Assembly: GCA_049515295.1 (NCBI GenBank)
Contig: JBEKUF010000003.1
Coordinates: forward strand, 1 to 56,662
DNA length: 56,662 nucleotides
DNA from: Verrucomicrobiia bacterium
GTDB taxonomy: Bacteria; Verrucomicrobiota; Verrucomicrobiia; Palsa-1439
Direction: 5' to 3'
Numbering within the stretch: position 1 is the stretch's first letter; each line of letters begins with the position of its first letter. Positions 1-56,662 of the stretch are shown here, in pieces. Below the pieces are notes generated by a model that was not told the origin of the DNA, made no database searches, and saw nothing but the letters and a program-made list of their open reading frames with translations. A program made the translations under genes and the position numbers.

Positions 1-380
1 CCCACCACCAGCGCGCCCGTCAGCACCGACATCAGGCAAATGCGATAGGCGGGATTACCGAACGGCACAAAATGTCGCCATACCCACCCGAGAAACGCCC
101 ACAGGGGATACCCTGGCGGATGCGGCACGCCGAAATTGAACGCGCCCGTGACCAACTCGCCCGAGTCTTCCAAGGTCACTTCGGGCGACATGAAGTGGAG
201 AAAAGCCAAACCCGCAACCAGGAATGTGACTGCGGCTGCAACCCAATCTTCGGGTGTAAAGAAATGGCGCAAGGCTTGCGGTGGTTCCGGTGCGACTGCT
301 GGTTGCGGTGCAACCGCGACCGCAATAGGAGCGACAGCGCGAGCGGTTGAATTCGTCGGCCTACGGTTTTTTTTACCCAT
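1..380 (-). CDS. DUF2723-type (PMT/TMEM260-like) polytopic membrane glycosyltransferase-family protein, N-terminal part; gene continues past the left edge
   Basis: Absent from the ORF track because it is open at the window edge. Manual translation from ATG (complement of 378-380): MGKKNRRPTNSTARAV...FMSPEVTLEDSGELVTGAFNFGVPHPPGYPLWAFLGWVWRHF. DSGE-x9-G-x-HPPGYPL is the signature I associate with DUF2723 proteins. Confidence 0.55.
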   Translation of the reverse strand, partial: MGKKNRRPTNSTARAVAPIAVAVAPQPAVAPEPPQALRHFFTPEDWVAAAVTFLVAGLAFLHFMSPEVTLEDSGELVTGAFNFGVPHPPGYPLWAFLGWVWRHFVPFGNPAYRICLMSVLTGALVV

Positions 381-412
381 AATAGTGGCTCGTCAGTATC
401 ACAATTGAGGCG

Positions 413-805
413 TTAGCGTCGGATTTGAATATTCGTCAGTATGGATGGGGAGCGCAACACGGCAACTGTGTTTCTACCCATCGGGTAAGCCGCTGCGAGT
501 TTGGTCTCCCACGAAGTCGACGACGGTAGGAGCGCGGTACCACCAATCAGCGCTATCGTGTCTCCGCGAGACGTCGCCCGTGATGACCGGGGAAGCCAGT
601 TCCATCCCACCACCAGCGCCAGGGACAATGCGCCGGCCAGCGCGACCTGAAAACCAGAGTGGTGACCGAACAGCCAAGACATTGACCTGGATTGCGTTAC
701 CGGTCGATCCATCTCATGCTGAATGCGCCGCCGCGCCGGCGACGGCAGCGGCGACGGCCGGAGAGTATTGAGTTGATCCTCCAACACCTCGAATGGTGTC
801 CTCAT
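413..805 (-). CDS. putative anti-sigma factor (single-pass membrane protein) paired with the upstream ECF sigma
   Basis: 130-aa ORF whose start overlaps the sigma gene stop by 4 nt. One hydrophobic segment (GFQVALAGALSLALVVGWNW). Called by position only. Confidence 0.4.
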   Translation of the reverse strand: MRTPFEVLEDQLNTLRPSPLPSPARRRIQHEMDRPVTQSRSMSWLFGHHSGFQVALAGALSLALVVGWNWLPRSSRATSRGDTIALIGGTALLPSSTSWETKLAAAYPMGRNTVAVLRSPSILTNIQIRR

Positions 806-1371
806 GGTGTGCCTTCTTTCGCGAGTAGTTGCCGCAATGCGGCGAGCGCCAACCGATAGCGGGAGGCGACCGTGTTCGGCGATTCGTCCGTCACGGTGGC
901 AATTTGCTGGAATGTCAGTTCACCCCAGACCTTCAACGTGAGGACCTCCCGCTGCTCAACGGACAAACGGTGGATCGCCGCTTCCAACCGGGCGCGCTCC
1001 TCAGCCTGTTCCAGAGACGATTCGAACAACGGCGGTTGGCCGTACAGAGACTCCCCCGCGGTGACCTCGCGCCGGTGTCGACGGGCCGCTTGTCGCTGGC
1101 GGTCGAGCACCGTATAGCGCACGGCCGCGTAGCAAAGGGCCGGCAAATCCGGTTCGGTAACGCCGTTGTTGGCGTGTTTGCGCCAGACGCGGAGGAACGC
1201 TTCCTGCACCACGTCCGCGGCGTCGGCGTCGTTGCGGCACAACTGCCGGGCGTACAAAAACAAGCCGTCCCCACACCGGTGGAGCATCCGATGCCACATG
1301 GTTCGTTCTGTTGCGTCGTCGGTCACGCTGCTGAGGCTTTGCCAAAGACTAATCGTCGCCGAATGCGTCAT
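802..1371 (-). CDS. ECF-type RNA polymerase sigma-70 family factor
   Basis: Region 2 (DAADVVQEAFLRVWRK) and region 4 HTH (LSVEQREVLTLKVWGELTFQQIATVTDESPNTVASRYRLALAALRQLL). Confidence 0.85.
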   Translation of the reverse strand: MTHSATISLWQSLSSVTDDATERTMWHRMLHRCGDGLFLYARQLCRNDADAADVVQEAFLRVWRKHANNGVTEPDLPALCYAAVRYTVLDRQRQAARRHRREVTAGESLYGQPPLFESSLEQAEERARLEAAIHRLSVEQREVLTLKVWGELTFQQIATVTDESPNTVASRYRLALAALRQLLAKEGTP

Positions 1372-1426
1372 TTGTCACCGCCGGCGCGATTGATCCAAAG
1401 GCGTTTCGGGTTGTGGAACGGGGTTG

Positions 1427-1918
1427 TCACAGGGATTCCTGGTTTTCCACCTGCTCCAGACAGCGCATCGCCTGCAGGTTTTTCACATAGGCCTCGAGCC
1501 GTTCTTCCTCGTCCAGTATGTTGCGCACCCGCAAAATCGAGCGCACCCGCACCATCAACTCCAGCGCGTGGATCGGCTTCGCGAGAAAATCGTCCGCGCC
1601 GGCAATGATGCTTTCCTCCAGCGCCCGTTTGGCGTCCACCGCGGACACCACAATCACGCGGATATCGCGGGTGCGCGGGTCCGCACGCAACTGTCGGCAC
1701 ACCTCGATACCCGAAAGCTCCGGCATCATGATGTCCAGCAGGACGAGGTGTGGCTGCTTCGCCACGGCCAGTTCCAACGCCTCAGTGCCGTCGGCCGCCG
1801 CCAACACTTCGTGACCCAGCTCGCTCAACAGAGCGGTCTCGTATTCACGAATCGCCGGTTCGTCATCGACGATCAGGATTCTCGCCCGCGTTGGCGCCTC
1901 GTTCATGTCGTTTCTCAT
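1427..1918 (-). CDS. stand-alone response-regulator receiver domain protein (CheY-like)
   Basis: ARILIVDDEP...HLVLLDIMMPELSG...IRVIVVSAVD...DDFLAKP receiver signature. No output domain. Confidence 0.85.
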   Translation of the reverse strand: MRNDMNEAPTRARILIVDDEPAIREYETALLSELGHEVLAAADGTEALELAVAKQPHLVLLDIMMPELSGIEVCRQLRADPRTRDIRVIVVSAVDAKRALEESIIAGADDFLAKPIHALELMVRVRSILRVRNILDEEERLEAYVKNLQAMRCLEQVENQESL

Positions 1919-1924
1919 GCCACC

Positions 1925-3487
1925 CTAATGACGGAAGTGTCGGATGCCCGTGAAGACCATTGCCAGGTCGCGCTTGTCTGCCGCCGCAATCACTTCGGCG
2001 TCGCGCACGCTGCCGCCAGGCTGAATCACCGCCGTCGCGCCTGCTTCGGCCGCGGCGATCACGCCATCGGCAAACGGGAAAAAGGCGTCGCTGGCCACCG
2101 CGCTGCCGCGGAGATCAAGCCCGGCTTCTTTGGCTTTCCATACGGCTATTTTCGACGAATCCACACGGCTCATTTGACCCGCCCCAATACCGAGCGTTCG
2201 ACTGGTTCGACCATCGGCACGCGCAAACACGATCGCATTGGATTTCACGTGCTTGACCACGCGCCACGCGAACAGGATCGCGTGCCGCTCTTCCTGCGTC
2301 GGATGCCGTTTGGTAACGATCTTCATATCCGCCGCGGAAACCAGCCGTGTATCACGTTCTTGCGCCAACAACCCGCCGGTGACCGAACGCAACGTCAAAC
2401 CGTCGGCGGTCGGCAGCAAATTCTTCATGAGGCGCAGGTTTTTCTTTCGTTGCAAAATGGCGAGCGCCCCGGCTTCAAAATCCGGAGCCACGATCACCTC
2501 ACTGAAGATCTCAGCAATCGCCCCGGCGATCGCTGCATCCAGGGAGCGGTTGACGGCGATGATCCCGCCGAACGGCGCTTGTTTGTCCGTTTCGTACGCC
2601 AGATGCCAGGCGTCGAGCAATGTCGCGGCGCTTCCCACTCCGCAAGGATTGGTGTGCTTGACAATGGCGACCGTGGGCTCGTCAAACTCGGCCACCAACT
2701 CGGCGGCGGCCGTCAGGTCGAGTATGTTGTTGTAGGAAAGCTCCTTGCCGTGGAGCTGACGGAAGTGCTCAAAGAACCCGCCGTACAACGCCGCCGCCTG
2801 ATGCGGGTTCTCGCCGTAACGCAGGTCCTGCGCTTTTCTCAGCGAGAGGCTCAGCGTTTCCGGTAGCGGCGCCACCGTTTCGGCCTTCGTCTTCATCCGT
2901 TCGGCGTGGAGATACTGGGCGATGGCTGCGTCGTATCGCGACGTGGTTTCAAAAACCTTCACCGCGAGCTTCCAACGAAACTTTTCGCAGGTGTTGCCGC
3001 CGTGTTCCTTGATGTCGTGGAGCACCGCGGCGTAATCGGACGGGTCAACGACCACGGTGACGCTGGCGTGGTTTTTTGCGGCGCTGCGCAACAGGCTCGG
3101 CCCGCCAATGTCGATGTTCTCGATGGCCTCGTGCAAGGAGACATCCGGGTTGGCGACAGTCTTCTCGAATGGATACAGATTCACAATCACCAAATCAATG
3201 GGCTTGATCCCGTGCCTGGCCGCTTGCGCCTCGTGGTCCGGATTTCCACGAAGATACAGCAACCCACCGTGCACTTTCGGGTGCAGCGTCTTGAGGCGTC
3301 CATCCAGCATTTCGGGGAAGCCGGTAAACTCGCCAATTTCGACCACGGGAATCCCTGCGTCCTTCAGGGAACGCGCCGTGCCGCCCGTGGAGACGATCTC
3401 AATCCCCAGCGCGTGCAATTCTTTTGCGAAATCGACCAGCCCCGTCTTGTCCGAAACACTTATCAGGGCCCGTTGAATCTTGGCCAT
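1925..3487 (-). CDS. purH: bifunctional AICAR transformylase / IMP cyclohydrolase
   Basis: 520 aa. N-terminus [75 protein letters not shown] is the canonical MGS-like IMPCH domain; C-terminal AICARFT domain is full length. Confidence 0.95.
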
Positions 3488-3521
3488 AACCAGCCAAGGG
3501 TAGCGGATGCGCGGTCGAGCT

Positions 3522-3980
3522 TCAATCGAATTTCAACTCAGGGGATTCGGCCCGGACAAGCTCCCAAATGGAGTCATTTTTGCGAAAATAGAGGCGAAAT
3601 CGGTCTTCTCGAGCCTCGCTGTCGGACAGGCTGCCGCGGGCTTTGGCGATGATCTTGGCAATGAATACGGCCTGGGCTTTTTGGTGGTCGGAATCGACGG
3701 TCACGGTCAGGTCACTAATATGGATGAAGATCGGGTCATACTGTGCCCGGTAGGAATGCACCGTGCCGAGCAGGGTAGATTTGTCCAAGCCCCAACTGTC
3801 GCTGTAATCGCTGGCCAATGCGTTCGACAATTTCACGATGTCGCCCTTTTCCACCGCGCTGGCCATGGTGGAAATCTGGCGCTGGATGCGCATTTCATCC
3901 GTCACGAAGAGCCATTGCCAGGCCCGCCAGAGCGCGAAGACGACCATTGCGGCCACGGCAATTCGCAGCACCCATTTCAT
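3522..3980 (-). CDS. hypothetical N-terminally membrane-anchored protein
   Basis: I take [18 protein letters not shown] (ATG at 3980) as the start; it overlaps the lepB stop as ATGA. One TM helix followed by a soluble ~130-aa domain. No recognised motif. Confidence 0.5.
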
Positions 3981-4456
3981 CGTTTCCACCTCCAATGACC
4001 GATCATCCACGCTTGCACGAGCCGCGTGGCCACAAGCCCTTGAACGTAGTCCTCACGTTCGAGGTCGCGGTTGTCACCGCACACAAACACTTTGCCCGCA
4101 GGCACTGCTATCGATTCCATCTGCCAGCCGGGGTTGGCCTTGGTGTACGGCTCGGGAAGCGGTTTGCCGTTAATCATGAACACACCGTGGTTGATCGAGA
4201 CGGTTTCGCCGGGTACGGCAATCACGCGTTTCACAAAATAGAGCGGCGGATCGTCCGCCGTCCGGAAGACCACGACATCGCCTCGGCGTGGTTGGTAGTG
4301 TCGCACCCGTCGCATCAGGCAGAAATCCCATGATTTCAACGCGGGCGACATGCTGTCGCCGATGACCACGTACGGCGTGACGACAAATTTTACCACAAGG
4401 AACACGCCCAAAACGACGATCCCGCCCCAGACAACTGATTTGACGCGGCGTTTCAC
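3977..4456 (-). CDS. lepB: signal peptidase I (S26 family)
   Basis: N-terminal TM helix, catalytic Ser box GDSMSPAL, later boxes RGDVVVF and GDNRDLEREDY. GTG start overlaps the purM stop. Confidence 0.85.
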   Translation of the reverse strand: MKRRVKSVVWGGIVVLGVFLVVKFVVTPYVVIGDSMSPALKSWDFCLMRRVRHYQPRRGDVVVFRTADDPPLYFVKRVIAVPGETVSINHGVFMINGKPLPEPYTKANPGWQMESIAVPAGKVFVCGDNRDLEREDYVQGLVATRLVQAWMIGHWRWKR

Positions 4457-5514
4457 TCGATGACGACCGTGGGCTTGCCTTTACGGATTTCGCCGATGAC
4501 GAAAGATTTCACGCCCTGGCGCGTGGCGACTTTCTGCACGGCGGGAACGGATTGGGGATCGACGATGAGCACCATGCCGATACCCATGTTGAACACGCGG
4601 TGCATTTCCTCGTCGGTTACGCCGCCGGCTTCCTGCAACAGTTTGAAGATCGGCAGGACATCCCACGAGCCACTGCGGATGACGGCCATGCAATTATTCG
4701 GCAACACCCGCGGGATATTGTCGTAGAACCCGCCGCCGGTGATGTGGGCAGCGCCATGGATCGGGGTTCGGGGTTCACGGTTCGCGGTTCGGAGTTGTTG
4801 GATGACCGGCCAATAGTTGCGGTGGACCTTAAGAAGTTCTTCGGCGAACGTGCAGCCGAGCGCGCCATGATAGTCATCGAGCCGCACGCGCATCTGAGCA
4901 AAGAGAATCTGCCGCGCCAGGGAATAGCCGTTGGTGTGCAGCCCGGTGCTGGCCAGACCGACGATCGCGTCGCCGGGGCGGATGCGCGCGCCGTCGATGA
5001 TCTGGTCGCGTTCGACCACGCCGACGATGGTACTGACCAGATCGTAATCGCCGGCGGCGTACAGGTCGGGCATCTGTGCGGTTTCGCCGCCGATGAGGGC
5101 GCAGCCCGCGTCCGCGCAGGCTTTTGCGAGACCGTGGATGAGCTGGCCGAACACGCGGGGTTCCAGTTTGCCCATGCCGATGTAATCGAGGAAGAACAGG
5201 GGTTCGGCGCCGAGCACGGCGATATCGTTCACGCAATGACTCACGAGGTCCTGGCCGACCGTATCGTGTTTGTTGAGCGCGACGGCGATTTTGAGTTTTG
5301 TGCCGACGCCGTCCATGCTGCTGACCAGCACGGGCTGCTGGTACTTCTTCGTGTCGAGCGCGAAGAGGCCGCCGAATCCGCCAATCGACCCTAAAACTTC
5401 CGGGCGTCGCGTCTTGCGGACTTTCTGTTTAAGTCCGGCCTTCAGCGTGTCGGCGAGATGGATGTTTACGCCCGCGCCAGCATACGCGTTCTCGGTTGAC
5501 CTGTGGGAACTCAC
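4453..5514 (-). CDS. purM: phosphoribosylformylglycinamidine cyclo-ligase (AIR synthetase)
   Basis: YAGAGVNIH..., GGFGGLF, DGVGTK, HITGGGFYDNIPRVLP motifs. The track ORF extends to 5604, but homology starts near ENAYAGAGV, so I prefer the GTG at 5514. Start is uncertain. Confidence 0.9.
   Translation of the reverse strand: MSSHRSTENAYAGAGVNIHLADTLKAGLKQKVRKTRRPEVLGSIGGFGGLFALDTKKYQQPVLVSSMDGVGTKLKIAVALNKHDTVGQDLVSHCVNDIAVLGAEPLFFLDYIGMGKLEPRVFGQLIHGLAKACADAGCALIGGETAQMPDLYAAGDYDLVSTIVGVVERDQIIDGARIRPGDAIVGLASTGLHTNGYSLARQILFAQMRVRLDDYHGALGCTFAEELLKVHRNYWPVIQQLRTANREPRTPIHGAAHITGGGFYDNIPRVLPNNCMAVIRSGSWDVLPIFKLLQEAGGVTDEEMHRVFNMGIGMVLIVDPQSVPAVQKVATRQGVKSFVIGEIRKGKPTVVIE
4763..4792. repeat. 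intragenic heptamer array (GGGGTTC GGGGTTC ACGGTTC GCGGTTC) inside purM
   Basis: Read directly. Encodes the RTANREPRTP stretch just before the conserved HITGGG box, where the E. coli and B. subtilis PurM sequences I remember are several residues shorter. Confidence 0.6.
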
Positions 5515-5690
5515 GCCGTGTAATTTGTGGGAAGATAATAGAAATTGCAAGGGTGCCTGACGGCCGGAGTTGGCGGGGCACACGGGCAACGTGGTCATGC
5601 ACACGCAACTGCTGCGGTTGACGTGGGGAGGGAGAAGCCGGAAGTTTTTCCTGTGGATACGAAGGGGCCAGTTTGGTATGACTTTCGGCG

Positions 5691-6449
5691 ATGCCGCAAC
5701 AAGTTACATGGAAGCAACTCGTTGCCGACGCTCTGCGGGAACTTGGCGGCGCGGCTTCTCTCAAGGAAATTACGGCGAAACTGAAGAACGATCCTCGGCG
5801 CCCAGACACCGCGACGTGGGACGCGACAATTCGCCGGGTGGTCCGCCAATACAATATCTTTGAGCCGTTGAAAACGGCGAAGGGTGAAGCTGGCTACCGG
5901 TTGGTACAAATGCCGATCCCTTCTACGTCACCCGATAAACACGACGATCCGCACGGCGAGCAACAAGGAATGTTGTTGGAACTTGGACGACTGTGCGGGT
6001 ACGAAACCTTTACCAACGCGACAGACAAGACTATTCGTCAATTTCGCGGGGTGTCGCTTGCGAATTTTGCAACGGTCAGAGATACAAATGAGCTGCTCGC
6101 CCTGCCGCTGGAGAAAATACGGAATACGGACGTAATGTGGATGGCCGAAGATTCTGAGGGTCTCTATCCACGCTACGCTTTCGAGGTCGAGCACAGCACA
6201 AAGGTAAAGGATGGCCTCTTACGTTTGCTGAAAATCCCCGAGCGCTTTAACGTGGGTCTGTACGTCATCGGCCCGGGGGATGAAGAAGCGGTGTTATTTG
6301 ACCGTTATATGCGTGACGCGCCATTTAGACAGCACACGCAACGTTTTCACTTTTTCCGTTATGCAGATGTGAATGCGTTTTATCAAAGCGGCGTCAGTTT
6401 CGATCAACACCGGGAGAGTTGGCACATCCAACTCACGGGTCTTCATTAG
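5691..6449 (+). CDS. hypothetical protein: Mrr_N/HARE-like winged helix N-domain plus possible PD-(D/E)xK nuclease-like C-domain
   Basis: The N-terminus (WKQLVADALRELGGAASLKEITAKLKND...IRRVVRQY) resembles restriction-system wHTH domains. The C-half has NTDVMWMAED...YAFEVEHSTKVKDG, a D...ExE..K arrangement. The functional call is inference. Confidence 0.5.
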   Translation: MPQQVTWKQLVADALRELGGAASLKEITAKLKNDPRRPDTATWDATIRRVVRQYNIFEPLKTAKGEAGYRLVQMPIPSTSPDKHDDPHGEQQGMLLELGRLCGYETFTNATDKTIRQFRGVSLANFATVRDTNELLALPLEKIRNTDVMWMAEDSEGLYPRYAFEVEHSTKVKDGLLRLLKIPERFNVGLYVIGPGDEEAVLFDRYMRDAPFRQHTQRFHFFRYADVNAFYQSGVSFDQHRESWHIQLTGLH

Positions 6450-6489
6450 GTTGTCAGCGCCCAAGTTGTCGCCGTGGCAATAGACGCGG

Positions 6490-6702
6490 TCATCGATCAG
6501 TCGCTCGTCCATAAAGTCGGCGTGTCTCGGGAGTCAGGGATTTCACGCTGCCTGTGGACTGCAGCATCGGCACGTATTTCTCGGCGGGCGTGCATTCGAT
6601 ATCGTCCCAGTCGATAACAACGACGCGAACATCGCCCCTGTTCGCCGCGACGTTCTGTACCACTCCGCCGTGCACCTCAATGATCACATTTGTCATGGGC
6701 AC
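6490..6702 (-). CDS. small hypothetical protein (70 aa)
   Basis: The ORF (MPMTNVIIEVHGGVVQNVAANRGDVRVVVIDWDDIECTPAEKY...) is convergent with the previous gene. Beta-strand-like pattern, no known motif. Confidence 0.35.
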   Translation of the reverse strand: MPMTNVIIEVHGGVVQNVAANRGDVRVVVIDWDDIECTPAEKYVPMLQSTGSVKSLTPETRRLYGRATDR

Positions 6703-6796
6703 GCTTATACCCGAATGATGACTGTTTATCTACAGACTAGAAGTAGCATCCGGTTTTGGGGGTAGTGGTGCGTGGGCAGTGAAATGAGGCCTGCTC

Positions 6797-7097
6797 GGAA
6801 ACGACAGAGATCCTTCGACCCTTCGACTGCGCTCAGGGCAGGCAAGCTCAGGATGACAACCTTTGGCGGAAGGGTAAACCAGGCTATCGGTAAGTGATAT
6901 TTTTTGCTGGACGGGGTGGGGCATTCGTGGTAGGGTCGCCACAGGTCGTTCTTTGACATAAGGGACAAAGGGGCAGATCGGCGTTCCAAGAGGGGCCCCC
7001 CCTCCAAAAAAAGTGAAAATTGTAAAACGAACCCAAGTTTATCCAAGCCGGCGTGGAAATTCCCAAAAAACAAAGCCAAAAACGAACCCAAATTCGG
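6797..7097 (-). repeat. composite intergenic repeat, copy A (inverted relative to copy B at 27449-27833)
   Basis: Hand alignment. Module 1 (7024-7097) and module 2 (6797-6964) match the reverse complement of 27449-27522 and 27667-27833 with only scattered mismatches. The central parts differ. Confidence 0.8.
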
Positions 7098-7171
7098 CGT
7101 CAGACCGGGTGCCGGGAAGACGTATTTGGGGCAAGGGAACGGCCTTAGCGAAGGGTGCGGCTGACAAAATT

Positions 7172-8677
7172 TCACAACAACCGGCGCTGGGTGTCGTTGT
7201 GCACGAGGTCGGAGACGGGGCGGTGGGAGCGGGCGCGGCGCTGTTCCATGACGAACTTGTCCATTTCGGATTCGACGGGGGACGGATAATGGCCGGTGTA
7301 ACAGGCGGTGCAGAATTCGTTCGGGCGCAGGCCGGTGGCGGCGATCATGCCATCGAGCGTGAGATAGCCGATGGAATCGGCGCCGAGGAACTCGCGGATT
7401 TGCTCGAGCGAATTGTTGGCGGCCATCAGTTCCTTGCGGGTGGGGAAATCGATGCCGTAGGCGCACGGCCATTTATGCGGCGGGCAACTGACGCGCATGT
7501 GGACCTCTTTTGCGCCCGCCTCGCGCAGGGTGATGACACGGGCCCGGGCGGTCGTGCCGCGCACGATGGAGTCGTCGACCACGACGACGCGTTTGCCCGC
7601 GACCATTTCCCCGATGAGATTGAGTTTCACGCGGACGCCGAAATCGCGGATGAGCTGGCTCGGCTGGAGGAACGTGCGGCCGACGTAATGGTTGCGGACG
7701 AAGGCATTGCCAAAGGCGATCCCGCTTTGCTCGGCGAATCCCAGGGCGGCCCAGTTGCCGCTGTCCGGCACGGGGATGACAAGGTCGGCTTTGACCGGAT
7801 GCTCGCGGGCGAGTTGGCGGCCAAGGTTGATGCGGACCTGGGCGACGTTTTTGTGGTAGAGATCGCTGTCGGGCCGGGCGAAATATACAAATTCGAAAAT
7901 ACAGAAGGCGCGGGGTTGCTGCGTGTCGGCCCAAGGGTTGACGGAACGGAGACCGTCCTTGTTGATGACGACGATCTCGCCCGGCATGATGTCGCGGACG
8001 TATTCGGCATGGATCAGATCCAGGGCACAGGTTTCGCTGGCCAACACCCAGGCCGCGGCGTCGGCGCGGCCATGCTCGTTCGGAACGGGCAACCGTCCCA
8101 GCACCAGGGGACGGAAGCCGAACGGGTCGCGGATGCCGATGAGTTCGTCCTCGCCCAGGACGACCAGCGAATACGCGCCCTGGAGCCTGCGCATGACCGC
8201 TTCGAGCGAGTGGGCGCGGTCTTCGTCGGTGGGGCGGGCGAGCAGGTGCAGAATGATCTCGCTGTCGGCGGTCGTCTGAAAGATCGAGCCGAGTTCTTCG
8301 AGTTCGGCGCGGAGGCGGGCGGCGTTGGTGAGATTGCCGTTGTGGGCGATGGCGATCTGGCCACAGGCGCAGTCCACGACAAGCGGCTGGGCGTTCTTGA
8401 TGTGGGAACTACCGGTGGTCGAGTAACGGACGTGACCGATGGCGAGATGACCGGGCAGCGAGCGGAGGATGTTCTTGTCGAATACCTGATCGACGAGTCC
8501 CATGCCCTTGAAGGTGCGCAGGTCGACGCCGTCCGAGGCGGTGATGCCGGCGCTTTCCTGGCCGCGATGCTGCAACGCGTACAGCCCGTAATACGTCAGC
8601 TCTGCCGCATTCGGGTGCCCGTAAATTCCAAACAAGCCACAATAATGCCGTGGCCGCGCGCTGTGTTCCGGGTTCAT
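7172..8677 (-). CDS. purF: amidophosphoribosyltransferase
   Basis: Ntn-type catalytic Cys context (HYCGLFGIYGHP...LQHRGQESAGI) and PRTase motif (VVVVDDSIVRGTT). The start MNPEHSARPRHYC gives a 12-aa propeptide; the track ORF extends to 8710. Confidence 0.93.
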   Translation of the reverse strand: MNPEHSARPRHYCGLFGIYGHPNAAELTYYGLYALQHRGQESAGITASDGVDLRTFKGMGLVDQVFDKNILRSLPGHLAIGHVRYSTTGSSHIKNAQPLVVDCACGQIAIAHNGNLTNAARLRAELEELGSIFQTTADSEIILHLLARPTDEDRAHSLEAVMRRLQGAYSLVVLGEDELIGIRDPFGFRPLVLGRLPVPNEHGRADAAAWVLASETCALDLIHAEYVRDIMPGEIVVINKDGLRSVNPWADTQQPRAFCIFEFVYFARPDSDLYHKNVAQVRINLGRQLAREHPVKADLVIPVPDSGNWAALGFAEQSGIAFGNAFVRNHYVGRTFLQPSQLIRDFGVRVKLNLIGEMVAGKRVVVVDDSIVRGTTARARVITLREAGAKEVHMRVSCPPHKWPCAYGIDFPTRKELMAANNSLEQIREFLGADSIGYLTLDGMIAATGLRPNEFCTACYTGHYPSPVESEMDKFVMEQRRARSHRPVSDLVHNDTQRRLL

Positions 8678-8837
8678 TGCTCGGTTGACTCGCTTCGACG
8701 TGCTCCACAATGTCGAACGGACCGCCTCCGACGGAATCCATTAGCCCAACCGATGGCAAATAGCAAGGGGCAACGCCCCGCTGGGGAGGATTATTTTGGT
8801 TGATGGAATGACAGCGCTTGCGGAACGGACCGGCAGC

Positions 8838-9338
8838 CTACGTCGAGGCGGTCGCAGAAGCATTCGCTGCCTGATCGCCGTCGAGAACTTGTTCCAGCGT
8901 CTTCAACAGGTCAGCGTTACTAAACGGCTTGGGAATGAACCGTTCGACCCCTTCGCGGAAATCGGAAGGCAATTCGTCGGAATTCACGCCCGAGACCGCC
9001 ACTACTTTTGCGTTCGGATTCAGCTTGCGCAGGAACTGGAGCGTCTCCGCGCCGTTGAAGCGGGGCATGTTGAAATCGAGCAGCACCGCGCCGATGTCAT
9101 CTCCTGCATAGCGCGCCATGTCGAGTCCCTTCGGACCGGTGCTGGAGGCGAGCACATTGTAGCCTTCGCCACCAAGCACCGCGCGCATGGTGTCCAGAAA
9201 ATTCGGATCGTCATCAATGATCAGAATGGTGGTTTTCGGTTCGGCGGTGTCGACGGAGTGTTTCGTCCGCGGCCTCAGCTCGATCGACTGCGAGCCACTC
9301 TTCCCGAACAATGCAACGGCGGCGCCAAAAATGCCCAT
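8838..9338 (-). CDS. stand-alone response-regulator receiver domain protein
   Basis: TTILIIDDDPNF...AVLLDFNMPRFNG...KVVAVSG...RFIPKPF. ATG at 9338 is preceded by GAGAGGAAAA. The longer track ORF upstream looks non-coding. Confidence 0.8.
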   Translation of the reverse strand: MGIFGAAVALFGKSGSQSIELRPRTKHSVDTAEPKTTILIIDDDPNFLDTMRAVLGGEGYNVLASSTGPKGLDMARYAGDDIGAVLLDFNMPRFNGAETLQFLRKLNPNAKVVAVSGVNSDELPSDFREGVERFIPKPFSNADLLKTLEQVLDGDQAANASATAST

Positions 9339-9587
9339 ATGTTTTCCTCTCACTCTTACTGCGCGACTTCCGCGGTGCTTGATGCACCACGCCTCGGGAT
9401 AACGCAGGGTTTGTGCCAAAGAAGTGGGGGAGACCAAACAAAGAGAGTCCCTGCAGGCGGCGTGTGATATGACCGATAAGTTGTCCATGCAACGGCTTGG
9501 GAACAAGACGCTTAGGTCGACACTTCTGAGTGGTAGCGGAGGCTCTGAAGAGTGAGGAAACGCGAAATTCTCGCCGGGCAGTCCGAA

Positions 9588-10649
9588 CTATTGCCCGATA
9601 AGTACAGGCGCACCCACGGGAGCTGGGACGCCACCCGCACGTTCGACCGTCACGGCAAACTTGTCAATGCACGCCATGTCCTTGGCCAGCTTGACCGGGA
9701 ACACTGCGTGGCCCGAATCATCCGTCCAGCCCATGCCTGCCGCGACCGGCGGTTCACTGCCGCAGATCGCCCAAAGTTCCAGACATTTACCCTGGCCCTG
9801 TTGGACGGGAGAGCAATTGGAGACGACCATAAATCCCGTTTTCCTGCCGCCATTCCAATACACCTTGGCTACGACCTTGCTTTCGCCCTTGGGGTCGACA
9901 AGCGGCGTCACGCGAGTGGCGGGATCCATGAACAAATCGAGCGACGAAGTTTCCTCGTCCATCTTCCTCTGCAGCACGGCCGTTTGCAGGTTCTGTTGCT
10001 CGACCTGGTCGCGCATCCGGCCGGTCGCCCGCAGCAATCCATCCTTCTCTTCCGACAACTGTTTGTTGGCGGCGCGCAACGCATCCAGATCATGCTTCTG
10101 TTCCACGTTCTTGGTGCGAAGCTGCTCCAACTTCCCGCCAAAGTCCTTGTTTTGGGCCTCAAGGCGGCCATTCAGATCGGCGAGGCTGCCCTGCTGCTCC
10201 CTATTCGTGGCGACAAGACTATTGTACGCATCCGTTGTCGCCCGAAGCTGGCGCGTCACGATTTGAAGTTGAGTGTTCAGGTTCATCAATACAACGGCGA
10301 GCACGGCCGCCGCAGCCCACGGGACGAGACGGACGATGACCGCGCCAACATGAAAGCCCGGCGGTTTCGCACGCGGGGCGGGAACAGCCACCGCAGCGCC
10401 AGCCGGTGCAGTCGTAGGTCGTTTGCCGTCGTCAACCGCTGCCGCGATCCGATCGTACAGGTTTGGCGACGGCTTCGCCGATGGCGCCGCCAGGGCAATC
10501 TGGTCCGCGACCGCCTGATACTCAGCCAACTCCGCGATACATCGTTCGCGGTTCTCGGCGATGTACCGCTCAAAATTGTGCAGCTCGTCTCCGTCGAGCG
10601 CGCCGACGACGTAGAGCGGGAGCATCTCGCGGAATGCCTCGTGAGTCAT
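9588..10649 (-). CDS. anti-sigma factor (N-terminal zf-HC2-like anti-sigma domain, TM helix, coiled coil, RskA-like C-domain)
   Basis: MTHEAFREMLPLYVVGALDGDELHNFERYIAENRERC..., TM segment VPWAAAAVLAVVLMNL, C-terminal ...CLELWAICGSEPPVAAGMG. The start overlaps the sigma gene stop. Confidence 0.75.
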   Translation of the reverse strand: MTHEAFREMLPLYVVGALDGDELHNFERYIAENRERCIAELAEYQAVADQIALAAPSAKPSPNLYDRIAAAVDDGKRPTTAPAGAAVAVPAPRAKPPGFHVGAVIVRLVPWAAAAVLAVVLMNLNTQLQIVTRQLRATTDAYNSLVATNREQQGSLADLNGRLEAQNKDFGGKLEQLRTKNVEQKHDLDALRAANKQLSEEKDGLLRATGRMRDQVEQQNLQTAVLQRKMDEETSSLDLFMDPATRVTPLVDPKGESKVVAKVYWNGGRKTGFMVVSNCSPVQQGQGKCLELWAICGSEPPVAAGMGWTDDSGHAVFPVKLAKDMACIDKFAVTVERAGGVPAPVGAPVLIGQ

Positions 10650-11254
10650 GGGCTCTGGTCCCCCTTGCCGCCGCCACCAAGTTGCTCGCGTAGCCGCATC
10701 ATCCCGTTCCGTATCCGCGTCTTCACGGTGCCCAACGGCTGGCTGAGTTGTTGGGCAATTTCAAATTGGGTCAATCCACCGAAATACGCCAGTTCAATGG
10801 CCACGCGCTGCTCGGACGGCAGCGATTTCAACGCCGTGCGAACCGTCCGTTGCGCTTCGGTCGCCAACGCCTCGTCCGCCGGCGTCCTCGCCTCGCCAAC
10901 CTGCGAAGCGTCCTTCGCCATGGATTCGGTGACGCGGGTGCGCGTCTTGCGCGACCGGAGCCGGTCGATGGCCCGGCTGCGGGTCAGCATGATCAGCCAC
11001 CCGATCGGTTTGCCGCGCCCCTCGTCGAACGAGCCCGCCGTTTTCCAAACCTGCACGAAAGCTTCCTGCAGCACGTCCTCCGCCTCGGCGCGGTCGGAGA
11101 GAACCTTCAGCGCCAAAGCAAACAGCACGGCGCTGTGGCGAGTGTATAGCTGCCGAAGCGCCTCCTTGTCGCGGGCGGCCACGGCGCGCAACAATGCGCG
11201 GTCGTCCGCCCCCTCTGTCGATGACGTGTTCACGCGGTCCTGGCCATCAGGCAT
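10646..11254 (-). CDS. ECF-type RNA polymerase sigma-70 family factor
   Basis: Region 2 (AEDVLQEAFVQVWKTAGSF) and region 4 (LPSEQRVAIELAYFGGLTQFEIAQQLSQPLGTVKTRIRNGMMRLREQL). Start chosen at MPDGQDRV (ATG at 11254); the track ORF goes to 11341. Confidence 0.85.
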   Translation of the reverse strand: MPDGQDRVNTSSTEGADDRALLRAVAARDKEALRQLYTRHSAVLFALALKVLSDRAEAEDVLQEAFVQVWKTAGSFDEGRGKPIGWLIMLTRSRAIDRLRSRKTRTRVTESMAKDASQVGEARTPADEALATEAQRTVRTALKSLPSEQRVAIELAYFGGLTQFEIAQQLSQPLGTVKTRIRNGMMRLREQLGGGGKGDQSP

Positions 11255-11598
11255 GGGCGGACTGTAGCAATCGCGCCACAGGCTGGCTAGTGAAAAAGTT
11301 CCCCAGACCTCGCAGGAACCAAATGACTCAGTGAGATACATGCAAAATGCTTGTCAGGACGTTTACGCCGCCTGCTCTTGACAATAACTGTCTTCGTCCA
11401 CGTCGGCGCGGCAGTGAATTCCACCGGCACAGTGCGCCAGATAATGAGGGCGCCGCATCGCCCGCGTGGCGCCCGCGCGAATCGGTGCCTTCGCGATCCA
11501 AACGCTATTCTCGGTCGTCTCATTCCAGGAATACTACGGATGCGGGACAGAAGATGGATTGCGAACGGGGAAAAGCTTCGAAACCATGCCCAGATCGC

Positions 11599-13935
11599 TC
11601 AGGTTTCCATCAGACGGCCGATGGCATTCCACCAAATGTCTCGCAACCGGGCCACGTCCCACGACAGCTCGCCCCCTTGCGCATGGATTGTTAACTCGCT
11701 GCCTCCCGTCGCGCCCAGCACGGTCACGGGAAGCGCACCTTGCGCGATTTGTTCGACGTTTTCGGGAGCGCAACTCACAATCACTCGCGACTGCGCTTCT
11801 CCAAACAGCGCCGCATCCAACCTCGTCCCAAGTGTGCCCAAATCAACGGTCGCGCCCACCATCGCGTCGCCATTGGTCATGCAGCATTCGGCAAGCGCCA
11901 CCGCCAGACCGCCTTCGCTGCAATCGTGGGCGCTCTTCACCCATCCCTTGCGAATGATTTCCAGCACGAAATCCGACAGCCGCTTCGCAAACGCCAGATC
12001 CATCCGCGGCGCACGGCCCGTCTTCAGCCCGTGAATCCGTTTCAGGTACTCGCTCCCGCCAAGCTCGTCGCCAATCTCCCCAATCAGCAGCACCGCATCG
12101 CCCGCGCCCTTGAACCATTGTGTGGTGATGTGTTTCGGATCGTCGATCAATCCCAGCATCCCGATCGTCGGCGTCGGATCGATCGCGCCCGCGGGAGATT
12201 CGTTGTAAAAACTCACGTTCCCGCCCGTCACCGGCGTGTGGAACATGTTGCACGCCTCGCAGATCCCCTCCACGCACCGGCGGAACTGCCAGAACACTTC
12301 CGGCTTCATCGGGTTGCCAAAATTCAGGTTGTCCGTAATCGCCAACGGTCGCGCCCCGCTGCACACCAGGTTCCGCACCGCTTCCGCGACCGCGATCTTG
12401 CCGCCTTCCAACGGATCAAGGTGGCAATACGTCGCGTTGCAGTCGGTCGTGAACGCGATGTATTTGTCTTGCCGCGCCGAAGCGGCTTCAGCCGCGAAGG
12501 CGGGCGCCCCCAGATCCGGGCGGCTCAAATTGATTCGCACCACCGCCGCGTCGCTGCCGGGCGCGACCACCGTCCCGTGCTGCACCATGTAATCGTATTG
12601 CCGATACACCCAGTTCTTCGAGGCGATGCTCGGCGAACCGAGCAGCTTGACCAACACGTCCTGCAGGTCGTCCGGTTCGACAACGCTCCGCACATCAAAT
12701 TTCGCGTGGCGGATTTCCCACTCCGGTTGTTTCGCCTCGCGATAGTACACCGGCGCATCCTCGGCCAGTTGTTTGGCCGGTATCTCCGCCGCCACGTCAT
12801 TCCCGACCTTCACCCGCATCAGGCCGTCGCCCGTCACGCGGCCAATCGTCACGCCGTGCAGGTCCCACTTGTTGAAAATCGCCTCGACCTCTTTCTCGCG
12901 TCCCTTCTGCGCGATCAACAACATCCGCTCCTGCGACTCGCTCAACATGATTTCATACGGCGTCATCCCCGTCTCGCGTTTCGGCACCAGATTCAAATCG
13001 ATCTCGTTGCCCGTGCCGCCCCGGCTCGCCGTCTCGCACGTCGAACACGTCAACCCCGCCGCGCCCATGTCCTGAATGCCCACCACCAACCCGTCCGTCC
13101 GCATCACCTCCAGGCAGGCCTCCAACAACAGCTTCTCCATGAACGGGTCGCCCACCTGCACCGCCGGCCGGTCCTGTGGCGATTCTCGAGTAAGTTCCCG
13201 CGACGCAAACGCCGCCCCCGCCAGTCCGTCCCGTCCCGTCGCGCTGCCAACGTAAATCACCGGGTTGTCCACGCCCGCCGCCTTGCCCCGTTTGATCTGG
13301 TCGTGGCGCAAGACGCCCAGTGACACCACGTTGACCAGCGGATTGCCGTTGTAGCACTCGTCGAAGTACACCTCGCCCCCCACCGTCGGGACCCCGATGC
13401 AATTGCCGTAATGCGCAATCCCCGCCACCACCCCGGCAAACAGCCGGCGGTTTTGGGAAGCGTTCCCGGTTCCCGGTTCCCGGCTCGACACTGAACCCTG
13501 AACCTTGAACTCTGAACCATTTTCTATCGGCCCAAACCGCAACGAGTTCATATTCAGAATCGGCCGCGCCCCCATCGTGAATATGTCGCGGATGATCCCG
13601 CCCACGCCCGTCGCCGCGCCCTGGAACGGCTCGACCGCGCTCGGGTGATTGTGCGACTCGATCTTGAACGCGATCGCCCAGCCGTCGCCGATGTCCACGA
13701 TCCCCGCGTTCTCCTCGCCCGCCTTCACCAAAATGAACGGCGCCTCCCGCGGGAATTTCTTCAGCTCGGGCCGCGAGTTCTTGTAACTGCAATGCTCGCT
13801 CCACATCACCGAAAATATCCCCAGCTCGGTTATGTTCGGCGCGCGTCCGAGGATCTTCTTGATCCGCTCGAACTCGTCGTCCGTGATCCCATGCCGCGCG
13901 ATGATCTCGGGCGTTATAATCACCTCGTTCTTCAT
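11599..13935 (-). CDS. purL: phosphoribosylformylglycinamidine synthase subunit II
   Basis: 778 aa. Motifs [47 protein letters not shown] and [14 protein letters not shown]. Confidence 0.95.
13462..13518. repeat. intragenic inverted heptamer arrays inside purL (3x GGTTCCC, spacer, 4x TGAACNN)
   Basis: Read directly: gttcccggttcccggttcccgg ctcgaca ctgaaccctgaaccttgaactctgaacc. It encodes most of the extra ~20 aa ([21 protein letters not shown]) between LRFG and the VVAGI..GNCIG box. Confidence 0.65.
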
Positions 13936-14251
13936 CTCGCCAAAGCCTGTATATCACGCGCAACCCCCGAAAGCGAAGCCGAGTCCGCGAGACGCGCCGA
14001 ATCTTTGCCGACGGCGCAACAGTCTCTGTCGTGCAGCGTCTGACGACCTGAATGCCCCGCCGTGTCTCCGCGTGACTGTAAGAAGTTTTGCTTTGACAGA
14101 CTCCGGTGGCGGCGTAGCATGCCGGCCAAGAGGTGCCAATGTGAAATACCTATCTGAGATCATTAGTGCCATCCTTGGTTTCTTGGCGGGTGTCGCAGTT
14201 ATGTGTCACTGATGCCTACTCCACCTCTCGCACTAGCGCGCCCCTTCCCCT

Positions 14252-14288
14252 CGCATCCACGCCCGTAAGTCGTTGATTTTTGGCTTGC
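14252..14288 (+). repeat. 37-bp direct repeat, left copy (flanks the MNT-HEPN cassette)
   Basis: cgcatccacGcccgtaagtcgttgatttttggcttgc; 36/37 identical to 15449-15485. Confidence 0.9.
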
Positions 14289-14321
14289 CACAAAAAATGA
14301 CTGGCGTAACCATACGATTGT

Positions 14322-14987
14322 ATGGTAAAAGCATACAGAATGAATCCACTGGCGGAAATCCTCTCCTCGCGTGTCAAAGCGGAGATATTCCGCCTCTTGT
14401 TCGGCGTGGATCAGCAGGAACTGCATGTGCGTGAAATCCAGCGGCAATCCGGCTTCTCCGTGGGCACCGTTCAGCAGGAATTGCGGCGGTTGAGCCGCCT
14501 CGGCTTGATTACGTCGCGCCGCGATGGCAATCGAGTGTATTTCCGCGCCAACGCCGAGCACCCCTTGGCCCCGGACATCCACAATCTGGTGCTGAAAACC
14601 AGCGGCCTTGTCGAGGTCTTGCGTGGGGCCCTGCGTTGCGACAAAGTCCAGTTGGCCTTCGTCTTCGGCTCACTGGCCAGCGGTGGGGAGCGCGCCCACA
14701 GCGACGTGGACCTGATGGTGATCGGAGCGATTGGATTGCGGGCGCTGGGGAAACGGCTCTCAGGCGTGGCTGCCAAGCTGGGCCGCGAAGTCAACCCGCA
14801 CGCGATGACGCAGGAGGAATTCGTGCAACGAAGGGTCGGCGGGGAACACTTCATTTCCACTGTATTGGCCGCACCCAAGCTTTTTGTAATAGGAACTGAG
14901 CATGAGCTTGAAACACTCGGTCTTGACACTGTGCGTCTTCAGCGCCTCCTCATTCATACTCACGACCAACTTCGTAATCGGAACTGA
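14322..14987 (+). CDS. nucleotidyltransferase (MNT-type) with N-terminal ArsR-like wHTH; antitoxin partner of the HEPN gene
   Basis: wHTH (EIFRLLFGVDQQELHVREIQRQSGFSVGTVQQELRRLSRLGLI) and minimal NTase motif FVFGSLASGGERAHSDVDLMVIG (GS...DxD). Confidence 0.8.
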   Translation: MVKAYRMNPLAEILSSRVKAEIFRLLFGVDQQELHVREIQRQSGFSVGTVQQELRRLSRLGLITSRRDGNRVYFRANAEHPLAPDIHNLVLKTSGLVEVLRGALRCDKVQLAFVFGSLASGGERAHSDVDLMVIGAIGLRALGKRLSGVAAKLGREVNPHAMTQEEFVQRRVGGEHFISTVLAAPKLFVIGTEHELETLGLDTVRLQRLLIHTHDQLRNRN

Positions 14988-15003
14988 GCATGAGCTTGAA
15001 ACA
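14886..15003 (+). repeat. 88-nt-period duplication of the MNT/HEPN gene junction
   Basis: gtaatAggaactgagcatgagcttgaaaca at 14886-14915 recurs as gtaatCggaactgagcatgagcttgaaaca at 14974-15003. The second copy carries the real MNT stop and the HEPN ATG. Confidence 0.85.
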
Positions 15004-15445
15004 ATGGGCCGATAACGGCTGGCTGCGCCCGCACCAGACCAGCCCGCAGGAAATTGCTGACCTGCTGGCGATTGTCGAGCGCGACCTCGCCGATGCCGAA
15101 AGCGACATCTCGGCTGACTGGCGGTTCGGCATCGCTTACAACGCCGCGCTCAAGCTCTGCACGATCCTGCTGTCCGCCAGCGGCTACCGCCCCGACAAAG
15201 GGAATCTGGCCCACTATCGCACGCTCGCTGCGTTGCCCTTGATTCTCGGTCCAGAACACAAGGACGACGCCGACTACCTCGACACCTGTCGCACGAAACG
15301 CAATACCGTCGAGTACGACATGGCCGGCGCCGCCACGAAGCAAGAGGCCGCGGAGTTGGTCAACTATGCCAAAGAACTCCGCGACGACACGCTGGCATGG
15401 TTGCGGAAGAACCACCCCCACTTGCTGAAATCGAAGCGGCTGTGA
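14990..15445 (+). CDS. HEPN domain protein (putative toxin of the MNT-HEPN pair)
   Basis: 151 aa, all-helical style. C-terminal CRTKRNTVEYD resembles the R-x-x-R-N-x-x-x-Y HEPN motif. Its ATG lies 3 nt after the MNT stop. Confidence 0.7.
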   Translation: MSLKQWADNGWLRPHQTSPQEIADLLAIVERDLADAESDISADWRFGIAYNAALKLCTILLSASGYRPDKGNLAHYRTLAALPLILGPEHKDDADYLDTCRTKRNTVEYDMAGAATKQEAAELVNYAKELRDDTLAWLRKNHPHLLKSKRL

Positions 15446-15448
15446 CCG

Positions 15449-15485
15449 CGCATCCACCCCCGTAAGTCGTTGATTTTTGGCTTGC
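15449..15485 (+). repeat. 37-bp direct repeat, right copy
   Basis: cgcatccacCcccgtaagtcgttgatttttggcttgc, starting 4 nt after the HEPN stop. Confidence 0.9.
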
Positions 15486-15540
15486 TTTTGCAAACGGCCC
15501 CGCTATCTTCCCTGCCAAAGAAAGGGGTGGGGACCCTGTT

Positions 15541-18500
15541 ATGTATCTGAAGAGCCTTCAGCTCATCGGCTTCAAGTCGTTTGCTGAAAAGACAACGCTT
15601 GAGTATCTGCCGGGCGTGACCGCCATCGTCGGTCCGAACGGCTGCGGCAAATCCAACATCTCCGACGCCATCCGCTGGGTGCTCGGCGAACAATCGGCCA
15701 AGGCCCTCCGCGGCAGCGAGATGGCCGACGTGATCTTCAACGGCACCGACGGCCGCCGCGCCATCAACCTCGCCGAGGTCAGCATGACCTTCGCCGAGGT
15801 CGACCCGAAAACGCTGTCGCTGCCCGGCGTCAACCTCGATTTCACCGAGGTCACCATCACCCGCCGCGTCCACCGCGACGGCAATGGCGAGTACTTCATC
15901 AACAAAACCCCCTGCCGACTCCGCGACATCCAGGGCCTGTTCATGGACACCGGCATCGGCCGTTCCAGCTATTCGCTCATGGCCCAGGGCCAGATCGACC
16001 AGATTCTCAGCGCCCATCCCGAAGACCGCCGCACGATCTTCGAAGAAGCCGCCGGCATCAACAAGTACAAGCACCAGAAAAAAGAGGCCCTCCGCAAACT
16101 CGAATACACGGAAGCCAACCTCGTCCGCATCACCGACATCATCAAGGAAGTCAAACGCCAGATCATCTCGCTGCAACGTCAGGCCGGCAAAGCCCGCCGC
16201 TACAAGGAACTCTTCGACGAGCTCAAGGCCGTCGACACCCGGCTCGCCCGCCACAAGTACGATCTGCTGCACTCGGAAATCACCGGCCTGGAATCCCAAA
16301 TCGCCAACTTCGTCCAGCAGTCCGACGCGTTCTCGGCCCAGATCACGGAGAAGGAACAGCAAATCACCGATCTCCGCCGGTCGCTCAGTGAAATCGAGCG
16401 GGCCATCAATGAAGCCGCCACCCGCGACCACGAACTCAAGAGCGAAGCCGAACGTCATCAGCAGCGCATGACGACCAACGCCGAGCGCATCACCGAGCTC
16501 GAACAACTCATCGAGAACCATCACCGCGAGACCGCGGGGGCCGAGGAGAAGATCCGCGTCCAGGAAGAGCTGTTACAATCCCTCAACGCCGAGTTCCAGC
16601 AGATCGATTCCCTTCTCGCCGCCGAGCAGACGAAGTTGCGGGCGCAGCAGGAAGCCGTCCGGCAAGTGGACGCCGAGCTGGCCCGCAAAAACGCCGCCGC
16701 GAACGAAACCAAATCGGCGCTCATCGATCTGGAAAGCGCCATCGCCCACAGCCGCAACGAACTTTCCGCGCTCGACCAGAAGAAGAAATACGACGTCGTC
16801 CGCGCCCAACGGCTCTCCACCGAGCGATCGCAACTGGAAGACCAGCGGCGCGCGCTCGAACAACGGTTGCAGACCTACAACGACGGGTTGGCCGAGCTTC
16901 GCAGCAACGTCGGCGCGTTACAGGCCGCCCTCGCCGCCAAACAATTGGAATTACAAACCGTCACGTCGGCCGTCACCAGCGCCGTCGAGCAACATCACAC
17001 GTCGGTCGCCGATGCGTCCAGCAAACGCGCCCGCCTGGAAGTGCTGCAACGGTTCTTTGCCGCGCCAGATGGACGTTCGACGCTGGGACAAATCCTCGAT
17101 GTCGAGCCACCCTACGGCCCCGCCATCGAAGCCGCGCTCAACCATGCCATCCACACGATTCTGGCTGACGACCTCGACGCCGCCCGCCAATTGCTCGCCG
17201 GCGACCTGCAGAACCCCGCCGTGGCTGTGCCGGGCCTCTGTAGTGCAGAGCCCGCCGTCCCGATGGCGGAGAACACGAATGCGTCCGGGACGGACGGGGC
17301 TACACCGGCCATTTCCATTGTCCGCGTGCGTGATGCGCGGTTCGAGCCGCTCGTGCGCTCGTTGCTCGCCAACGTCGTGATCGCCGACGATCTCGATGCC
17401 GCGCTGGCGATCCGCGCGTCCGATGCGCCACGGGCAGTCGCAACGTTAGGCGGCCAGTTCGTGGACGAGCACGGTATCCTCAGCGCCGTCTCCAACAGCC
17501 ATATCGCCGAAATCAGCGCGTTGTCGCAGGAAGTCGCCCAGCTCCAGGACTGCCTGTCCGGGCAGGAATTGTCCAAGGACGAGCTGGAGCAACAGAAGGC
17601 CAATTGCGAAACGGAGCTTTCCGCTCTTCGCGCCGATCTCCACGCCAGGGAAGTGGCCCTGGCGTCGAAAGAGGGCGAACTCAGCGCCTTGGCAACCGAA
17701 GGCCGCGATCTGGAGAGCAAGGTCCACACCGTGGTGTTCGAACTCCAATCGATCGAGCAACAGGACGCCGAGGAGAAACAGCGGCGCGAGACCATTGGGA
17801 ACGGCCTGCGCGAGTCGGAAGGCCGCCAGACCGAATTGCAGCAGCAGATGAGCGCCGCGCAACACGCCGTGGATGAGTTGCTGGCCGACAAGGAGATAAT
17901 GAACCAGCAACTCACCGAGTTGCGGATCGGCGTCGGCGGCATCGAGCACAAGCGGCGCGCCATCGAGAGCCAGCGCGAACCGATTGCCGCCCGCGTCCGC
18001 GACCTCCGCGAACGCATCCAGACCTGTGCCAGCGAAATCACCAGTTACACCGCCAAGATCCAACAATTCCGCGCCGAGATCGCCGAGTCCGAAGCAACGA
18101 TTACGCAACTCGCCGCCACCCGCGCGCAATCCCAGCAGCGCATCGACGGTCTGCAGCATCAGCGCACCGAAGTGGCCACGGGCATCGGCCACGCCGAAGA
18201 AGAATTGCGCGCCGTGCGGAAACAGGCAAGCGAAGCCCAGTCGCAGAAGTCGGGCCTGGAAATCCAACTGGCCCAGAAACGGATGGAAGTCCAGAACCTG
18301 AAAGACCGCGTCTGGCAGAAGTATCAGGTCAACGTCAACGACGTGCGCAGCGACACGATCAGCATCACCCTGGCCGACCAGGGCCCGGTGGTCACCGAGC
18401 AGGTGCCTATGCCCGTCGATTGGGACGCGTTCGAGTTGCAGGTCACCGAGATGCAATCCAAGCTCGACGCCATGGGGCCCGTGAACGTCGAGGCAATCCA

Positions 18501-19440
18501 GGAATACGACGAGTTGGAGGAGCGCTACAAGTTCCTGACCCAACAGCACGAGGACCTCGTCAAGGCCAAGGACCAACTGTTGCAGGTCATCGCCAAGATC
18601 AATTCCACCACCAAACAACTGTTCAGCGAGACGTTCGAGAAGGTTCGCGAGAATTTCCAGTTGATGTACACCGAGTTGTTCGGGGGCGGCAAAGCCAACC
18701 TGATTCTGCTCGATGAACTGGACCCGCTCGAAAGCGGCATCGAAATCGTCGCCCGGCCGCCGGGCAAACAACTCCAGAGCATCACCCTGCTCAGTGGCGG
18801 CGAACGGGCGCTCACGGCGACCGCGTTGTTGTTTGCGATTTACATGGTCAAGCCGTCCCCGTTCTGCGTGCTCGACGAATTGGATGCGCCGCTCGATGAA
18901 TCGAACATCAACCGATTCGTCCGCATCCTGCAGCGGTTCATCACCCAATCGCAATTCGTCATCATCACCCACAACAAACGCACCATCGGCATGGCCGATG
19001 CGCTGTACGGGATCACCATGGAAGAACACGGGGTGTCGAAGGTCGTCAGCGTGAAGTTCAGCCCGCGCGAGGAGACCCAGCGCAAGGTCACGGAAAAACA
19101 GCGCGAAGAGCAGGAAGCTCGTATCGACGGCTCCGCCTCTGTCGCACAAGCCGCTTCGGCTGACAAAGACGCTTACGGTCTGCGCCCGCACGAGGAAGAG
19201 CTGCACAACGACCTGCTCGAGCAGAAGGAACAAACCCTCGCCCCGATTGCCGAGACTGCCCCCGTCATCGCCGACGCCGAACCGACCCTCGGCCAACCCG
19301 CTCCCGACGACATCAAGGCCGAAGTCCGGGCCGCCATCGCCGCCGCCGCCGAAGCCTCCGAGTCCGTGGAGCAAACAGTCGAAGAAGCCACGCCAAAACC
19401 GGCCACCGACACCGAGCCGCCCGCCGCACCGCAGGCATAG
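15541..19440 (+). CDS. smc: chromosome segregation protein SMC
   Basis: 1299 aa. Walker A (GPNGCGKSNISDAIRWVLGEQS), long coiled coils, hinge, signature LSGGERALTATALLFAI and Walker B (FCVLDELDAPLD). About 125 aa of acidic/Pro-rich tail follow the head domain. Confidence 0.95.
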   Translation: MYLKSLQLIGFKSFAEKTTLEYLPGVTAIVGPNGCGKSNISDAIRWVLGEQSAKALRGSEMADVIFNGTDGRRAINLAEVSMTFAEVDPKTLSLPGVNLDFTEVTITRRVHRDGNGEYFINKTPCRLRDIQGLFMDTGIGRSSYSLMAQGQIDQILSAHPEDRRTIFEEAAGINKYKHQKKEALRKLEYTEANLVRITDIIKEVKRQIISLQRQAGKARRYKELFDELKAVDTRLARHKYDLLHSEITGLESQIANFVQQSDAFSAQITEKEQQITDLRRSLSEIERAINEAATRDHELKSEAERHQQRMTTNAERITELEQLIENHHRETAGAEEKIRVQEELLQSLNAEFQQIDSLLAAEQTKLRAQQEAVRQVDAELARKNAAANETKSALIDLESAIAHSRNELSALDQKKKYDVVRAQRLSTERSQLEDQRRALEQRLQTYNDGLAELRSNVGALQAALAAKQLELQTVTSAVTSAVEQHHTSVADASSKRARLEVLQRFFAAPDGRSTLGQILDVEPPYGPAIEAALNHAIHTILADDLDAARQLLAGDLQNPAVAVPGLCSAEPAVPMAENTNASGTDGATPAISIVRVRDARFEPLVRSLLANVVIADDLDAALAIRASDAPRAVATLGGQFVDEHGILSAVSNSHIAEISALSQEVAQLQDCLSGQELSKDELEQQKANCETELSALRADLHAREVALASKEGELSALATEGRDLESKVHTVVFELQSIEQQDAEEKQRRETIGNGLRESEGRQTELQQQMSAAQHAVDELLADKEIMNQQLTELRIGVGGIEHKRRAIESQREPIAARVRDLRERIQTCASEITSYTAKIQQFRAEIAESEATITQLAATRAQSQQRIDGLQHQRTEVATGIGHAEEELRAVRKQASEAQSQKSGLEIQLAQKRMEVQNLKDRVWQKYQVNVNDVRSDTISITLADQGPVVTEQVPMPVDWDAFELQVTEMQSKLDAMGPVNVEAIQEYDELEERYKFLTQQHEDLVKAKDQLLQVIAKINSTTKQLFSETFEKVRENFQLMYTELFGGGKANLILLDELDPLESGIEIVARPPGKQLQSITLLSGGERALTATALLFAIYMVKPSPFCVLDELDAPLDESNINRFVRILQRFITQSQFVIITHNKRTIGMADALYGITMEEHGVSKVVSVKFSPREETQRKVTEKQREEQEARIDGSASVAQAASADKDAYGLRPHEEELHNDLLEQKEQTLAPIAETAPVIADAEPTLGQPAPDDIKAEVRAAIAAAAEASESVEQTVEEATPKPATDTEPPAAPQA

Positions 19441-19586
19441 CCGCAGGCTTTAGCCTGTGTCCGCCTTGGCTGTAGGGCAGGCGCTCCGCCTGACGCCGCT
19501 GGTTCCGGGCAATCAAATCAGCCTTGTTTCTCGTCGGTCAAAGCTGTAAGAGACTGTTGGAGGAGCGCCTTGGCTCCGCTGTTGAT

Positions 19587-20075
19587 ATGAAGTTGACACT
19601 TGCACTCGCATTGCTCACTGCAAGTTTTGCATTTGCAGGTGAAATCGAGCACACCATCAGGTCAGTCACTAACGGAATCCGCGTCGTCGATTGGGAAACC
19701 TACACACGCAACGGCTCGACAAACCTTCTCCGTGAGACCGATATACGAAAAGGTCTAGTAGGAGCCAGAGTCCACCGAATCTATTGCGGCGGGCAACTCG
19801 CAGCCGGCATTCTATGGATGACGAATGGATACACAGTGCTGGTCGAGACTGGACTGAGTGTCCGGGTCAACACCTTCTTCAAGACGGATGGCGAACTTGA
19901 TTCGGTAATGCTAGGAACAGAAGATGGGCATGTCGTGGATCTATTCACGGCGACCAACGGAGTTCTATATCCGGCTCAAAATTCTGAGATCAAAGAGGCG
20001 AACGAGTGCTCACAACTCGCATTTGGGTTCGTCAGCACACTGACCTCGCTGACCAACACGCCCGCGAAGAAGTGA
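19587..20075 (+). CDS. secreted hypothetical protein
   Basis: Start taken at MKLTLALALLTASFAFAGE (signal peptide). Visibly lower GC than flanks. No motif recognised. Confidence 0.55.
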   Translation: MKLTLALALLTASFAFAGEIEHTIRSVTNGIRVVDWETYTRNGSTNLLRETDIRKGLVGARVHRIYCGGQLAAGILWMTNGYTVLVETGLSVRVNTFFKTDGELDSVMLGTEDGHVVDLFTATNGVLYPAQNSEIKEANECSQLAFGFVSTLTSLTNTPAKK

Positions 20076-20167
20076 TTCCGATGCACGTCGTGACTTGCCC
20101 AAGCCGCTTCACGCTGGCCGCGCGACTTTGGTGAGGCTCCATTTCGGTATTCCCCGATGGTCTAACG

Positions 20168-20833
20168 TTGTGCTACAACGCCGTCGTGCCCGTCGAATTT
20201 GATCTATTCGACTCTGCGTACAACGACGTGCTGGCCGCCTCGGGCTACGTCGAATTTCGTAAGCGTCTGACCGCCTACAACTGCCAGAAGTGTCCCCGCG
20301 GCAAGGCCCGCAATCACATCGTCATCGACCGCGGCAATCCCGAATCGAAAATCCTCATCGTCAGCGAGCGCCCCGGCGACAACGAAGACGTCATGGCGCA
20401 GGCATTCGTCGGGCGGTCGGGCGAATTGCTCGACAAAATCATGGCCAGCATCGGCCTCGACACCAACCGCGACCTGCTTATCGCCAACGTCGTGAAATGC
20501 CGGGCCGAAATCGACCGCGCCCCCAGCGCTCACGAGGTGGACGCCTGTTTCCCGTATCTGCGCCGCCAGATTGAATTGATGAAGCCGAAGGTGATCCTGC
20601 TGCTCGGCGCGGTCGCGCTGAAATATCTGGTCAAGGATCGCGGCGACGAATTCTCAATGGAACAGGAAGCCGGAAAATTCTTCACCGCTCCGGACTTTCC
20701 CGACATTCACTTCATGGTGCTGTATCACCCCGCGTTCCTCCTCCGCGACCCCACCAAGAAGACTGTCATGTGGGAGCACGTCAAGAAGTTGCGGGCGTTT
20801 CTCCAGGAACACGGTTGGATGGCGCAAAGATAA
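20168..20833 (+). CDS. uracil-DNA glycosylase, family 4
   Basis: CQKCPRG...ILIVSERPGDNEDVMAQAFVGRSGELLDKIM...ANVVKCR...LYHPAFLLR. Non-ATG start, exact start uncertain. Confidence 0.85.
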   Translation: MCYNAVVPVEFDLFDSAYNDVLAASGYVEFRKRLTAYNCQKCPRGKARNHIVIDRGNPESKILIVSERPGDNEDVMAQAFVGRSGELLDKIMASIGLDTNRDLLIANVVKCRAEIDRAPSAHEVDACFPYLRRQIELMKPKVILLLGAVALKYLVKDRGDEFSMEQEAGKFFTAPDFPDIHFMVLYHPAFLLRDPTKKTVMWEHVKKLRAFLQEHGWMAQR

Positions 20834-20871
20834 AGTTTGGCAAGCACGACGCTTGGCCTACAATCACGACC

Positions 20872-21639
20872 ATGTTGGAAACGGCCATTGAAGCGGCGAG
20901 TGAAGCCGCCAAGTTGTTGCGGAAAAATTTCGGCTCGGGGCTGAACGTCAACCAGGCCACGCAGTACGATCTCAAGCTCGAGATCGACGTGCAGTCGCAG
21001 CAACTCATCGCCCGGATTATTCTTGCGGATTATCCTGACCACTGCATCCTCGGCGAGGAGTCTTCCGCGGGAAACCCGCAGTCGGACGTGCGCTGGGTCG
21101 TCGACCCGCTCGATGGCACGGTGAATTATTTCTACGGCATCCCGCACTATGCGGTGTCCATCGCAGCGCAGGAACGGCGGGGCCCCGATCAATGGGAAAC
21201 GGTCGTGGGCGTGGTGTTGGACCCCGAACTCGATGAGTTGTTCGTGACCGAAAAAGGCAAACCGTCGATGTTGCACGGTCATCCGATCCACGTCAGCAAC
21301 CGCACCGAGCTGGCCGAAGCGATCGTCACGATCGGCTTTTTCAAGAACCTCGACGCGATGAACCGCAGCCTCCAGGATTTCACCCGCATGATTTACAAGG
21401 TGCGCAAACTGCGGTTGACCGGTTCGGCGGCGCTGGACACGGTGTACGTGGCCTGCGGACGGTTCGATGGCTACATCGAGTACAGCATTCGTCTTTGGGA
21501 CATCGCCGCGGGCCAGCTCATTCTCGAGAACGCCGGCGGCCGCGTCGAAAGCAAGCCCGCCGCCGAGCCGCATTCGTTCGACGTGCGGATGTGGAACGGG
21601 AAAATACCGATGCACGAATTGGTGTTGCCGCCCGTGTAA
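20872..21639 (+). CDS. inositol monophosphatase family protein (SuhB-like)
   Basis: ILGEES...WVVDPLDGTVNY...RLTGSAALD motifs. ATG at 20872 (MLETAIEAASEAAK). Confidence 0.85.
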   Translation: MLETAIEAASEAAKLLRKNFGSGLNVNQATQYDLKLEIDVQSQQLIARIILADYPDHCILGEESSAGNPQSDVRWVVDPLDGTVNYFYGIPHYAVSIAAQERRGPDQWETVVGVVLDPELDELFVTEKGKPSMLHGHPIHVSNRTELAEAIVTIGFFKNLDAMNRSLQDFTRMIYKVRKLRLTGSAALDTVYVACGRFDGYIEYSIRLWDIAAGQLILENAGGRVESKPAAEPHSFDVRMWNGKIPMHELVLPPV

Positions 21640-21706
21640 TCATCTTTGCCTTTGCGGATTCATCCGCTAGAGTCGCCTCCCAATTGGGTGACAGTTGGTA
21701 CACGCG

Positions 21707-23149
21707 ATGAAACGCATTCTTGTCGGCTGGTTGGCCTTGTTCGGCTTCGGCGCGATCCCGGTGTTCGCCGCCGGGTCAGGGGCGACAACCCCGGAACCCC
21801 ATCCCTTGATGGTGATCCCGTTCGTAGTGCTGCTGCTCTGCATCGCGCTGGTGCCGTTTATCCACAAGCATCATTGGGAAAAACATTACCCGAAGGTCGC
21901 AATCGGGTGTGGGCTGGTGACCGCGTTCTATTACGTCGTCGTTTTGCACAACGCCCCGCGGATGTTGATGAGCCTGATCGAGTACGCGGGGTTCATGGGG
22001 CTGATTGGTTCATTGTACGTCATCGCGGGCGGAATCCACATCAATATGACGGGGCGCTCGACGCCGGCGGTCAACACCGGCCTGCTGGCCCTCGGAGCGA
22101 TCATCGCGAATTTGATCGGCACCACCGGCGCCTCGATGCTGTTCATTCGACCGTTCCTGCGGATCAACAAACATCGCGTCGCCCCGTATCACATCGTGTT
22201 TTTCATTTTCATCGTCAGCAACATCGGTGGCGTATTGACGCCCATTGGCGATCCGCCTCTGTTTCTCGGCTATCTGAAGGGTGTGCCGTTCTTCTGGCTG
22301 ATTCAATTGCCGCAGGTGCTGTTGTCGTGGCTGCTGTGCATCGGTGTCTTACTCACATTGTTTTTCGTCATCGACTCAATCAACGTTCACCAACACCAGC
22401 CGCAGAGCGCGCCCGTTGCGAAGGATCGTATCCAACTCGAAGGATCGCATAATTTCATCTGGCTATTCTTCATCATCGGATTCGTCGTGGCGCAAAAGGC
22501 GGAATGCCTGAAAAGCGTGGAACACTGGCCGCCCGTCGTCTCGATGGGGGACCGGCTGGGTTGGAGCGCAATAAAAACGACCGAAAGCCTCACAACTCTG
22601 TTGATGGGTTTACTGATGGTGGGCACCGCGGTTTTATCCTACAGGTTCTCCAACAAGAACGCGTTACGGGAGAATGATTTTCACTTTGGCCCGATTCGGG
22701 AAGTTGGGTTTCTGTTTGTCGGCATTTTTGCCACGATGGTTCCCGCGCTGGATCTGTTGGAAACGCACGCCGCCGACTTGGGCATCGCGACGGTCGGGCA
22801 CTATTACTGGGGAACGGGATGCCTCTCCGCCATCCTCGACAATGCCCCGACGTACCTGAATTTTCTGGCGGTGGCGTTTGGGGTTCAGAATTTGTCGCTG
22901 GAGAATCCGGCCCACATGCAGGTGATGCTGGCCCACGCGGCGACAGCCAACTACATCGTGGCGATTTCTCTCGGCGCGGTGTTTTTCGGCGCCGTCACGT
23001 ATATCGGCAACGGCCCGAACTTCATGGTCAAGAGCATTGCCGAGTCCAGCGGTGTACCATGCCCGAGCTTCTTCGGGTACGTGCTGAAATACGCTTTGCC
23101 AATCCTGCTTCCGCTGTTCGCGCTCGTGTCCTGGCTGTTCCCGCGCTGA
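21707..23149 (+). CDS. polytopic permease of the ArsB/NhaD (citrate-transporter-like) superfamily, putative Na+/H+ antiporter
   Basis: About 480 aa and more than 10 hydrophobic segments. Family call is from overall resemblance only. Confidence 0.6.
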   Translation: MKRILVGWLALFGFGAIPVFAAGSGATTPEPHPLMVIPFVVLLLCIALVPFIHKHHWEKHYPKVAIGCGLVTAFYYVVVLHNAPRMLMSLIEYAGFMGLIGSLYVIAGGIHINMTGRSTPAVNTGLLALGAIIANLIGTTGASMLFIRPFLRINKHRVAPYHIVFFIFIVSNIGGVLTPIGDPPLFLGYLKGVPFFWLIQLPQVLLSWLLCIGVLLTLFFVIDSINVHQHQPQSAPVAKDRIQLEGSHNFIWLFFIIGFVVAQKAECLKSVEHWPPVVSMGDRLGWSAIKTTESLTTLLMGLLMVGTAVLSYRFSNKNALRENDFHFGPIREVGFLFVGIFATMVPALDLLETHAADLGIATVGHYYWGTGCLSAILDNAPTYLNFLAVAFGVQNLSLENPAHMQVMLAHAATANYIVAISLGAVFFGAVTYIGNGPNFMVKSIAESSGVPCPSFFGYVLKYALPILLPLFALVSWLFPR

Positions 23150-23177
23150 GGAGCGGCCGTCGCGTCAACGTCAGCGG

Positions 23178-24425
23178 CTATCTCGCCACGACCGGCTCGG
23201 ACTCTACTTCGTCGATGCCGCCGTTGCGAATGGCCGGGGGTTGGGGCAACCGATTCGCTCCGCTCCCGCTTCCGTATTCATCGGCGGCGCTGGCCGCACT
23301 TGGATTTTCAGCCGCTTGGAGCAACTCTTCCTCCGTCCACGGCGTGCCTCGGGGGGAACGACAGTTCGGGAGAGCGCCCATCCGCTTCAGCAACTCATCC
23401 TTGGCGGCGGCTTTCTGATACCCCTCGGCTGGCTCGATAATGCCCTTCGATAACAATTCCAACAGCGAATCGTTGAGCGAGCACATGCCTTCTTTGCGGC
23501 CCATTTGGATGAAGCTGGGGATCTGCTGCAGTTTGCCTTCGCGAATGTTCGCGGCAAGGGCGTAGTTGCTCATCATAATCTCCAGCGCCGCCACGCGGCC
23601 GCCACCCTTCTTCTTGCACAACGCCTGGGAAACGACCCCGCGCAACCCCTCGGCGAGACTGCAACGAACCTGCGGTTGTTCATCCGCTGGAAACTGGTTG
23701 ATTAACCGATCAACTGTCGTGTGCGCGCTATTGGTATGCAAGGTGCCAAAAACCAAATGCCCCGTCTCGGCTGTTTCCAACGCAATGCGCACCGTTTCCA
23801 GGTCGCGCATTTCGCCCACCAGAACGATATCGGGATCTTCACGGAGCGCCGCCCGCAACGCACGCTTGAAGCTGTCCGTATGGGAATGAACCTCGCGCTG
23901 GTTGATGAGACACTTCTTGTTGGTGTGCACGAACTCGATGGGGTCTTCAATCGTAATGATGTGGTTCGAGCGATGTTCGTTGATGAAATCGATAATCGCG
24001 GCCAGCGTGGTCGATTTGCCGTTGCCGGTTGGACCGGTAACCAGTACCATGCCCTTCTGCAGGAAACACAACTTCTTGATCGAGTCGGGTAATCCCAATT
24101 CCTCGAAGCTGAGTATCCTCGACGGAATCAGACGAAAGACGGCTCCGATGCCGTTGCTGTCGGCAAAGACATTGCCGCGGTAACGGCCCGCCCCTTCAAG
24201 GTCATAGGCGAAATCTGTGTCGTGCGTCTGCTCCCATTCCAGCCGGTTGCGCTCGGGAATGATCTCATAAATGAGCTTCTCGACCGCGTCAGCCGTGAGA
24301 ATCTCCCTGCCGACGACGGTAATCGTCCCCGCGATGCGGAAGGTCGGGCGATTCCCGCTGGATAGATGAAAGTCCGAAGCCCCTTGGGCCACCATGGCTC
24401 GGAAGTACTGGTCTAATGCAGGCAT
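23178..24425 (-). CDS. pilT: type IV pilus retraction ATPase PilT-like, with ~50-aa C-terminal extension
   Basis: MPALDQYFRAMVAQGASDFHL..., Walker A GPTGNGKSTT, ITIEDPIEFVH, REDPDIVLVGEMRDLETV, GHLVFGTLHTNSA. The track ORF (to 25163) runs far upstream into non-homologous sequence. Alternative ATG at 24533. Confidence 0.88.
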   Translation of the reverse strand: MPALDQYFRAMVAQGASDFHLSSGNRPTFRIAGTITVVGREILTADAVEKLIYEIIPERNRLEWEQTHDTDFAYDLEGAGRYRGNVFADSNGIGAVFRLIPSRILSFEELGLPDSIKKLCFLQKGMVLVTGPTGNGKSTTLAAIIDFINEHRSNHIITIEDPIEFVHTNKKCLINQREVHSHTDSFKRALRAALREDPDIVLVGEMRDLETVRIALETAETGHLVFGTLHTNSAHTTVDRLINQFPADEQPQVRCSLAEGLRGVVSQALCKKKGGGRVAALEIMMSNYALAANIREGKLQQIPSFIQMGRKEGMCSLNDSLLELLSKGIIEPAEGYQKAAAKDELLKRMGALPNCRSPRGTPWTEEELLQAAENPSAASAADEYGSGSGANRLPQPPAIRNGGIDEVESEPVVAR

Positions 24426-24557
24426 GAATTCTCCAGGAGCAGGGCCAATGCCATGAATGCTTAGGCTAAACTCATCTTTCTCGGGAACATAGGCCTCAGA
24501 CTGCTTGTCATACCAGGCGAGCGGTGCTAGCATGCGCGAGCACTTGGAGATCGGGCG

Positions 24558-25409
24558 ATGTATAAAGAATTTTACGGACTGCGCGAATATCCGTTCAATA
24601 TGACGCCGGATCCGCAGTTCCTCTTTCTGAGCCGCCATCATCGTGTCGCCCTCGATGTGTTGTTGTACGGTATCAGCGAACGGAAAGGGTTCATCGCCAT
24701 CACCGGCGAGGTCGGCGCGGGAAAAACCACACTCTGCCGCGCCCTGTTGAATTCGCTCGATGCCCGGACGAAGACCGCGCTGATTCTCAATCCGTCCCTG
24801 TCCGACTCCCAGATTTTGCGGGCGATCACCGAGGAGTTTCGCCTGCAACCCGCCAAGACCACCAAGAAAGACCTGTACGACACGATCAACGCGTTCCTGT
24901 TGCGCGAGTTGGCGGCAAACCACAACGTCGCGCTGATCATTGATGAAGCCCAGAACCTCAAGCCGAGCGTGCTCGAGCAAATCCGCTTGCTCTCCAACCT
25001 CGAAACCGAGAAGGAAAAGTTGCTCCAGATCGTGCTCGTGGGGCAGCCGGAATTGGCCGAGATACTCGACCGCGAAAGTTTGCGCCAGCTCAAGCAACGC
25101 ATTTCCTTGCGGTATCACGTCGCGTCGCTCGAGCCCGGGGAAGTCGGCGAGTACATCGAGCACCGCTTACGGGTCGCGGGTGGCGACGGGCGCATCCAAT
25201 GGGCGCCGGAAGCGTTGACCTTCATCTATTCCTATTCGCGGGGCATTCCCCGCCTGATCAACGTGCTCTGCGACAAGGCGCTGTTGGCCGGCTACATTGC
25301 CGAAACGTTTGTCATTGACGCGACCAACATCCGACGCGCCATCGAGGACACCGAATGCCGGCTTCCCGCCAGGGCCACGGAACCCACGTCGGAGGTCCTC
25401 GCCGGATGA
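24558..25409 (+). CDS. ExeA/GspA/MshM-like AAA ATPase
   Basis: FYGLREYPFNMTPDPQFLF...ITGEVGAGKTTLCRALL...ALIIDEAQNL...QIVLVGQPEL. Confidence 0.8.
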   Translation: MYKEFYGLREYPFNMTPDPQFLFLSRHHRVALDVLLYGISERKGFIAITGEVGAGKTTLCRALLNSLDARTKTALILNPSLSDSQILRAITEEFRLQPAKTTKKDLYDTINAFLLRELAANHNVALIIDEAQNLKPSVLEQIRLLSNLETEKEKLLQIVLVGQPELAEILDRESLRQLKQRISLRYHVASLEPGEVGEYIEHRLRVAGGDGRIQWAPEALTFIYSYSRGIPRLINVLCDKALLAGYIAETFVIDATNIRRAIEDTECRLPARATEPTSEVLAG

Positions 25410-26074
25410 GCCTGGTTCACGAGGCCCTTCGCAAAGCCGAGCGGGAAAAGCAACGCAAGGTCGGCACCGTGCCGGCCGCGCCGGCGCAACCCCATCATCC
25501 CCCGCAACCGGAACCGGATCAGCTTCACGAGCCGGTGCTTCATACGCCTGTCGCGGCGGCACCGGTCGCCCCGGCAACACAAGAAGCGGCTTCTCATCCG
25601 CCATCGCCAACGACGGACCGGCCGCGGGAGGTAAGCCACTTCCTGCTGCCGACGCTGATTGGTTGCGTGGCCATCGTCGCCATCCTTGCCATCGTATTTC
25701 TCGTGAGCAACGCTTCCTCGGTTCTTCGTCAAACGAAACCGAATGCGCCGGCTGCCGTGCCGGTGGCTTCAGGTCCCGTTGCCCAATCAACCGTGCCGGT
25801 CACCCCACCCGCGGCCACGCAACCAGTTGCGCAGCCGAAAGTCGACCCGGCGCCAACACCGAATGCCCCGCCACCGGCAGCGCCGCCCATCGACGAATCG
25901 AAATACAAAATCAGCGGCATCATGAAGGATCCCGACGGCAAATCCGTGGCCGTCATCAACGGCCGCGTCGCCTACGAAGGCTATTACATCGACGGCGCCA
26001 CCGTGGAGAAAATCGAAACCGACCGCGTGACGATCGACGTCAAAGGCCAGAAGGCGTTGCTCCGACTGCATTAG
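25406..26074 (+). CDS. GspB/ExeB-like protein (Pro-rich linker, TM, T2SS-B-like C-domain)
   Basis: The ATG overlaps the exeA-like stop (ATGA). The start is MSLVHEALRKAEREKQ. The C-terminus (YKISGIMKDPDGKSVAVINGRVAYEGYYIDGATVEKIETDRVTIDV) resembles GspB. Confidence 0.55.
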   Translation: MSLVHEALRKAEREKQRKVGTVPAAPAQPHHPPQPEPDQLHEPVLHTPVAAAPVAPATQEAASHPPSPTTDRPREVSHFLLPTLIGCVAIVAILAIVFLVSNASSVLRQTKPNAPAAVPVASGPVAQSTVPVTPPAATQPVAQPKVDPAPTPNAPPPAAPPIDESKYKISGIMKDPDGKSVAVINGRVAYEGYYIDGATVEKIETDRVTIDVKGQKALLRLH

Positions 26075-26092
26075 GCCGGGGACGACCGCTGC

Positions 26093-26548
26093 TCAACCCC
26101 GTTTCCGCCCATCCCGTAGCGCGCGGTCGATCTCCCGTTCGGCCGTCTTGCGTTTCAGCGTTTCGCGCTTGTCGATCTCGCCCTTGCCTTTGCCCAGGCC
26201 GAGCAGGACCTTGGCGAAGCTCTTGGTGAAATAAATCTTCAGCGGAACCAGCGCCATGCCCTTGGTGTTGAGCTGGCCGGCAAGCCGGTCGATCTCCTTG
26301 CGGTGCAGCAACAGCCGGCGCGGGCGGAGCGGATCGACGTTGTAACGGTTGCCGAACTCGTAGGGATTGATATGCGCGTTGTACAGCCAGCACTGGCCAC
26401 GTTCGACGCGCGCGAACGCTTCGTCAATCGAGGCGCGCGCGTTGCGCAGGGACTTGACCTCCGTGCCTTTCAGTTCGATGCCCGCCTCGTACGTCTCCGT
26501 GATGAGATAATCGCGACGGGCTTTGTGGTTGTGAATCGTCGGGACCAT
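26093..26548 (-). CDS. smpB: SsrA-binding protein
   Basis: NHKARRDYLITETYEAGIELKGTEVKSLR...NAHINPYEFGNRYNVDPLRPRRLLLHRKEI. Confidence 0.93.
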   Translation of the reverse strand: MVPTIHNHKARRDYLITETYEAGIELKGTEVKSLRNARASIDEAFARVERGQCWLYNAHINPYEFGNRYNVDPLRPRRLLLHRKEIDRLAGQLNTKGMALVPLKIYFTKSFAKVLLGLGKGKGEIDKRETLKRKTAEREIDRALRDGRKRG

Positions 26549-26604
26549 CCACAGCCAGTATATTGGCCGCGCCGACCCAATCCCAACCCAAAAACGCGCG
26601 TCCG

Positions 26605-26892
26605 CTACTCGGTCGGACTGGGCGCAGGCGCTTCGGGCACGGCCTCGCCTTCGCCGGCGAGTTCGTACGTGAGCTTGCCCTCGCTGATTTCTTTCAGTGC
26701 GATTTCGGAGAAATCCATCCGCGCATCGGTCTGCGTAATCGGGCGATGGCCTTGGGCAAGCTGACGGACGCGCCTTGACACCAGGTTGACAAGCAACTCG
26801 GGGTTGGGAACACGTTGCTGCGCAGGCTCCAGATATTTACTCTTCATCCGTAAAGGAATCGCAACTCTAGGGGAAACCGTTTCCATCGACAA
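26605..26892 (-). CDS. rpoZ: DNA-directed RNA polymerase subunit omega
   Basis: YLEPAQQRVPNPELLVNLVSRRVRQLAQG core, typical RpoZ length and motif. Confidence 0.8.
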   Translation of the reverse strand: MSMETVSPRVAIPLRMKSKYLEPAQQRVPNPELLVNLVSRRVRQLAQGHRPITQTDARMDFSEIALKEISEGKLTYELAGEGEAVPEAPAPSPTE

Positions 26893-27448
26893 GCCTTATT
26901 TTAAGTGAGCCGCGACTGTATGGCAAACCGCCCGTAACGACAAGCCCCAATTTTCGCCACCCGCCCCAAGTCGCTGTCATTCTGAGCGAAGCGAAATCGC
27001 CGCGAGCCGTCTATCGTGCGACGGCAAATCTCTGTCGTTGCTCCCGCCACACCCGCCGCCGACTCGGCGTCCTTCCCAAGACCTTGTCATTCTGAGCGAA
27101 GCGAAAGCCGAGTCCGACGGAGCCGAGTCTTCGAGACGCGACCATGCCGTGCCGAGGTCGCAAACGCGCCAAAGGTGTGCCGCTGGCGCAACCATCGCAG
27201 TTGTTGTCCCCGTCTACGTAGTGCGACGCGTGGAACAAAAAGCCCGCACCGACCGTTTACCCTGTTTACCCTGAGTCCGTCGAAGGGAGCAGCGTCGAAG
27301 GGCCCGCGCCCTCCTCTACAAACTCCAGCACTTCCAGAAACTCGGCTACGAGATCTATCCGCCTTAGGAGGACTCGTCCGCCTGTTCGAACAACCCATTT
27401 TGACGCATTTTGGGGGTCGAACTGGCCAAAAAACCCTGCCATGCCCCC

Positions 27449-27833
27449 CCAAACTTGGGTTCGTTTTTGGCTTTGTTTTTTGGAATTTTCCACGCCGGCT
27501 TGAACAAACTTGGGTTCGTTTTCCGAAATCACGTCTTCTTGAAGCGACCATGTCGTGTCCAGGTCGCAATCCCGCCGTTAGCCCAGCCGTTTTCTTCCCC
27601 AGCGTCATCCTGAGCCTGTCGAAGGACCCCTCATCAGCCATCCCCCATTGACCATCTTTCACTATCCCCTATGTCAAAGAACGACGTGTGGCGACCCTAC
27701 CACGAATGCCCCACCGCGTCCAGCAAAAACTATCACTTACCGATAATCGATTTACCCATTCCGCCAAAGGTTGTCATCCTGAGCTTGCCTGCCCTGAGCG
27801 CAGTCGAAGGGTCGAAGGATCTCTGTCGTTTCC
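27449..27833 (+). repeat. composite intergenic repeat, copy B (inverted partner of 6797-7097)
   Basis: See copy A. It contains the mini-ORF MSKNDVWRPYHECPTASSKNYHLPI; copy A reads MSKNDLWRPYHECPTPSSKKYHLPI. Confidence 0.8.
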
Positions 27834-28494
27834 GCCAATTCTCCTCGCCCCTTGAGGGGAATCGAGTCGGACGAGAAGCCGCTGGTTGTGCCGAGGCGGC
27901 AAAGGATTAAGGTGAGGGGACAGCCTCCCGCTCGATCGCTCGCGCGCCTCTGGCGGGTTGCCGTCGTGCAGCTTGTGTCGTTGTAGGCCCCGCGCCCTCC
28001 GCGTCGTTGTGGCTGCGCTTGTGTAAGCCGAGTCCGACGAGACGCGGCCAATCCTTGCCTCGGCCGCAACCGTAGCCCGTGTAGCGTCCGCTGTCCACAG
28101 CGGAATTCCCCCGGATCTACCGCCTTCTGAATTCTGGCTCCTGACTCCCCGCCCCGTCCCGCTGAATGCGCCCCGCATTCACCCTGAGCTCCGCGAAGGG
28201 CCAACCCGCCGACACGCCTCAATTCCGGTGTAGCGTCCGTTCTCCCGAGCGGAAAGCCTGATGCGTGCTGTCGTGTCGGCCCGCCTCAGGCGTGGCTCTG
28301 TCGCCGTGCGGTCGCCCCGCCCCGTCCCGCTGAATGCGCCCCGCATTCACCCTGAGCTTTATCCGCCGCAGGAGGACCGTCGAAGGGAGCAGCGTCGAAG
28401 GGCTTGTCCTGAACCCTGCGAAGGGCTTGTCCTGTTTACCCTGAGTCCGGTCGAAGGGAGTTCCGCGAAGGGCTTGCCCTGTTTACCCTGAGTC

Positions 28495-28681
28495 CGTCGA
28501 AGGGAGCGAAGTCGAAGCTTTACCCGCCACTGGCGGGCTTGCCCGCCTCCGGCGGGGATCTCTCCCGCCAACCCGTTTATCCTGAGCCCGCGAAGGGCTT
28601 ATCCTGAGCGAAGCCGAAGGGCCGACAAACTCAAGCGATCCAGAGAATGAAATCCACCGTTTACAGAGTCGACCCCAATCG
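28495..28681 (+). repeat. direct repeat, left copy, flanking the beta-propeller gene
   Basis: 28495-28600 aligns base for base with 30595-30700 (offset exactly 2100 nt, about 5 mismatches). 28601-28681 aligns with 30772-30850. Confidence 0.85.
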
Positions 28682-28955
28682 TTGATTGCTAAGCGCGTTC
28701 CGTCTGGAGGGCGAGCCTCCCGGCGAGCCGCACCTGCCCCCCGCCGCCAGGCATTTCAGAATTGACAAACCTCCAAATTTACAGCATAAAACTTGCGGAG
28801 AAGCTACTTCGCCCGATGGGCGGCTCATGCCGCAGTCTTGGAAAGCGAGCGCGTGTGGGACAGGTTATCGTGGTGGCCAAAGGAAGAAACCTATAGGATA
28901 GGTACTAACCACAAACCAATCCGCATGGCTGTGAGCGCGAAGTGAGGAGCGCCAG

Positions 28956-30236
28956 ATGTTACCATTCATTTTCCCCATCGTTATCGCAAACCCAAAACGA
29001 AATCTCTTCCCCAGACTCCCCGGTGTGGACTGGCTGCTCGGCATCACACTGGCGGGATTGGTCTCGGCCGCGCCGCTCCCAGCCAACGCCCAGGTCGTGA
29101 CCCAGGGCCAACTCGTCGCCACGTTCAACTTTGGGGGCGGGGCAATGGTGTACGACTATACCCGCAATCGCGTCTATGCCACCGTGCCCGCCAGCAACAG
29201 CGTCGCGATCATTGATGCGCAGCAGCTCCAGTTGTTAAGCATGATCTTCATCGGTTCCAATCCCCAGGACCTGAGCATTTCGCAAGACGGCTCGCGACTC
29301 TACGTCGCCAACTCCGGCGCGAACGTCAACGGCATCGGCATCGTGGACCTTAACAATCTCGTCGCGCTACCGGGTTTTACGACCTCAAACACGGTGTGGT
29401 CTGTCTTTGCCGGGTTGAGCAACCAACTCTATGCATTGTCTGGGTCTGGCATTTACACTCTCAACAGCGCCAATGGAGCGGTCCAAGGCCAGTCTCTCGA
29501 TAGCTTTGACATTTATGGCGGCGCGATCCGCGGCACACCGGACCGCAAAACCCTGTTTTATGCGCAGTATGGTCTCGACCCATCGAGCCTCACACGCATC
29601 GATATCAGTGGAACGAACCCGGTGGTCCTGGAGACAATATCGCCCGGTGAGAACGGGGAGAGCCTTGACGTCAGCCCCCTCGGCCATTACGTGGTTTTTC
29701 CCAACGGCGCCCCCTACGATATCCCCTTGTTCTGCACGACAAACCTGAACCTTACCTACGGGACGTTCAATACTGGCGCGTACCCAAACCAAGCCACATT
29801 CGATCCAGCCGAACGCTATCTCTATGAGCAACACGGCGGCGGTTCCGTGGGAATCTGGAACGTATCCACCTTCGTCAAAATTGGATCGATCCCCACCGGT
29901 GGCTCACCCATGCTCGTGGACAGCACGGGAGAGTTGTTGTTCGTCGACAATGGTTCGACCATCGAAGTGCGCGGCACCGGGGCGCCGTCGCTTGGTCCCA
30001 CCACACCGCCCGTTCCACAGCTAAGCATTGCTCGATATTCCGACCCGTTCGCTTCCATGCTGCAACTCGGTTGGCAAACCCGAATCACTCAGACGTATCA
30101 GTTTCAAACATCGACGGATATGGTCAATTGGGCGAATGCGGGAAGCCCCATTATCGGCAATGGATCGTGGACAAACTTCTATGATTTTCTTCAAGGTCAG
30201 CAAAAATTCTACCGATTGCAGATTCAAAATCAGTAG
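28956..30236 (+). CDS. secreted beta-propeller (YVTN/YncE-like repeat) protein with C-terminal ...FYRL module
   Basis: RBS GAGGAG 6 nt upstream, then a signal peptide ending PLPANAQV. Repeats such as VYATVPASNSVAIIDA and LYVANSGANVNGIGIVDL. The C-terminus is LQLGWQT...YQFQTSTDMVNWANAG...FYRLQIQNQ. Confidence 0.7.
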   Translation: MLPFIFPIVIANPKRNLFPRLPGVDWLLGITLAGLVSAAPLPANAQVVTQGQLVATFNFGGGAMVYDYTRNRVYATVPASNSVAIIDAQQLQLLSMIFIGSNPQDLSISQDGSRLYVANSGANVNGIGIVDLNNLVALPGFTTSNTVWSVFAGLSNQLYALSGSGIYTLNSANGAVQGQSLDSFDIYGGAIRGTPDRKTLFYAQYGLDPSSLTRIDISGTNPVVLETISPGENGESLDVSPLGHYVVFPNGAPYDIPLFCTTNLNLTYGTFNTGAYPNQATFDPAERYLYEQHGGGSVGIWNVSTFVKIGSIPTGGSPMLVDSTGELLFVDNGSTIEVRGTGAPSLGPTTPPVPQLSIARYSDPFASMLQLGWQTRITQTYQFQTSTDMVNWANAGSPIIGNGSWTNFYDFLQGQQKFYRLQIQNQ

Positions 30237-30269
30237 CGCCGTAGACCTCATTGGTCCTGCGACCGCGTA

Positions 30270-30860
30270 GCGCCCCGGCCTGCCCGCCCAACTTCGGCGC
30301 GGCGAAGGCCCGAGCGGAAAATCTGGTGCGTGGTGTAGTGTCGCCCCGCCTCCGCACCGCCCGTGTGGTCGTCCGTAGAACGGTGCGTCTCGCCCGTTTA
30401 ACCCCCCGTCAAACGCCCCACACCCCCGCGTCTCCGTCCCCCATCGGCCCGCCGCCGCGCACCGCCCTGTTTACCCTGAGTCCGTCGAAGGGAGCAACGT
30501 CGAAGGGCTTGTCCTGTTTACCCTGAGTCCGTCGAAGGGAGCAACGTCGAAGGGCTTGTCCTGTTTACCCTGAGCTTTATCCGCCGCAGGAGGACCGTCG
30601 AAGGGAGCAACGTCGAAGCTTTACTCGCCACTGGCGGGCTTGCCCGCCTCCGGCGGGGATCTCTCCAGCCAACCCGTTTATCCTGAGCCCCCGAAGGGCT
30701 TGTCCTGTTTACCCTGAGATGTATCGAAGGGAGCGGCGTCGAAGGGTTTATCCTGAGCCCGCGAAGGGCTTGTCCTGAGCAATGGCGAAGGGCCGACAAA
30801 CTCAAGCGACTCAAGAATGAAACCTACAGTTTACGGAGTCGACCCTGATGACAGGTCTGA
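30270..30860. repeat. REP-like repeat field including the right copy (30595-30850) of the direct repeat flanking the beta-propeller gene
   Basis: Same units as 28.3-28.7 kb, plus about 70 nt of extra units (30701-30771). Confidence 0.85.
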
Positions 30861-30869
30861 TCCTGACTG

Positions 30870-31772
30870 CTAGCTCATCTCGAGAAATCCGACCTCCCGG
30901 AGAAAGGGCAGAGCCTCCAAGCCCTTTGGATCAAAGTTGTATGTGACCTTCGGTGATGACGGAAACCGGTTTTGGATTTGATTCCTTTCGGCGTTCGTCA
31001 GTCCATAGCTGGAACAATACACCTGACCGAATCCCCATTCTTTCATTTGTAGTCGTTCCAAATTCGTTCGGTGATAACCAAAGCCCAAAAAGCAAATCTT
31101 CTCCGCTTCTGCCAAATACTGCACCGACCTCCTGAACTGCAGGGAATCCTGAACGTCATCATGGATTATCTTAATACCGGTGGCTGCTCGTCTTATGATC
31201 TGAGTCGAAGTAGTTGTCGAATAGGGGCGGCCACCCGGATGAAAAAATGGTAGCGGGTCTAACATCCCATGCAGGTGGAAAATTGGTATTGTGTTTAGAA
31301 GGTCCACCGTTACTTCGTGCGAAATGCCGTACTTGTACTTAATTGCGGTATACAAGAATTGCTCAAGGGAACGGTCGTAATTGAATGTGATGATTGTAAG
31401 CCTGTTGTGATGAAAACGTTCCTTGGTAGCGTTCAACGCACGGAATAAATACTGATACCAGCCGCCTCGCAGTTTGTTTTCGTCCTCATGCGGGATTATG
31501 GCTTGGGCAATAGCGTCTTTGCCAACGGGCGCAAAATCCGGCCTGTGTTCCAAAAACTCGTCGACAGAACTTGCCTGGGACGCCGCCATTTCCGCAGCAA
31601 ACGCTTGAACTACCGTCTGACCATTGAGAGCCATCAGGTCTATCCCGAATTTGTTATTAAGCGGATCCATCAGCCAAGCACAAATCTCACTCACCATCTG
31701 TTGCCCAAGCGGATACCCGTACGGAGCACTTGCTCCTGCCCCCAAAATTAAAACTGTTGGTTCTTCAATCAT
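30870..31772 (-). CDS. stand-alone SIR2-like (SIR2_2 family) protein
   Basis: N-terminal Rossmann motif VLILGAGASAPYGYPLG, then TIITFNYDRSLEQFL and IFHLHGML (the NYD and hLHG boxes of SIR2_2). Two hand-counted 60-nt lines give 43-45% GC, against about 60% in groEL. Confidence 0.7.
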   Translation of the reverse strand: MIEEPTVLILGAGASAPYGYPLGQQMVSEICAWLMDPLNNKFGIDLMALNGQTVVQAFAAEMAASQASSVDEFLEHRPDFAPVGKDAIAQAIIPHEDENKLRGGWYQYLFRALNATKERFHHNRLTIITFNYDRSLEQFLYTAIKYKYGISHEVTVDLLNTIPIFHLHGMLDPLPFFHPGGRPYSTTTSTQIIRRAATGIKIIHDDVQDSLQFRRSVQYLAEAEKICFLGFGYHRTNLERLQMKEWGFGQVYCSSYGLTNAERNQIQNRFPSSPKVTYNFDPKGLEALPFLREVGFLEMS

Positions 31773-31925
31773 GCGCGTGTTCGCTCCGCCGATCCCAGAT
31801 CCGAGCCCTCAAAAGACTTTCCTGAACGTCCTCGATGCATTTTCACCTCCACGATCATGTTATCTCGAGAATTGCGGTCACCCCTGTGGTCCGTAGTTCT
31901 CACCGGCACACGCTTCCAAAGCAAA

Positions 31926-31953
31926 GAGGGGCGAGCCTCTCGGCCCGCCCCTC
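31926..31953 (-). terminator. groESL terminator hairpin
   Basis: The minus strand reads GAGGGGCG ggccgagaggct CGCCCCTC TTTGCTTT, about 30 nt after the groEL stop. Confidence 0.6.
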
Positions 31954-31983
31954 CGCGTCTAGTCTTTGTACTTCGGACTCAAC

Positions 31984-33627
<1,644 letters not shown>

Positions 33628-33650
33628 TCACTCCTTTTGTATGTTCGTAC

Positions 33651-33938
33651 TTATTCGATCACGCCGAGGATGTCGTCCTCGCGCATGATCAGGTAATCCT
33701 TGCCATCCATCTTGATCTCCGTGCCGCCGTACTTGCTGATCAGCACGCGATCACCCTTCTTGACTTCGAATGGAATCAACTTGCCGTGCTCATCCCGTTT
33801 GCCAGTGCCTACCGCGATGACCTTGCCTTCCTGCGGCTTCTCCTTGGCGGTATCCGGAATGATGATCCCGCCCTTCTTCACTTCCTGGTCTTCGACCGGT
33901 TGCACCAGCACCCGATCGCCCAACGGTTTTACGCTCAT
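33651..33938 (-). CDS. groS: co-chaperonin GroES
   Basis: [47 protein letters not shown] at 33938, RBS AGGAG upstream. Confidence 0.95.
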
Positions 33939-34077
33939 GTTTCTCCTGACTCCTTTGGTTTTTGTTTGTCGTTTAAATCCTGGTGGCACAGGCGCTTGCC
34001 CTGAGCCTGCCGAACGGGTCGCCGCCCGCGATCAAGTCCCCCGGCAAGCCCGAAGGCTTGCGCCACCACCCGCAAAC

Positions 34078-36045
34078 TCACGGCTTCTTCTTGTCGTCGT
34101 CCACCATCTCGAAGTCGGCGTCCACCACGTCGCCTTCCTTGCCGCCCGCCTTCTTCGCCTCCGCGCCGGCCTCCGGTTGCGGCCCGGCGCCCGGACCCGG
34201 CCCGGGCGCAGCGCCCGCGCCGGATTTCTCCCGCGCTTTCGCGTAGATGTCCGATGACACGCCGTGCCAGACCTCGGTCAATTGCTCCTCGGCGCTCTTC
34301 ATCGCGTCGAAGTCGTCCCGCTTGAGCCCGTCCTTGACCTTCTCGATGGCGCCTTCGAGCTTCTTCTTCTGGTCGTCGCTGATAATGTCCTTGTGCTCCT
34401 TCATCAGCTTCTCGGTCTCGTACACGCGCTGGTCGCAACGATTCTTCAACTCGACCTTCTCGCGCAGGTTCTTGTCCTCCTCGGCGTGCGCCTCGGCTTC
34501 CTTCTTCATCTTCTCGACTTCGTCCTTGTTCAACCCGCTGGAAGCCGTGATGGTGATCTTCTGCGACTTGCTCGTGCCGAGGTCCTTGGCGCTGACGTGC
34601 AGGATGCCATTGGCGTCGATATCAAACGTCACTTCGATCTGCGGCACGCCGCGCGGCGCCGGCGGAATCTCCGTCAGATGGAACCGGCCAATCGTCTTGT
34701 TGTCCCGCGCCATCGGGCGTTCGCCCTGCAGGACGTGGACTTCCACGCTGGTCTGGCTGTCGGCCGCCGTCGAGAAGATTTCGCTCTTGCGGGTCGGGAT
34801 CGTCGTATTGCGCGGGATCAACGTCGTGAACACGTTGCCGAGCGTTTCGATGCCCAGCGACAACGGCGTCACATCCAGCAACACAATGTCCTGTTTGACC
34901 TGGCCCGTCAGCACTCCCCCCTGGATGCCCGCGCCGACCGCGACGACCTCGTCGGGATTGACGCCCTGATGCGGCGCCTTGCCGATGAGCTTGCGGGCGA
35001 TCTCGATGACCTTCGGCATGCGGGTCATGCCGCCGACCAGCACCAGTTCGTCCACCTTGGACATGTCGAGCTTGCCGTCGCGCAGGCAGGCCTCGACGGG
35101 GCCGATCGTGCGGTCGACGAGTTCGTCGCAAAGTTGTTCCAGCTTGGCCCGCGTCAGTTTCTTGACGATATGTTTCGGCCCGCTGGCGTCCGCGGTGATA
35201 AACGGCAGGTTGATCTCGTACTCCATGGCGCTGGAGAGCGCGATCTTGGCCTTCTCGCTTTCCTCCTTGATGCGCTGGAGCGCGTCGGGCTGCTTCCGCA
35301 GATCGATGCCCGCGTCCGCCTTGAAATCGTCGGCGATCCAGTTCATGACCCGCTCGTCGAAATCGTCGCCGCCGAGGTGCGTGTCCCCGTTGGTGGCGAG
35401 GACTTCGAATACGCCGTCGCCGATGCTCAGTAACGAAATGTCGAACGTGCCGCCCCCGAGGTCGTAGACCGCGATGTGCTCGTCCTTCTTCTTGTCCAGG
35501 CCGTACGCCAGCGACGCCGCAGTCGGCTCGTTGATAATGCGCAGAACGTCGAGACCGGCGATCTTGCCGGCGTCCTTCGTCGCCTGACGTTGGGCGTCGT
35601 TGAAATACGCGGGTACCGTGATGACCGCCTGCACGATCTTCTCGCCCAGATAGGCTTCGGCGTCGGCTTTCATTTTGGCCAGAATCATCGCCGAGATTTC
35701 CGGCGGCGAGAACGTCTTCTGTTCATTGGCGACCGACACCTTGACATGGGCATCGCCGTTCGGACCGCGCACGACTTCGAAGGGGACGCGCTTGCGCTCC
35801 AGTTCGACTTCCTCGTACTTGCGGCCCATGAACCGCTTGATCGAGTAGACCGTGTTCCGTGAGTTCACCACGGCCTGGCGCTTTGCCGCCTGGCCGACCA
35901 GACGTTCACCCGATTTCGTAAAAGCAACGACGGACGGCGTGGTGCGCCCGCCTTCCGCGTTCGGAATGACGACGGGCTCCCCACCCTCCATGATCGCCAT
36001 ACACGAGTTCGTCGTCCCCAAATCGATTCCTAAAACTTTTGGCAT
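34078..36045 (-). CDS. dnaK: molecular chaperone DnaK (Hsp70)
   Basis: [42 protein letters not shown]..., [22 protein letters not shown]. Confidence 0.97.
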
Positions 36046-36172
36046 TGTGCGTTTGCTCCTCTCTGAGCATGAAAACCCGTCAGTTGTTTAGCAATGCTGA
36101 TGCCACGGAAACCGTCAAGTACACACGTTGCTCGCAGCGAACAGCTTGCAAATATTTCCGACGGCGGGCAAT

Positions 36173-36222
36173 GTGTGCCATGTCACAGTGAGTGTGCCAC
36201 ACTGACGCAGACAAGTGTGCCA
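36173..36222. promoter_or_regulatory. three direct GTGTGCCA boxes in the dnaK / dehydrogenase divergent intergenic region
   Basis: GTGTGCCA at 36173, 36192 and 36215 (spacing 19 and 23 nt). TGTCACAG at 36181 and 36235. Function unknown. Confidence 0.35.
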
Positions 36223-36280
36223 CAAGCGCCATCATGTCACAGCTTGACCGGCCTCCCAAGGCCGGCGAATATCTCCCTTT

Positions 36281-37249
36281 ATGAAGTGGAATGTCTTCGT
36301 CACGCGCCGCATCTCCCCCGAGGGTCTCGAGGAGCTTCGCAAGGCGGACGTGAATATCGATTTGCACGACGAACAAGAAGCTCTGCCGCGCGACGAGATG
36401 CTCGCCCGGGTGCGCGACTGCGATGGCGTGATCATCACCGGCGGCGAGCGCGTCGACGCGGGATTCTTCGCTGCCGCGCCCCGGCTGAAGGTTGTTTCCT
36501 GTCACGCGGTTGGCTACGACAATGTCGATATTGCTGAGGCCACCCGCCGCCGTGTGATCGTAACCAACACACCCGACGTGCTCACCGACGCCACCGCTGA
36601 TCTCACGTGGACGCTGATTCTCGGCGTGGCCCGACGCGTCGTCGAGGGCGACCGCCTTGCACGCTCCGGTGAATGGCGCGGGCTGGCGCCCACGCTGTTG
36701 CTGGGCGTCGACGTGACGGGCAAAACCCTGGGTATCGTCGGCGCCGGACGCATCGGCGTGGCGGTGGCGAAACGGGCGACGGGTTTTTCGATGCGCATCC
36801 TCTATTTCGCGCGTGCCGCAAAACCAGACATGGACGCGCTGGGCGCCAGGCGGGCAACCGTTGACGAGATCCTGCGCGAGTCGGACTTTCTCAGTGTGCA
36901 CGTCCCGCTCACCGCCGAGACGCGGCACCTGTTTGGTGAAGCCGAGTTCCGCAAGATGAAGCCGACGGCCCGCTTCATCAACATGGCTCGGGGCCCGGTG
37001 CACGATGAGGCGGCCCTGGCGCGCGCGCTGCGCGAGGGCTGGATTGCCGGCGCCGGCCTCGACGTGTACGAGCACGAGCCGAGGATCGACCCCGAACTCG
37101 TGCGCCTGCCGAACGCGTTGTTGTTGCCGCACATTGGCAGCGCCACGGTCGAAACCCGCCGCCGCATGGCCATCCTGGCAGCCGAGAACTTATTGGCGGT
37201 TCTGGAACGACGTCCGTGCCCGAACGTTGTTAACCCCGCCGCGTTGTAG
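36281..37249 (+). CDS. D-isomer-specific 2-hydroxyacid dehydrogenase (glyoxylate/hydroxypyruvate reductase-like)
   Basis: NAD motif GIVGAGRIGVAVAKRA, plus catalytic region FINMARGPVHDE...GAGLDVYEHEP...LLLPHIGSAT. Confidence 0.85.
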   Translation: MKWNVFVTRRISPEGLEELRKADVNIDLHDEQEALPRDEMLARVRDCDGVIITGGERVDAGFFAAAPRLKVVSCHAVGYDNVDIAEATRRRVIVTNTPDVLTDATADLTWTLILGVARRVVEGDRLARSGEWRGLAPTLLLGVDVTGKTLGIVGAGRIGVAVAKRATGFSMRILYFARAAKPDMDALGARRATVDEILRESDFLSVHVPLTAETRHLFGEAEFRKMKPTARFINMARGPVHDEAALARALREGWIAGAGLDVYEHEPRIDPELVRLPNALLLPHIGSATVETRRRMAILAAENLLAVLERRPCPNVVNPAAL

Positions 37250-37261
37250 CTGCTGTTGTAG

Positions 37262-37348
37262 CTGCGCTTTCCACCCCGATTTCGAGATCGGGGCTATGAA
37301 CCGCAGGTCTTTGCTCCGAGACGGGGCGGCGCTTCGCAGAAGCGCCGC
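37262..37348. repeat. REP-like element with two hairpins between convergent genes (likely bidirectional terminator)
   Basis: CCCCGAT ttcgag ATCGGGG (37274-37293) and GCGGCGCTTC gca GAAGCGCCGC (37326-37348). Confidence 0.6.
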
Positions 37349-38472
37349 TACACAACCTTGAATCCCAGCGCCGCGAATTTTGCGCGCAATTCTTCGCTGG
37401 TGCCCCGCAAGACAAGCTCGGTGTTAAAGAATTCGCGGCGGACCGGGTATTCAGCGCGCAATTTGTCAAATGAACGGATTTCGTTTCGCAACGCGGCGTC
37501 GTCGGCCTTGATGTTGTAGATGCGATGAACCGCATCACGGAGAGCGTCCTCGTCATCGGTCGCCGGCTCAACCAGAACACGGAGTTGGGGAATCGGCGGC
37601 GGCGGAAGTTTCGGAGTCCATTCGGGCGGGACGTTGAAGAACTTACAGACCGCGCCGTAGATCATGCGGATCCCATTCACCTTGCCGTCGAAACTGTACC
37701 CGGCGATGTGGGGCGTGCCGATGTCTACCACGTCGAGCAACTCGGGCGAAATGTTCGGTTCGTTTTCCCACACGTCGAGCACGACACCGCCGAGGCGCTC
37801 GCCGTCGATGGCTTTGAGCAGGGCCCGGTTGTCCACCACGGCGCCACGGGCCGTATTGAACAGAATCGGTTTGCGATCCTCCAAAGCGTCGAGACGATCC
37901 TTGTCGAACAAATGGAACGTCGCGTCCTCGCCATCACGCGCCAGGGGCACATGCAGGGTAATGATGTCGGCCTCCGCGAGCACGCGTTCGAGCGGGACAA
38001 AGTGTGGCAGCTTTTCCGCGCGCTGACGCGGCGGGTCATTCTGCAGCACGCGCAGGCCGAGACCCTCCGCATAACGCACCAAGCGCGAACCGACATTGCC
38101 GACACCAATCACCCCGAGCGTCTTGTCCCGCAGATGGAATTTCCGGAACCTGGCCACCGATAGCATCGCCGCCACGACATATTCGGCCACGGAATTGGCG
38201 TTGCTGCCCTCCGCGCGGGCAAACCCAATCCCTTTTTGCGACAAGTACTCTCGATCGATGTGATCGAACCCAATCGTTGCGGTAGCGACAAATTTCACCC
38301 GGCTGCCATCCAATAGAGCGGCGTTGACCGGTGTAACGGACCGCACCAGCAAAATGTCCGCATCGCGCACTATATCGGCAGTAATCTCACGTCCGGGCAC
38401 GAGCCGCACGTCGCCGAGAGAGCCAAACGCCTCTGGCACAAACGGGATATTGGGATCGGCGACGATCTTCAT
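37348..38472 (-). CDS. pdxB: 4-phosphoerythronate dehydrogenase
   Basis: The protein from MKIVADPNIPFVPEAFGSLGDVRLVPGREI is collinear with E. coli PdxB, including GVIGVGNVGSRL, NTARGAVVDN, VLDVWENEP and the HIAGYSFDGK box, plus the C-terminal dimerisation domain. Confidence 0.9.
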   Translation of the reverse strand: MKIVADPNIPFVPEAFGSLGDVRLVPGREITADIVRDADILLVRSVTPVNAALLDGSRVKFVATATIGFDHIDREYLSQKGIGFARAEGSNANSVAEYVVAAMLSVARFRKFHLRDKTLGVIGVGNVGSRLVRYAEGLGLRVLQNDPPRQRAEKLPHFVPLERVLAEADIITLHVPLARDGEDATFHLFDKDRLDALEDRKPILFNTARGAVVDNRALLKAIDGERLGGVVLDVWENEPNISPELLDVVDIGTPHIAGYSFDGKVNGIRMIYGAVCKFFNVPPEWTPKLPPPPIPQLRVLVEPATDDEDALRDAVHRIYNIKADDAALRNEIRSFDKLRAEYPVRREFFNTELVLRGTSEELRAKFAALGFKVV

Positions 38473-38567
38473 GGGTTGCACGGGGAGACTGTAGCAATGA
38501 TTTTGGCGTTTGACGAGGGTGGACGAGGCGGGTATCCTCCCCAAGCTTCACCAAGGAATACAAAAAC

Positions 38568-40265
38568 ATGTTTATCAGTATGCAAGGGGTGGTCCGGAAA
38601 CACGGGCCGCTGATTCTGGGGGTCATCCTCGCAGTTAGTGTTGGACTGGGGCTTCTGTTCACTCCGTCCGGCTCGATCATGGGCCGGAGACAACAGCGCG
38701 GCGGTGCGTTGCCGACAATCGGGGGCAAGCCCGTTGATTTTGCCGAGTTTCAAAATGTGCGCAATAACGTGCTGGCGGGGGTCGCCATGTCGCGGGGCCG
38801 CCAACCCGTGCATACGGCGGCGTTTGAAGACGATCTGAACATTCAAGCCCTCCAGGATCTGGTTCTTCTGCATAAAGCCAGGGAGTTGGGGGTCCACGTA
38901 AGCGATGACGAAGTGGTTCGGCAGATTCGTGCGTTGCCCATCATGCTCGACGAGCAAACCAAGCAGTTCGACCCCAACAATTATCAGCGGTACCTGATTA
39001 TCCTCAACAATCTCAACATCAGCGAAGCCCAGTTCGAGGATGTCATTCGTCAGGAACTCATCCGGGCGCACCTGCGCGCCATGATCAGCTCCGCGGCGGA
39101 GGTCACGCCCGCGGAGTTGCAGCTCTCCTATAACATGCTCGAGGAGCAAACGAAAATTGACTATGTGGAACTCAACGCCGCCGACCACAAGGACACTTCC
39201 GCGGTCACCGACGAGGAAGCCAGGACCTACTACGGAGCGAACCAGGAGAAATTCCGCACGCCCGCCACGGTGAAAGTGCGTTACGTCTACTTCACGATTT
39301 CTGACGCCAGGAAATCCGTCACGATCGGAGACGACGACATCAGCGAATATTACGAGCGCAACAAGAGCAGGTACGCCGACGCCTCCGGCCAACCGAAGCC
39401 ATTGGCGGACGTGAAGGACGATCTCAAGAAAGACCTGCTCGACCTTCGCGCCGAGCGGCTCGCCGGCGACCGCGCCACCGCGTTCTCCGTAAAGCTCGTG
39501 CCCCAGCCCGGCGCCCCGACACCCGACTTCACGAAGATTGCCGCCGACGCGGGTCTCACCGCCAGGGAGACGGACTTTTTTGATTTGCGCGCCGCGGTCA
39601 ACGGCGTGGATGCCGGCCCGGAGTTCAACCAGGCGGCGTTCGCGCTCGGCCCGGAAATGCCCTTTAGCGATCCCGTGCGCGCCAAAGATGGTTACTATGT
39701 GCTGCAGTACGTCGCCAGTAAAGCCAGCGAGATCCCCTCGTTTGAGGAAGTCAAGGCGCAGGTCGTTGACCGCATCCGGCAACAGCGCACCTACGACGCG
39801 ACAGTGAAGCAGGGGCGCGAACTCGACGCCAAGGTCAAGGCGGCGGTCGCCGCCGGCAAGGGTTTCACCGACGCGTGCGCCTCTTACAAGCTTACGGTGA
39901 AAACCTCCGAACCGTTTACGTTCACCGGCGGAGCGACCAACTTCCCGTACGCCAGCAGCGTCAAAGAACTTGCGCTCGGGATGGCCACGAACGCGGTCAG
40001 CGATTTTCTCACGACACCCACGGGCGGAATTTTCTTCCACCTGAAACAGCGCGAGCCGCCGAAGCCGCTCGAGTTTGATTCGCAGGCCACGAAACTGTTG
40101 GAGGCGCAGCTGCTGCAGCAGAGTCGCCAGGCGCTGTTCGAGGATTGGGCCAACTCCGTGATGCGGGCGGAACAGGTCGACTACAAACGCCGGGTGCCCC
40201 CGACGCAACCACGCTCGCCGGCGGGAGAAACCGAGCCGACCGAACCACCGGCTCCCGCAAACTGA
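38568..40265 (+). CDS. PpiD/SurA-N-like periplasmic chaperone (membrane-anchored)
   Basis: N-terminal TM (GPLILGVILAVSVGLGLLF), SurA_N-like region, then a rotamase-like stretch starting FRTPATVKVRYVYF. Confidence 0.6.
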   Translation: MFISMQGVVRKHGPLILGVILAVSVGLGLLFTPSGSIMGRRQQRGGALPTIGGKPVDFAEFQNVRNNVLAGVAMSRGRQPVHTAAFEDDLNIQALQDLVLLHKARELGVHVSDDEVVRQIRALPIMLDEQTKQFDPNNYQRYLIILNNLNISEAQFEDVIRQELIRAHLRAMISSAAEVTPAELQLSYNMLEEQTKIDYVELNAADHKDTSAVTDEEARTYYGANQEKFRTPATVKVRYVYFTISDARKSVTIGDDDISEYYERNKSRYADASGQPKPLADVKDDLKKDLLDLRAERLAGDRATAFSVKLVPQPGAPTPDFTKIAADAGLTARETDFFDLRAAVNGVDAGPEFNQAAFALGPEMPFSDPVRAKDGYYVLQYVASKASEIPSFEEVKAQVVDRIRQQRTYDATVKQGRELDAKVKAAVAAGKGFTDACASYKLTVKTSEPFTFTGGATNFPYASSVKELALGMATNAVSDFLTTPTGGIFFHLKQREPPKPLEFDSQATKLLEAQLLQQSRQALFEDWANSVMRAEQVDYKRRVPPTQPRSPAGETEPTEPPAPAN

Positions 40266-40283
40266 CCGTCGCGCGTCGGGTCG

Positions 40284-40994
40284 TTACCGTCCCGCCCGGC
40301 ACGCCCTCACGAATTCCCGGAAAAGCTTGAGGAATTCAGGGGCTCTTTTCACCAACCGCTCCGGATGGAATTGCACCGCGCAGCAAAACCGTGCGTCGGG
40401 CTTCTCGATCGCCTCGATGACGCCGTCCGGCGCGCGCGCGACGACTTCAAAGCCACGCGCGACACGGTCCACGGCTTGATGATGGCTGGTGTTCACGCGG
40501 TCAAAACCATCCATCGCTTTTTTCAACCTCCCACCCCTGGTCCACTCGATCCGGTGGGCGAGTGCATCGGGTTTTGGGTTGCTATGTCCGTCGATGTGCG
40601 GGAGGAGCGTGCCACCGAACGCAACGTTCATCACCTGGATACCGCGGCAGATTCCGAAAACAGGATGGTCGCGCCTGGCGAGTTTGCGCAGCACATAGAT
40701 TTCCATTTCGTCACGCGCTTTGTCCGCGCCGCTGATCTGCTTCCGCAAGGCCGCCGGCATTGCTGGCGCGTAACATTTTGCTTCGACGTCACCGCCGCCG
40801 GTCAGCAACCAGCCGTCGCAGGTGCCGATGTAATGATCGAGCACCCGCCGGTCACGCGTGAGGGGGACGATGAGCGGCACGCCCCCGGCCAGCTCAATCG
40901 CCTGCGAGTATGAGACGCCGCAAAACGCACCACGCCCGTCGGTGCGCGACGGCAGAGTGATCGCTTCAGGAGTAATGGCGATAACAGGTTTCAT
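40284..40994 (-). CDS. class I glutamine amidotransferase, peptidase C26 (PuuD-like gamma-glutamyl hydrolase)
   Basis: Nucleophile elbow FGICRGIQVMN and the HHQAV / FHPE boxes. ATG at 40994 overlaps the upstream gene stop (ATGA). Confidence 0.8.
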   Translation of the reverse strand: MKPVIAITPEAITLPSRTDGRGAFCGVSYSQAIELAGGVPLIVPLTRDRRVLDHYIGTCDGWLLTGGGDVEAKCYAPAMPAALRKQISGADKARDEMEIYVLRKLARRDHPVFGICRGIQVMNVAFGGTLLPHIDGHSNPKPDALAHRIEWTRGGRLKKAMDGFDRVNTSHHQAVDRVARGFEVVARAPDGVIEAIEKPDARFCCAVQFHPERLVKRAPEFLKLFREFVRACRAGR

Positions 40995-42145
40995 ATTGCC
41001 CGTTGTCGATTGGGCCACAGATAAACCAGCGCCGTCCCGACAATCAATCCGATCGCGTATCCGTTTGGCAATCCCGCCGCCATCAGACCGACCAGCATCG
41101 CAATGAGCAGGTCGGCTTTTGAACTGGCAATATCCCGGACCAACAACAACATGGCCAGACCTTCAAAGGCCAGCAATACGCCAAGAACAGGCTGCGGAAA
41201 CATCTGGATCAGTTGCGCGAAACAGCCGCTGAAAAACAGCCCCACAGTCAGGTACAAACAGCCATAGATTACAACCGAACCACCCGTGCGCGCGCCAAAG
41301 GTGTAGTGGCCCGCCATGCCGCCCGAACCGTGACACGTCGGGACGCCCCCGAACCATGGATTGACCAGATTCATCAGCGAGTACGTGAAGCTAATGGTTC
41401 GTACCGTCAGGGGCCTTTCCGGGAAAAAATCCTCCGCGATCTGTCGGGTCGCGAGGATCGAGTTGCCTAAGGATAACGGAATCTGCGGTATGGCCAGCAC
41501 GATCAGCCCCGTAAGCAAATCCTGTCGCGTAAGCGAATACACGTGGGGCAGACGAAAGCCGGCCCCTTGGCTCAGCACGCGAAAATCGACCTTCAAAACC
41601 AGGGCGTAGATGATCCCCAGAGCGATAACAATCAGCGCCGCTGGGAAACGACGATTGCCCATCAGGGCGATGACGATGACAAAACTCACCGCCGCCAGCA
41701 TGTAACCTGCCGCGCCATCTGCTTGGACGTAGTTTTTCAGCGCGAGCGTCGCCAGTTGCAATCCCAACCCAAATTGAATTCCGCGCACCACCGTTTTCGG
41801 TACGACACGCGCCAGCCATTCGATTAACCTGGTTACCGTGAGCACGAGCATCACCACGCCCACGACCAAGCCGCCGCCAAACAACACGCCCCCGCTCAGT
41901 TTCTGCGCGATCACCAGCGCGGCCATGGCCTTCAGCGGCTGCACGGGCATGGGAATACCGTAACGCAATCCCGTGAATATCTGCATCGCGCCGAACATGA
42001 TCAGCACGCTGGCGCTGTCGAGCCCCGCTGCAAGAATCATCCCGACAATCAGCGGCAAATCGGTGCCAATGTCGCCAAAAGCACCCGCGAGTTCATTGCG
42101 GTCGAAGCGAATCCAATCCCCAGGCATGGTCGCGGAGTATAGCAT
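40991..42145 (-). CDS. MOT1-type putative molybdate/sulfate transporter
   Basis: The N-terminus (RFDRNELAGAFGDIGTDLPLIVGMILAAGLD...QIFTGLRYGIPMPVQPLKAMAA) matches what I recall of the MFS_MOT1 family. Confidence 0.65.
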   Translation of the reverse strand: MLYSATMPGDWIRFDRNELAGAFGDIGTDLPLIVGMILAAGLDSASVLIMFGAMQIFTGLRYGIPMPVQPLKAMAALVIAQKLSGGVLFGGGLVVGVVMLVLTVTRLIEWLARVVPKTVVRGIQFGLGLQLATLALKNYVQADGAAGYMLAAVSFVIVIALMGNRRFPAALIVIALGIIYALVLKVDFRVLSQGAGFRLPHVYSLTRQDLLTGLIVLAIPQIPLSLGNSILATRQIAEDFFPERPLTVRTISFTYSLMNLVNPWFGGVPTCHGSGGMAGHYTFGARTGGSVVIYGCLYLTVGLFFSGCFAQLIQMFPQPVLGVLLAFEGLAMLLLVRDIASSKADLLIAMLVGLMAAGLPNGYAIGLIVGTALVYLWPNRQRAI

Positions 42146-42598
42146 AGTGAACGTCGATTCAGTGTGGCGTGGGAACGCTCAAATGCACCCGATAGAATCG
42201 CCTTGGCAGCTTTGCCGCACCGGAGTCGATGACCGCCATGGTGCTGCCCGTAGCGGCGTCGCCGCCGCAAGCCAAGCGACGACACAGACCAGGCAATATG
42301 CGGATGCTTTTTTCACGATCATTACCTTTCTTCCTGGACCAACCCCCAATCAAGGTTGGACGACAAGGTCAACCCAATTAATGGGCAACCCCCGGGTCCA
42401 CTTTCGGTTCGATGTCGTCGAAGTCGTCCAGCACAAAGGCACTCGACGGCCCGACGATATCCGCGCCATCCAAAATGCCTTCGACCTTGCCGAACCCCAT
42501 CTTTATTGGCCGCCTTTTACCACGTGTAGTTGGTGCATCCAGCGGGCAAGCCGCCAGTCGGCACAGTCAACAAAAGAGGCGTTCACCGTCAGGTCCGA

Positions 42599-43669
42599 TT
42601 AGAACGGGACCCTACCCGACAGGATGAAATTGTTGCGCACCAGGGGATCGCTGGTTACGGCAACCTGGTATCCCACGCCGACGGTCAGTGCCGCGCGCTC
42701 CCAAATGGAAAATCGTCCCAGTACCACTCCGGGCGTGAGCAGCAGTTGGTTCTTGTAGGCGTGCTCGCCGTTTGGATAGTACGTGTAGTTGGTTTCCAGC
42801 TCCGGCCAGATGACCTTTAACAGGCGGTACTGGAACGTGGTATTTAGCGATACGGGTGTTCCCGCTTCATTGGGCACAACACCGTTATCGGGTATGGAGA
42901 CGCCCGCCGTGCTTTGAATGTCGAAGTCGCCCCACCCTTTGCCAAGGGCAATGGTTGGGGTCCACGCGTAGTGATGGGACGTGAACGTTTCGTCTCCCCA
43001 GGGCGCCGAGAGACCGAGGAACGTCGTCAGGATGTAGTTGCCGTTCTCTTCGTTTGCCGACAGCCAGCGATACTTCAGCAGAAACGGCTGATCCGCCCAT
43101 CCGTGTTTGTTGGGCGATACGTCCTCCGTCTCCCACGATGGCAACGCGATGATCACTTCGACGTGCTCTGCAGGGATCAGTTCCAGACCTTTGCCGGTAC
43201 CGAAAACATCGAGGATGTGCCCGTTCGACACCTCCTCTCGGTAGATGTCATAGCGGACTTCCTCTTCCAACCGGGGAGTGACGGTGACCAGGGGCGTGAT
43301 CCAGTGCGGCTGCTCCGCTTGGGTCGCCGACACCCGCTGAAACCAGTTCTTGAAATAATCCGCCACCGGACCCGGACTCGAAGAGCTGTCGGGCACAGGA
43401 GGAGATGTGCCGTCCGCGAGGCACGGTGCAATTGCGACCAGCGCCAGCAGCACCGTCAGCGAAGCGGTTCGTGTGGCTCTACGACACGCGAACACAGCAG
43501 TCTCAGCGGCGCGATTTCCGGCGTCGTCTAAGCCGGACGATCGGCACGAAGATGGATTTTTCTTCCGGGTGTGAATCGAGCACGGGGTTGTACTGTTGTT
43601 CATGCGCGCAGTGTGTACAGTCATGCGATATATTTTGTCAAGTATATCGTGCGGCAAAGGCAAGCACAA
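42599..43669 (-). CDS. outer-membrane beta-barrel protein (MetA/phenol-degradation-like transporter family?)
   Basis: Signal peptide ...LTVLLALVAIAPCLADG, alternating beta-strand pattern, C-terminal ...ILSGRVPF. The true start is probably downstream of 43669. Confidence 0.5.
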   Translation of the reverse strand: MCLPLPHDILDKIYRMTVHTARMNNSTTPCSIHTRKKNPSSCRSSGLDDAGNRAAETAVFACRRATRTASLTVLLALVAIAPCLADGTSPPVPDSSSSPGPVADYFKNWFQRVSATQAEQPHWITPLVTVTPRLEEEVRYDIYREEVSNGHILDVFGTGKGLELIPAEHVEVIIALPSWETEDVSPNKHGWADQPFLLKYRWLSANEENGNYILTTFLGLSAPWGDETFTSHHYAWTPTIALGKGWGDFDIQSTAGVSIPDNGVVPNEAGTPVSLNTTFQYRLLKVIWPELETNYTYYPNGEHAYKNQLLLTPGVVLGRFSIWERAALTVGVGYQVAVTSDPLVRNNFILSGRVPF

Positions 43670-43700
43670 TCCCGGCGAAAGGATTCCGGAGTGAGGTGGG

Positions 43701-44048
43701 CTACCGCAGATGCCGCGACAATTCTTTCTGCAGGGTACGCGCGGCGCGCAGGCTCTGGGCCTCGATCCGTCGATAGAGGGCGACCGCCGTCTTGCCGGTG
43801 TCCGTCACGGTTGCCCGGCCGCCGTCGGCGCCACCGCGCCGTGTCACCACCAGCGGCTTTTTGAAGCAGCGGTTCATCGTTTGGACCAGCGTCCACGCGC
43901 GCATGTAGGACATGTCCATCGCGGCGGCGGCCTTGCGGAGGCTGCCCGTCCGCGTGATGTGTTCCAGCAACTCCGCCTTGCCGGGTCCCAGGGCGATATC
44001 GCGGCCCCGCACGATGCGGATGCGCGGAAGGATGTGAACCGATGGCAC
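43701..44048 (-). CDS. ModE N-terminal-like winged-helix regulator
   Basis: GPGKAELLEHITRTGSLRKAAAAMDMSYMRAWTLVQTMNRCFKKPLVVTRRGG..GGRATVTDTG. Confidence 0.7.
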   Translation of the reverse strand: MPSVHILPRIRIVRGRDIALGPGKAELLEHITRTGSLRKAAAAMDMSYMRAWTLVQTMNRCFKKPLVVTRRGGADGGRATVTDTGKTAVALYRRIEAQSLRAARTLQKELSRHLR

Positions 44049-44192
44049 AGGGTAATGATACCAGATTCAGTGGTCAATGATCAATACGTCCGTGCCGTTC
44101 ACGCTGGCGTCACGGAGACGTTTCGCGTTGGCGATCATCGACCCTGCGCTTGCGAGGGAGGTGCAAATGCGTCACGAAATCGGGGCTGGCGG

Positions 44193-45626
44193 CTACGGCG
44201 AGGGTGAAGCTCCCACAAACTTGTCCTGTTTCCACAATCCGTCGAAGACTTTCCCGTCTGGATACGTCATTTTACCAGTCCCATCCATATTCCCATCTCG
44301 GAATTGCCCTACGTACCTGCGGCCATCGGGCCATGTCATCGAGCCAATTCCATCAGGGAGATCGGCTGAGCCATCGACGACTTTCCAGTCCCCTTTGTAT
44401 TCTCGTCCATCCTTCCACGTAATCGTCCCGCCGCTCCTGGTTCCGTCGCGGTTCCACGCCCCCACCTCGGTTGTCCCATCTGGTGCCACCCACGTTCCGC
44501 TTACCCTGTACTCCTGACCTGCCCGCCACTCCCCTTGTTGGTGAGTTCCCGCCGGTGATGTAATTTCTCCCCGCCCGTTACGCTTGTCATCTTCGTATTC
44601 GCCAACGTACTTTGTCCCATCTGCCCACGTGAGCGTCCCTTGGCCGCTACGTTTGCCATCCCGAAACTCCCCCTCGTACTTCAACCTGTTTGGATACGTT
44701 TCCGTCCCTTGGCCGTTCTTTCGGCCATCCTTCCACCCTCCTATGTATTTGCGTCCATCCGGCAACGTGTACGTCCCCTGGCCATTCTGCTCGTCATCCT
44801 GAAACTCTCCTGCGTATTTGCGTCCATCTGGCCACGTGAGGGTCCCTTGGCCATTCCGTCTGCCATCCTTGAACTCTCCTACGTACTTGCGTCCATCTGA
44901 AAACGTATAGGTCCCCTGACCGCTACGCTTGCCATCCTGAAACTCCCCCTCGTACCTCCATCCATTGGGATACGTTTCCGTCCCTTGGCCGTTCTCCCGG
45001 CCATCCTTAAATTCCCCCACGTACTTCCACCCATTGGGATACGTTTCCGTCCCTTGACCATTCTGCCTGCCATCCTTAAATTCCCCAACGTACTTCGACC
45101 CATCGGGATCCGTTTCCGTCCCCCGGCCATCCGACTTGTCGTGCTTAAACTCTCCCACGTACTTCCGTCCATCGGGAAACGTTTCCGTCCCCTGGCCACT
45201 CCGCTCGCCATCCTTCCATTCTCCGACGTATTTGAGTCCATCCGGCCAGGCCAGTGTCCCCTGGCCATTCCGTTTGTCATTCTTGAACCCTCCAACGTAC
45301 GTCGCTCCATCTGGATACGTCTCCGTCCCCTGGCCGTTGCCACTGCCATCCTTGAACTCTCCAACGTACTTCGTTCCATCCGGCAACGTTGCCGTCCCTT
45401 GTCCATTCAGCTTGCCATCCCGAAACTCTCCTGCGTACGTCGCCCCATCCGGCCCCGTGAGCGTCCCCTGGCCATTCGGCTTGCCGTGTCGAAACTCGCC
45501 AACATACTTCGCCCCATTGGAGAAGGTTTTCGACCCCTGGCCATTTCGCACGCCGCATCCACAGAGGAACGCGCACAGCATTGGGATGGCAATTCTTGCC
45601 GCAAGTAACAGGCTCGGTCGCTTCAT
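44193..45626 (-). CDS. MORN-repeat lipoprotein
   Basis: Start at MKRPSLLLAARIAIPMLCAFLCGC (lipobox-like). About 14 canonical plus about 5 degenerate 23-aa units of the type Y-V-G-E-F-K-D-G-K-R-N-G-Q-G-T. Confidence 0.85.
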   Translation of the reverse strand: MKRPSLLLAARIAIPMLCAFLCGCGVRNGQGSKTFSNGAKYVGEFRHGKPNGQGTLTGPDGATYAGEFRDGKLNGQGTATLPDGTKYVGEFKDGSGNGQGTETYPDGATYVGGFKNDKRNGQGTLAWPDGLKYVGEWKDGERSGQGTETFPDGRKYVGEFKHDKSDGRGTETDPDGSKYVGEFKDGRQNGQGTETYPNGWKYVGEFKDGRENGQGTETYPNGWRYEGEFQDGKRSGQGTYTFSDGRKYVGEFKDGRRNGQGTLTWPDGRKYAGEFQDDEQNGQGTYTLPDGRKYIGGWKDGRKNGQGTETYPNRLKYEGEFRDGKRSGQGTLTWADGTKYVGEYEDDKRNGRGEITSPAGTHQQGEWRAGQEYRVSGTWVAPDGTTEVGAWNRDGTRSGGTITWKDGREYKGDWKVVDGSADLPDGIGSMTWPDGRRYVGQFRDGNMDGTGKMTYPDGKVFDGLWKQDKFVGASPSP

Positions 45627-45713
45627 CGTCGGCTCCGGTTCAGACAGCTTCTGATTGCCGGTTGTACCACTCTTGCGGGTTTTCTTCAAGCCCGTCGCGA
45701 TTCCATCCCGCGT

Positions 45714-46709
45714 TTAGGAAGCCACCAACACGCCGGCGCCGTGGATCTCACTGCGTTTGAGCGTGACCAGCGCGCGGTTGGCGTCCTCCAGCGGAAAGGT
45801 TTGTACTTCCGTGCGCAGCGGGATTTGTCCGGCCAGTCGCATCAACTGCCGCGCGTCATCGCGGGTCGCGTTGGCGACCGACCGCACGATGCGCTCGTGA
45901 TAGAGCCGTTCGTACTTCAACTCGGGGATCGGCGTCATGTAAATGCCGGCCAACGCCAGCGTGCCGCCCCTCCGCAACGAGCGCAGCGCCTCGGGCACCA
46001 GCGTGCCGGCCGGCGCGAACATCACGGCGGCGTCGAGCGTGGCGTCGGGAACGTCTTCCGCCGCTCCCACCCAGGTCGCGCCGAGTTCCGTTGCCAGACG
46101 CCGATGCTCCGCGCCACGCGTGGCGACGAATACGTCGCATCCCCAGCGCACGGCGATCTGAATGGCAAGGTGCGCCGACGCGCCGAACCCGTACAAACCG
46201 AGGGTTTGCTGCGGCCGCACGTTGCTCAGCCGTAACGCGCGGTAGCCGATAATCCCGGCGCACAGCAGCGGCGCCGCGTGGGCATCGTCGAAGCCGTCCG
46301 GTATCCCCACCGCGAACTGCGCCAGCGCACCAGCATATTCGGCGTAACCGCCATTGACGTGAAACCCGGTGAACTGCGCGCGCGCGCACAGGTTCTCACG
46401 ATCGCTCCGGCAAAACTCGCAGTCACCGCAGCTATGATGCAACCATGGCACACCCACGCGGTCGCCGACACGAAAGTTGCCGACGTTTGCGCCGGCCTGT
46501 TCCACCACGCCCACAATCTGGTGACCGGGCACGATCGGCAATTTGCTCGAAATCTCGCCCTCGACCGTATGCAGGTCGGTGTGGCACAAGCCGCACACGC
46601 GGACGCGTATCAGCAGTTCATCGTCGCCGGGCGCCGGCACCGGCAGATCGGTCAATTCGAGTGGCGACTGCTCCACCGGACGGGGGCGGCGAAGAAGCTG
46701 CGCTTTCAT
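45714..46709 (-). CDS. zinc-dependent alcohol dehydrogenase
   Basis: VCGLCHTDLHTVEGE, GHQIVG, structural-zinc CGDCEFC, NAD fold GLYGFGASAHLA. Confidence 0.9.
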   Translation of the reverse strand: MKAQLLRRPRPVEQSPLELTDLPVPAPGDDELLIRVRVCGLCHTDLHTVEGEISSKLPIVPGHQIVGVVEQAGANVGNFRVGDRVGVPWLHHSCGDCEFCRSDRENLCARAQFTGFHVNGGYAEYAGALAQFAVGIPDGFDDAHAAPLLCAGIIGYRALRLSNVRPQQTLGLYGFGASAHLAIQIAVRWGCDVFVATRGAEHRRLATELGATWVGAAEDVPDATLDAAVMFAPAGTLVPEALRSLRRGGTLALAGIYMTPIPELKYERLYHERIVRSVANATRDDARQLMRLAGQIPLRTEVQTFPLEDANRALVTLKRSEIHGAGVLVAS

Positions 46710-46733
46710 CGCTACACCTCGACGCGCGGTGTG

Positions 46734-47582
46734 TCACTTCCCCCGCACCAGCAGCACCGGCACGTCGCTCTTGCGCAGGACGTGGGAGGTCGTCGAGCCG
46801 AGGATGAATTCGCGGATGCGTGTGTGACCGTACGCGCCCATGACGATGAGGTCGACGCCAATGGATTCTTTCAACTCGAGAATCTTGGTTTCGGGATCGC
46901 CGTGGAGGGTCTCCAGGTTGGCGGTGACGCCGGCTTCCGCCGCCTGCTGTTTTGCCTTGTGCAGGGCTTGGGACGCGGCGTCCTCGGCGCCGAGAGCGGC
47001 GACGGTCGTGATGGTGACCTTCGCCCCGAGGGCGGGGGCGAGCGCGATGCCCGCACGCAACGCCTTGCTGGATTCTTCGCTGCCGTCGTAGGCAATGAGG
47101 ACGTGCTGGATTTGACGGAACTTGCCGGGCGTCACCAGGCAGGGTTTGACGGAAGCGCGCACGACGTGCTCGACGCTCGAGCCGAGCGCGCCCGCCAGCC
47201 AGGCGGCGTGTTCGCCCCGCCGGCCAAGCACAATCAGGTCCGCTGTCCCTTCCTGCTCCAAAATGATTGGGGCGAGACTGCCGGTTTCGTAACTGGTTTC
47301 GCAGCTAACCCCGCTGTCCCGACAGCGTTTCTTGACGGCGGCGAGGACCGTGGCGGCTTTCTCGCGCTGGATCTGCTGGAGTTGCGGCAACAGCGCGGCA
47401 TACGGCTGGGCGCCGATTGCGCCCGAAAAATCCGCGATCCACGGGCCTTCGAGAAGGCGAACGTCGGTGACGTAGAGCGCCCGCAGCCGCGCCTTGAGCC
47501 GTTTGCCAAACCAAATCGCGTAATCGGCGGCGGCGTCCGCTGCGGGCGAGCCGTCTGTGCACACCAGGATGTTTTGATACAT
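46734..47582 (-). CDS. tandem universal stress protein (2x UspA domain)
   Basis: MYQNILVCTDGSPAADAA... and a second domain (HVLIAYDGSEES...IVMGAYGHTRIREFILGSTTSHVLRKSDVPVLLV). RBS GAAAGGAAG lies before the ATG at 47582. Confidence 0.85.
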   Translation of the reverse strand: MYQNILVCTDGSPAADAAADYAIWFGKRLKARLRALYVTDVRLLEGPWIADFSGAIGAQPYAALLPQLQQIQREKAATVLAAVKKRCRDSGVSCETSYETGSLAPIILEQEGTADLIVLGRRGEHAAWLAGALGSSVEHVVRASVKPCLVTPGKFRQIQHVLIAYDGSEESSKALRAGIALAPALGAKVTITTVAALGAEDAASQALHKAKQQAAEAGVTANLETLHGDPETKILELKESIGVDLIVMGAYGHTRIREFILGSTTSHVLRKSDVPVLLVRGK

Positions 47583-47696
47583 GGTCGCTTCCTTTCGTGC
47601 CTTCTGGCAACCGATGCAAGCATACACCCAGAGGGCCGGCGACGCCAAACCGCGGCGTTGACAAGGCGCCGATTTGCCTGTAATGCTCTTCGGTGC

Positions 47697-47773
47697 GGGC
47701 GCTTAGCTCAGTTGGCCAGAGCACCTCGTTTACACCGAGGGGGTCAAAGGTTCAAGTCCTTTAGCGCCCACCA
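47697..47773 (+). tRNA. tRNA-Val (anticodon TAC)
   Basis: Hand-folded cloverleaf: acceptor GGGCGCT/AGCGCCC, D stem GCTC/GAGC, anticodon stem CCTCG/CGAGG with loop TTTACAC, T arm AAAGG-TTCAAGT-CCTTT. Encoded CCA. Confidence 0.93.
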
Positions 47774-47866
47774 TATAGCGGCCGATTCGACGTCCGAAAC
47801 ACGAGATCCGACGACGGTGATTTGCAGGCTTTCGTCTTCGAGACCGAGAGTTGACGCAACGCGGGT

Positions 47867-47944
47867 GGGGGTGTAGCTCAACTGGTTCAGAGCGCTGCCC
47901 TGTCACGGCAGAGGTTGCGGGTTCGAGCCCCGTCACTCCCGCCA
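47867..47944 (+). tRNA. tRNA-Asp (anticodon GTC)
   Basis: Acceptor GGGGGTG/CACTCCC (one G-T pair), anticodon stem CTGCC/GGCAG with loop CTGTCAC, T arm GCGGG-TTCGAGC-CCCGT. Encoded CCA. Confidence 0.93.
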
Positions 47945-47953
47945 ATTTTTCTT

Positions 47954-47992
47954 GCCACAACAAGTTATTATTCTGCTTGTTGTGGCATTTTT
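47954..47992 (+). terminator. rho-independent terminator after the tRNA pair
   Basis: GCCACAACAAG ttattattctg CTTGTTGTGGC ATTTTT (11-bp perfect stem plus T-run). Confidence 0.8.
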
Positions 47993-48162
47993 CTCTGTCA
48001 AGATTTGCTCCCCGCATTTGGCTAAAAACAGCCAATCACTCACCCGTTTTAGGGCATTTTCAGGTCGTCGGGTGAGTGCTCTTCGGGGCAAAAAAGAGCA
48101 ACGGGCTCGATAATGCGGGCAGTTGCCGAGGAGGAACGGGGCAGGACTCTGAACAGTCGAGC

Positions 48163-48224
48163 AACACCCCAACCCGCTTCATGGGCAGCAATGGCGGGCA
48201 ACGGCGGCGGGAGGCTATGGCAGG
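48163..48224 (+). repeat. G-rich co-oriented element, copy G1 (includes a remnant of the flp 3' flank)
   Basis: caacaccccaacccgcttcatgggcagcaatggcgggcaacggcggcgggaggctatggcagg; compare with 48441-48524. Confidence 0.75.
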
Positions 48225-48248
48225 CTACCTGCTACTCAGGGGAGGTTT

Positions 48249-48422
48249 ATGAATAAGCATCTGCAAAAACTTGTTCGGGTGATCACCAGGAAATCGGGTC
48301 AGAGTCTGGTCGAGTACGCACTGATTCTGGCATTGATTGCCGTGGTCGCAATCGTAGTCCTACGGGGTATCGGCGCCCACGTTAACAACACGCTGTCGAC
48401 CATCAACTCGAACCTGCCATGA
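48249..48422 (+). CDS. flp: Flp/Fap-family type IVb pilin (57 aa; below the ORF-track size cut-off)
   Basis: Manual translation: MNKHLQKLVRVITRKSGQSLVEYALILALIAVVAIVVLRGIGAHVNNTLSTINSNLP. G/xxxVEY processing motif plus hydrophobic helix. RBS GGAGG 5 nt upstream. Confidence 0.85.
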   Translation: MNKHLQKLVRVITRKSGQSLVEYALILALIAVVAIVVLRGIGAHVNNTLSTINSNLP

Positions 48423-48470
48423 CCTTCGGCTGAGGGCAGTCGCCAGCAGCCCTCCACCCCCACTCGATTC

Positions 48471-48524
48471 ATGGCAGGGGCGATGGCGGCGGGTTTGGGC
48501 GGAAACGGGCGGCGGGAGGCTGGC
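48471..48524 (+). repeat. G-rich co-oriented element, copy G2
   Basis: atggcaggggcgatggcggcgggtttgggcggaaacgggcggcgggaggctgg. Contains a strict G4 motif at 48491-48516. Confidence 0.8.
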
Positions 48525-48548
48525 AAACTGTATGCTTATTCCAGGAGC

Positions 48549-49013
48549 ATGGCTGCAAGTAATTGCCGTCAAAAACCGTGCATTCTTGCTATCGACGATG
48601 AGGAGATTTTTCTGGGCTTCCTCAAGGTGGCGTTGGAATGCTTGGGCTACAGAGTGTTTATTGCCTCCAATCCACTGGAAGCCCTCATGGTTTATGAAGA
48701 ACGTTGGCGAGAGATTGACATGGTGGTATTGGACTTCTTGCTACCCCCACTGACGGGCGACTTCGTCTTCGATGAACTCCAACGCTTCAATCCAGACGTG
48801 CGAGTCGTATTGCTGACGGGCTGTGATGAACCCGTGGCAGCCAAGATGTTTCAGAAAGGTCTGCGCGGCTACCTGAAAAAGCCCTTCAGCCCGACTGACC
48901 TTGCTCAGAAAGTGGAGGATGCAATCAGAACGCCATCGGCACGCCCCGCCACATCGCCACCACCCGCTCCAACTAACGGCGGCAGGGGGCAATGGCGGCG
49001 GGATACGGCTTGA
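48549..49013 (+). CDS. stand-alone response-regulator receiver domain protein
   Basis: ATG at 48549 after AGGAGC. CILAIDDEE...MVVLDFLLPPLTG...VVLLTGC...YLKKPF. The last ~12 codons are supplied by G-rich copy G3. Confidence 0.8.
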   Translation: MAASNCRQKPCILAIDDEEIFLGFLKVALECLGYRVFIASNPLEALMVYEERWREIDMVVLDFLLPPLTGDFVFDELQRFNPDVRVVLLTGCDEPVAAKMFQKGLRGYLKKPFSPTDLAQKVEDAIRTPSARPATSPPPAPTNGGRGQWRRDTA

Positions 49014-49029
49014 CGGCGGCGGGGGGGCA
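48977..49029 (+). repeat. G-rich co-oriented element, copy G3
   Basis: cggcggcagggggcaatggcggcgggatacggcttgacggcggcgggggggcag. Confidence 0.7.
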
Positions 49030-49121
49030 GAATTTAATTCTCCACCTCAATCTGCCGGGTCTGGCTTTTTCTGCTTTCCTCTCGCTTCCGCCAGAGTTCT
49101 AATGGAGTTCACACACATGGC

Positions 49122-49502
49122 ATGAAGACACAGTCACTTCGAAACTTCGACGTCGTCCTAAACAGGGTTCTGGACGTAGCCGGTTTCATTACGATGGCGG
49201 TTGTTCTGACCGCTATCGTTGCGAAGTTGGTCGGCTGGAAAGGAGACCCCGTTGCCCTGTTCCTGCGGCTTCCCCTTTCCGTTCTGATAGCGTGCGATAT
49301 TGCTATTAGCGGCATCAGTGCAGAAGTCGTTGCGTTGACCCTCAGAGCGTGTCTTCCCTCCAGGGCGAGGCATAGTGAGCGGACACGCTTTGGATTACTC
49401 GTCGTCTTATGGATTTTGTTTGCAGTCGTTCAGATTACGTTCTTGATACGGTACCAGCAACCGCTCCAACAATGGTGGCGAACATCAGGCGGCTTCTTTT
49501 AA
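49122..49502 (+). CDS. hypothetical small membrane protein (3-4 TM)
   Basis: 126-aa ORF with hydrophobic segments (VAGFITMAVVLTAIVAKLV, LSVLIACDIAISGISAEVVAL, FGLLVVLWILFAVVQITFLI). Confidence 0.45.
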   Translation: MKTQSLRNFDVVLNRVLDVAGFITMAVVLTAIVAKLVGWKGDPVALFLRLPLSVLIACDIAISGISAEVVALTLRACLPSRARHSERTRFGLLVVLWILFAVVQITFLIRYQQPLQQWWRTSGGFF

Positions 49503-49589
49503 CGGGTTCGGGCGGGAACTGGCGGCGAGGACTATGGGCGGGGGGACGGCGGCGGAGGCAATGGCGGCGGGATGCGGGCGGGTTGGGCG
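49503..49589 (+). repeat. G-rich co-oriented element, copy G4 (double length)
   Basis: cgggttcgggcgggaactggcggcgagg...ggcggcggaggcaatggcggcgggatgcgggcgggttgggc. Strict G4 motif at 49569-49587. Confidence 0.8.
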
Positions 49590-49611
49590 AAAAGATTGGT
49601 AGGCGGTTCGT

Positions 49612-49959
49612 TCAACTGCGAACTTGGGGATGCCGTCGTTGTGCAAAAGCATGCTCTAAGAACCCAATCGAGAACACAACGCCTCCAGCGATACCGCTGC
49701 ACAGCAAGACATCCGAATAAAACCATCCCCCGAATGTCGCCTCCAACCACCAGCGTGCCCAAGTCTGTCCTACAAAGAACGTGACCAGGCAAAACAACAG
49801 CAAGCAAGAACCGACGAGCAACAGAACTGATGATAGGCACCTCTGCTGTCGGAAAAGCGATGCCGACCCATAGACGAGGATGGGAGGTACGAGGGACAAG
49901 AGGAAGAGGGATAGTAAATAAAATGCCAAGCGACCGTTCATCATTGCCACTTCTACCAC
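49612..49959 (-). CDS. hypothetical small membrane protein
   Basis: 115-aa ORF with segments LAFYLLSLFLLSLVPPILVY, VLLLVGSCLLLFCLVTFFV and VLLCSGIAGGVVFSIGFL. Start uncertain. Confidence 0.4.
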   Translation of the reverse strand: MVEVAMMNGRLAFYLLSLFLLSLVPPILVYGSASLFRQQRCLSSVLLLVGSCLLLFCLVTFFVGQTWARWWLEATFGGWFYSDVLLCSGIAGGVVFSIGFLEHAFAQRRHPQVRS

Positions 49960-49982
49960 TGACGCAGGTTGGCTTCAAGTTC

Positions 49983-50014
49983 AGGCGGCAGTCCCGGCGG
50001 CGGGAGGCGGGCGG
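49983..50014 (+). repeat. G-rich co-oriented element, copy G5 (short)
   Basis: aggcggcagtcccggcggcgggaggcgggcgg. Confidence 0.6.
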
Positions 50015-50085
50015 TTGTTCCGCTGGATTGCCTGTGATAAAATGGACGCATGGATGACCGAGACCGGTGAGCGCGATTGCTGAAC

Positions 50086-51318
50086 ATGACGAGACTCACG
50101 ACAAAGGCGGTAATAGGCGCGCTGATGGGACTACTGATCTTGTCTGGCGGTCTCCTGTGGCTGCGCCGGCAACGGCCCTCACAGGCACAAAAGAACCAAC
50201 AGCCAACACAACCTTCGCGAATTGATACGCCCAAAACTGGACGGCCGATCAAGGCGAAACCGGGAACAATCGTGCTCCAAGAAGTGTCTGTATGGGACAC
50301 GAACCAACGATCACAAGTTTCAAGCGTTGGCAGTTACCAGTGTCCGCCCACGCCGAATTGGCCTGTCCAAGCTGCACAGGCCGTTCTCACCACGCCGGCT
50401 CACCAGTTGTTGGCACGATTGACTCAACTCACGTCTAACGTCAACTCCCTCAGCGGCGAGCAAGCTGCTGAGATCAACGACTTGCTGGCAAAACTTGCGG
50501 CGGGCGGCACGGCAGCCATTCCTGCGATCCGACAATTCTTGCAGGACGGTCAGGATTTCAGTTTCGATTCGATCGCCGGTGGCGATCTCGTCAATTACGG
50601 AACGATTCGACTCGGTCTCATTGACGCGCTGCAACAGATTGGCGGCCCCGAAGCGCTGGAACTGGCGGCATCCACTCTCCAAACCACGGCCGATCCTTTT
50701 GAAATCGCCTTTTTGAGCCGTTACCTCGAACAGCAAGCTCCCGGACAGTTTCGCGAACTCGAACTGACCGCTGCCCGCGAGTCGCTCGCCCTGGCTGGAC
50801 AAGTTCCAATCGCAGGTGTGAGCGCACTGTTTGAGCTACTTCAGGCATATGGCGATGAGAACGTCGTTTCCAGCCTGGAGAAAGCCGCGTCACAGTGGAG
50901 TTACTACGCAACCCTTGCGTTGGCGGGACTTCCGAACGGCGCAGGCATCCCAACTCTGATCAAATTGGCGCAAGACCCCGCTGTGAGTGCGATGGGCGCT
51001 GGCGATTTTGCGCTGCGCCCACTCGCGCAAGTGGCGCTGCTATATCCCGATGCAGCGAGCGCGCTTCTCGATGCAGCCCGGCAGAATCAAATCCCCGATA
51101 CAGCTTGGTCAACCGTTGCCGGTGCTCTGGCCGGAAGTTACTTGCAATACGGGAACCAGATTTTCGGCAGCACTTCTCCGGCATTGAATTGGTCGCCGGA
51201 GCAAGTGAGTCAGCAAATTGCACTCATCAACCAGTTGTTGACCGTCACCACGAGTCCCGCCGGTCGACAGGCACTCCAAGAGGCGTCGGCGTCGGTTTCT
51301 AGCAGGCTGACGAAGTGA
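50086..51318 (+). CDS. membrane-anchored protein with HEAT/armadillo-like helical repeats
   Basis: N-terminal TM (AVIGALMGLLILSGGLLWL), then Ala/Leu-rich helical repeats (AIPAIRQFLQDGQD; IDALQQIGGPEALELAASTL; GIPTLIKLAQDPAV). Confidence 0.45.
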   Translation: MTRLTTKAVIGALMGLLILSGGLLWLRRQRPSQAQKNQQPTQPSRIDTPKTGRPIKAKPGTIVLQEVSVWDTNQRSQVSSVGSYQCPPTPNWPVQAAQAVLTTPAHQLLARLTQLTSNVNSLSGEQAAEINDLLAKLAAGGTAAIPAIRQFLQDGQDFSFDSIAGGDLVNYGTIRLGLIDALQQIGGPEALELAASTLQTTADPFEIAFLSRYLEQQAPGQFRELELTAARESLALAGQVPIAGVSALFELLQAYGDENVVSSLEKAASQWSYYATLALAGLPNGAGIPTLIKLAQDPAVSAMGAGDFALRPLAQVALLYPDAASALLDAARQNQIPDTAWSTVAGALAGSYLQYGNQIFGSTSPALNWSPEQVSQQIALINQLLTVTTSPAGRQALQEASASVSSRLTK

Positions 51319-51349
51319 GGGGTCTATCGGTTTGCCATCACGCCGTGAG

Positions 51350-51379
51350 GGCAGGGGGGGGCTTGCGGGCGGGAGGTAG
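51350..51379 (+). repeat. G-rich co-oriented element, copy G6 (short)
   Basis: gagggcagggggggggcttgcgggcgggagg. It is followed by the hairpin CCCCGTCAGG tagtcgccg CCTGACAGGGG. Confidence 0.55.
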
Positions 51380-51456
51380 TCACCTCCAAAACCGGTTCGA
51401 ACTCAGCCCCGTCAGGTAGTCGCCGCCTGACAGGGGCTCACCTGTCAACTCTCTGC

Positions 51457-51768
51457 TCAGCGTTTGAGTCCATCGCGCCAAGCAATCGCTTCGAGTTCGA
51501 CCCGGACTGCGTCCATGACGGGAACCACGGGTCGTGCCTCAAATACAAAAGCAGGGAGGGTCGAGCAGAACTTGTGAACGGTCAACGGATCATCGCAGTC
51601 CACCAACATATACCCACCCCAATCGCCCACTCGCACCACGAACAACTCGATCTTGAAATTGTCGGGCGCCTTCCATTGACGGAAAACCTCCAGTATCCGC
51701 TTCTGGGCATTCTCGTATTCCATTGGCGATCCCTGCGGACGCTCGAACCAACTGATCATATACTTCAT
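51457..51768 (-). CDS. DUF3303-like small protein
   Basis: MKYMISWFERPQGSPMEYENAQKRILEVFRQWKAPDNFKIELFVVRVGDWGGYMLVDCDDPLTVHKF... matches my recollection of the DUF3303 pattern. Confidence 0.55.
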   Translation of the reverse strand: MKYMISWFERPQGSPMEYENAQKRILEVFRQWKAPDNFKIELFVVRVGDWGGYMLVDCDDPLTVHKFCSTLPAFVFEARPVVPVMDAVRVELEAIAWRDGLKR

Positions 51769-51920
51769 CGGTATTCTCCCTGTTTGCTCCGTGCTGCCAT
51801 TTAGGTTTGAGGTATTATCGCGAGACGGACGTTCACCCGATTGCGGAAAACCATCAAGGAGCGCACCTGCCGCGACCCGTGGACAGCAGTATAGAACTGA
51901 ACTGGGGAGATATGCAAGGG

Positions 51921-51990
51921 GGCGAGGATGGGGGTGGGTTTCAGGCAGAACCGGCGGCGGAATGCGGGCGGGGAGGGGCGGACTTGGCAG
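51921..51990 (+). repeat. G-rich co-oriented element, copy G7
   Basis: ggcgaggatgggggtgggtttcaggcagaaccggcggcggaatgcgggcggggaggggcggacttggcag. Confidence 0.75.
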
Positions 51991-51994
51991 GACG

Positions 51995-52249
51995 CTACCG
52001 GCTCCACCTGTTGATGCAACGTGACCGCTGACGTGGAGAACAACCCCGTGTGGCTAATTCGAGGAAGACTTCGTCGATGGTCTTTCGCTTAAAAATAGCA
52101 CGGTCGATAATTTCAGTGTAAACATCATCCTCGACCACGATGCGTTGCGTGGAGCCGTCTTTTTCGTCGGAGCAGGAGATACAGAGCAGTTCCCGTCTTC
52201 GGAGGAGGCGGAAGACATACGTCGAGATTTCCAGCACGTGTCCATTCAT
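51995..52249 (-). CDS. possible small protein (84 aa) with CxxC
   Basis: An internal ATG at 52249 within track ORF 51995..52531 gives MNGHVLEISTYVFRLLRRRELLCISCSDEKDGSTQRIVVEDDVYTEIIDRAIFKRKTIDEVFLE... GGAGAG lies about 15 nt upstream. Weak support. Confidence 0.3.
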   Translation of the reverse strand: MNGHVLEISTYVFRLLRRRELLCISCSDEKDGSTQRIVVEDDVYTEIIDRAIFKRKTIDEVFLELATRGCSPRQRSRCINRWSR

Positions 52250-52258
52250 GAGACCGAA

Positions 52259-52367
52259 CCTCGACTCTCCACGACAACGTAAGCCTGATTGCGGGAATAG
52301 CAAGTGGTGCTGGGGGCGGATTCGGGCGGGAACTGGCGGCGGGATGCGGGCGGGGGCCATGGGGGGA
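52259..52367 (+). repeat. solo copy of the box + G-tail part of the ~185-nt unit (copy G8)
   Basis: cctcgactctcc acgacaacgtaagcctgattgcgggaatagcaagtggtgctggggg cggattcgggcgggaactggcggcgggatgcgggcgggggccatgggggg. Strict G4 motif at 52341-52366. Confidence 0.85.
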
Positions 52368-52683
52368 TTATTCCGTATTTCCCCTCTTCTTGCCCGTTGG
52401 TGTCCCACTGCATGTAGGTGGTTTCCCCGCCAGTTAAAACAGGGTTTCCCCCCACATACAACCCGCCCCGAATCCGCTACTAATATACCGTGGTGTCGCG
52501 TCAATATGCACCTAGTACGCTTCGACGACAAATTTCATTGCGGCCCGGGACTGGTTTTGCTATCCTTAGCCATCCACTTGCTGTCGGCCTTGGTGACAGG
52601 CCGGGTATACGGAAGAGGATGGGGCTAACAACAGCCCGGCCACGCCGCAGGCCTCTGAGCCCCTCCAGAATGCACACGTCACA

Positions 52684-53661
52684 ATGACTGATTCAACATC
52701 ATTGAAAGAGACCGGCACCAAACGCCACCCCATTCTCGTGACGGGGTCGCCGCGGTGCGGCACGACTTGGGTGGGAAAGGTCATTGCCGCATCACCATCG
52801 GTCGGCTACATCGCGGAGCCGTTCAACCTTCTTTGCCGACCGGGACGCTGTGCGGCGCATTTCCCGTACTGGTTCTATTACATTTGTGAGGAGAACGAAG
52901 AACAGTACTTCCATCACATCCAGCGAACCTTGGGGTTTCAGTATCAGGTCTTGGAGGAACTCAAGGTGACCCGCACGCCACGGGACGTGGCGCGGATGGT
53001 GCGCGATTTTTCGCAGTTTCAGTTCTACCGGATTCGGCGTTGTCGTCCGTTGCTGCGTGATCCACAGGCCTTTTTCTCGGCGGAATGGCTGGCCCGGCGG
53101 TTTTCCTGCGACGTGGTGGTTGTGATTCGCCAACCGGCGGCGTTTGTCGCCAGCTTCAAATCGCTGCATTGGGAGCATCCGTTCGACCATTTCCTGAAGC
53201 AACCTCTGCTGATGCGCGATCACCTGTACCCGTTCGAAGATGAGATTCGCAAGTTCGCCGAACGGAAGCAGGCCGTCGTCGATCAGGCCATTTTGCTGTG
53301 GCGGTTGATTCACAGCGTCATCCTCCGCTACCAGAAGACGCACCCCGAATGGACGTTCGCGCGGCACCGCGATGTTTCGATCGACCCGATCGATGAATTC
53401 CGCAGGATTTTCGAGCGAGTGGATTTGCCCTATGGCACCCGCGAAGAGATCCATACGCGCCGCCTTTGCATGGCGGAGCCGAAACAGAAGGGGTACGCTT
53501 GGAATGAAGTCGTCCGCAACTCGGGGCAGAACTTGGATTTGTGGCGGACGCGGCTGACTGGAGATGAAATGCAACGGGTGGGCGAGAAGTGTTTCGACCT
53601 CGCACGCGAGTTCTACGGCGAAGAAGAACTGCATGACATCGGACTCATCCCAAGCGCCTAG
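52684..53661 (+). CDS. sulfotransferase family protein
   Basis: 5'-PSB-like loop (ILVTGSPRCGTTWVGKVI) and 3'-PB-like motif (VVVVIRQPAAFVASF). Confidence 0.7.
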   Translation: MTDSTSLKETGTKRHPILVTGSPRCGTTWVGKVIAASPSVGYIAEPFNLLCRPGRCAAHFPYWFYYICEENEEQYFHHIQRTLGFQYQVLEELKVTRTPRDVARMVRDFSQFQFYRIRRCRPLLRDPQAFFSAEWLARRFSCDVVVVIRQPAAFVASFKSLHWEHPFDHFLKQPLLMRDHLYPFEDEIRKFAERKQAVVDQAILLWRLIHSVILRYQKTHPEWTFARHRDVSIDPIDEFRRIFERVDLPYGTREEIHTRRLCMAEPKQKGYAWNEVVRNSGQNLDLWRTRLTGDEMQRVGEKCFDLAREFYGEEELHDIGLIPSA

Positions 53662-53894
53662 GTGTTCTCTTTTCCCTCCTAGCGGGGACGATGGGAATGC
53701 ACAATAAGACCTTGGTCGTACTGGATTGCTGTCCACGAGCGCCCCGCCCGTTCGTGGATTGAACTGGTATCTGACGAACAGATTCGGGAACTTTATCAAG
53801 AACAATGCAAGGCGGCGCAACATCCCCCCTCCGTCCCACCCTCGGCTCCAAAGCCTCGCTCGAACAATCCCGGTCATACTTGACCCGTTTGTTT

Positions 53895-53957
53895 GCGGGG
53901 GCAACAGCGGCATACGGCGGCGGAACTGGCGGCGGAATGCGGGCGGGGTGGGGGGCG
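53895..53957 (+). repeat. G-rich co-oriented element, copy G9
   Basis: gcgggggcaacagcggcatacggcggcggaactggcggcggaatgcgggcggggtggggggcg. Confidence 0.8.
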
Positions 53958-54441
53958 CTAACGCTGGAAGATGTGCTGATGCGGTTGCGCGTTAACCCAA
54001 CAAGTGTACGCGCTAATTGACAATCACTGAACACCTCTGTTCAACAAGCTGGACAGTCGGTTACCGCCTCTTGAGACGCACTGAAATCGCGTCGTCCCAG
54101 TAATCGGTTGATGCGCCGAACGTTGTGCGCGTACGGAGCTCGCGCCCTCGGCATCATTACTTGTTGGCACACTAACTGCCCTTGAAAAATGCGGAGACCA
54201 CGGCTCTTGTCCGAGCCTGTGGAAAGAAACTGGGATGAGGTCACAAGAATTGGAACAACAAGAGGAGTTGCCGTTCCGCGTCTGGTTGTTGCTGGGTGGC
54301 GGATTCTGGCTTGGATTGGTCGTGTACTTGGCGTTCCAGCTTCAAAGATGAATTTGCCTTCCCAGCGATACTCAGTGCCAATCAACTGGGTGTGAGGATT
54401 GACTGAGAGCGTGCCATAACCTCGGTTCAGTGGGAGAATGT

Positions 54442-54615
54442 ATGAAGAAGCGTCTGCAAAAACTCGTTCACGTGGTAACGAAGAAATCGGGTCAAAGCTT
54501 GGTCGAATACTCATTGATTCTGGCATTAATTGCCGTGGTCGCAATCGTAGTTCTCAGAGGTCTCGGTCACCACATTAACAACACGCTGTCGTCCGTCAAC
54601 GCAAACCTGCCGTGA
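54442..54615 (+). CDS. flp: Flp/Fap-family type IVb pilin, second copy
   Basis: MKKRLQKLVHVVTKKSGQSLVEYSLILALIAVVAIVVLRGLGHHINNTLSSVNANLP; 45/57 residues identical to copy 1 by hand alignment. Confidence 0.85.
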   Translation: MKKRLQKLVHVVTKKSGQSLVEYSLILALIAVVAIVVLRGLGHHINNTLSSVNANLP

Positions 54616-54665
54616 CCTTCGGCTGAGGACAGTTGCCGGCAGACCGACACCCCCACCCGATTCCT

Positions 54666-54840
54666 GGGGGGGCAACGGCGGTGGGGACAAACAAGAGGAG
54701 AGTCGAGTCTCTTCTCTCGCTTTTGAACCCACGAGCCGTTCCCAAGGGTGGGTATTTCTCCCTGAAACAATCTTACTTGACGAGAGGGTCGCTCAACTCT
54801 CCACGGCAACGTAAGCCCAATCGCAGGAACCGCCATGGGG
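54666..54840 (+). repeat. structured repeat unit a (G-run G10, A-rich linker, long hairpin, GTAAGCC box)
   Basis: Hairpin arms GGAGAGTCGAG (54697-54707) and CTCAACTCTCC (54792-54802), with one mismatch. Inner stem ACCCAC/GTGGGT (54727-54732 / 54748-54753). Box ACGGCAACGTAAGCCCAATCGCAGGAAC. Confidence 0.75.
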
Positions 54841-55060
54841 CAAACACCCCATTGTCCGCCGATGACGTGCCGCATAGACTCCGGCTCCATCGGGCTCCTG
54901 ATTGGCAGAGCCCGCAAAAGGTCGGGCATTATTTTGGCAGTGTAGGGATCGACATTCTCTCGCTTCGACATCCCCTGTCGAAGCACCAGCACATTGGGGG
55001 CGTGAACGGAGGCTACACTGCCATTATTATTCAAGTCAGGGAAATGACTGGGGGATAGTT

Positions 55061-55225
55061 TGGGGGGCATCGGCGGGAACAGGCGGGGAAAAAAAGGAGA
55101 GTCGAGGCTCAACTCTACGCAACCCCAGCCGCACCCAATGCGGCTGAACGATCTACCCTGCGAGAGCTTCTCGACTCTCCGCTGCACCGTAAGCCTGATT
55201 GCGGGAATAGCAAGTGGTGCTGGGG
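55061..55225 (+). repeat. structured repeat unit b (G11, hairpin, box)
   Basis: Arms GGAGAGTCGAG (55096-55106) and CTCGACTCTCC (55170-55180), perfect 11 bp. Inner stem AGCCGCA/TGCGGCT (55127-55145). Box GCTGCACCGTAAGCCTGATTGCGGGAATAGCAAGTGGTGCTGGGG. Confidence 0.85.
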
Positions 55226-55243
55226 CGTTTTCGGTTGAGATCA

Positions 55244-55430
55244 GGCGGCGGAGCAGGGCGGCGGGATCCGGCGGTCGGATCGCAACAGGGGAAAAACAAT
55301 CGGAGAGTCGAGGCTCAACTCTCACATGCGTGGACTACCCCCGCCCTTCGGGCGTTGCTGTTGAGAGGGTCGCTCGACTCTCCACTGCAATGTAAGCCGG
55401 ATCGGGGGGAATAGCAACCGGTGCCGGGGG
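55244..55430 (+). repeat. structured repeat unit c (G12, hairpin, box)
   Basis: Arms GGAGAGTCGAG (55302-55312) and CTCGACTCTCC (55373-55383), perfect 11 bp. Inner stem CGCCC ttc GGGCG (55342-55354). Box ACTGCAATGTAAGCCGGATCGGGGGGAATAGCAACCGGTGCCGGGGG. Confidence 0.85.
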
Positions 55431-55492
55431 CGGGTTTTGGGGAGAACTGGCGCCGGAACTGCGGAGCGGGGGCTCTAAAAGGGCGGCGAACA
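55431..55492 (+). repeat. G-rich co-oriented element, copy G13 (terminal)
   Basis: cgggttttggggagaactggcgccggaactgcggagcgggggctctaaaagggcggcg. Confidence 0.7.
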
Positions 55493-55671
55493 ATCCTGAG
55501 TGAAGAAGATACTTGGCGAATTCATTAGGTTTATCAGGGAATGGGGCTTAGGTTGTTGTTGGTCTCAGCGAGCTGTCTCACTCCGACCAAGACCCATAAC
55601 TGTTTAAACCACGCCATGAGTTGAGGGCGGTCGATCAGGCTGCCCCAACGCTCGTGGAAGAAAGTAGAACA

Positions 55672-55977
55672 ATGCTTGTGATGGAACCGGTTTCCGCTTC
55701 AGTCAAAGTCCCTGTACGGATAAAGATAAATTATCTGGAGCCCGCGCAGTTACACATTCCCGGCCCCGAGTTGCTTATCAACGTGGTCAGAAGGCGTGTC
55801 CGCCAACTCGTACAGGGGCATCGCCCTATCACGCAGACGGATGCGCGGATGGATTTCTCCGATATCGCGCTGAAGGAAATTAGCGAGGGCAAGCTCTTCT
55901 ACGAACTCGCCGATGAATCCGAAGCCGTGCCCGAGGCCAGCCAACAGCACGACGGAGTAACGCCAGCGCGTTTTTGA
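55672..55977 (+). CDS. rpoZ: second RNA polymerase omega-subunit paralogue
   Basis: MLVMEPVSASVKVPVRIKINYLEPAQLHIPGPELLINVVRRRVRQLVQGHRPITQTDARMDFSDIALKEISEGKLFYEL...; 58/72 core residues identical to the copy at 26605-26892 by hand alignment. Confidence 0.75.
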   Translation: MLVMEPVSASVKVPVRIKINYLEPAQLHIPGPELLINVVRRRVRQLVQGHRPITQTDARMDFSDIALKEISEGKLFYELADESEAVPEASQQHDGVTPARF

Positions 55978-56217
55978 TTTTCCACCACTTCGCGGGCAAC
56001 ATGCGCGCGGCCTAACGCGTGAGGTCAAAATACTCATCCGTCGGTGCCCGAGATTCGAACAGCCCTACCAAAGCGACCGGCACGGTTGATGACAGGCGTA
56101 AAACGCCGTTTCGATTCAGTGGAAGGTCGTCAGGGAACCCAAGAGCGGCCTGACCAGACGTGAGGCGATATGATCGCGATGCAACGGACGAATCGTACCG
56201 CCGCGCCTTGACCTTCG

Positions 56218-56662
56218 TCAAGCGGCGTTGCGGTGATAGAAGTTGAGTAACCCGCCGAGGCGTTCCGTCTTCACCACAGCCCCTTCTTGCTGAAAGAGAC
56301 AAGCGCCGGGAAACGGAATGGCATTCTCGATACCCTGATGATTGCGTTCGGCGTGATAGTGCGCCAAGTACTCCCGGATCACATACTGCAAGGAGTTTTC
56401 GCCGAAGAGGACGAACTGCTCCACGCATTCCATCTTGATGATCTTCACGAACCGTTCCGCAAACGCATTCAAGTTCGGGGAATATGGCGGAAGTTTCACG
56501 ACGGCGATACCGGCGGCGTTCAGAATCCCGTCGAAAGATCGAGTGTATTTCGCATCGCGGTCATGGATCAGGTAATGCGCTCCGCCAGGTTCCCCCTCCC
56601 AGCCGGTCACATTTCGTGCGGTCTGCTTCATCCACTCCTCGTTCGGATTCTGGCCCATTCCC
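56218..56662 (-). mobile_element. transposase, rve (DDE integrase-core) C-terminal part; gene starts beyond the right edge
   Basis: ...YLIHDRDAKYTRSFDGILNAAGIAVVKLPPYSPNLNAFAERFVKIIKMECV...YLAHYHAERNHQGIEN, typical of IS481/IS3-like integrase-core transposases. Confidence 0.8.

Follow-up and report, generated by a model that had tools for sequence, protein, structure and literature searches.

Co-oriented G-rich elements as candidate cassette boundaries in an integron-like gene array of Verrucomicrobiae

Introduction

In a 56,662-nt stretch of DNA (hereafter designated as the window) from a soil or peat Verrucomicrobiae bacterium, an array of single-gene units adjoins a tRNA gene. Comparison of the gene calls with G-rich patches (at least 16 G per 30 nt on the + strand) indicates that each gap between called genes holds one G-rich element. 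What kind of site is repeated here, and does it take part in the exchange of the genes that it separates? An earlier note, made on this DNA, described 13 co-oriented elements and proposed a cassette array whose boundaries are oriented by the array, rather than a terminator or promoter family.

Results

The 13 elements (G1–G13) span positions 48182-55457 of the window, all on the + strand (Table 1). Their number, common orientation and occurrence once per gap were confirmed by the G-patch scan, and a search with the 21-mer GGCGGCGGRATGCGGGCGGGG shows that they are not a chance pattern. With up to three mismatches, the 21-mer gives five matches in the window, all on the + strand and within the array (0.04 expected). 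With up to four, there are five in the 7.4-kb array and, with both strands considered, none in the remaining 49.3 kb, in agreement with the claim that the element is absent elsewhere in the window. The elements are built from ~11-nt G-rich units in variable number and consist of 55–65% G and few C over 40–105 nt of the + strand. Only the 3′ core, AACYGGCGGCGGGA[T/G]GCGGGCGGGG, is well conserved, and its 3′ edge is sharp; the 5′ parts are degenerate, and G1 and G10–G13 include decayed copies. Eight elements have G4Hunter scores of at least 1.8, and all such sites lie within the array. Some copies do not have four G3 runs.

The elements do not fold better than shuffled sequence and match neither intrinsic terminator nor sigma-70 consensus patterns, which upholds the view that they are not a terminator or promoter family. 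No Rfam family matches them. The inverted symmetry usual in the core sites of tyrosine and serine recombinases is absent. No imperfect palindrome was found in gaps G1–G9, and no consistent RYYYAAC/GTTRRRY pair could be read from the sequence at the gaps. Having no palindrome and no GTTRRRY core, and folding like shuffled sequence, the element was rejected as an attC site.

The array genes have a lower GC content (48–58%) than the remaining window (60%), as had been described, and 7 of the 10 are sense to the elements. The gene identities first assigned (Flp, receiver, DUF3303, sulfotransferase, Rpb6/omega-like and HEAT, the last a weak match) hold. Besides the unit structure of the elements given above, two details of the earlier description are to be revised. 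The minus-strand short ORF is better read as an 84-aa ORF, which lies in the gene-call frame and belongs to a conserved family, and the G10–G13 stretch, described as having no genes, is not empty but carries a conserved structured block besides three hairpin units. A paralogous rpoZ is located at ~26.6–26.9 kb of the window. The distance from a G element to the start codon varies from ~29 to ~490 nt, and several sense start codons have an element 20–90 nt upstream. Each antisense gene has an element just beyond its stop codon, and another element precedes the antisense genes.

Table 1. Features of the array and its borders in the window, from left to right
Feature	Position	Strand	Remarks
tRNA-Asp(GTC)	47867..47944	+	array begins ~95 nt past its 3′ end
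Array-start hairpin CACTCACCCG...CGGGTGAGTG	48037..48078	+	recurs at other arrays
G1	48182..48225	+	GGCGGCGGGAGGC variant
flp1, Flp/Fap pilin cassette gene	48249..48422	+	DNA 74% identical to L078 flp
G2	48469..48527	+	G patch
Single-domain response-regulator receiver cassette gene	48549..49013	+	last codons overlap G3
G3	48973..49031	+	G patch
126-aa membrane protein cassette gene	49122..49502	+	88% identical to L070, L121
G4, composite of ~three units	49501..49606	+	recombination hot spot between strains
G4 crossover region GCGGGCGGG	49574-49582	+	strain comparison
115-aa membrane protein cassette gene	49612..49959	-	antisense to array
G5	49981..50028	+	21-mer search, G patch
413-aa protein cassette gene	50077..51318	+	weak HEAT-repeat match
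G6	51338..51385	+	G4Hunter 2.24
DUF3303 cassette gene	51457..51768	-	antisense to array
G7	51902..51997	+	exact core 51953-51973
Conserved 84-aa protein cassette gene	51995..52249	-	family of 64 clusters
D3 motif CTCGACTCTCCAC.GCAACGTAAGCC..GGAATAGCAAGTGG	52260..52315	+	5′ leader or promoter region of the antisense 84-aa gene
G8	52290..52375	+	exact core 52335-52355
Sulfotransferase cassette gene	52684..53661	+	conserved ~130-nt leader before gene (52360-52490)
G9	53914..53975	+	exact core 53928-53948
flp2 cassette	53992..54617	+	flp2 at 54430-54615 and upstream region
G10	54657..54695	+	G patch
Hairpin unit U11, GGAGAGTCGAG ... CTCAACTCTCC, plus D3	54697..54847	+	92.5% identical to L010
Gene-less cassette, conserved 29-pair structured block	54928..55030	+	in at least 10 arrays
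G11	55038..55092	+	G patch
Hairpin unit U12 plus D3	55096..55225	+	minus strand: hairpin, then TTTTTTT
G12	55232..55282	+	G patch
Hairpin unit U13 plus D3	55302..55428	+	sequence
G13, degenerate copy	55403..55457	+	G patch
rpoZ-like paralogue (Rpb6/omega-like) at far end of array	55673..55977	+	no G element after it
IS3-family (rve_3) transposase	56218..56662	-	closes variable region; in L001 pntA/pntB come next

Dozens of Verrucomicrobiae MAG and metagenome contigs carry similar arrays of the same element. A scan of related genomes, suggested in the earlier note as a check, finds the motif limited to such loci and in a uniform orientation there. The exact 20-mer or 25-mer core occurs in ~15 Verrucomicrobiae MAG loci and 33 metagenome stretches; in the latter, loose core matches are split 73 to 0 by strand, uniformly per locus. 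Over 12 arrays (71 kb), the strand split is 20:0 for TGGCGGCGGGA and 18:1 for GGCGGCGGGAT. Array DNA totalling 33 kb has 12 loose cores, against a single one in 146 kb of flanking DNA, a density ~50-fold higher inside arrays, and reference genomes with the core contain only 1–3 exact copies each. The exact 21-25-mer is kept across species though the cassettes are just 70–90% identical, and the core persists at arrays on unrelated chromosomal sites (tRNA-Asp, tRNA-Gly and non-tRNA).

The 126-aa membrane protein (TM) gene, the 84-aa gene, the flp2 unit and the structured block are each found in other arrays with unrelated neighbors, and cassette order is permuted between loci L078 and L111. Among 177 locus pairs, orientation relative to the elements is retained in 422 alignments and lost in 2. 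The homology of the TM gene with L070 and L121 starts ~4 nt before the ATG and runs into its own G variant, GGCGGGAACTGGCGGCGAGGA. Left cassette ends are fuzzy, and the 90 nt upstream of the TM gene are not common to L070. The 84-aa family comprises 64 clusters, all from Verrucomicrobiia or unnamed; the gene occurs in seven contexts with differing neighbors, and wherever it was examined it runs antisense to the elements. Homology of this cassette extends from ~5 nt past the stop codon, by the neighboring G element, through D3 into the right-hand element. Because both the TM gene (sense) and the 84-aa gene (antisense) carry a co-travelling element on the right, the orientation of the element follows the array and not the gene.

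The flp and receiver (REC) genes are sense to the elements in both the window and L094, and Flp+REC modules recur in other arrays (L094, L049). The flp2 cassette is 82–87% identical to its counterparts in L078, L104 and L124, with homology that begins directly after G9. The sulfotransferase leader is also present in L098, there upstream of a different sulfotransferase. The structured block shows some compensatory changes among arrays and matches no Rfam family. Homology ends are enriched at G patches, which is a weak point alone since clustering in intergenic regions is expected anyway. Decayed tandem duplications, considered as an origin in the earlier note, were rejected because the array cassettes are unrelated to one another and the element is conserved across genomes.

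Among the window, L119 and L123, which are 99% identical, G4 differs by whole GGCGGCGG-type units (unit mosaicism), and the other 7.4 kb outside G4 contains scattered point changes only. L123 has an extra 1.26-kb TPR cassette directly after ...GATGCGGGCGGGG (core end GCGGGCGGGG) of G4, flanked on both sides by GCGGGCGGG repeats. This is the one clean strain-level cassette indel found, and it is equally readable as a deletion between 9-bp direct repeats. The orthologous tRNA-Asp locus in relatives (Usp 85–89% identical), which retain tRNA-Val, tRNA-Asp and the start element, holds zero (L099), one (L100) or two cassettes (L098). The differences in gene content between strains and arrays (the TPR indel at G4, the 0–2 cassettes and the reordered neighbors) fall at the elements.

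The start hairpin opens arrays at tRNA-Asp (L049, L098–L100), tRNA-Gly (L038, L081) and non-tRNA sites (L091, L094, L133), and in most cases GGGTGATAGTTTTTGG and the first G element come after it. Inserts in L049, L098 and L123 are bounded by a second copy of GAGCCCCGTCACTCCCGCCA, the 3′ end of tRNA-Asp; neither the window nor L001 has such a second copy. In close relatives, the last 20–28 nt of tRNA-Asp serve small islands as an attachment repeat, and these tRNA-end-bounded inserts have no integrase. The islands of L049, L098 and L123 have tRNA-end repeats at their borders, so the tRNA-Asp locus is also the target of another, conventional route of integration.

No integrase or other recombinase was found in or beside ~20 array contexts, where nothing beyond ordinary IS transposases and one phage-type Rep was seen, and IntI was not found in any array context examined. 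The sequence beyond the right array edge, a place to look according to the earlier note, contains no recombinase.

Discussion

We consider it somewhat probable that the G elements are boundary or exchange sites of a Verrucomicrobiae-specific gene-cassette array, integron-like but not an integron. The anatomy, the restriction to arrays, the strict polarity, the sharing and reordering of cassettes, and breakpoints at the elements, including one indel exactly at the core, support the original proposal of a cassette array with array-oriented boundaries. The locus resembles a system that shuffles genes in the manner of an integron but uses a type of site not previously described. We infer that crossover takes place at the core, in a dedicated process. 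A cassette would consist of a single gene, on either strand, or of a structured unit without coding sequence, with a G element as its right end that terminates in the conserved 3′ core ...GGCGGCGGGA(T/G)GCGGGCGGGG. Exchange at or just 3′ of the core, between co-oriented elements, would excise, insert, delete and reorder cassettes but never invert them. The outcome would be a hypervariable array with a conserved hairpin at its start, in many cases immediately 3′ of a tRNA gene. One candidate catalyst is a trans-encoded host recombinase, as Xer for dif modules; another possible route is recombination stimulated by a G-quadruplex or R-loop on the G strand, for which the Neisseria pilE G4 and the immunoglobulin switch regions are analogies.

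Alternatively, though this appears unlikely, the elements may be polar transcription elements, namely Rho loading (rut) sites on leftward transcripts, and the shuffling a separate, ordinary recombination. The C-rich, G-poor minus-strand RNA of 40–100 nt would be ideal for Rho loading and would stop antisense and read-through transcription between all genes of the array, while rightward transcripts would pass. The base composition over 40–105 nt, the lack of a hairpin and the element just beyond the stop codon of each antisense gene are consistent with such a role, and polarity at the level of the array would suit an insulator. However, rut sites depend on composition and not on sequence, and in these elements an exact 21-25-mer is retained between species. 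Moreover, the elements are array-confined though all operons need termination, the strain-level indel and the unit mosaicism are located in the element, and antisense genes have an element in front of them as well, a place where termination would serve no purpose.

It is improbable that the elements are binding sites of a shared regulator or nucleoid protein that controls or marks accessory islands, with iteron-like ~11-nt units, the elements moving along with the cassettes through linkage alone. The wide range of distances to the start codon and the array direction, kept even for antisense genes, argue against this explanation, which also leaves the insertions and unit exchanges inside the element unaccounted for, whereas the ~11-nt periodicity with its variable unit number, the sequence-specific conserved core and the elements 20–90 nt before several sense start codons are in its favor.

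The elements might also be passive, unstable G-rich simple-sequence tracts without a function, formed and homogenized through slippage and gene conversion in horizontally acquired DNA, the likeness of the arrays being due to derivation from one ancestral island. Although the unit numbers that differ between 99%-identical strains, the degenerate 5′ parts and the decayed copies (G1, G10–G13) would fit, the same core is present at unrelated chromosomal sites in many species, with exactly one element per gap and absolute polarity, and permuted order is not produced by common descent with loss; we therefore give this explanation little credence. An ordinary integron cassette cluster (CALIN) with unrecognized attC sites is a highly improbable reading of the locus, because, although integrons are reported in Verrucomicrobiota (PMC8618304) and the layout fits (one co-oriented site per cassette, small accessory genes, 7 of 10 sense), gaps G1–G9 have no imperfect palindrome, no consistent RYYYAAC/GTTRRRY pair can be read from the sequence, IntI was not found in the contexts examined, and the conserved motif, being purine-asymmetric, cannot fold back on itself.

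Comparison with known systems

As candidate boundary sites of a cassette array, the G elements resemble those of integron arrays and CALINs (attC clusters without integrase). Each cassette has a single site, at its array-distal end, all sites face the same way irrespective of gene direction, the cargo genes are small, accessory, not related to each other and for the most part sense, cassettes recur in other arrays and orders, and arrays vary among close strains. In contrast to attC, with its folded R/L boxes and GTTRRRY core, the site is a non-palindromic G-rich direct repeat. A start hairpin, often by a tRNA gene, stands in place of intI-attI-Pc, no IntI was found in the contexts examined, and the G10–G13 part carries structured non-coding units instead of genes.

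In dif/pdif modules, short conserved sites bound genes that lack a recombinase of their own and are moved by the host Xer encoded elsewhere, and the present array likewise combines short conserved bounding sites with no recombinase of its own. However, dif-like sites are 28-bp imperfect palindromes, which alternate in orientation in pdif modules, whereas the sites described here lack symmetry and strictly share one orientation. Among G-quadruplex/R-loop recombination hot spots are the pilE G4 of Neisseria, next to which lies an sRNA promoter, and the immunoglobulin switch regions. They share with the array one-strand G-rich repeats between exchangeable gene segments (eight elements reach the G4Hunter score of 1.8), and deletion between co-oriented G-rich regions would loop out the intervening gene; as at pilE, pilin (flp) genes are among the cargo. 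Unlike in these systems, conservation extends beyond the G-tracts, and four G3 runs are not present in every copy.

The array can also be compared with the tandem accretion of tRNA-integrated islands and with cis-mobilizable elements without integrase. The site directly downstream of tRNA-Asp or tRNA-Gly and the inserts of relatives, bounded by 20–28-nt tRNA 3′-end repeats without integrase, are similar to such accretion, but the G element, rather than the tRNA end, is what is repeated within the array, each unit is a single gene (0.3–1.5 kb), and the window has no second tRNA-end repeat. REP/BIME sequences are likewise short conserved intergenic repeats with a variable composite structure. 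REPs are palindromic and distributed genome-wide in both orientations, whereas the G elements are non-palindromic, array-confined and in one orientation.

Layout of the array

In the window contig, whose GC content is roughly 60%, ten genes follow tRNA-Asp up to and including a rpoZ-like gene: flp1, a receiver domain gene, two genes for small membrane proteins, a gene with a weak HEAT-repeat match, a DUF3303 gene, a gene for an 84-aa protein, a sulfotransferase gene, flp2 and the rpoZ paralogue. The earlier note had described 13 co-oriented G-rich elements (G1 to G13) that punctuate these genes, and our analysis bears this out. There is one + strand G-rich patch per intergenic gap, all gaps between the array genes are filled, and the elements are not flipped at the three genes that are antisense to them. 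The reported absence of the element from the rest of the window also holds: the 21-mer GGCGGCGGRATGCGGGCGGGG at up to four mismatches gave five matches in the 7.4-kb array and none in the other 49.3 kb on either strand. At up to three mismatches, the window contains five matches (0.04 expected), all on the + strand and all in the array.

Some details of that description had to be amended. A short gene antisense to the elements is present where the earlier note placed one, but its identity is corrected to the 84-aa ORF. The stretch from G10 to G13 is indeed gene-less, but it is not empty and holds non-coding structured units. Conservation of the element is strong only in its 3′ core; towards the 5′ side, it is built from roughly 11-nt G-rich units in variable number. 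The consensus reads ...GG(G)AAC(T/C)GGCGGCGGGA(T/G)GCGGGCGGGG, after which the similarity breaks off sharply.

The rpoZ-like gene at the far array end is a diverged paralogue of a second rpoZ-like gene in the window. A separate ORF outside the array repeats internally every 69 nt (23 aa) within its coding sequence, as is evident from many offset self-alignments; proteins with similar repeats are encoded in other Verrucomicrobiae contigs.

Positions of features in the window and in related contigs
Feature	Sequence	Position	Strand or remark
rpoZ-like gene	window	about 26590-26885	minus
ORF with internal repeats	window	44193-45689	minus
tRNA-Val	window	47697-47773	
tRNA-Asp	window	47867-47944	
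Reference position for the L119/L123 insert	window	47918-47945	
Array-start hairpin CACTCACCCG...CGGGTGAGTG	window	48037-48078	
TM gene unit	window	49118-49508	
84-aa ORF	window	51995-52249	antisense to G elements
D3 motif alone	window	52260-52315	
Sulfotransferase leader	window	52360-52490	
Hairpin with C-rich loop	window	53736-53771	
Second repeat family	window	54697-54847	
Second repeat family	window	55096-55225	
Second repeat family	window	55302-55428	
Gene-less cassette, three-stem rod	window	54928-55030	
rpoZ-like paralogue	window	55673-55977	far array end
Additional insert	L119	7468-9391	
Additional insert	L123	4730-6562	
UPF0236 IS copy	L094	about 8524-9843	
UPF0236 IS copy	L094	1-25	
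Repeated sulfotransferase leader	L098	about 9470-9340	
Phage-type Rep ORF	L112	8086-9321	

Distribution and polarity of the element family

When 185,579 species genomes were scanned with a 20-nt core, 85 stretches were obtained, about 15 of which are in Verrucomicrobiae MAGs, where the flanking motifs are often the same as those of the window. These MAG loci are arrays of the same type, with small genes on either strand and co-oriented G patches between them. The window itself is assigned to Verrucomicrobiae, as homologues of its flanking Usp protein carry that name. The matches outside Verrucomicrobiae are mostly single and in unrelated high-GC genomes, several of them clearly in coding sequence. 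One locus (L072) is array-like by its G patches, but its genes are ordinary. Two matches in viral contigs are DnaB-like coding sequences of phages with 69-71% GC, so that they are ascribed to chance and a viral origin was rejected.

A metagenome scan with a 25-nt core yielded 33 stretches, each oriented by its seed match. Their orientation was uniform: all 73 loose matches fall on the strand of the seed. Similarly, in 71 kb comprising 12 arrays, all 20 copies of TGGCGGCGGGA are on the G strand. The family is also restricted to its loci: 33 kb of arrays contain 12 loose cores, compared with 1 in 146 kb of flanking chromosome. The G-element arrays are a real, reproducible and lineage-wide feature. 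No description of such G-rich elements was found in the searchable literature.

The arrays occupy unrelated sites: some lie after tRNA-Asp, some after tRNA-Gly(CCC), and some between ordinary genes with no tRNA. Most of them begin with the hairpin CACTCACCCG...CGGGTGAGTG.

Units between the elements

Four units of the window were found again elsewhere beside unrelated neighbours, namely the TM gene, the 84-aa gene, the flp2 unit and the gene-less structured block. The TM gene unit is 88% identical to those of two other loci (L070 and L121), and its homology begins some 4 nt ahead of the ATG and extends into a G variant peculiar to this gene. The 84-aa gene occurs in seven contexts, with shared homology starting about 5 nt past the stop codon, right after the left-hand G element, and extending through the D3 motif, which lies 5′ of this gene, into the right-hand G element. 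The homology of the flp2 unit begins just past G9, and the structured block is common to at least ten arrays. The 84-aa gene is antisense to the G elements in all contexts examined, and the flp and receiver genes are in the sense direction both in the window and in L094. The G element travels on the right side of both sense and antisense genes.

Cassette order is permuted between two of the arrays (L078 and L111). Among 31 array loci oriented by their elements, 422 inter-locus alignments keep the orientation and 2 do not. The ends of homology are enriched at G patches, as would to some extent be the case for any intergenic feature.

Several non-coding features accompany these units. The second repeat family consists of an 11-bp inverted repeat GGAGAGTCGAG/CTCGACTCTCC around a variable tip of about 60 nt, followed by CGTAAGCC..GGAATAGCAAGTGG, and reaches up to 92% identity in other Verrucomicrobiae arrays. 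Its minus strand reads as a promoter-like TTGCTA-N16-TACGTT, a long hairpin and a T-run, and from this arrangement the unit could be a small RNA gene. The same promoter-like leader is predicted to drive the antisense 84-aa gene. The gene-less cassette folds into a conserved three-stem rod of 29 pairs with the outer stem GGCAGTGTAG/CTACACTGCC. This cassette, found in at least ten arrays with a few compensatory changes and without an Rfam match, is a candidate for a new structured RNA. Ahead of the sulfotransferase gene lies a non-coding leader of about 130 nt; it is repeated in L098 upstream of a sulfotransferase from another Pfam family, and may be a cis-regulatory element. A further hairpin, CCACGA-GCGCCCCGCCCGT-TCGTGG, has a C-rich loop complementary to the G core; L063 contains all 36 nt unchanged, and similar copies are located 3′ of genes in L010 and in the TPR cassette of L123.

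Close relatives and strain differences

Over the array, the window shares 99% identity with two metagenome contigs, L119 and L123. Over 7.4 kb, L119 differs from the window in 44 clusters, all of 1-3 bases except for one, which is a unit-level rearrangement within G4. The earlier note had proposed to look for gene-content breakpoints at the elements, and one was found: L123 has a 1.26-kb cassette encoding a TPR protein at G4, which is absent from the window and L119. This cassette starts right after ...GGCGGCGGGATGCGGGCGGGG of G4 and ends in GGCGGGCGGG ahead of the shared TTGGGCGAAAAG; therefore, GCGGGCGGG bounds the insert on both sides, and the mapped junction falls in GCGGGCGGG. The G4 elements of the window, L119 and L123 are three different mosaics of GGCGGCGG-type units. 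One further strain difference, between L067 and L128, is a replacement within a coding region and was not counted as a cassette event.

Relatives with a Usp identity of 85-89% retain tRNA-Val, tRNA-Asp and the start element at the orthologous locus, while their cassettes vary. One relative (L099) has no cassette, another (L100) has one small gene, and a third (L098) has a sulfotransferase and a TPR gene.

A second, conventional integration route also acts at tRNA-Asp. In L049, L098 and L119/L123, 20-28 nt of the tRNA-Asp 3′ end are repeated on either side of inserts that have no integrase. Between tRNA-Asp and the array, L119 and L123 carry an additional 1.83-kb insert with such repeats and no recognisable integrase or Pfam domain, and L049 has a 0.5-kb version of it. 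The window, including the right end of the array, and L001, which extends past the window's right edge, contain one copy each of the tRNA-Asp 3′ end and no second repeat. The window array itself lacks both marks of a tRNA-integrated island, flanking tRNA 3′-end repeats and an integrase gene inside.

Tests against known element classes

Each cassette has a single co-oriented site, and cassettes are found in various arrays and orders, as in integrons and CALINs. However, an attC or palindromic nature of the G element is ruled out by several observations. The element is asymmetric between the strands, and the gaps G1-G9 contain no short-range inverted repeats of the attC type. Reading of the 13 gaps revealed no consistent RYYYAAC/GTTRRRY core pair, with a single GTTGGGC at 49583. 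Single-stranded DNA folds of the 13 elements gave z-scores from +1.6 to -2.8, 12 of them no better than -1.9. The elements also have no palindromic unit, are not dispersed and do not occur in both orientations, which excludes REP/BIME sequences.

The elements are not a family of intrinsic terminators or sigma-70 promoters, in agreement with the earlier note, since neither pattern is found at them. Hairpins with a U tract are absent from the G elements and occur only at the U hairpins (units U11-U13), on the minus strand; the count of intrinsic terminators is not above that of shuffled sequences (14 vs 8.8 ± 3.5). By inspection, a sigma-54 promoter in the core is excluded by a GG-to-GC spacing that is one base short, and an ECF promoter by the lack of a CGT-type -10. 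The ATG within GGGATGCGG is not a start codon, as the GGGAGGCGG variant has no ATG and the downstream frames differ. In Rfam searches, the two tRNAs alone reach the gathering score in the window, and a permissive E-value search of 47950-55650 gave chance matches.

A G-quadruplex (G4) recombination hot spot would have four or more G-tracts of at least three G on one strand. By G4Hunter on the + strand, 10 of the 14 regions scoring at least 1.5 and all eight regions scoring at least 1.8 are in the array; G1, G5 and G12 are below 1.5.

Search for a recombinase

Neither IntI nor any other recombinase was found in the window, in the 3.9 kb past its right edge or in about 20 further array contexts. 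The 3.9 kb, which the earlier note had marked for inspection, contain an IS3-type element followed by pntAB. When about 90 ORFs of array loci were scanned against Pfam, the matches were IS transposases (rve_3, DDE_Tnp_1, DDE_Tnp_1_4, DDE_3 and UPF0236), one TrwC relaxase, one weak Y1_Tnp match 3 kb away from an array and a single phage-type Rep, none of which recurs across the array loci. Recurring 413-aa ORFs were discarded as recombinase candidates, as they are strain variants of the window's own HEAT-like gene.

In L094, two IS transposases are inserted within G elements. Both IS copies are of the UPF0236 (ISLre2) type and meet a G element at the end CGCTAGTGTTAGAGAATTGTCAG, so that this insertion sequence may prefer G elements as targets. 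The phage-type Rep is a 412-aa ORF in L112 with a rolling-circle Rep domain (REP_ORF2-G2P), located beside the array and a PD-(D/E)XK nuclease gene. This region could be an integrated ssDNA element; a Rep ORF of this type was not seen in the other arrays.

Possible roles of the G elements

The reading as recombination sites of a cassette array, which the earlier note had put forward, fits the strict polarity, the one element per unit, the permutation without inversion, the insertion exactly at the conserved 3′ core and the exchange of units between strains. The polarity is independent of gene direction, and the element lies to the right of sense and antisense genes alike. Co-orientation of the elements implies that exchange yields excision and integration, not inversion. 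We are therefore inclined to regard the G elements as a new kind of cassette-boundary site within the cassette-array principle.

A polar, Rho-type role in transcription is possible but less probable. Minus-strand transcripts alone have the composition of rut sites, which are unstructured C-rich stretches of about 60-80 nt (here 55-65% C, G-poor and with little structure), but such a role leaves unexplained the sequence conservation, the restriction to arrays and the events inside the element. It may exist alongside a recombination role. That the elements are regulator sites or passive repeats is likewise possible at a lower probability than the cassette-site reading.

For cassette exchange, the shared sequence at the sole mapped junction (L123) is 9-10 bp. 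Homology of this length is short for RecA-dependent exchange and speaks for either a site-directed process or a microhomology-mediated deletion. An enzyme encoded in trans might read the core GGCGGCGGGATGCGGGCGGGG and carry out the exchange; the conservation of an exact 21-25-mer across species favours such sequence-specific recognition. Alternatively, G-quadruplexes or R-loops forming on the G strand might stimulate recombination, although G4 formation cannot be the whole explanation because three elements score below 1.5. The bolder proposal is a new class of cassette system, in which single genes are captured, excised and re-ordered at asymmetric G4-prone sites with no linked integrase, through a trans enzyme at GGCGGCGGGATGCGGGCGGGG or transcription-driven G4/R-loop recombination. 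We put it forward tentatively and consider it doubtful at present.

Significance and relation to known systems

Among systems that accumulate and rearrange single-gene cassettes, integrons are, to our knowledge, the only well-understood one. They are defined by IntI and the folded attC, and every search tool therefore seeks these two features. The Verrucomicrobiae arrays behave like cassette arrays but have an unfoldable G-rich site and no nearby integrase, and are beyond the reach of integron-finding tools. Site-directed exchange would mean that gene-cassette platforms arose more than once and that an entire class, in abundant bacteria of soil and peat, is overlooked by current surveys. If the G4/R-loop option is true, the arrays would be a bacterial counterpart of class-switch recombination that shuffles accessory genes. 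The conserved 21-25-nt sequence can be used as a PCR or capture handle for cassette metagenomics, as a bait for the enzyme, and as a natural setting in which to test G-quadruplex-linked recombination in bacteria.

Integrons have been described from Verrucomicrobiota (PMC8618304), and classical integrons may occur in this phylum too; the window array is not an integron. The G-element system works like an integron cassette array, but the defining attC structure, core sites and IntI are not found in it. Like Xer-dependent dif modules, the G-element arrays have no enzyme of their own, and like the pilE G4 and immunoglobulin switch regions, their exchange points are G-rich on one strand.

What the first reader, a model, noticed from the sequence alone, without database searches (positions are those of the whole stretch)
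54666..55492. Three gene-less ~185-nt units with a conserved 11-bp outer stem, different inner hairpins, a GTAAGCC box and a G-tail
Between flp2 and rpoZ2 the G-rich element becomes part of a larger unit repeated with a ~185-nt period (starts 55061, 55244, 55431, and an earlier copy at 54666).

Each unit contains, in order:
- a G-run;
- an A-rich linker;
- GGAGAGTCGAG;
- a 60-85-nt variable segment;
- CTCGACTCTCC;
- the box AC.GCAAYGTAAGCC.GAT.G.GGGAATAGCAA..GGTGCYGGGG;
- the next G-run.

The outer arms pair perfectly over 11 bp in units b and c, and with one mismatch in unit a. The variable segment differs in sequence between units, yet each contains its own local hairpin: ACCCAC/GTGGGT in a, AGCCGCA/TGCGGCT in b, CGCCC/GGGCG in c.

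Structure is kept while sequence changes. That is what one expects of a functional RNA or of a folded single-stranded DNA recombination substrate, and not of random repeat decay. No ORF is conserved across the units.
Basis: seen in the sequence. Interest (0 to 1): 0.8.

Follow-up and report, generated by a model that had tools for sequence, protein, structure and literature searches.

The report
Tandem small-RNA genes, read backwards
The three repeated hairpin units are most likely three small non-coding RNA genes on the opposite strand, each with its own promoter and terminator, belonging to an undescribed multi-copy RNA family of peat-bog Verrucomicrobia.

Summary
In detail: three gene-less units (54697-54802, 55096-55180, 55302-55383) each have an 11-bp outer stem, different inner hairpins, a conserved box and G-rich flanks.

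The anatomy only makes sense on the minus strand.
- The "GTAAGCC...GGAATAGCAA box" is a promoter-like element: TTGCTA, 16-17 nt, TACNTTGC.
- The RNA would start at GGAGAGUCGAG.
- The "A-rich linker" is the U-tract that follows the closing helix.
- The "G-tail" is a C-rich spacer outside the RNA.

The same box and 5' word drive protein genes on that strand, including an 84-aa ORF at 52249-51995 and its orthologues.

Collection scans recovered 89 distinct units of at least 8 core types. Nearly all come from peat or bog Verrucomicrobiia MAGs and peat, bog or soil metagenomes, and they often lie in mixed tandem arrays. All three window units have orthologues.

Non-Watson-Crick positions in the outer stem are G.U 51 versus A.C 16 in the minus sense. 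There are no target-site duplications, no Rfam match, and no reverse transcriptase or integrase nearby.

Weak points: there is no transcript evidence, almost no compensatory covariation within types, and the function is inferred. This is a new sRNA family of moderate interest.

The parts
55392..55417 (-). Promoter-like box of unit c. Minus strand reads TTGCTATTCCCCCCGATCCGGCTTAC. The -35-like TTGCTA is at 55417-55412 and the -10-like TACATT at 55394-55389.
   Evidence: Located. Position-wise conservation across 128 distinct upstream regions is.
55302..55383 (-). Unit c predicted RNA, 82 nt. 5' arm at 55383-55373, core with the CGCCC-GAA-GGGCG hairpin, 3' arm at 55312-55302.
   Evidence: Fold z = -3.89. 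Covariance-model hit of 35.2 bits on minus versus 24.6 on plus. Orthologues are L115_11312, L055 and L140.
55290..55301 (-). T-rich tail of unit c (GATTGTTTTTCC on minus). Together with the stem it acts as a terminator.
   Evidence: The terminator-like scan reports a site at 55323-55303 on minus. Across the family the tails average 6.2 T in 12 nt.
55189..55213 (-). Promoter-like box of unit b (TTGCTATTCCCGCAATCAGGCTTAC on minus).
55096..55180 (-). Unit b predicted RNA, 85 nt. 5' arm at 55180-55170, core with the AGCCGCA/UGCGGCU hairpin, 3' arm at 55106-55096.
   Evidence: Fold z = -4.45. Covariance-model hit of 75.6 bits on minus versus 27.1 on plus. 17 b-type orthologues are aligned in A1.
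55085..55095 (-). U-tract of unit b (TTTTTTTCCCC on minus).
   Evidence: The terminator-like scan reports a site at 55116-55098 on minus with tail CCTTTTTTTC.
54811..54835 (-). Promoter-like box of unit a. The -10 part is intact (GGGCTTACGTTGC) but the -35 is degenerate (TGGCGG instead of TTGCTA).
   Evidence: Orthologous a-type units in L050, L035 and L015 have the intact TTGCTATTCC.
54697..54802 (-). Unit a predicted RNA, 106 nt. 5' arm GGAGAGUUGAG at 54802-54792, 3' arm at 54707-54697. The U8.G wobble counts as a pair only on this strand.
   Evidence: Fold z = -1.94. Covariance-model hit of 40.8 bits on minus versus 15.6 on plus. 13 a-type orthologues are aligned in A2.
54685..54696 (-). 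Weak T-rich tail of unit a (TCTTGTTTGTCC on minus).
55214..55289 (.). Spacer between the unit c terminator and the unit b promoter. It is G-rich on plus and C-rich in the RNA sense. Similar spacers lie at 55040-55084, 54655-54684 and 55418-55492.
   Evidence: In related loci the 32 nt beyond the T-tract are 46% C. Internal period of about 11-13 nt.
52250..52303 (-). Fourth copy of the box (52303-52279) plus the 5' word GGAGAGTCGAG (52270-52260). Here they form the promoter and leader of a protein gene.
51995..52249 (-). 84-aa ORF (MNGHVLEISTYVFRLL...) driven by that box. Orthologues with the same box and leader occur in at least 14 related loci.
   Evidence: The gene was called independently in 6 assemblies. 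No Pfam or NCBIfam family matches it.
54836..55095 (.). Intervening block made of two other repeat families. It is not part of the RNA units.
   Evidence: blastn against the related loci.

Best explanation
The units are three independently transcribed small non-coding RNA genes on the minus strand, in the order c, b, a. They lie convergent with flp2 and divergent from rpoZ2.

Each unit consists of:
- a conserved promoter-like box (-35-like TTGCTA, 16-17 nt, -10-like TACNTTGC);
- an inferred start at or within 1-2 nt of the first G of GGAGAGUCGAG;
- an 82-106-nt RNA whose 5' and 3' ends pair in an 11-13-bp terminal helix that encloses a type-specific core (a second CUCUC/GAGAG helix plus one or two hairpins);
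- a U-rich tract directly after the helix, so the closing helix and the U-tract together act as an intrinsic terminator.

The G-rich (C-rich in sense) repeats are spacers between units.

The 5' word is also the first 11 nt of several mRNAs driven by the same box. Its sequence is therefore constrained for another reason (promoter-proximal or leader function), and the 3' arm of each RNA has to stay complementary to it. That would explain why the helix is conserved in sequence rather than covarying.

Inferred, not shown: the RNAs are trans-acting regulators of the small-protein regulon that shares the promoter. In this reading the variable core provides specificity (base-pairing or protein binding), and the invariant helix provides termination, stability or a protein handle.
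For: 1. Box orientation. In peat Verrucomicrobiia MAGs and metagenomes the same box plus GGAGAGTCGAG precedes start codons of unrelated protein genes on that strand:
   - the 84-aa gene in at least 14 loci;
   - the MNKQAAEMAGR gene, a signal-peptide gene and a Gly-zipper gene;
   - a PurA-like gene behind a variant of the box, without the 5' word.

2. Box conservation outside the search pattern. The metagenome scan specified only GGCTTAC..TGC plus the arm, yet TTGCTATTCC at -33..-24 is about 90% conserved.

3. Family size. There are 89 distinct units of the form arm-core-arm followed by a T-rich tail, averaging 6.2 T and 1.4 A in 12 nt.

4. Strand test. A search symmetric for both strands gives, in the terminal helix, 990 Watson-Crick, 51 G.U and only 16 A.C positions in the minus sense.

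5. Covariance model. A model built from b-type orthologues finds exactly the three units in the window, and each scores higher on minus.

6. Conservation of each unit type. Each window unit has orthologues in other species with 98% of cells paired, against 34-53% when the 3' partners are slid. All one-sided changes are wobble-compatible.

7. Non-coding. Orthologue lengths differ by 1-2 nt steps (84, 85, 86, 94, 95, 100-103 ...), which excludes coding.

8. Box specificity. In the 56-kb window the box occurs only at these four sites, plus a related -10 at rpoZ2.
Against: - No transcript data of any kind could be consulted.
- The simple sigma-70 scan does not flag the box, because its hexamers match the E. 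coli consensus at only 7-8 of 12 positions.
- Within-type alignments show zero compensatory double changes. Shuffle controls are uninformative because divergence is low. Only 1-3 double changes appear in small or uncertain alignments.
- The interiors of the short family members fold no better than shuffled sequence (mean z = -0.45).
- A long-range helix enclosing 60-85 nt is an unusual terminator. A local terminator hairpin exists in units b and c but not across the whole family.
- Unit a has lost its -35 in this organism.
- No target or protein partner is identified.
Confidence: 0.7

Rival explanations
1. The array is one long minus-strand precursor. In this reading the box is an RNA-level element, such as a processing site or protein-binding site, rather than a promoter. 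Individual hairpin RNAs are released by processing or by partial termination.
For: - The whole 45 nt upstream of the arm, including the 'spacer' positions, is unusually conserved for a promoter.
- UUGC...GCAA/GCGA within the box could form a small hairpin, and the A/G variation at -20 keeps the pairing.
- The box fails the E. coli-type promoter scan.
Against: - The box stands alone in front of single protein genes with no unit upstream, for example at 52303 and in L010 and L028.
- Every unit ends in a T-rich tract.
- The -35-like and -10-like blocks have canonical spacing and canonical distance to the conserved 5' word.
- The small hairpin is not kept in unit c.
Confidence: 0.1
2. The units are orphan promoter-leader-terminator cassettes left after duplication and decay of small genes. 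They persist as neutral DNA or as transcriptional insulators between flp2 and rpoZ2, and their RNA product has no function of its own.
For: - The same promoter and 5' word head real protein genes.
- Promoter reuse in front of unrelated genes is documented in prokaryotes (PMC3575422, found).
- The interiors of many family members are barely structured.
- Unit a's promoter is damaged.
Against: - Each core type is conserved across several species with its helices intact (A1, A2).
- At least 8 core types are maintained, often in mixed tandem arrays in different genomic contexts.
- The 3' arm stays complementary to the 5' word in 97 distinct units. Decay would not maintain this.
Confidence: 0.1
3. 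The units are miniature inverted-repeat mobile elements (Correia/ERIC-like). Their terminal inverted repeats are the 11-bp arms, and promoter activity is incidental.
For: - They have perfect 11-bp inverted termini, are multi-copy and intergenic, and have variable interiors.
- Other MITE-like repeats lie next to them, and an IS transposase lies at the window end.
Against: - There are no flanking direct repeats. Among 89 units, none shows a match of k>=4 immediately at the arms, and with offsets the count equals the chance expectation.
- The flanks themselves (box on one side, T-tract on the other) are conserved parts of the unit.
- The 5' arm occurs without a 3' arm at mRNA starts.
- Types are orthologous across species rather than near-identical within a genome.
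- No arm sequence occurs at the IS.
Confidence: 0.05
4. It proposes a plus-strand RNA, or a folded single-stranded DNA site (attC- or retron-like), that includes the GTAAGCC box and the G-tail.
For: - The hairpins also fold on the plus strand (z = -5.0, -3.5 and -1.7).
- The G-rich runs could form G-quadruplexes (sequence inspection).
Against: - G.U:A.C is 51:16 in favour of minus.
- Covariance-model scores are higher on minus.
- On plus there is no promoter-like site and no U-tract.
- No integrase or reverse transcriptase is called within about 7 kb.
- The box functions as upstream DNA of minus-strand genes.
Confidence: 0.03

Closest known systems
Sibling or tandem bacterial sRNA genes with their own promoter and Rho-independent terminator (e.g. 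Qrr1-5, OmrA/OmrB, AbcR1/2; from general knowledge)
   Same: They are short intergenic genes with no ORF. Each has a shared regulated promoter and a stem plus U-tract at the 3' end. Paralogues lie in tandem and are conserved across related species.
   Different: Known siblings share the seed or core and differ elsewhere. Here the termini (promoter, first 11 nt, last 11 nt) are invariant and the cores differ, with at least 8 types. The terminator stem is formed by the very 5' and 3' ends of the RNA. The same promoter and 5' word also head mRNAs. There is no Rfam family, and no expression data or chaperone link.
Y RNAs / YrlA bound by Ro (Rsr), and other RNAs closed by a 5'/3' terminal helix (from general knowledge)
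   Same: They are about 100-nt RNAs whose ends pair in a sequence-conserved helix, with variable internal modules and several paralogues side by side.
   Different: There is no match to the Rfam Y_RNA/YrlA models. No rsr gene is seen near the units. No tRNA-like module is present. The conserved helix is also explained by its 5' strand being an mRNA leader word.
Reused or 'mobile' promoters (Promoter reuse in prokaryotes, PMC3575422)
   Same: A nearly identical ~45-nt upstream segment sits in front of non-homologous downstream sequences, both RNA genes and several protein genes, in several species.
   Different: Here the reused block includes the first 11 transcribed nucleotides. In the RNA genes it is matched by a complementary 3' end.
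MITEs with promoter or terminator activity (Correia elements, ERIC, BOX; from general knowledge)
   Same: Both are intergenic multi-copy ~100-150-bp units with inverted termini that form RNA hairpins.
   Different: There are no target-site duplications. Flanks are conserved, the cores are type-specific and orthologous, and no cognate transposase is present.
Integron attC sites and retron msr-msd
   Same: Both have imperfect inverted repeats enclosing variable sequence. In retrons, a terminal a1/a2 helix closes a structured non-coding RNA.
   Different: There is no IntI, no GTTRRRY core sites at the boundaries, and no cassette ORFs. No reverse transcriptase lies downstream. A U-tract ends the unit.

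Membership tests
Free-standing bacterial sRNA gene | Own promoter immediately upstream | tested here: inconclusive
   A conserved -35-like/-10-like box lies at a fixed distance from the conserved 5' word and drives ORFs elsewhere. It is below the threshold of the E. coli consensus scan, and no transcription start data exist.
Free-standing bacterial sRNA gene | Intrinsic terminator (stem followed by a U-tract) at the 3' end | tested here: met
   T-rich tails follow the closing helix in 97 distinct units, averaging 6.2 T in 12 nt. The terminator scan reports sites for units b and c on the minus strand. Unit a's tail is weak.
Free-standing bacterial sRNA gene | No conserved ORF | tested here: met
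   Orthologue lengths differ by non-multiples of 3, and no start codon is shared.
Free-standing bacterial sRNA gene | Conserved sequence and structure across species | tested here: met
   Alignments A1 (17 sequences) and A2 (13 sequences) have 98% of cells paired, against 34-53% in the slid controls.
Free-standing bacterial sRNA gene | Statistically supported covariation | tested here: not met
   A1 and A2 contain 0 pairs with changes on both sides, and the shuffle controls equal the observed values. There is 1 double change in A3 and 3 in the uncertain A4. The support comes from wobble bias instead.
Free-standing bacterial sRNA gene | Detectable transcript of the predicted size and strand | not testable with these tools
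   No RNA-seq resource is available. The contig look-ups returned only metagenome assemblies.
Any Rfam 15 family | Score at or above the family's gathering threshold | tested here: not met
   The window and 14 related loci yield only tRNAs. The E-value-mode hits on 54400-55700 are all far below gathering scores.
MITE | Terminal inverted repeats | tested here: met
   The 11-bp arms are inverted repeats.
MITE | Target-site duplication flanking the ends | tested here: not met
   Among 89 units, none shows a match of k>=4 immediately at the arms. With offsets of 0-3 nt the counts are 2/0/0 for k=4/5/6, against 2.6/0.6/0.04 expected.
MITE | Ends related to those of an autonomous IS in the genome | tested here: inconclusive
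   The arm word is absent from the partial IS at 56.2-56.66 kb. The whole genome is not available.
Integron attC / gene cassette array | IntI tyrosine recombinase and GTTRRRY core sites | tested here: not met
   No Phage_integrase hit occurs among the called genes within about 7 kb. The unit boundaries read GCAGT|GGAGAG and CTCTCC|TTT.
Retron ncRNA (msr-msd) | Reverse transcriptase gene downstream in the same transcript | tested here: not met
   Each unit is followed by a T-tract, a C-rich spacer and the next promoter. No RVT domain occurs in the neighbourhood.
CRISPR array | Short identical repeats with unique, non-conserved spacers, plus cas genes | tested here: not met
   The 'variable segments' are conserved orthologous types across species. 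The repeat period is about 200 nt. No cas genes were called nearby.

The most novel reading that the evidence does not exclude
The invariant 11-nt word GGAGAGUCGAG (W) and its complement CUCGACUCUCC (W') may form a regulatory code in these bacteria.

- W is the 5' end of a set of small-protein mRNAs and overlaps their ribosome-binding region.
- W' sits in the leader of at least one other conserved gene.
- The tandem RNAs carry both words, self-paired.

The RNAs would then work in one of two ways. Either they are conditional anti-leader or decoy molecules: once the helix is opened, W' blocks W-mRNAs, or W titrates a W-binding factor. Or they are Ro/Y-RNA-like scaffolds whose invariant helix is a protein handle and whose swappable cores (for example the 5x GCAGUU variants) sequester different partners.
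Probability: 0.15. Interest if true: 0.7.

Novelty: new member of a known kind. Interest (0 to 1): 0.5.

Why it matters
Almost nothing is known about RNA regulators in Verrucomicrobia, an abundant phylum in peat and soil that matters for carbon cycling.

This finding gives a concrete family that can be detected from sequence:
- at least 89 distinct genes;
- at least 8 core types;
- about 5-15 box-bearing sites per genome;
- a defined promoter motif, a predicted start and a predicted stop;
- a linked regulon of small proteins.

It can be tested directly in existing peat metatranscriptomes. It also provides a candidate strong or regulated promoter and terminator pair for a clade that has no genetic tools.

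Tried and rejected
- Rfam. The gathering search on the whole window, the E-value search on 54400-55700, and the gathering search on 14 related loci gave nothing but tRNAs.
- Plus-strand RNA. Rejected on wobble counts, covariance-model scores and the lack of a terminator on that strand.
- ECF-type or sigma-54-type promoter readings of the box, by inspection. The downstream 'CGT' is not conserved on plus. The GG..GC spacing is 2 nt too short for sigma-54.
- MITE. The target-site duplication test was negative.
- attC, retron, CRISPR. The defining partners are absent.
- Inner-core fold z-scores as a strand discriminator. Sense and antisense gave similar z (-0.83 versus -0.91). The '82 of 89 more stable in sense' result is a composition effect, so it was not used.
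- Transcript-like contig ends. Look-ups of exact proteins returned only metagenome contigs.
- Function of the 84-aa gene. No Pfam or NCBIfam family matches it. Structure prediction was not attempted, because the alignment that makes a prediction reliable would have needed a whole-database protein search, not justified for a side question.
- Literature searches for Verrucomicrobia sRNAs found nothing relevant.

Full report
**Observation.** The region between the second flp pilin gene (54442-54615, Pfam Flp_Fap) and the second rpoZ-like gene (55672-55977, RNA_pol_Rpb6 / omega) contains three units with the reported anatomy.
- The arms GGAGAGTCGAG/CTCGACTCTCC occur 8 times at <=1 mismatch in the window, against 1.2 expected.
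- The box follows each right arm.
- The stated 185-nt period is that of the G-runs. Arms and boxes are 203-206 nt apart for b->c and 378-399 nt for a->b.
- A fourth box with a right arm but no left arm lies at 52260-52315.

**The key to the anatomy is the fourth copy.** On the minus strand it reads TTGCTATTCCCGCAATCAGGCTTAC-GTTGTCGT-GGAGAGTCGAGGTTCGGTCTC-ATG, and an 84-codon ORF follows (52249-51995). The box therefore sits where a promoter would sit.
- TTGCTA is -35-like. After 16-17 nt comes TACGTT / TACGGT / TACATT, which is -10-like.
- The invariant A and T of the -10 and an extension TTGC are conserved.
- GGAGAGTCGAG begins 5-6 nt after the hexamer, where transcription would start.

**The three units read on the same strand.** Each becomes: box, 8 nt, GGAGAGUCGAG, a 60-84-nt core, CUCGACUCUCC, then a T-rich run (TTTTTTTCC, GATTGTTTTTCC, TCTTGTTTGTCC). 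The consensus scan finds terminator-like sites on the minus strand at exactly the 3' ends of units b and c.

**Related sequences.** The window is identical to contigs from several peat and soil metagenome assemblies.
- A box-only pattern scanned over GTDB species representatives hit 45 loci. About 35 are Verrucomicrobiae/Verrucomicrobiia MAGs from bogs, palsa and peat. Most of the rest are chance matches without arms; one, binned as Solirubrobacterales (L042), does carry the units and is probably mis-binned.
- In those MAGs the box precedes, always in the same orientation:
  - orthologues of the 84-aa gene;
  - a 75-aa gene (MNKQAAEMAGR...) with a ~80-nt leader;
  - a signal-peptide gene;
  - a Gly-zipper peptide;
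  - in variant form, a PurA-like RNA/ssDNA-binding protein and a 130-aa protein;
  - many ORF-less hairpin units.
- A second scan of JGI metagenomes used only the -10 part plus the 5' word and returned 102 stretches.
- Together the loci give 121 units, 89 of them distinct. All have the form 5' word, 32-88-nt core, complementary 3' word, T-rich tail.
- The units fall into at least 8 core types and commonly form mixed tandem arrays (for example L011, L099, L113, L115, L128).
- All three window units have orthologues: 13 a-type, 17 b-type and 4-5 c-type.
- The three types are themselves distantly related. They share the second helix CUCUC/GAGAG and the segment UUGGGAGCGGCUCGGGGGUU.

**Which strand?** I repeated the unit search with a criterion symmetric for the two strands, counting G.U and A.C equally.
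- In 97 distinct units the terminal helix has 990 Watson-Crick positions, 51 G.U and 16 A.C in the minus sense. A plus-strand RNA or a DNA hairpin would not give this bias.
- The tails average 6.2 T and 1.4 A in 12 nt.
- A covariance model built from b-type orthologues finds only the three units in the 56.7-kb window. Scores are 75.6, 40.8 and 35.2 bits on minus against 27.1, 15.6 and 24.6 on plus.

**How good is the structural evidence?**
- The predicted transcripts fold with z = -4.45 (b), -3.89 (c) and -1.94 (a).
- Within types, 98% of cells are paired, against 34-53% when partners are slid. Every one-sided change is wobble-compatible.
- There are no compensatory double changes in these alignments, and the shuffle controls are uninformative, because the sequences are close relatives. 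Formal covariation is not met.
- One C-G to U-A exchange with a U.G intermediate occurs in a 92-nt type. Three exchanges occur in an uncertain c-type alignment.
- Between types the second helix changes in a compensated way (CUCUCG/CGAGAG, CUCUCA/UGAGAG, ACCCUC/GAGGGU), but those alignments are not secure.
- The cores of the short types are hardly structured.
- The terminal helix does not covary because its 5' strand is also the invariant first 11 nt of the mRNAs driven by the box. The 3' strand simply tracks it.

**What was excluded.**
- No Rfam family matches the window or 14 related loci.
- No target-site duplications flank the arms.
- No integrase, reverse transcriptase or cas gene lies in the neighbourhood. 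The only mobile-element gene is a partial rve-family transposase at the window end, with no arm-like ends.
- Orthologue lengths vary in steps of 1-2 nt, which excludes coding.
- The box is not a general promoter. In the window it occurs only at these four places, and a related -10 lies in front of rpoZ2.
- Exact matches number about 4-6 per MAG.

**Mechanism.**
- Shown: the sequence architecture, its conservation, its orientation relative to protein genes, the wobble bias, and the T-tracts.
- Inferred: that the box is an active promoter, that transcription starts at GGAGAG and stops at the U-tract, and that the RNAs act in trans.
- Most likely these are regulatory sRNAs co-expressed with a regulon of very small proteins. 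The variable core would act as the specificity module.
- The 3' word is complementary to the 5' end of the regulon's mRNAs, a region that includes the likely ribosome-binding GAGG of the 84-aa gene.
- The 3' word also occurs in the leader of another conserved gene.
- Some short family members carry up to five GCAGUU repeats, a motif also present in an mRNA leader.
- These observations suggest anti-leader, decoy or protein-sponge roles. They remain speculation.

**G-rich element.** This is a separate repeat.
- It has an internal period of about 11-13 nt.
- It fills nearly every intergenic gap from 48.1 to 55.5 kb, always G-rich on the plus strand whatever the gene orientation.
- It is C-rich in the RNA sense beyond the U-tracts in related genomes.
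- It may be a DNA-level site, a Rho-loading region or an upstream promoter element. This was not resolved.

**Verdict.** The best reading is an undescribed family of tandem sRNA genes in peat Verrucomicrobiia: a new member of a known kind, of moderate interest, and directly testable with existing metatranscriptomes.

Noticed in passing
window 54836-55095: The gap between unit a's promoter and unit b's terminator is built from two other repeat families found in many related loci. The first is a ~50-nt piece with the palindrome ATGGGGTGTTTGCCCCAT, which replaces unit a's -35. The second is a ~150-nt element with 18-nt inverted ends (54928-54945 / 55013-55030), present in up to 3 copies per locus elsewhere. 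It may be a MITE.
   Followed up: partly
window 48160-55492 (e.g. 48473-48524, 49510-49590, 51952-51992, 52304-52368, 53914-53967): G-rich repeats (GGCGGCGGnAT..., internal period about 11-13 nt) occupy almost every intergenic gap of the last 8 kb. They are always G-rich on the plus strand regardless of gene orientation. None occurs in an intergenic gap of the first 48 kb.
   Followed up: partly
L010, L017, L030, L031, L040, L046, L047 (variant box TTGCTATTCTnCCGATTGGGCGTAC): A conserved 130-aa gene (MYRQRIG...) has the 3'-arm word CCTCGACTCTCC about 45 nt into its leader and lacks the 5' word. The complementary word is therefore also used outside the hairpin RNAs.
   Followed up: no
L053, L054, L104 and the 62-63-nt units (e.g. 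L011:2366, L027:877): The short family members carry repeated GCAGUU/AGUUG motifs, five copies in the 83-86-nt variants. The same motif occurs in the leader of the MNKQ gene. This is reminiscent of protein-titrating RNAs.
   Followed up: no
window 55520-55600 (+): The region upstream of rpoZ2 has a related -10 (GGGGCTTAGGTTG). Its leader (GGTCTCAGCGAGCTGTC.CACTCCGACC) is shared with a box-driven 111-aa gene in other species.
   Followed up: no
window 48250-48423 and 54442-54615: There are two Flp pilin paralogues, and about 60 nt of sequence downstream of each is duplicated. In relatives, sRNA units also lie tail-to-tail with an flp gene (L076).
   Followed up: no
window 56218-56658 (-), continuing in L001 13535-14570: A partial rve-family (DDE) transposase of an IS element lies at the window edge. 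It is unrelated to the units.
   Followed up: partly
L042 (CAWIWX010000005.1, binned as Solirubrobacterales): This contig carries the same units as the Verrucomicrobiia contigs L011, L037 and L048. It is probably mis-binned.
   Followed up: no
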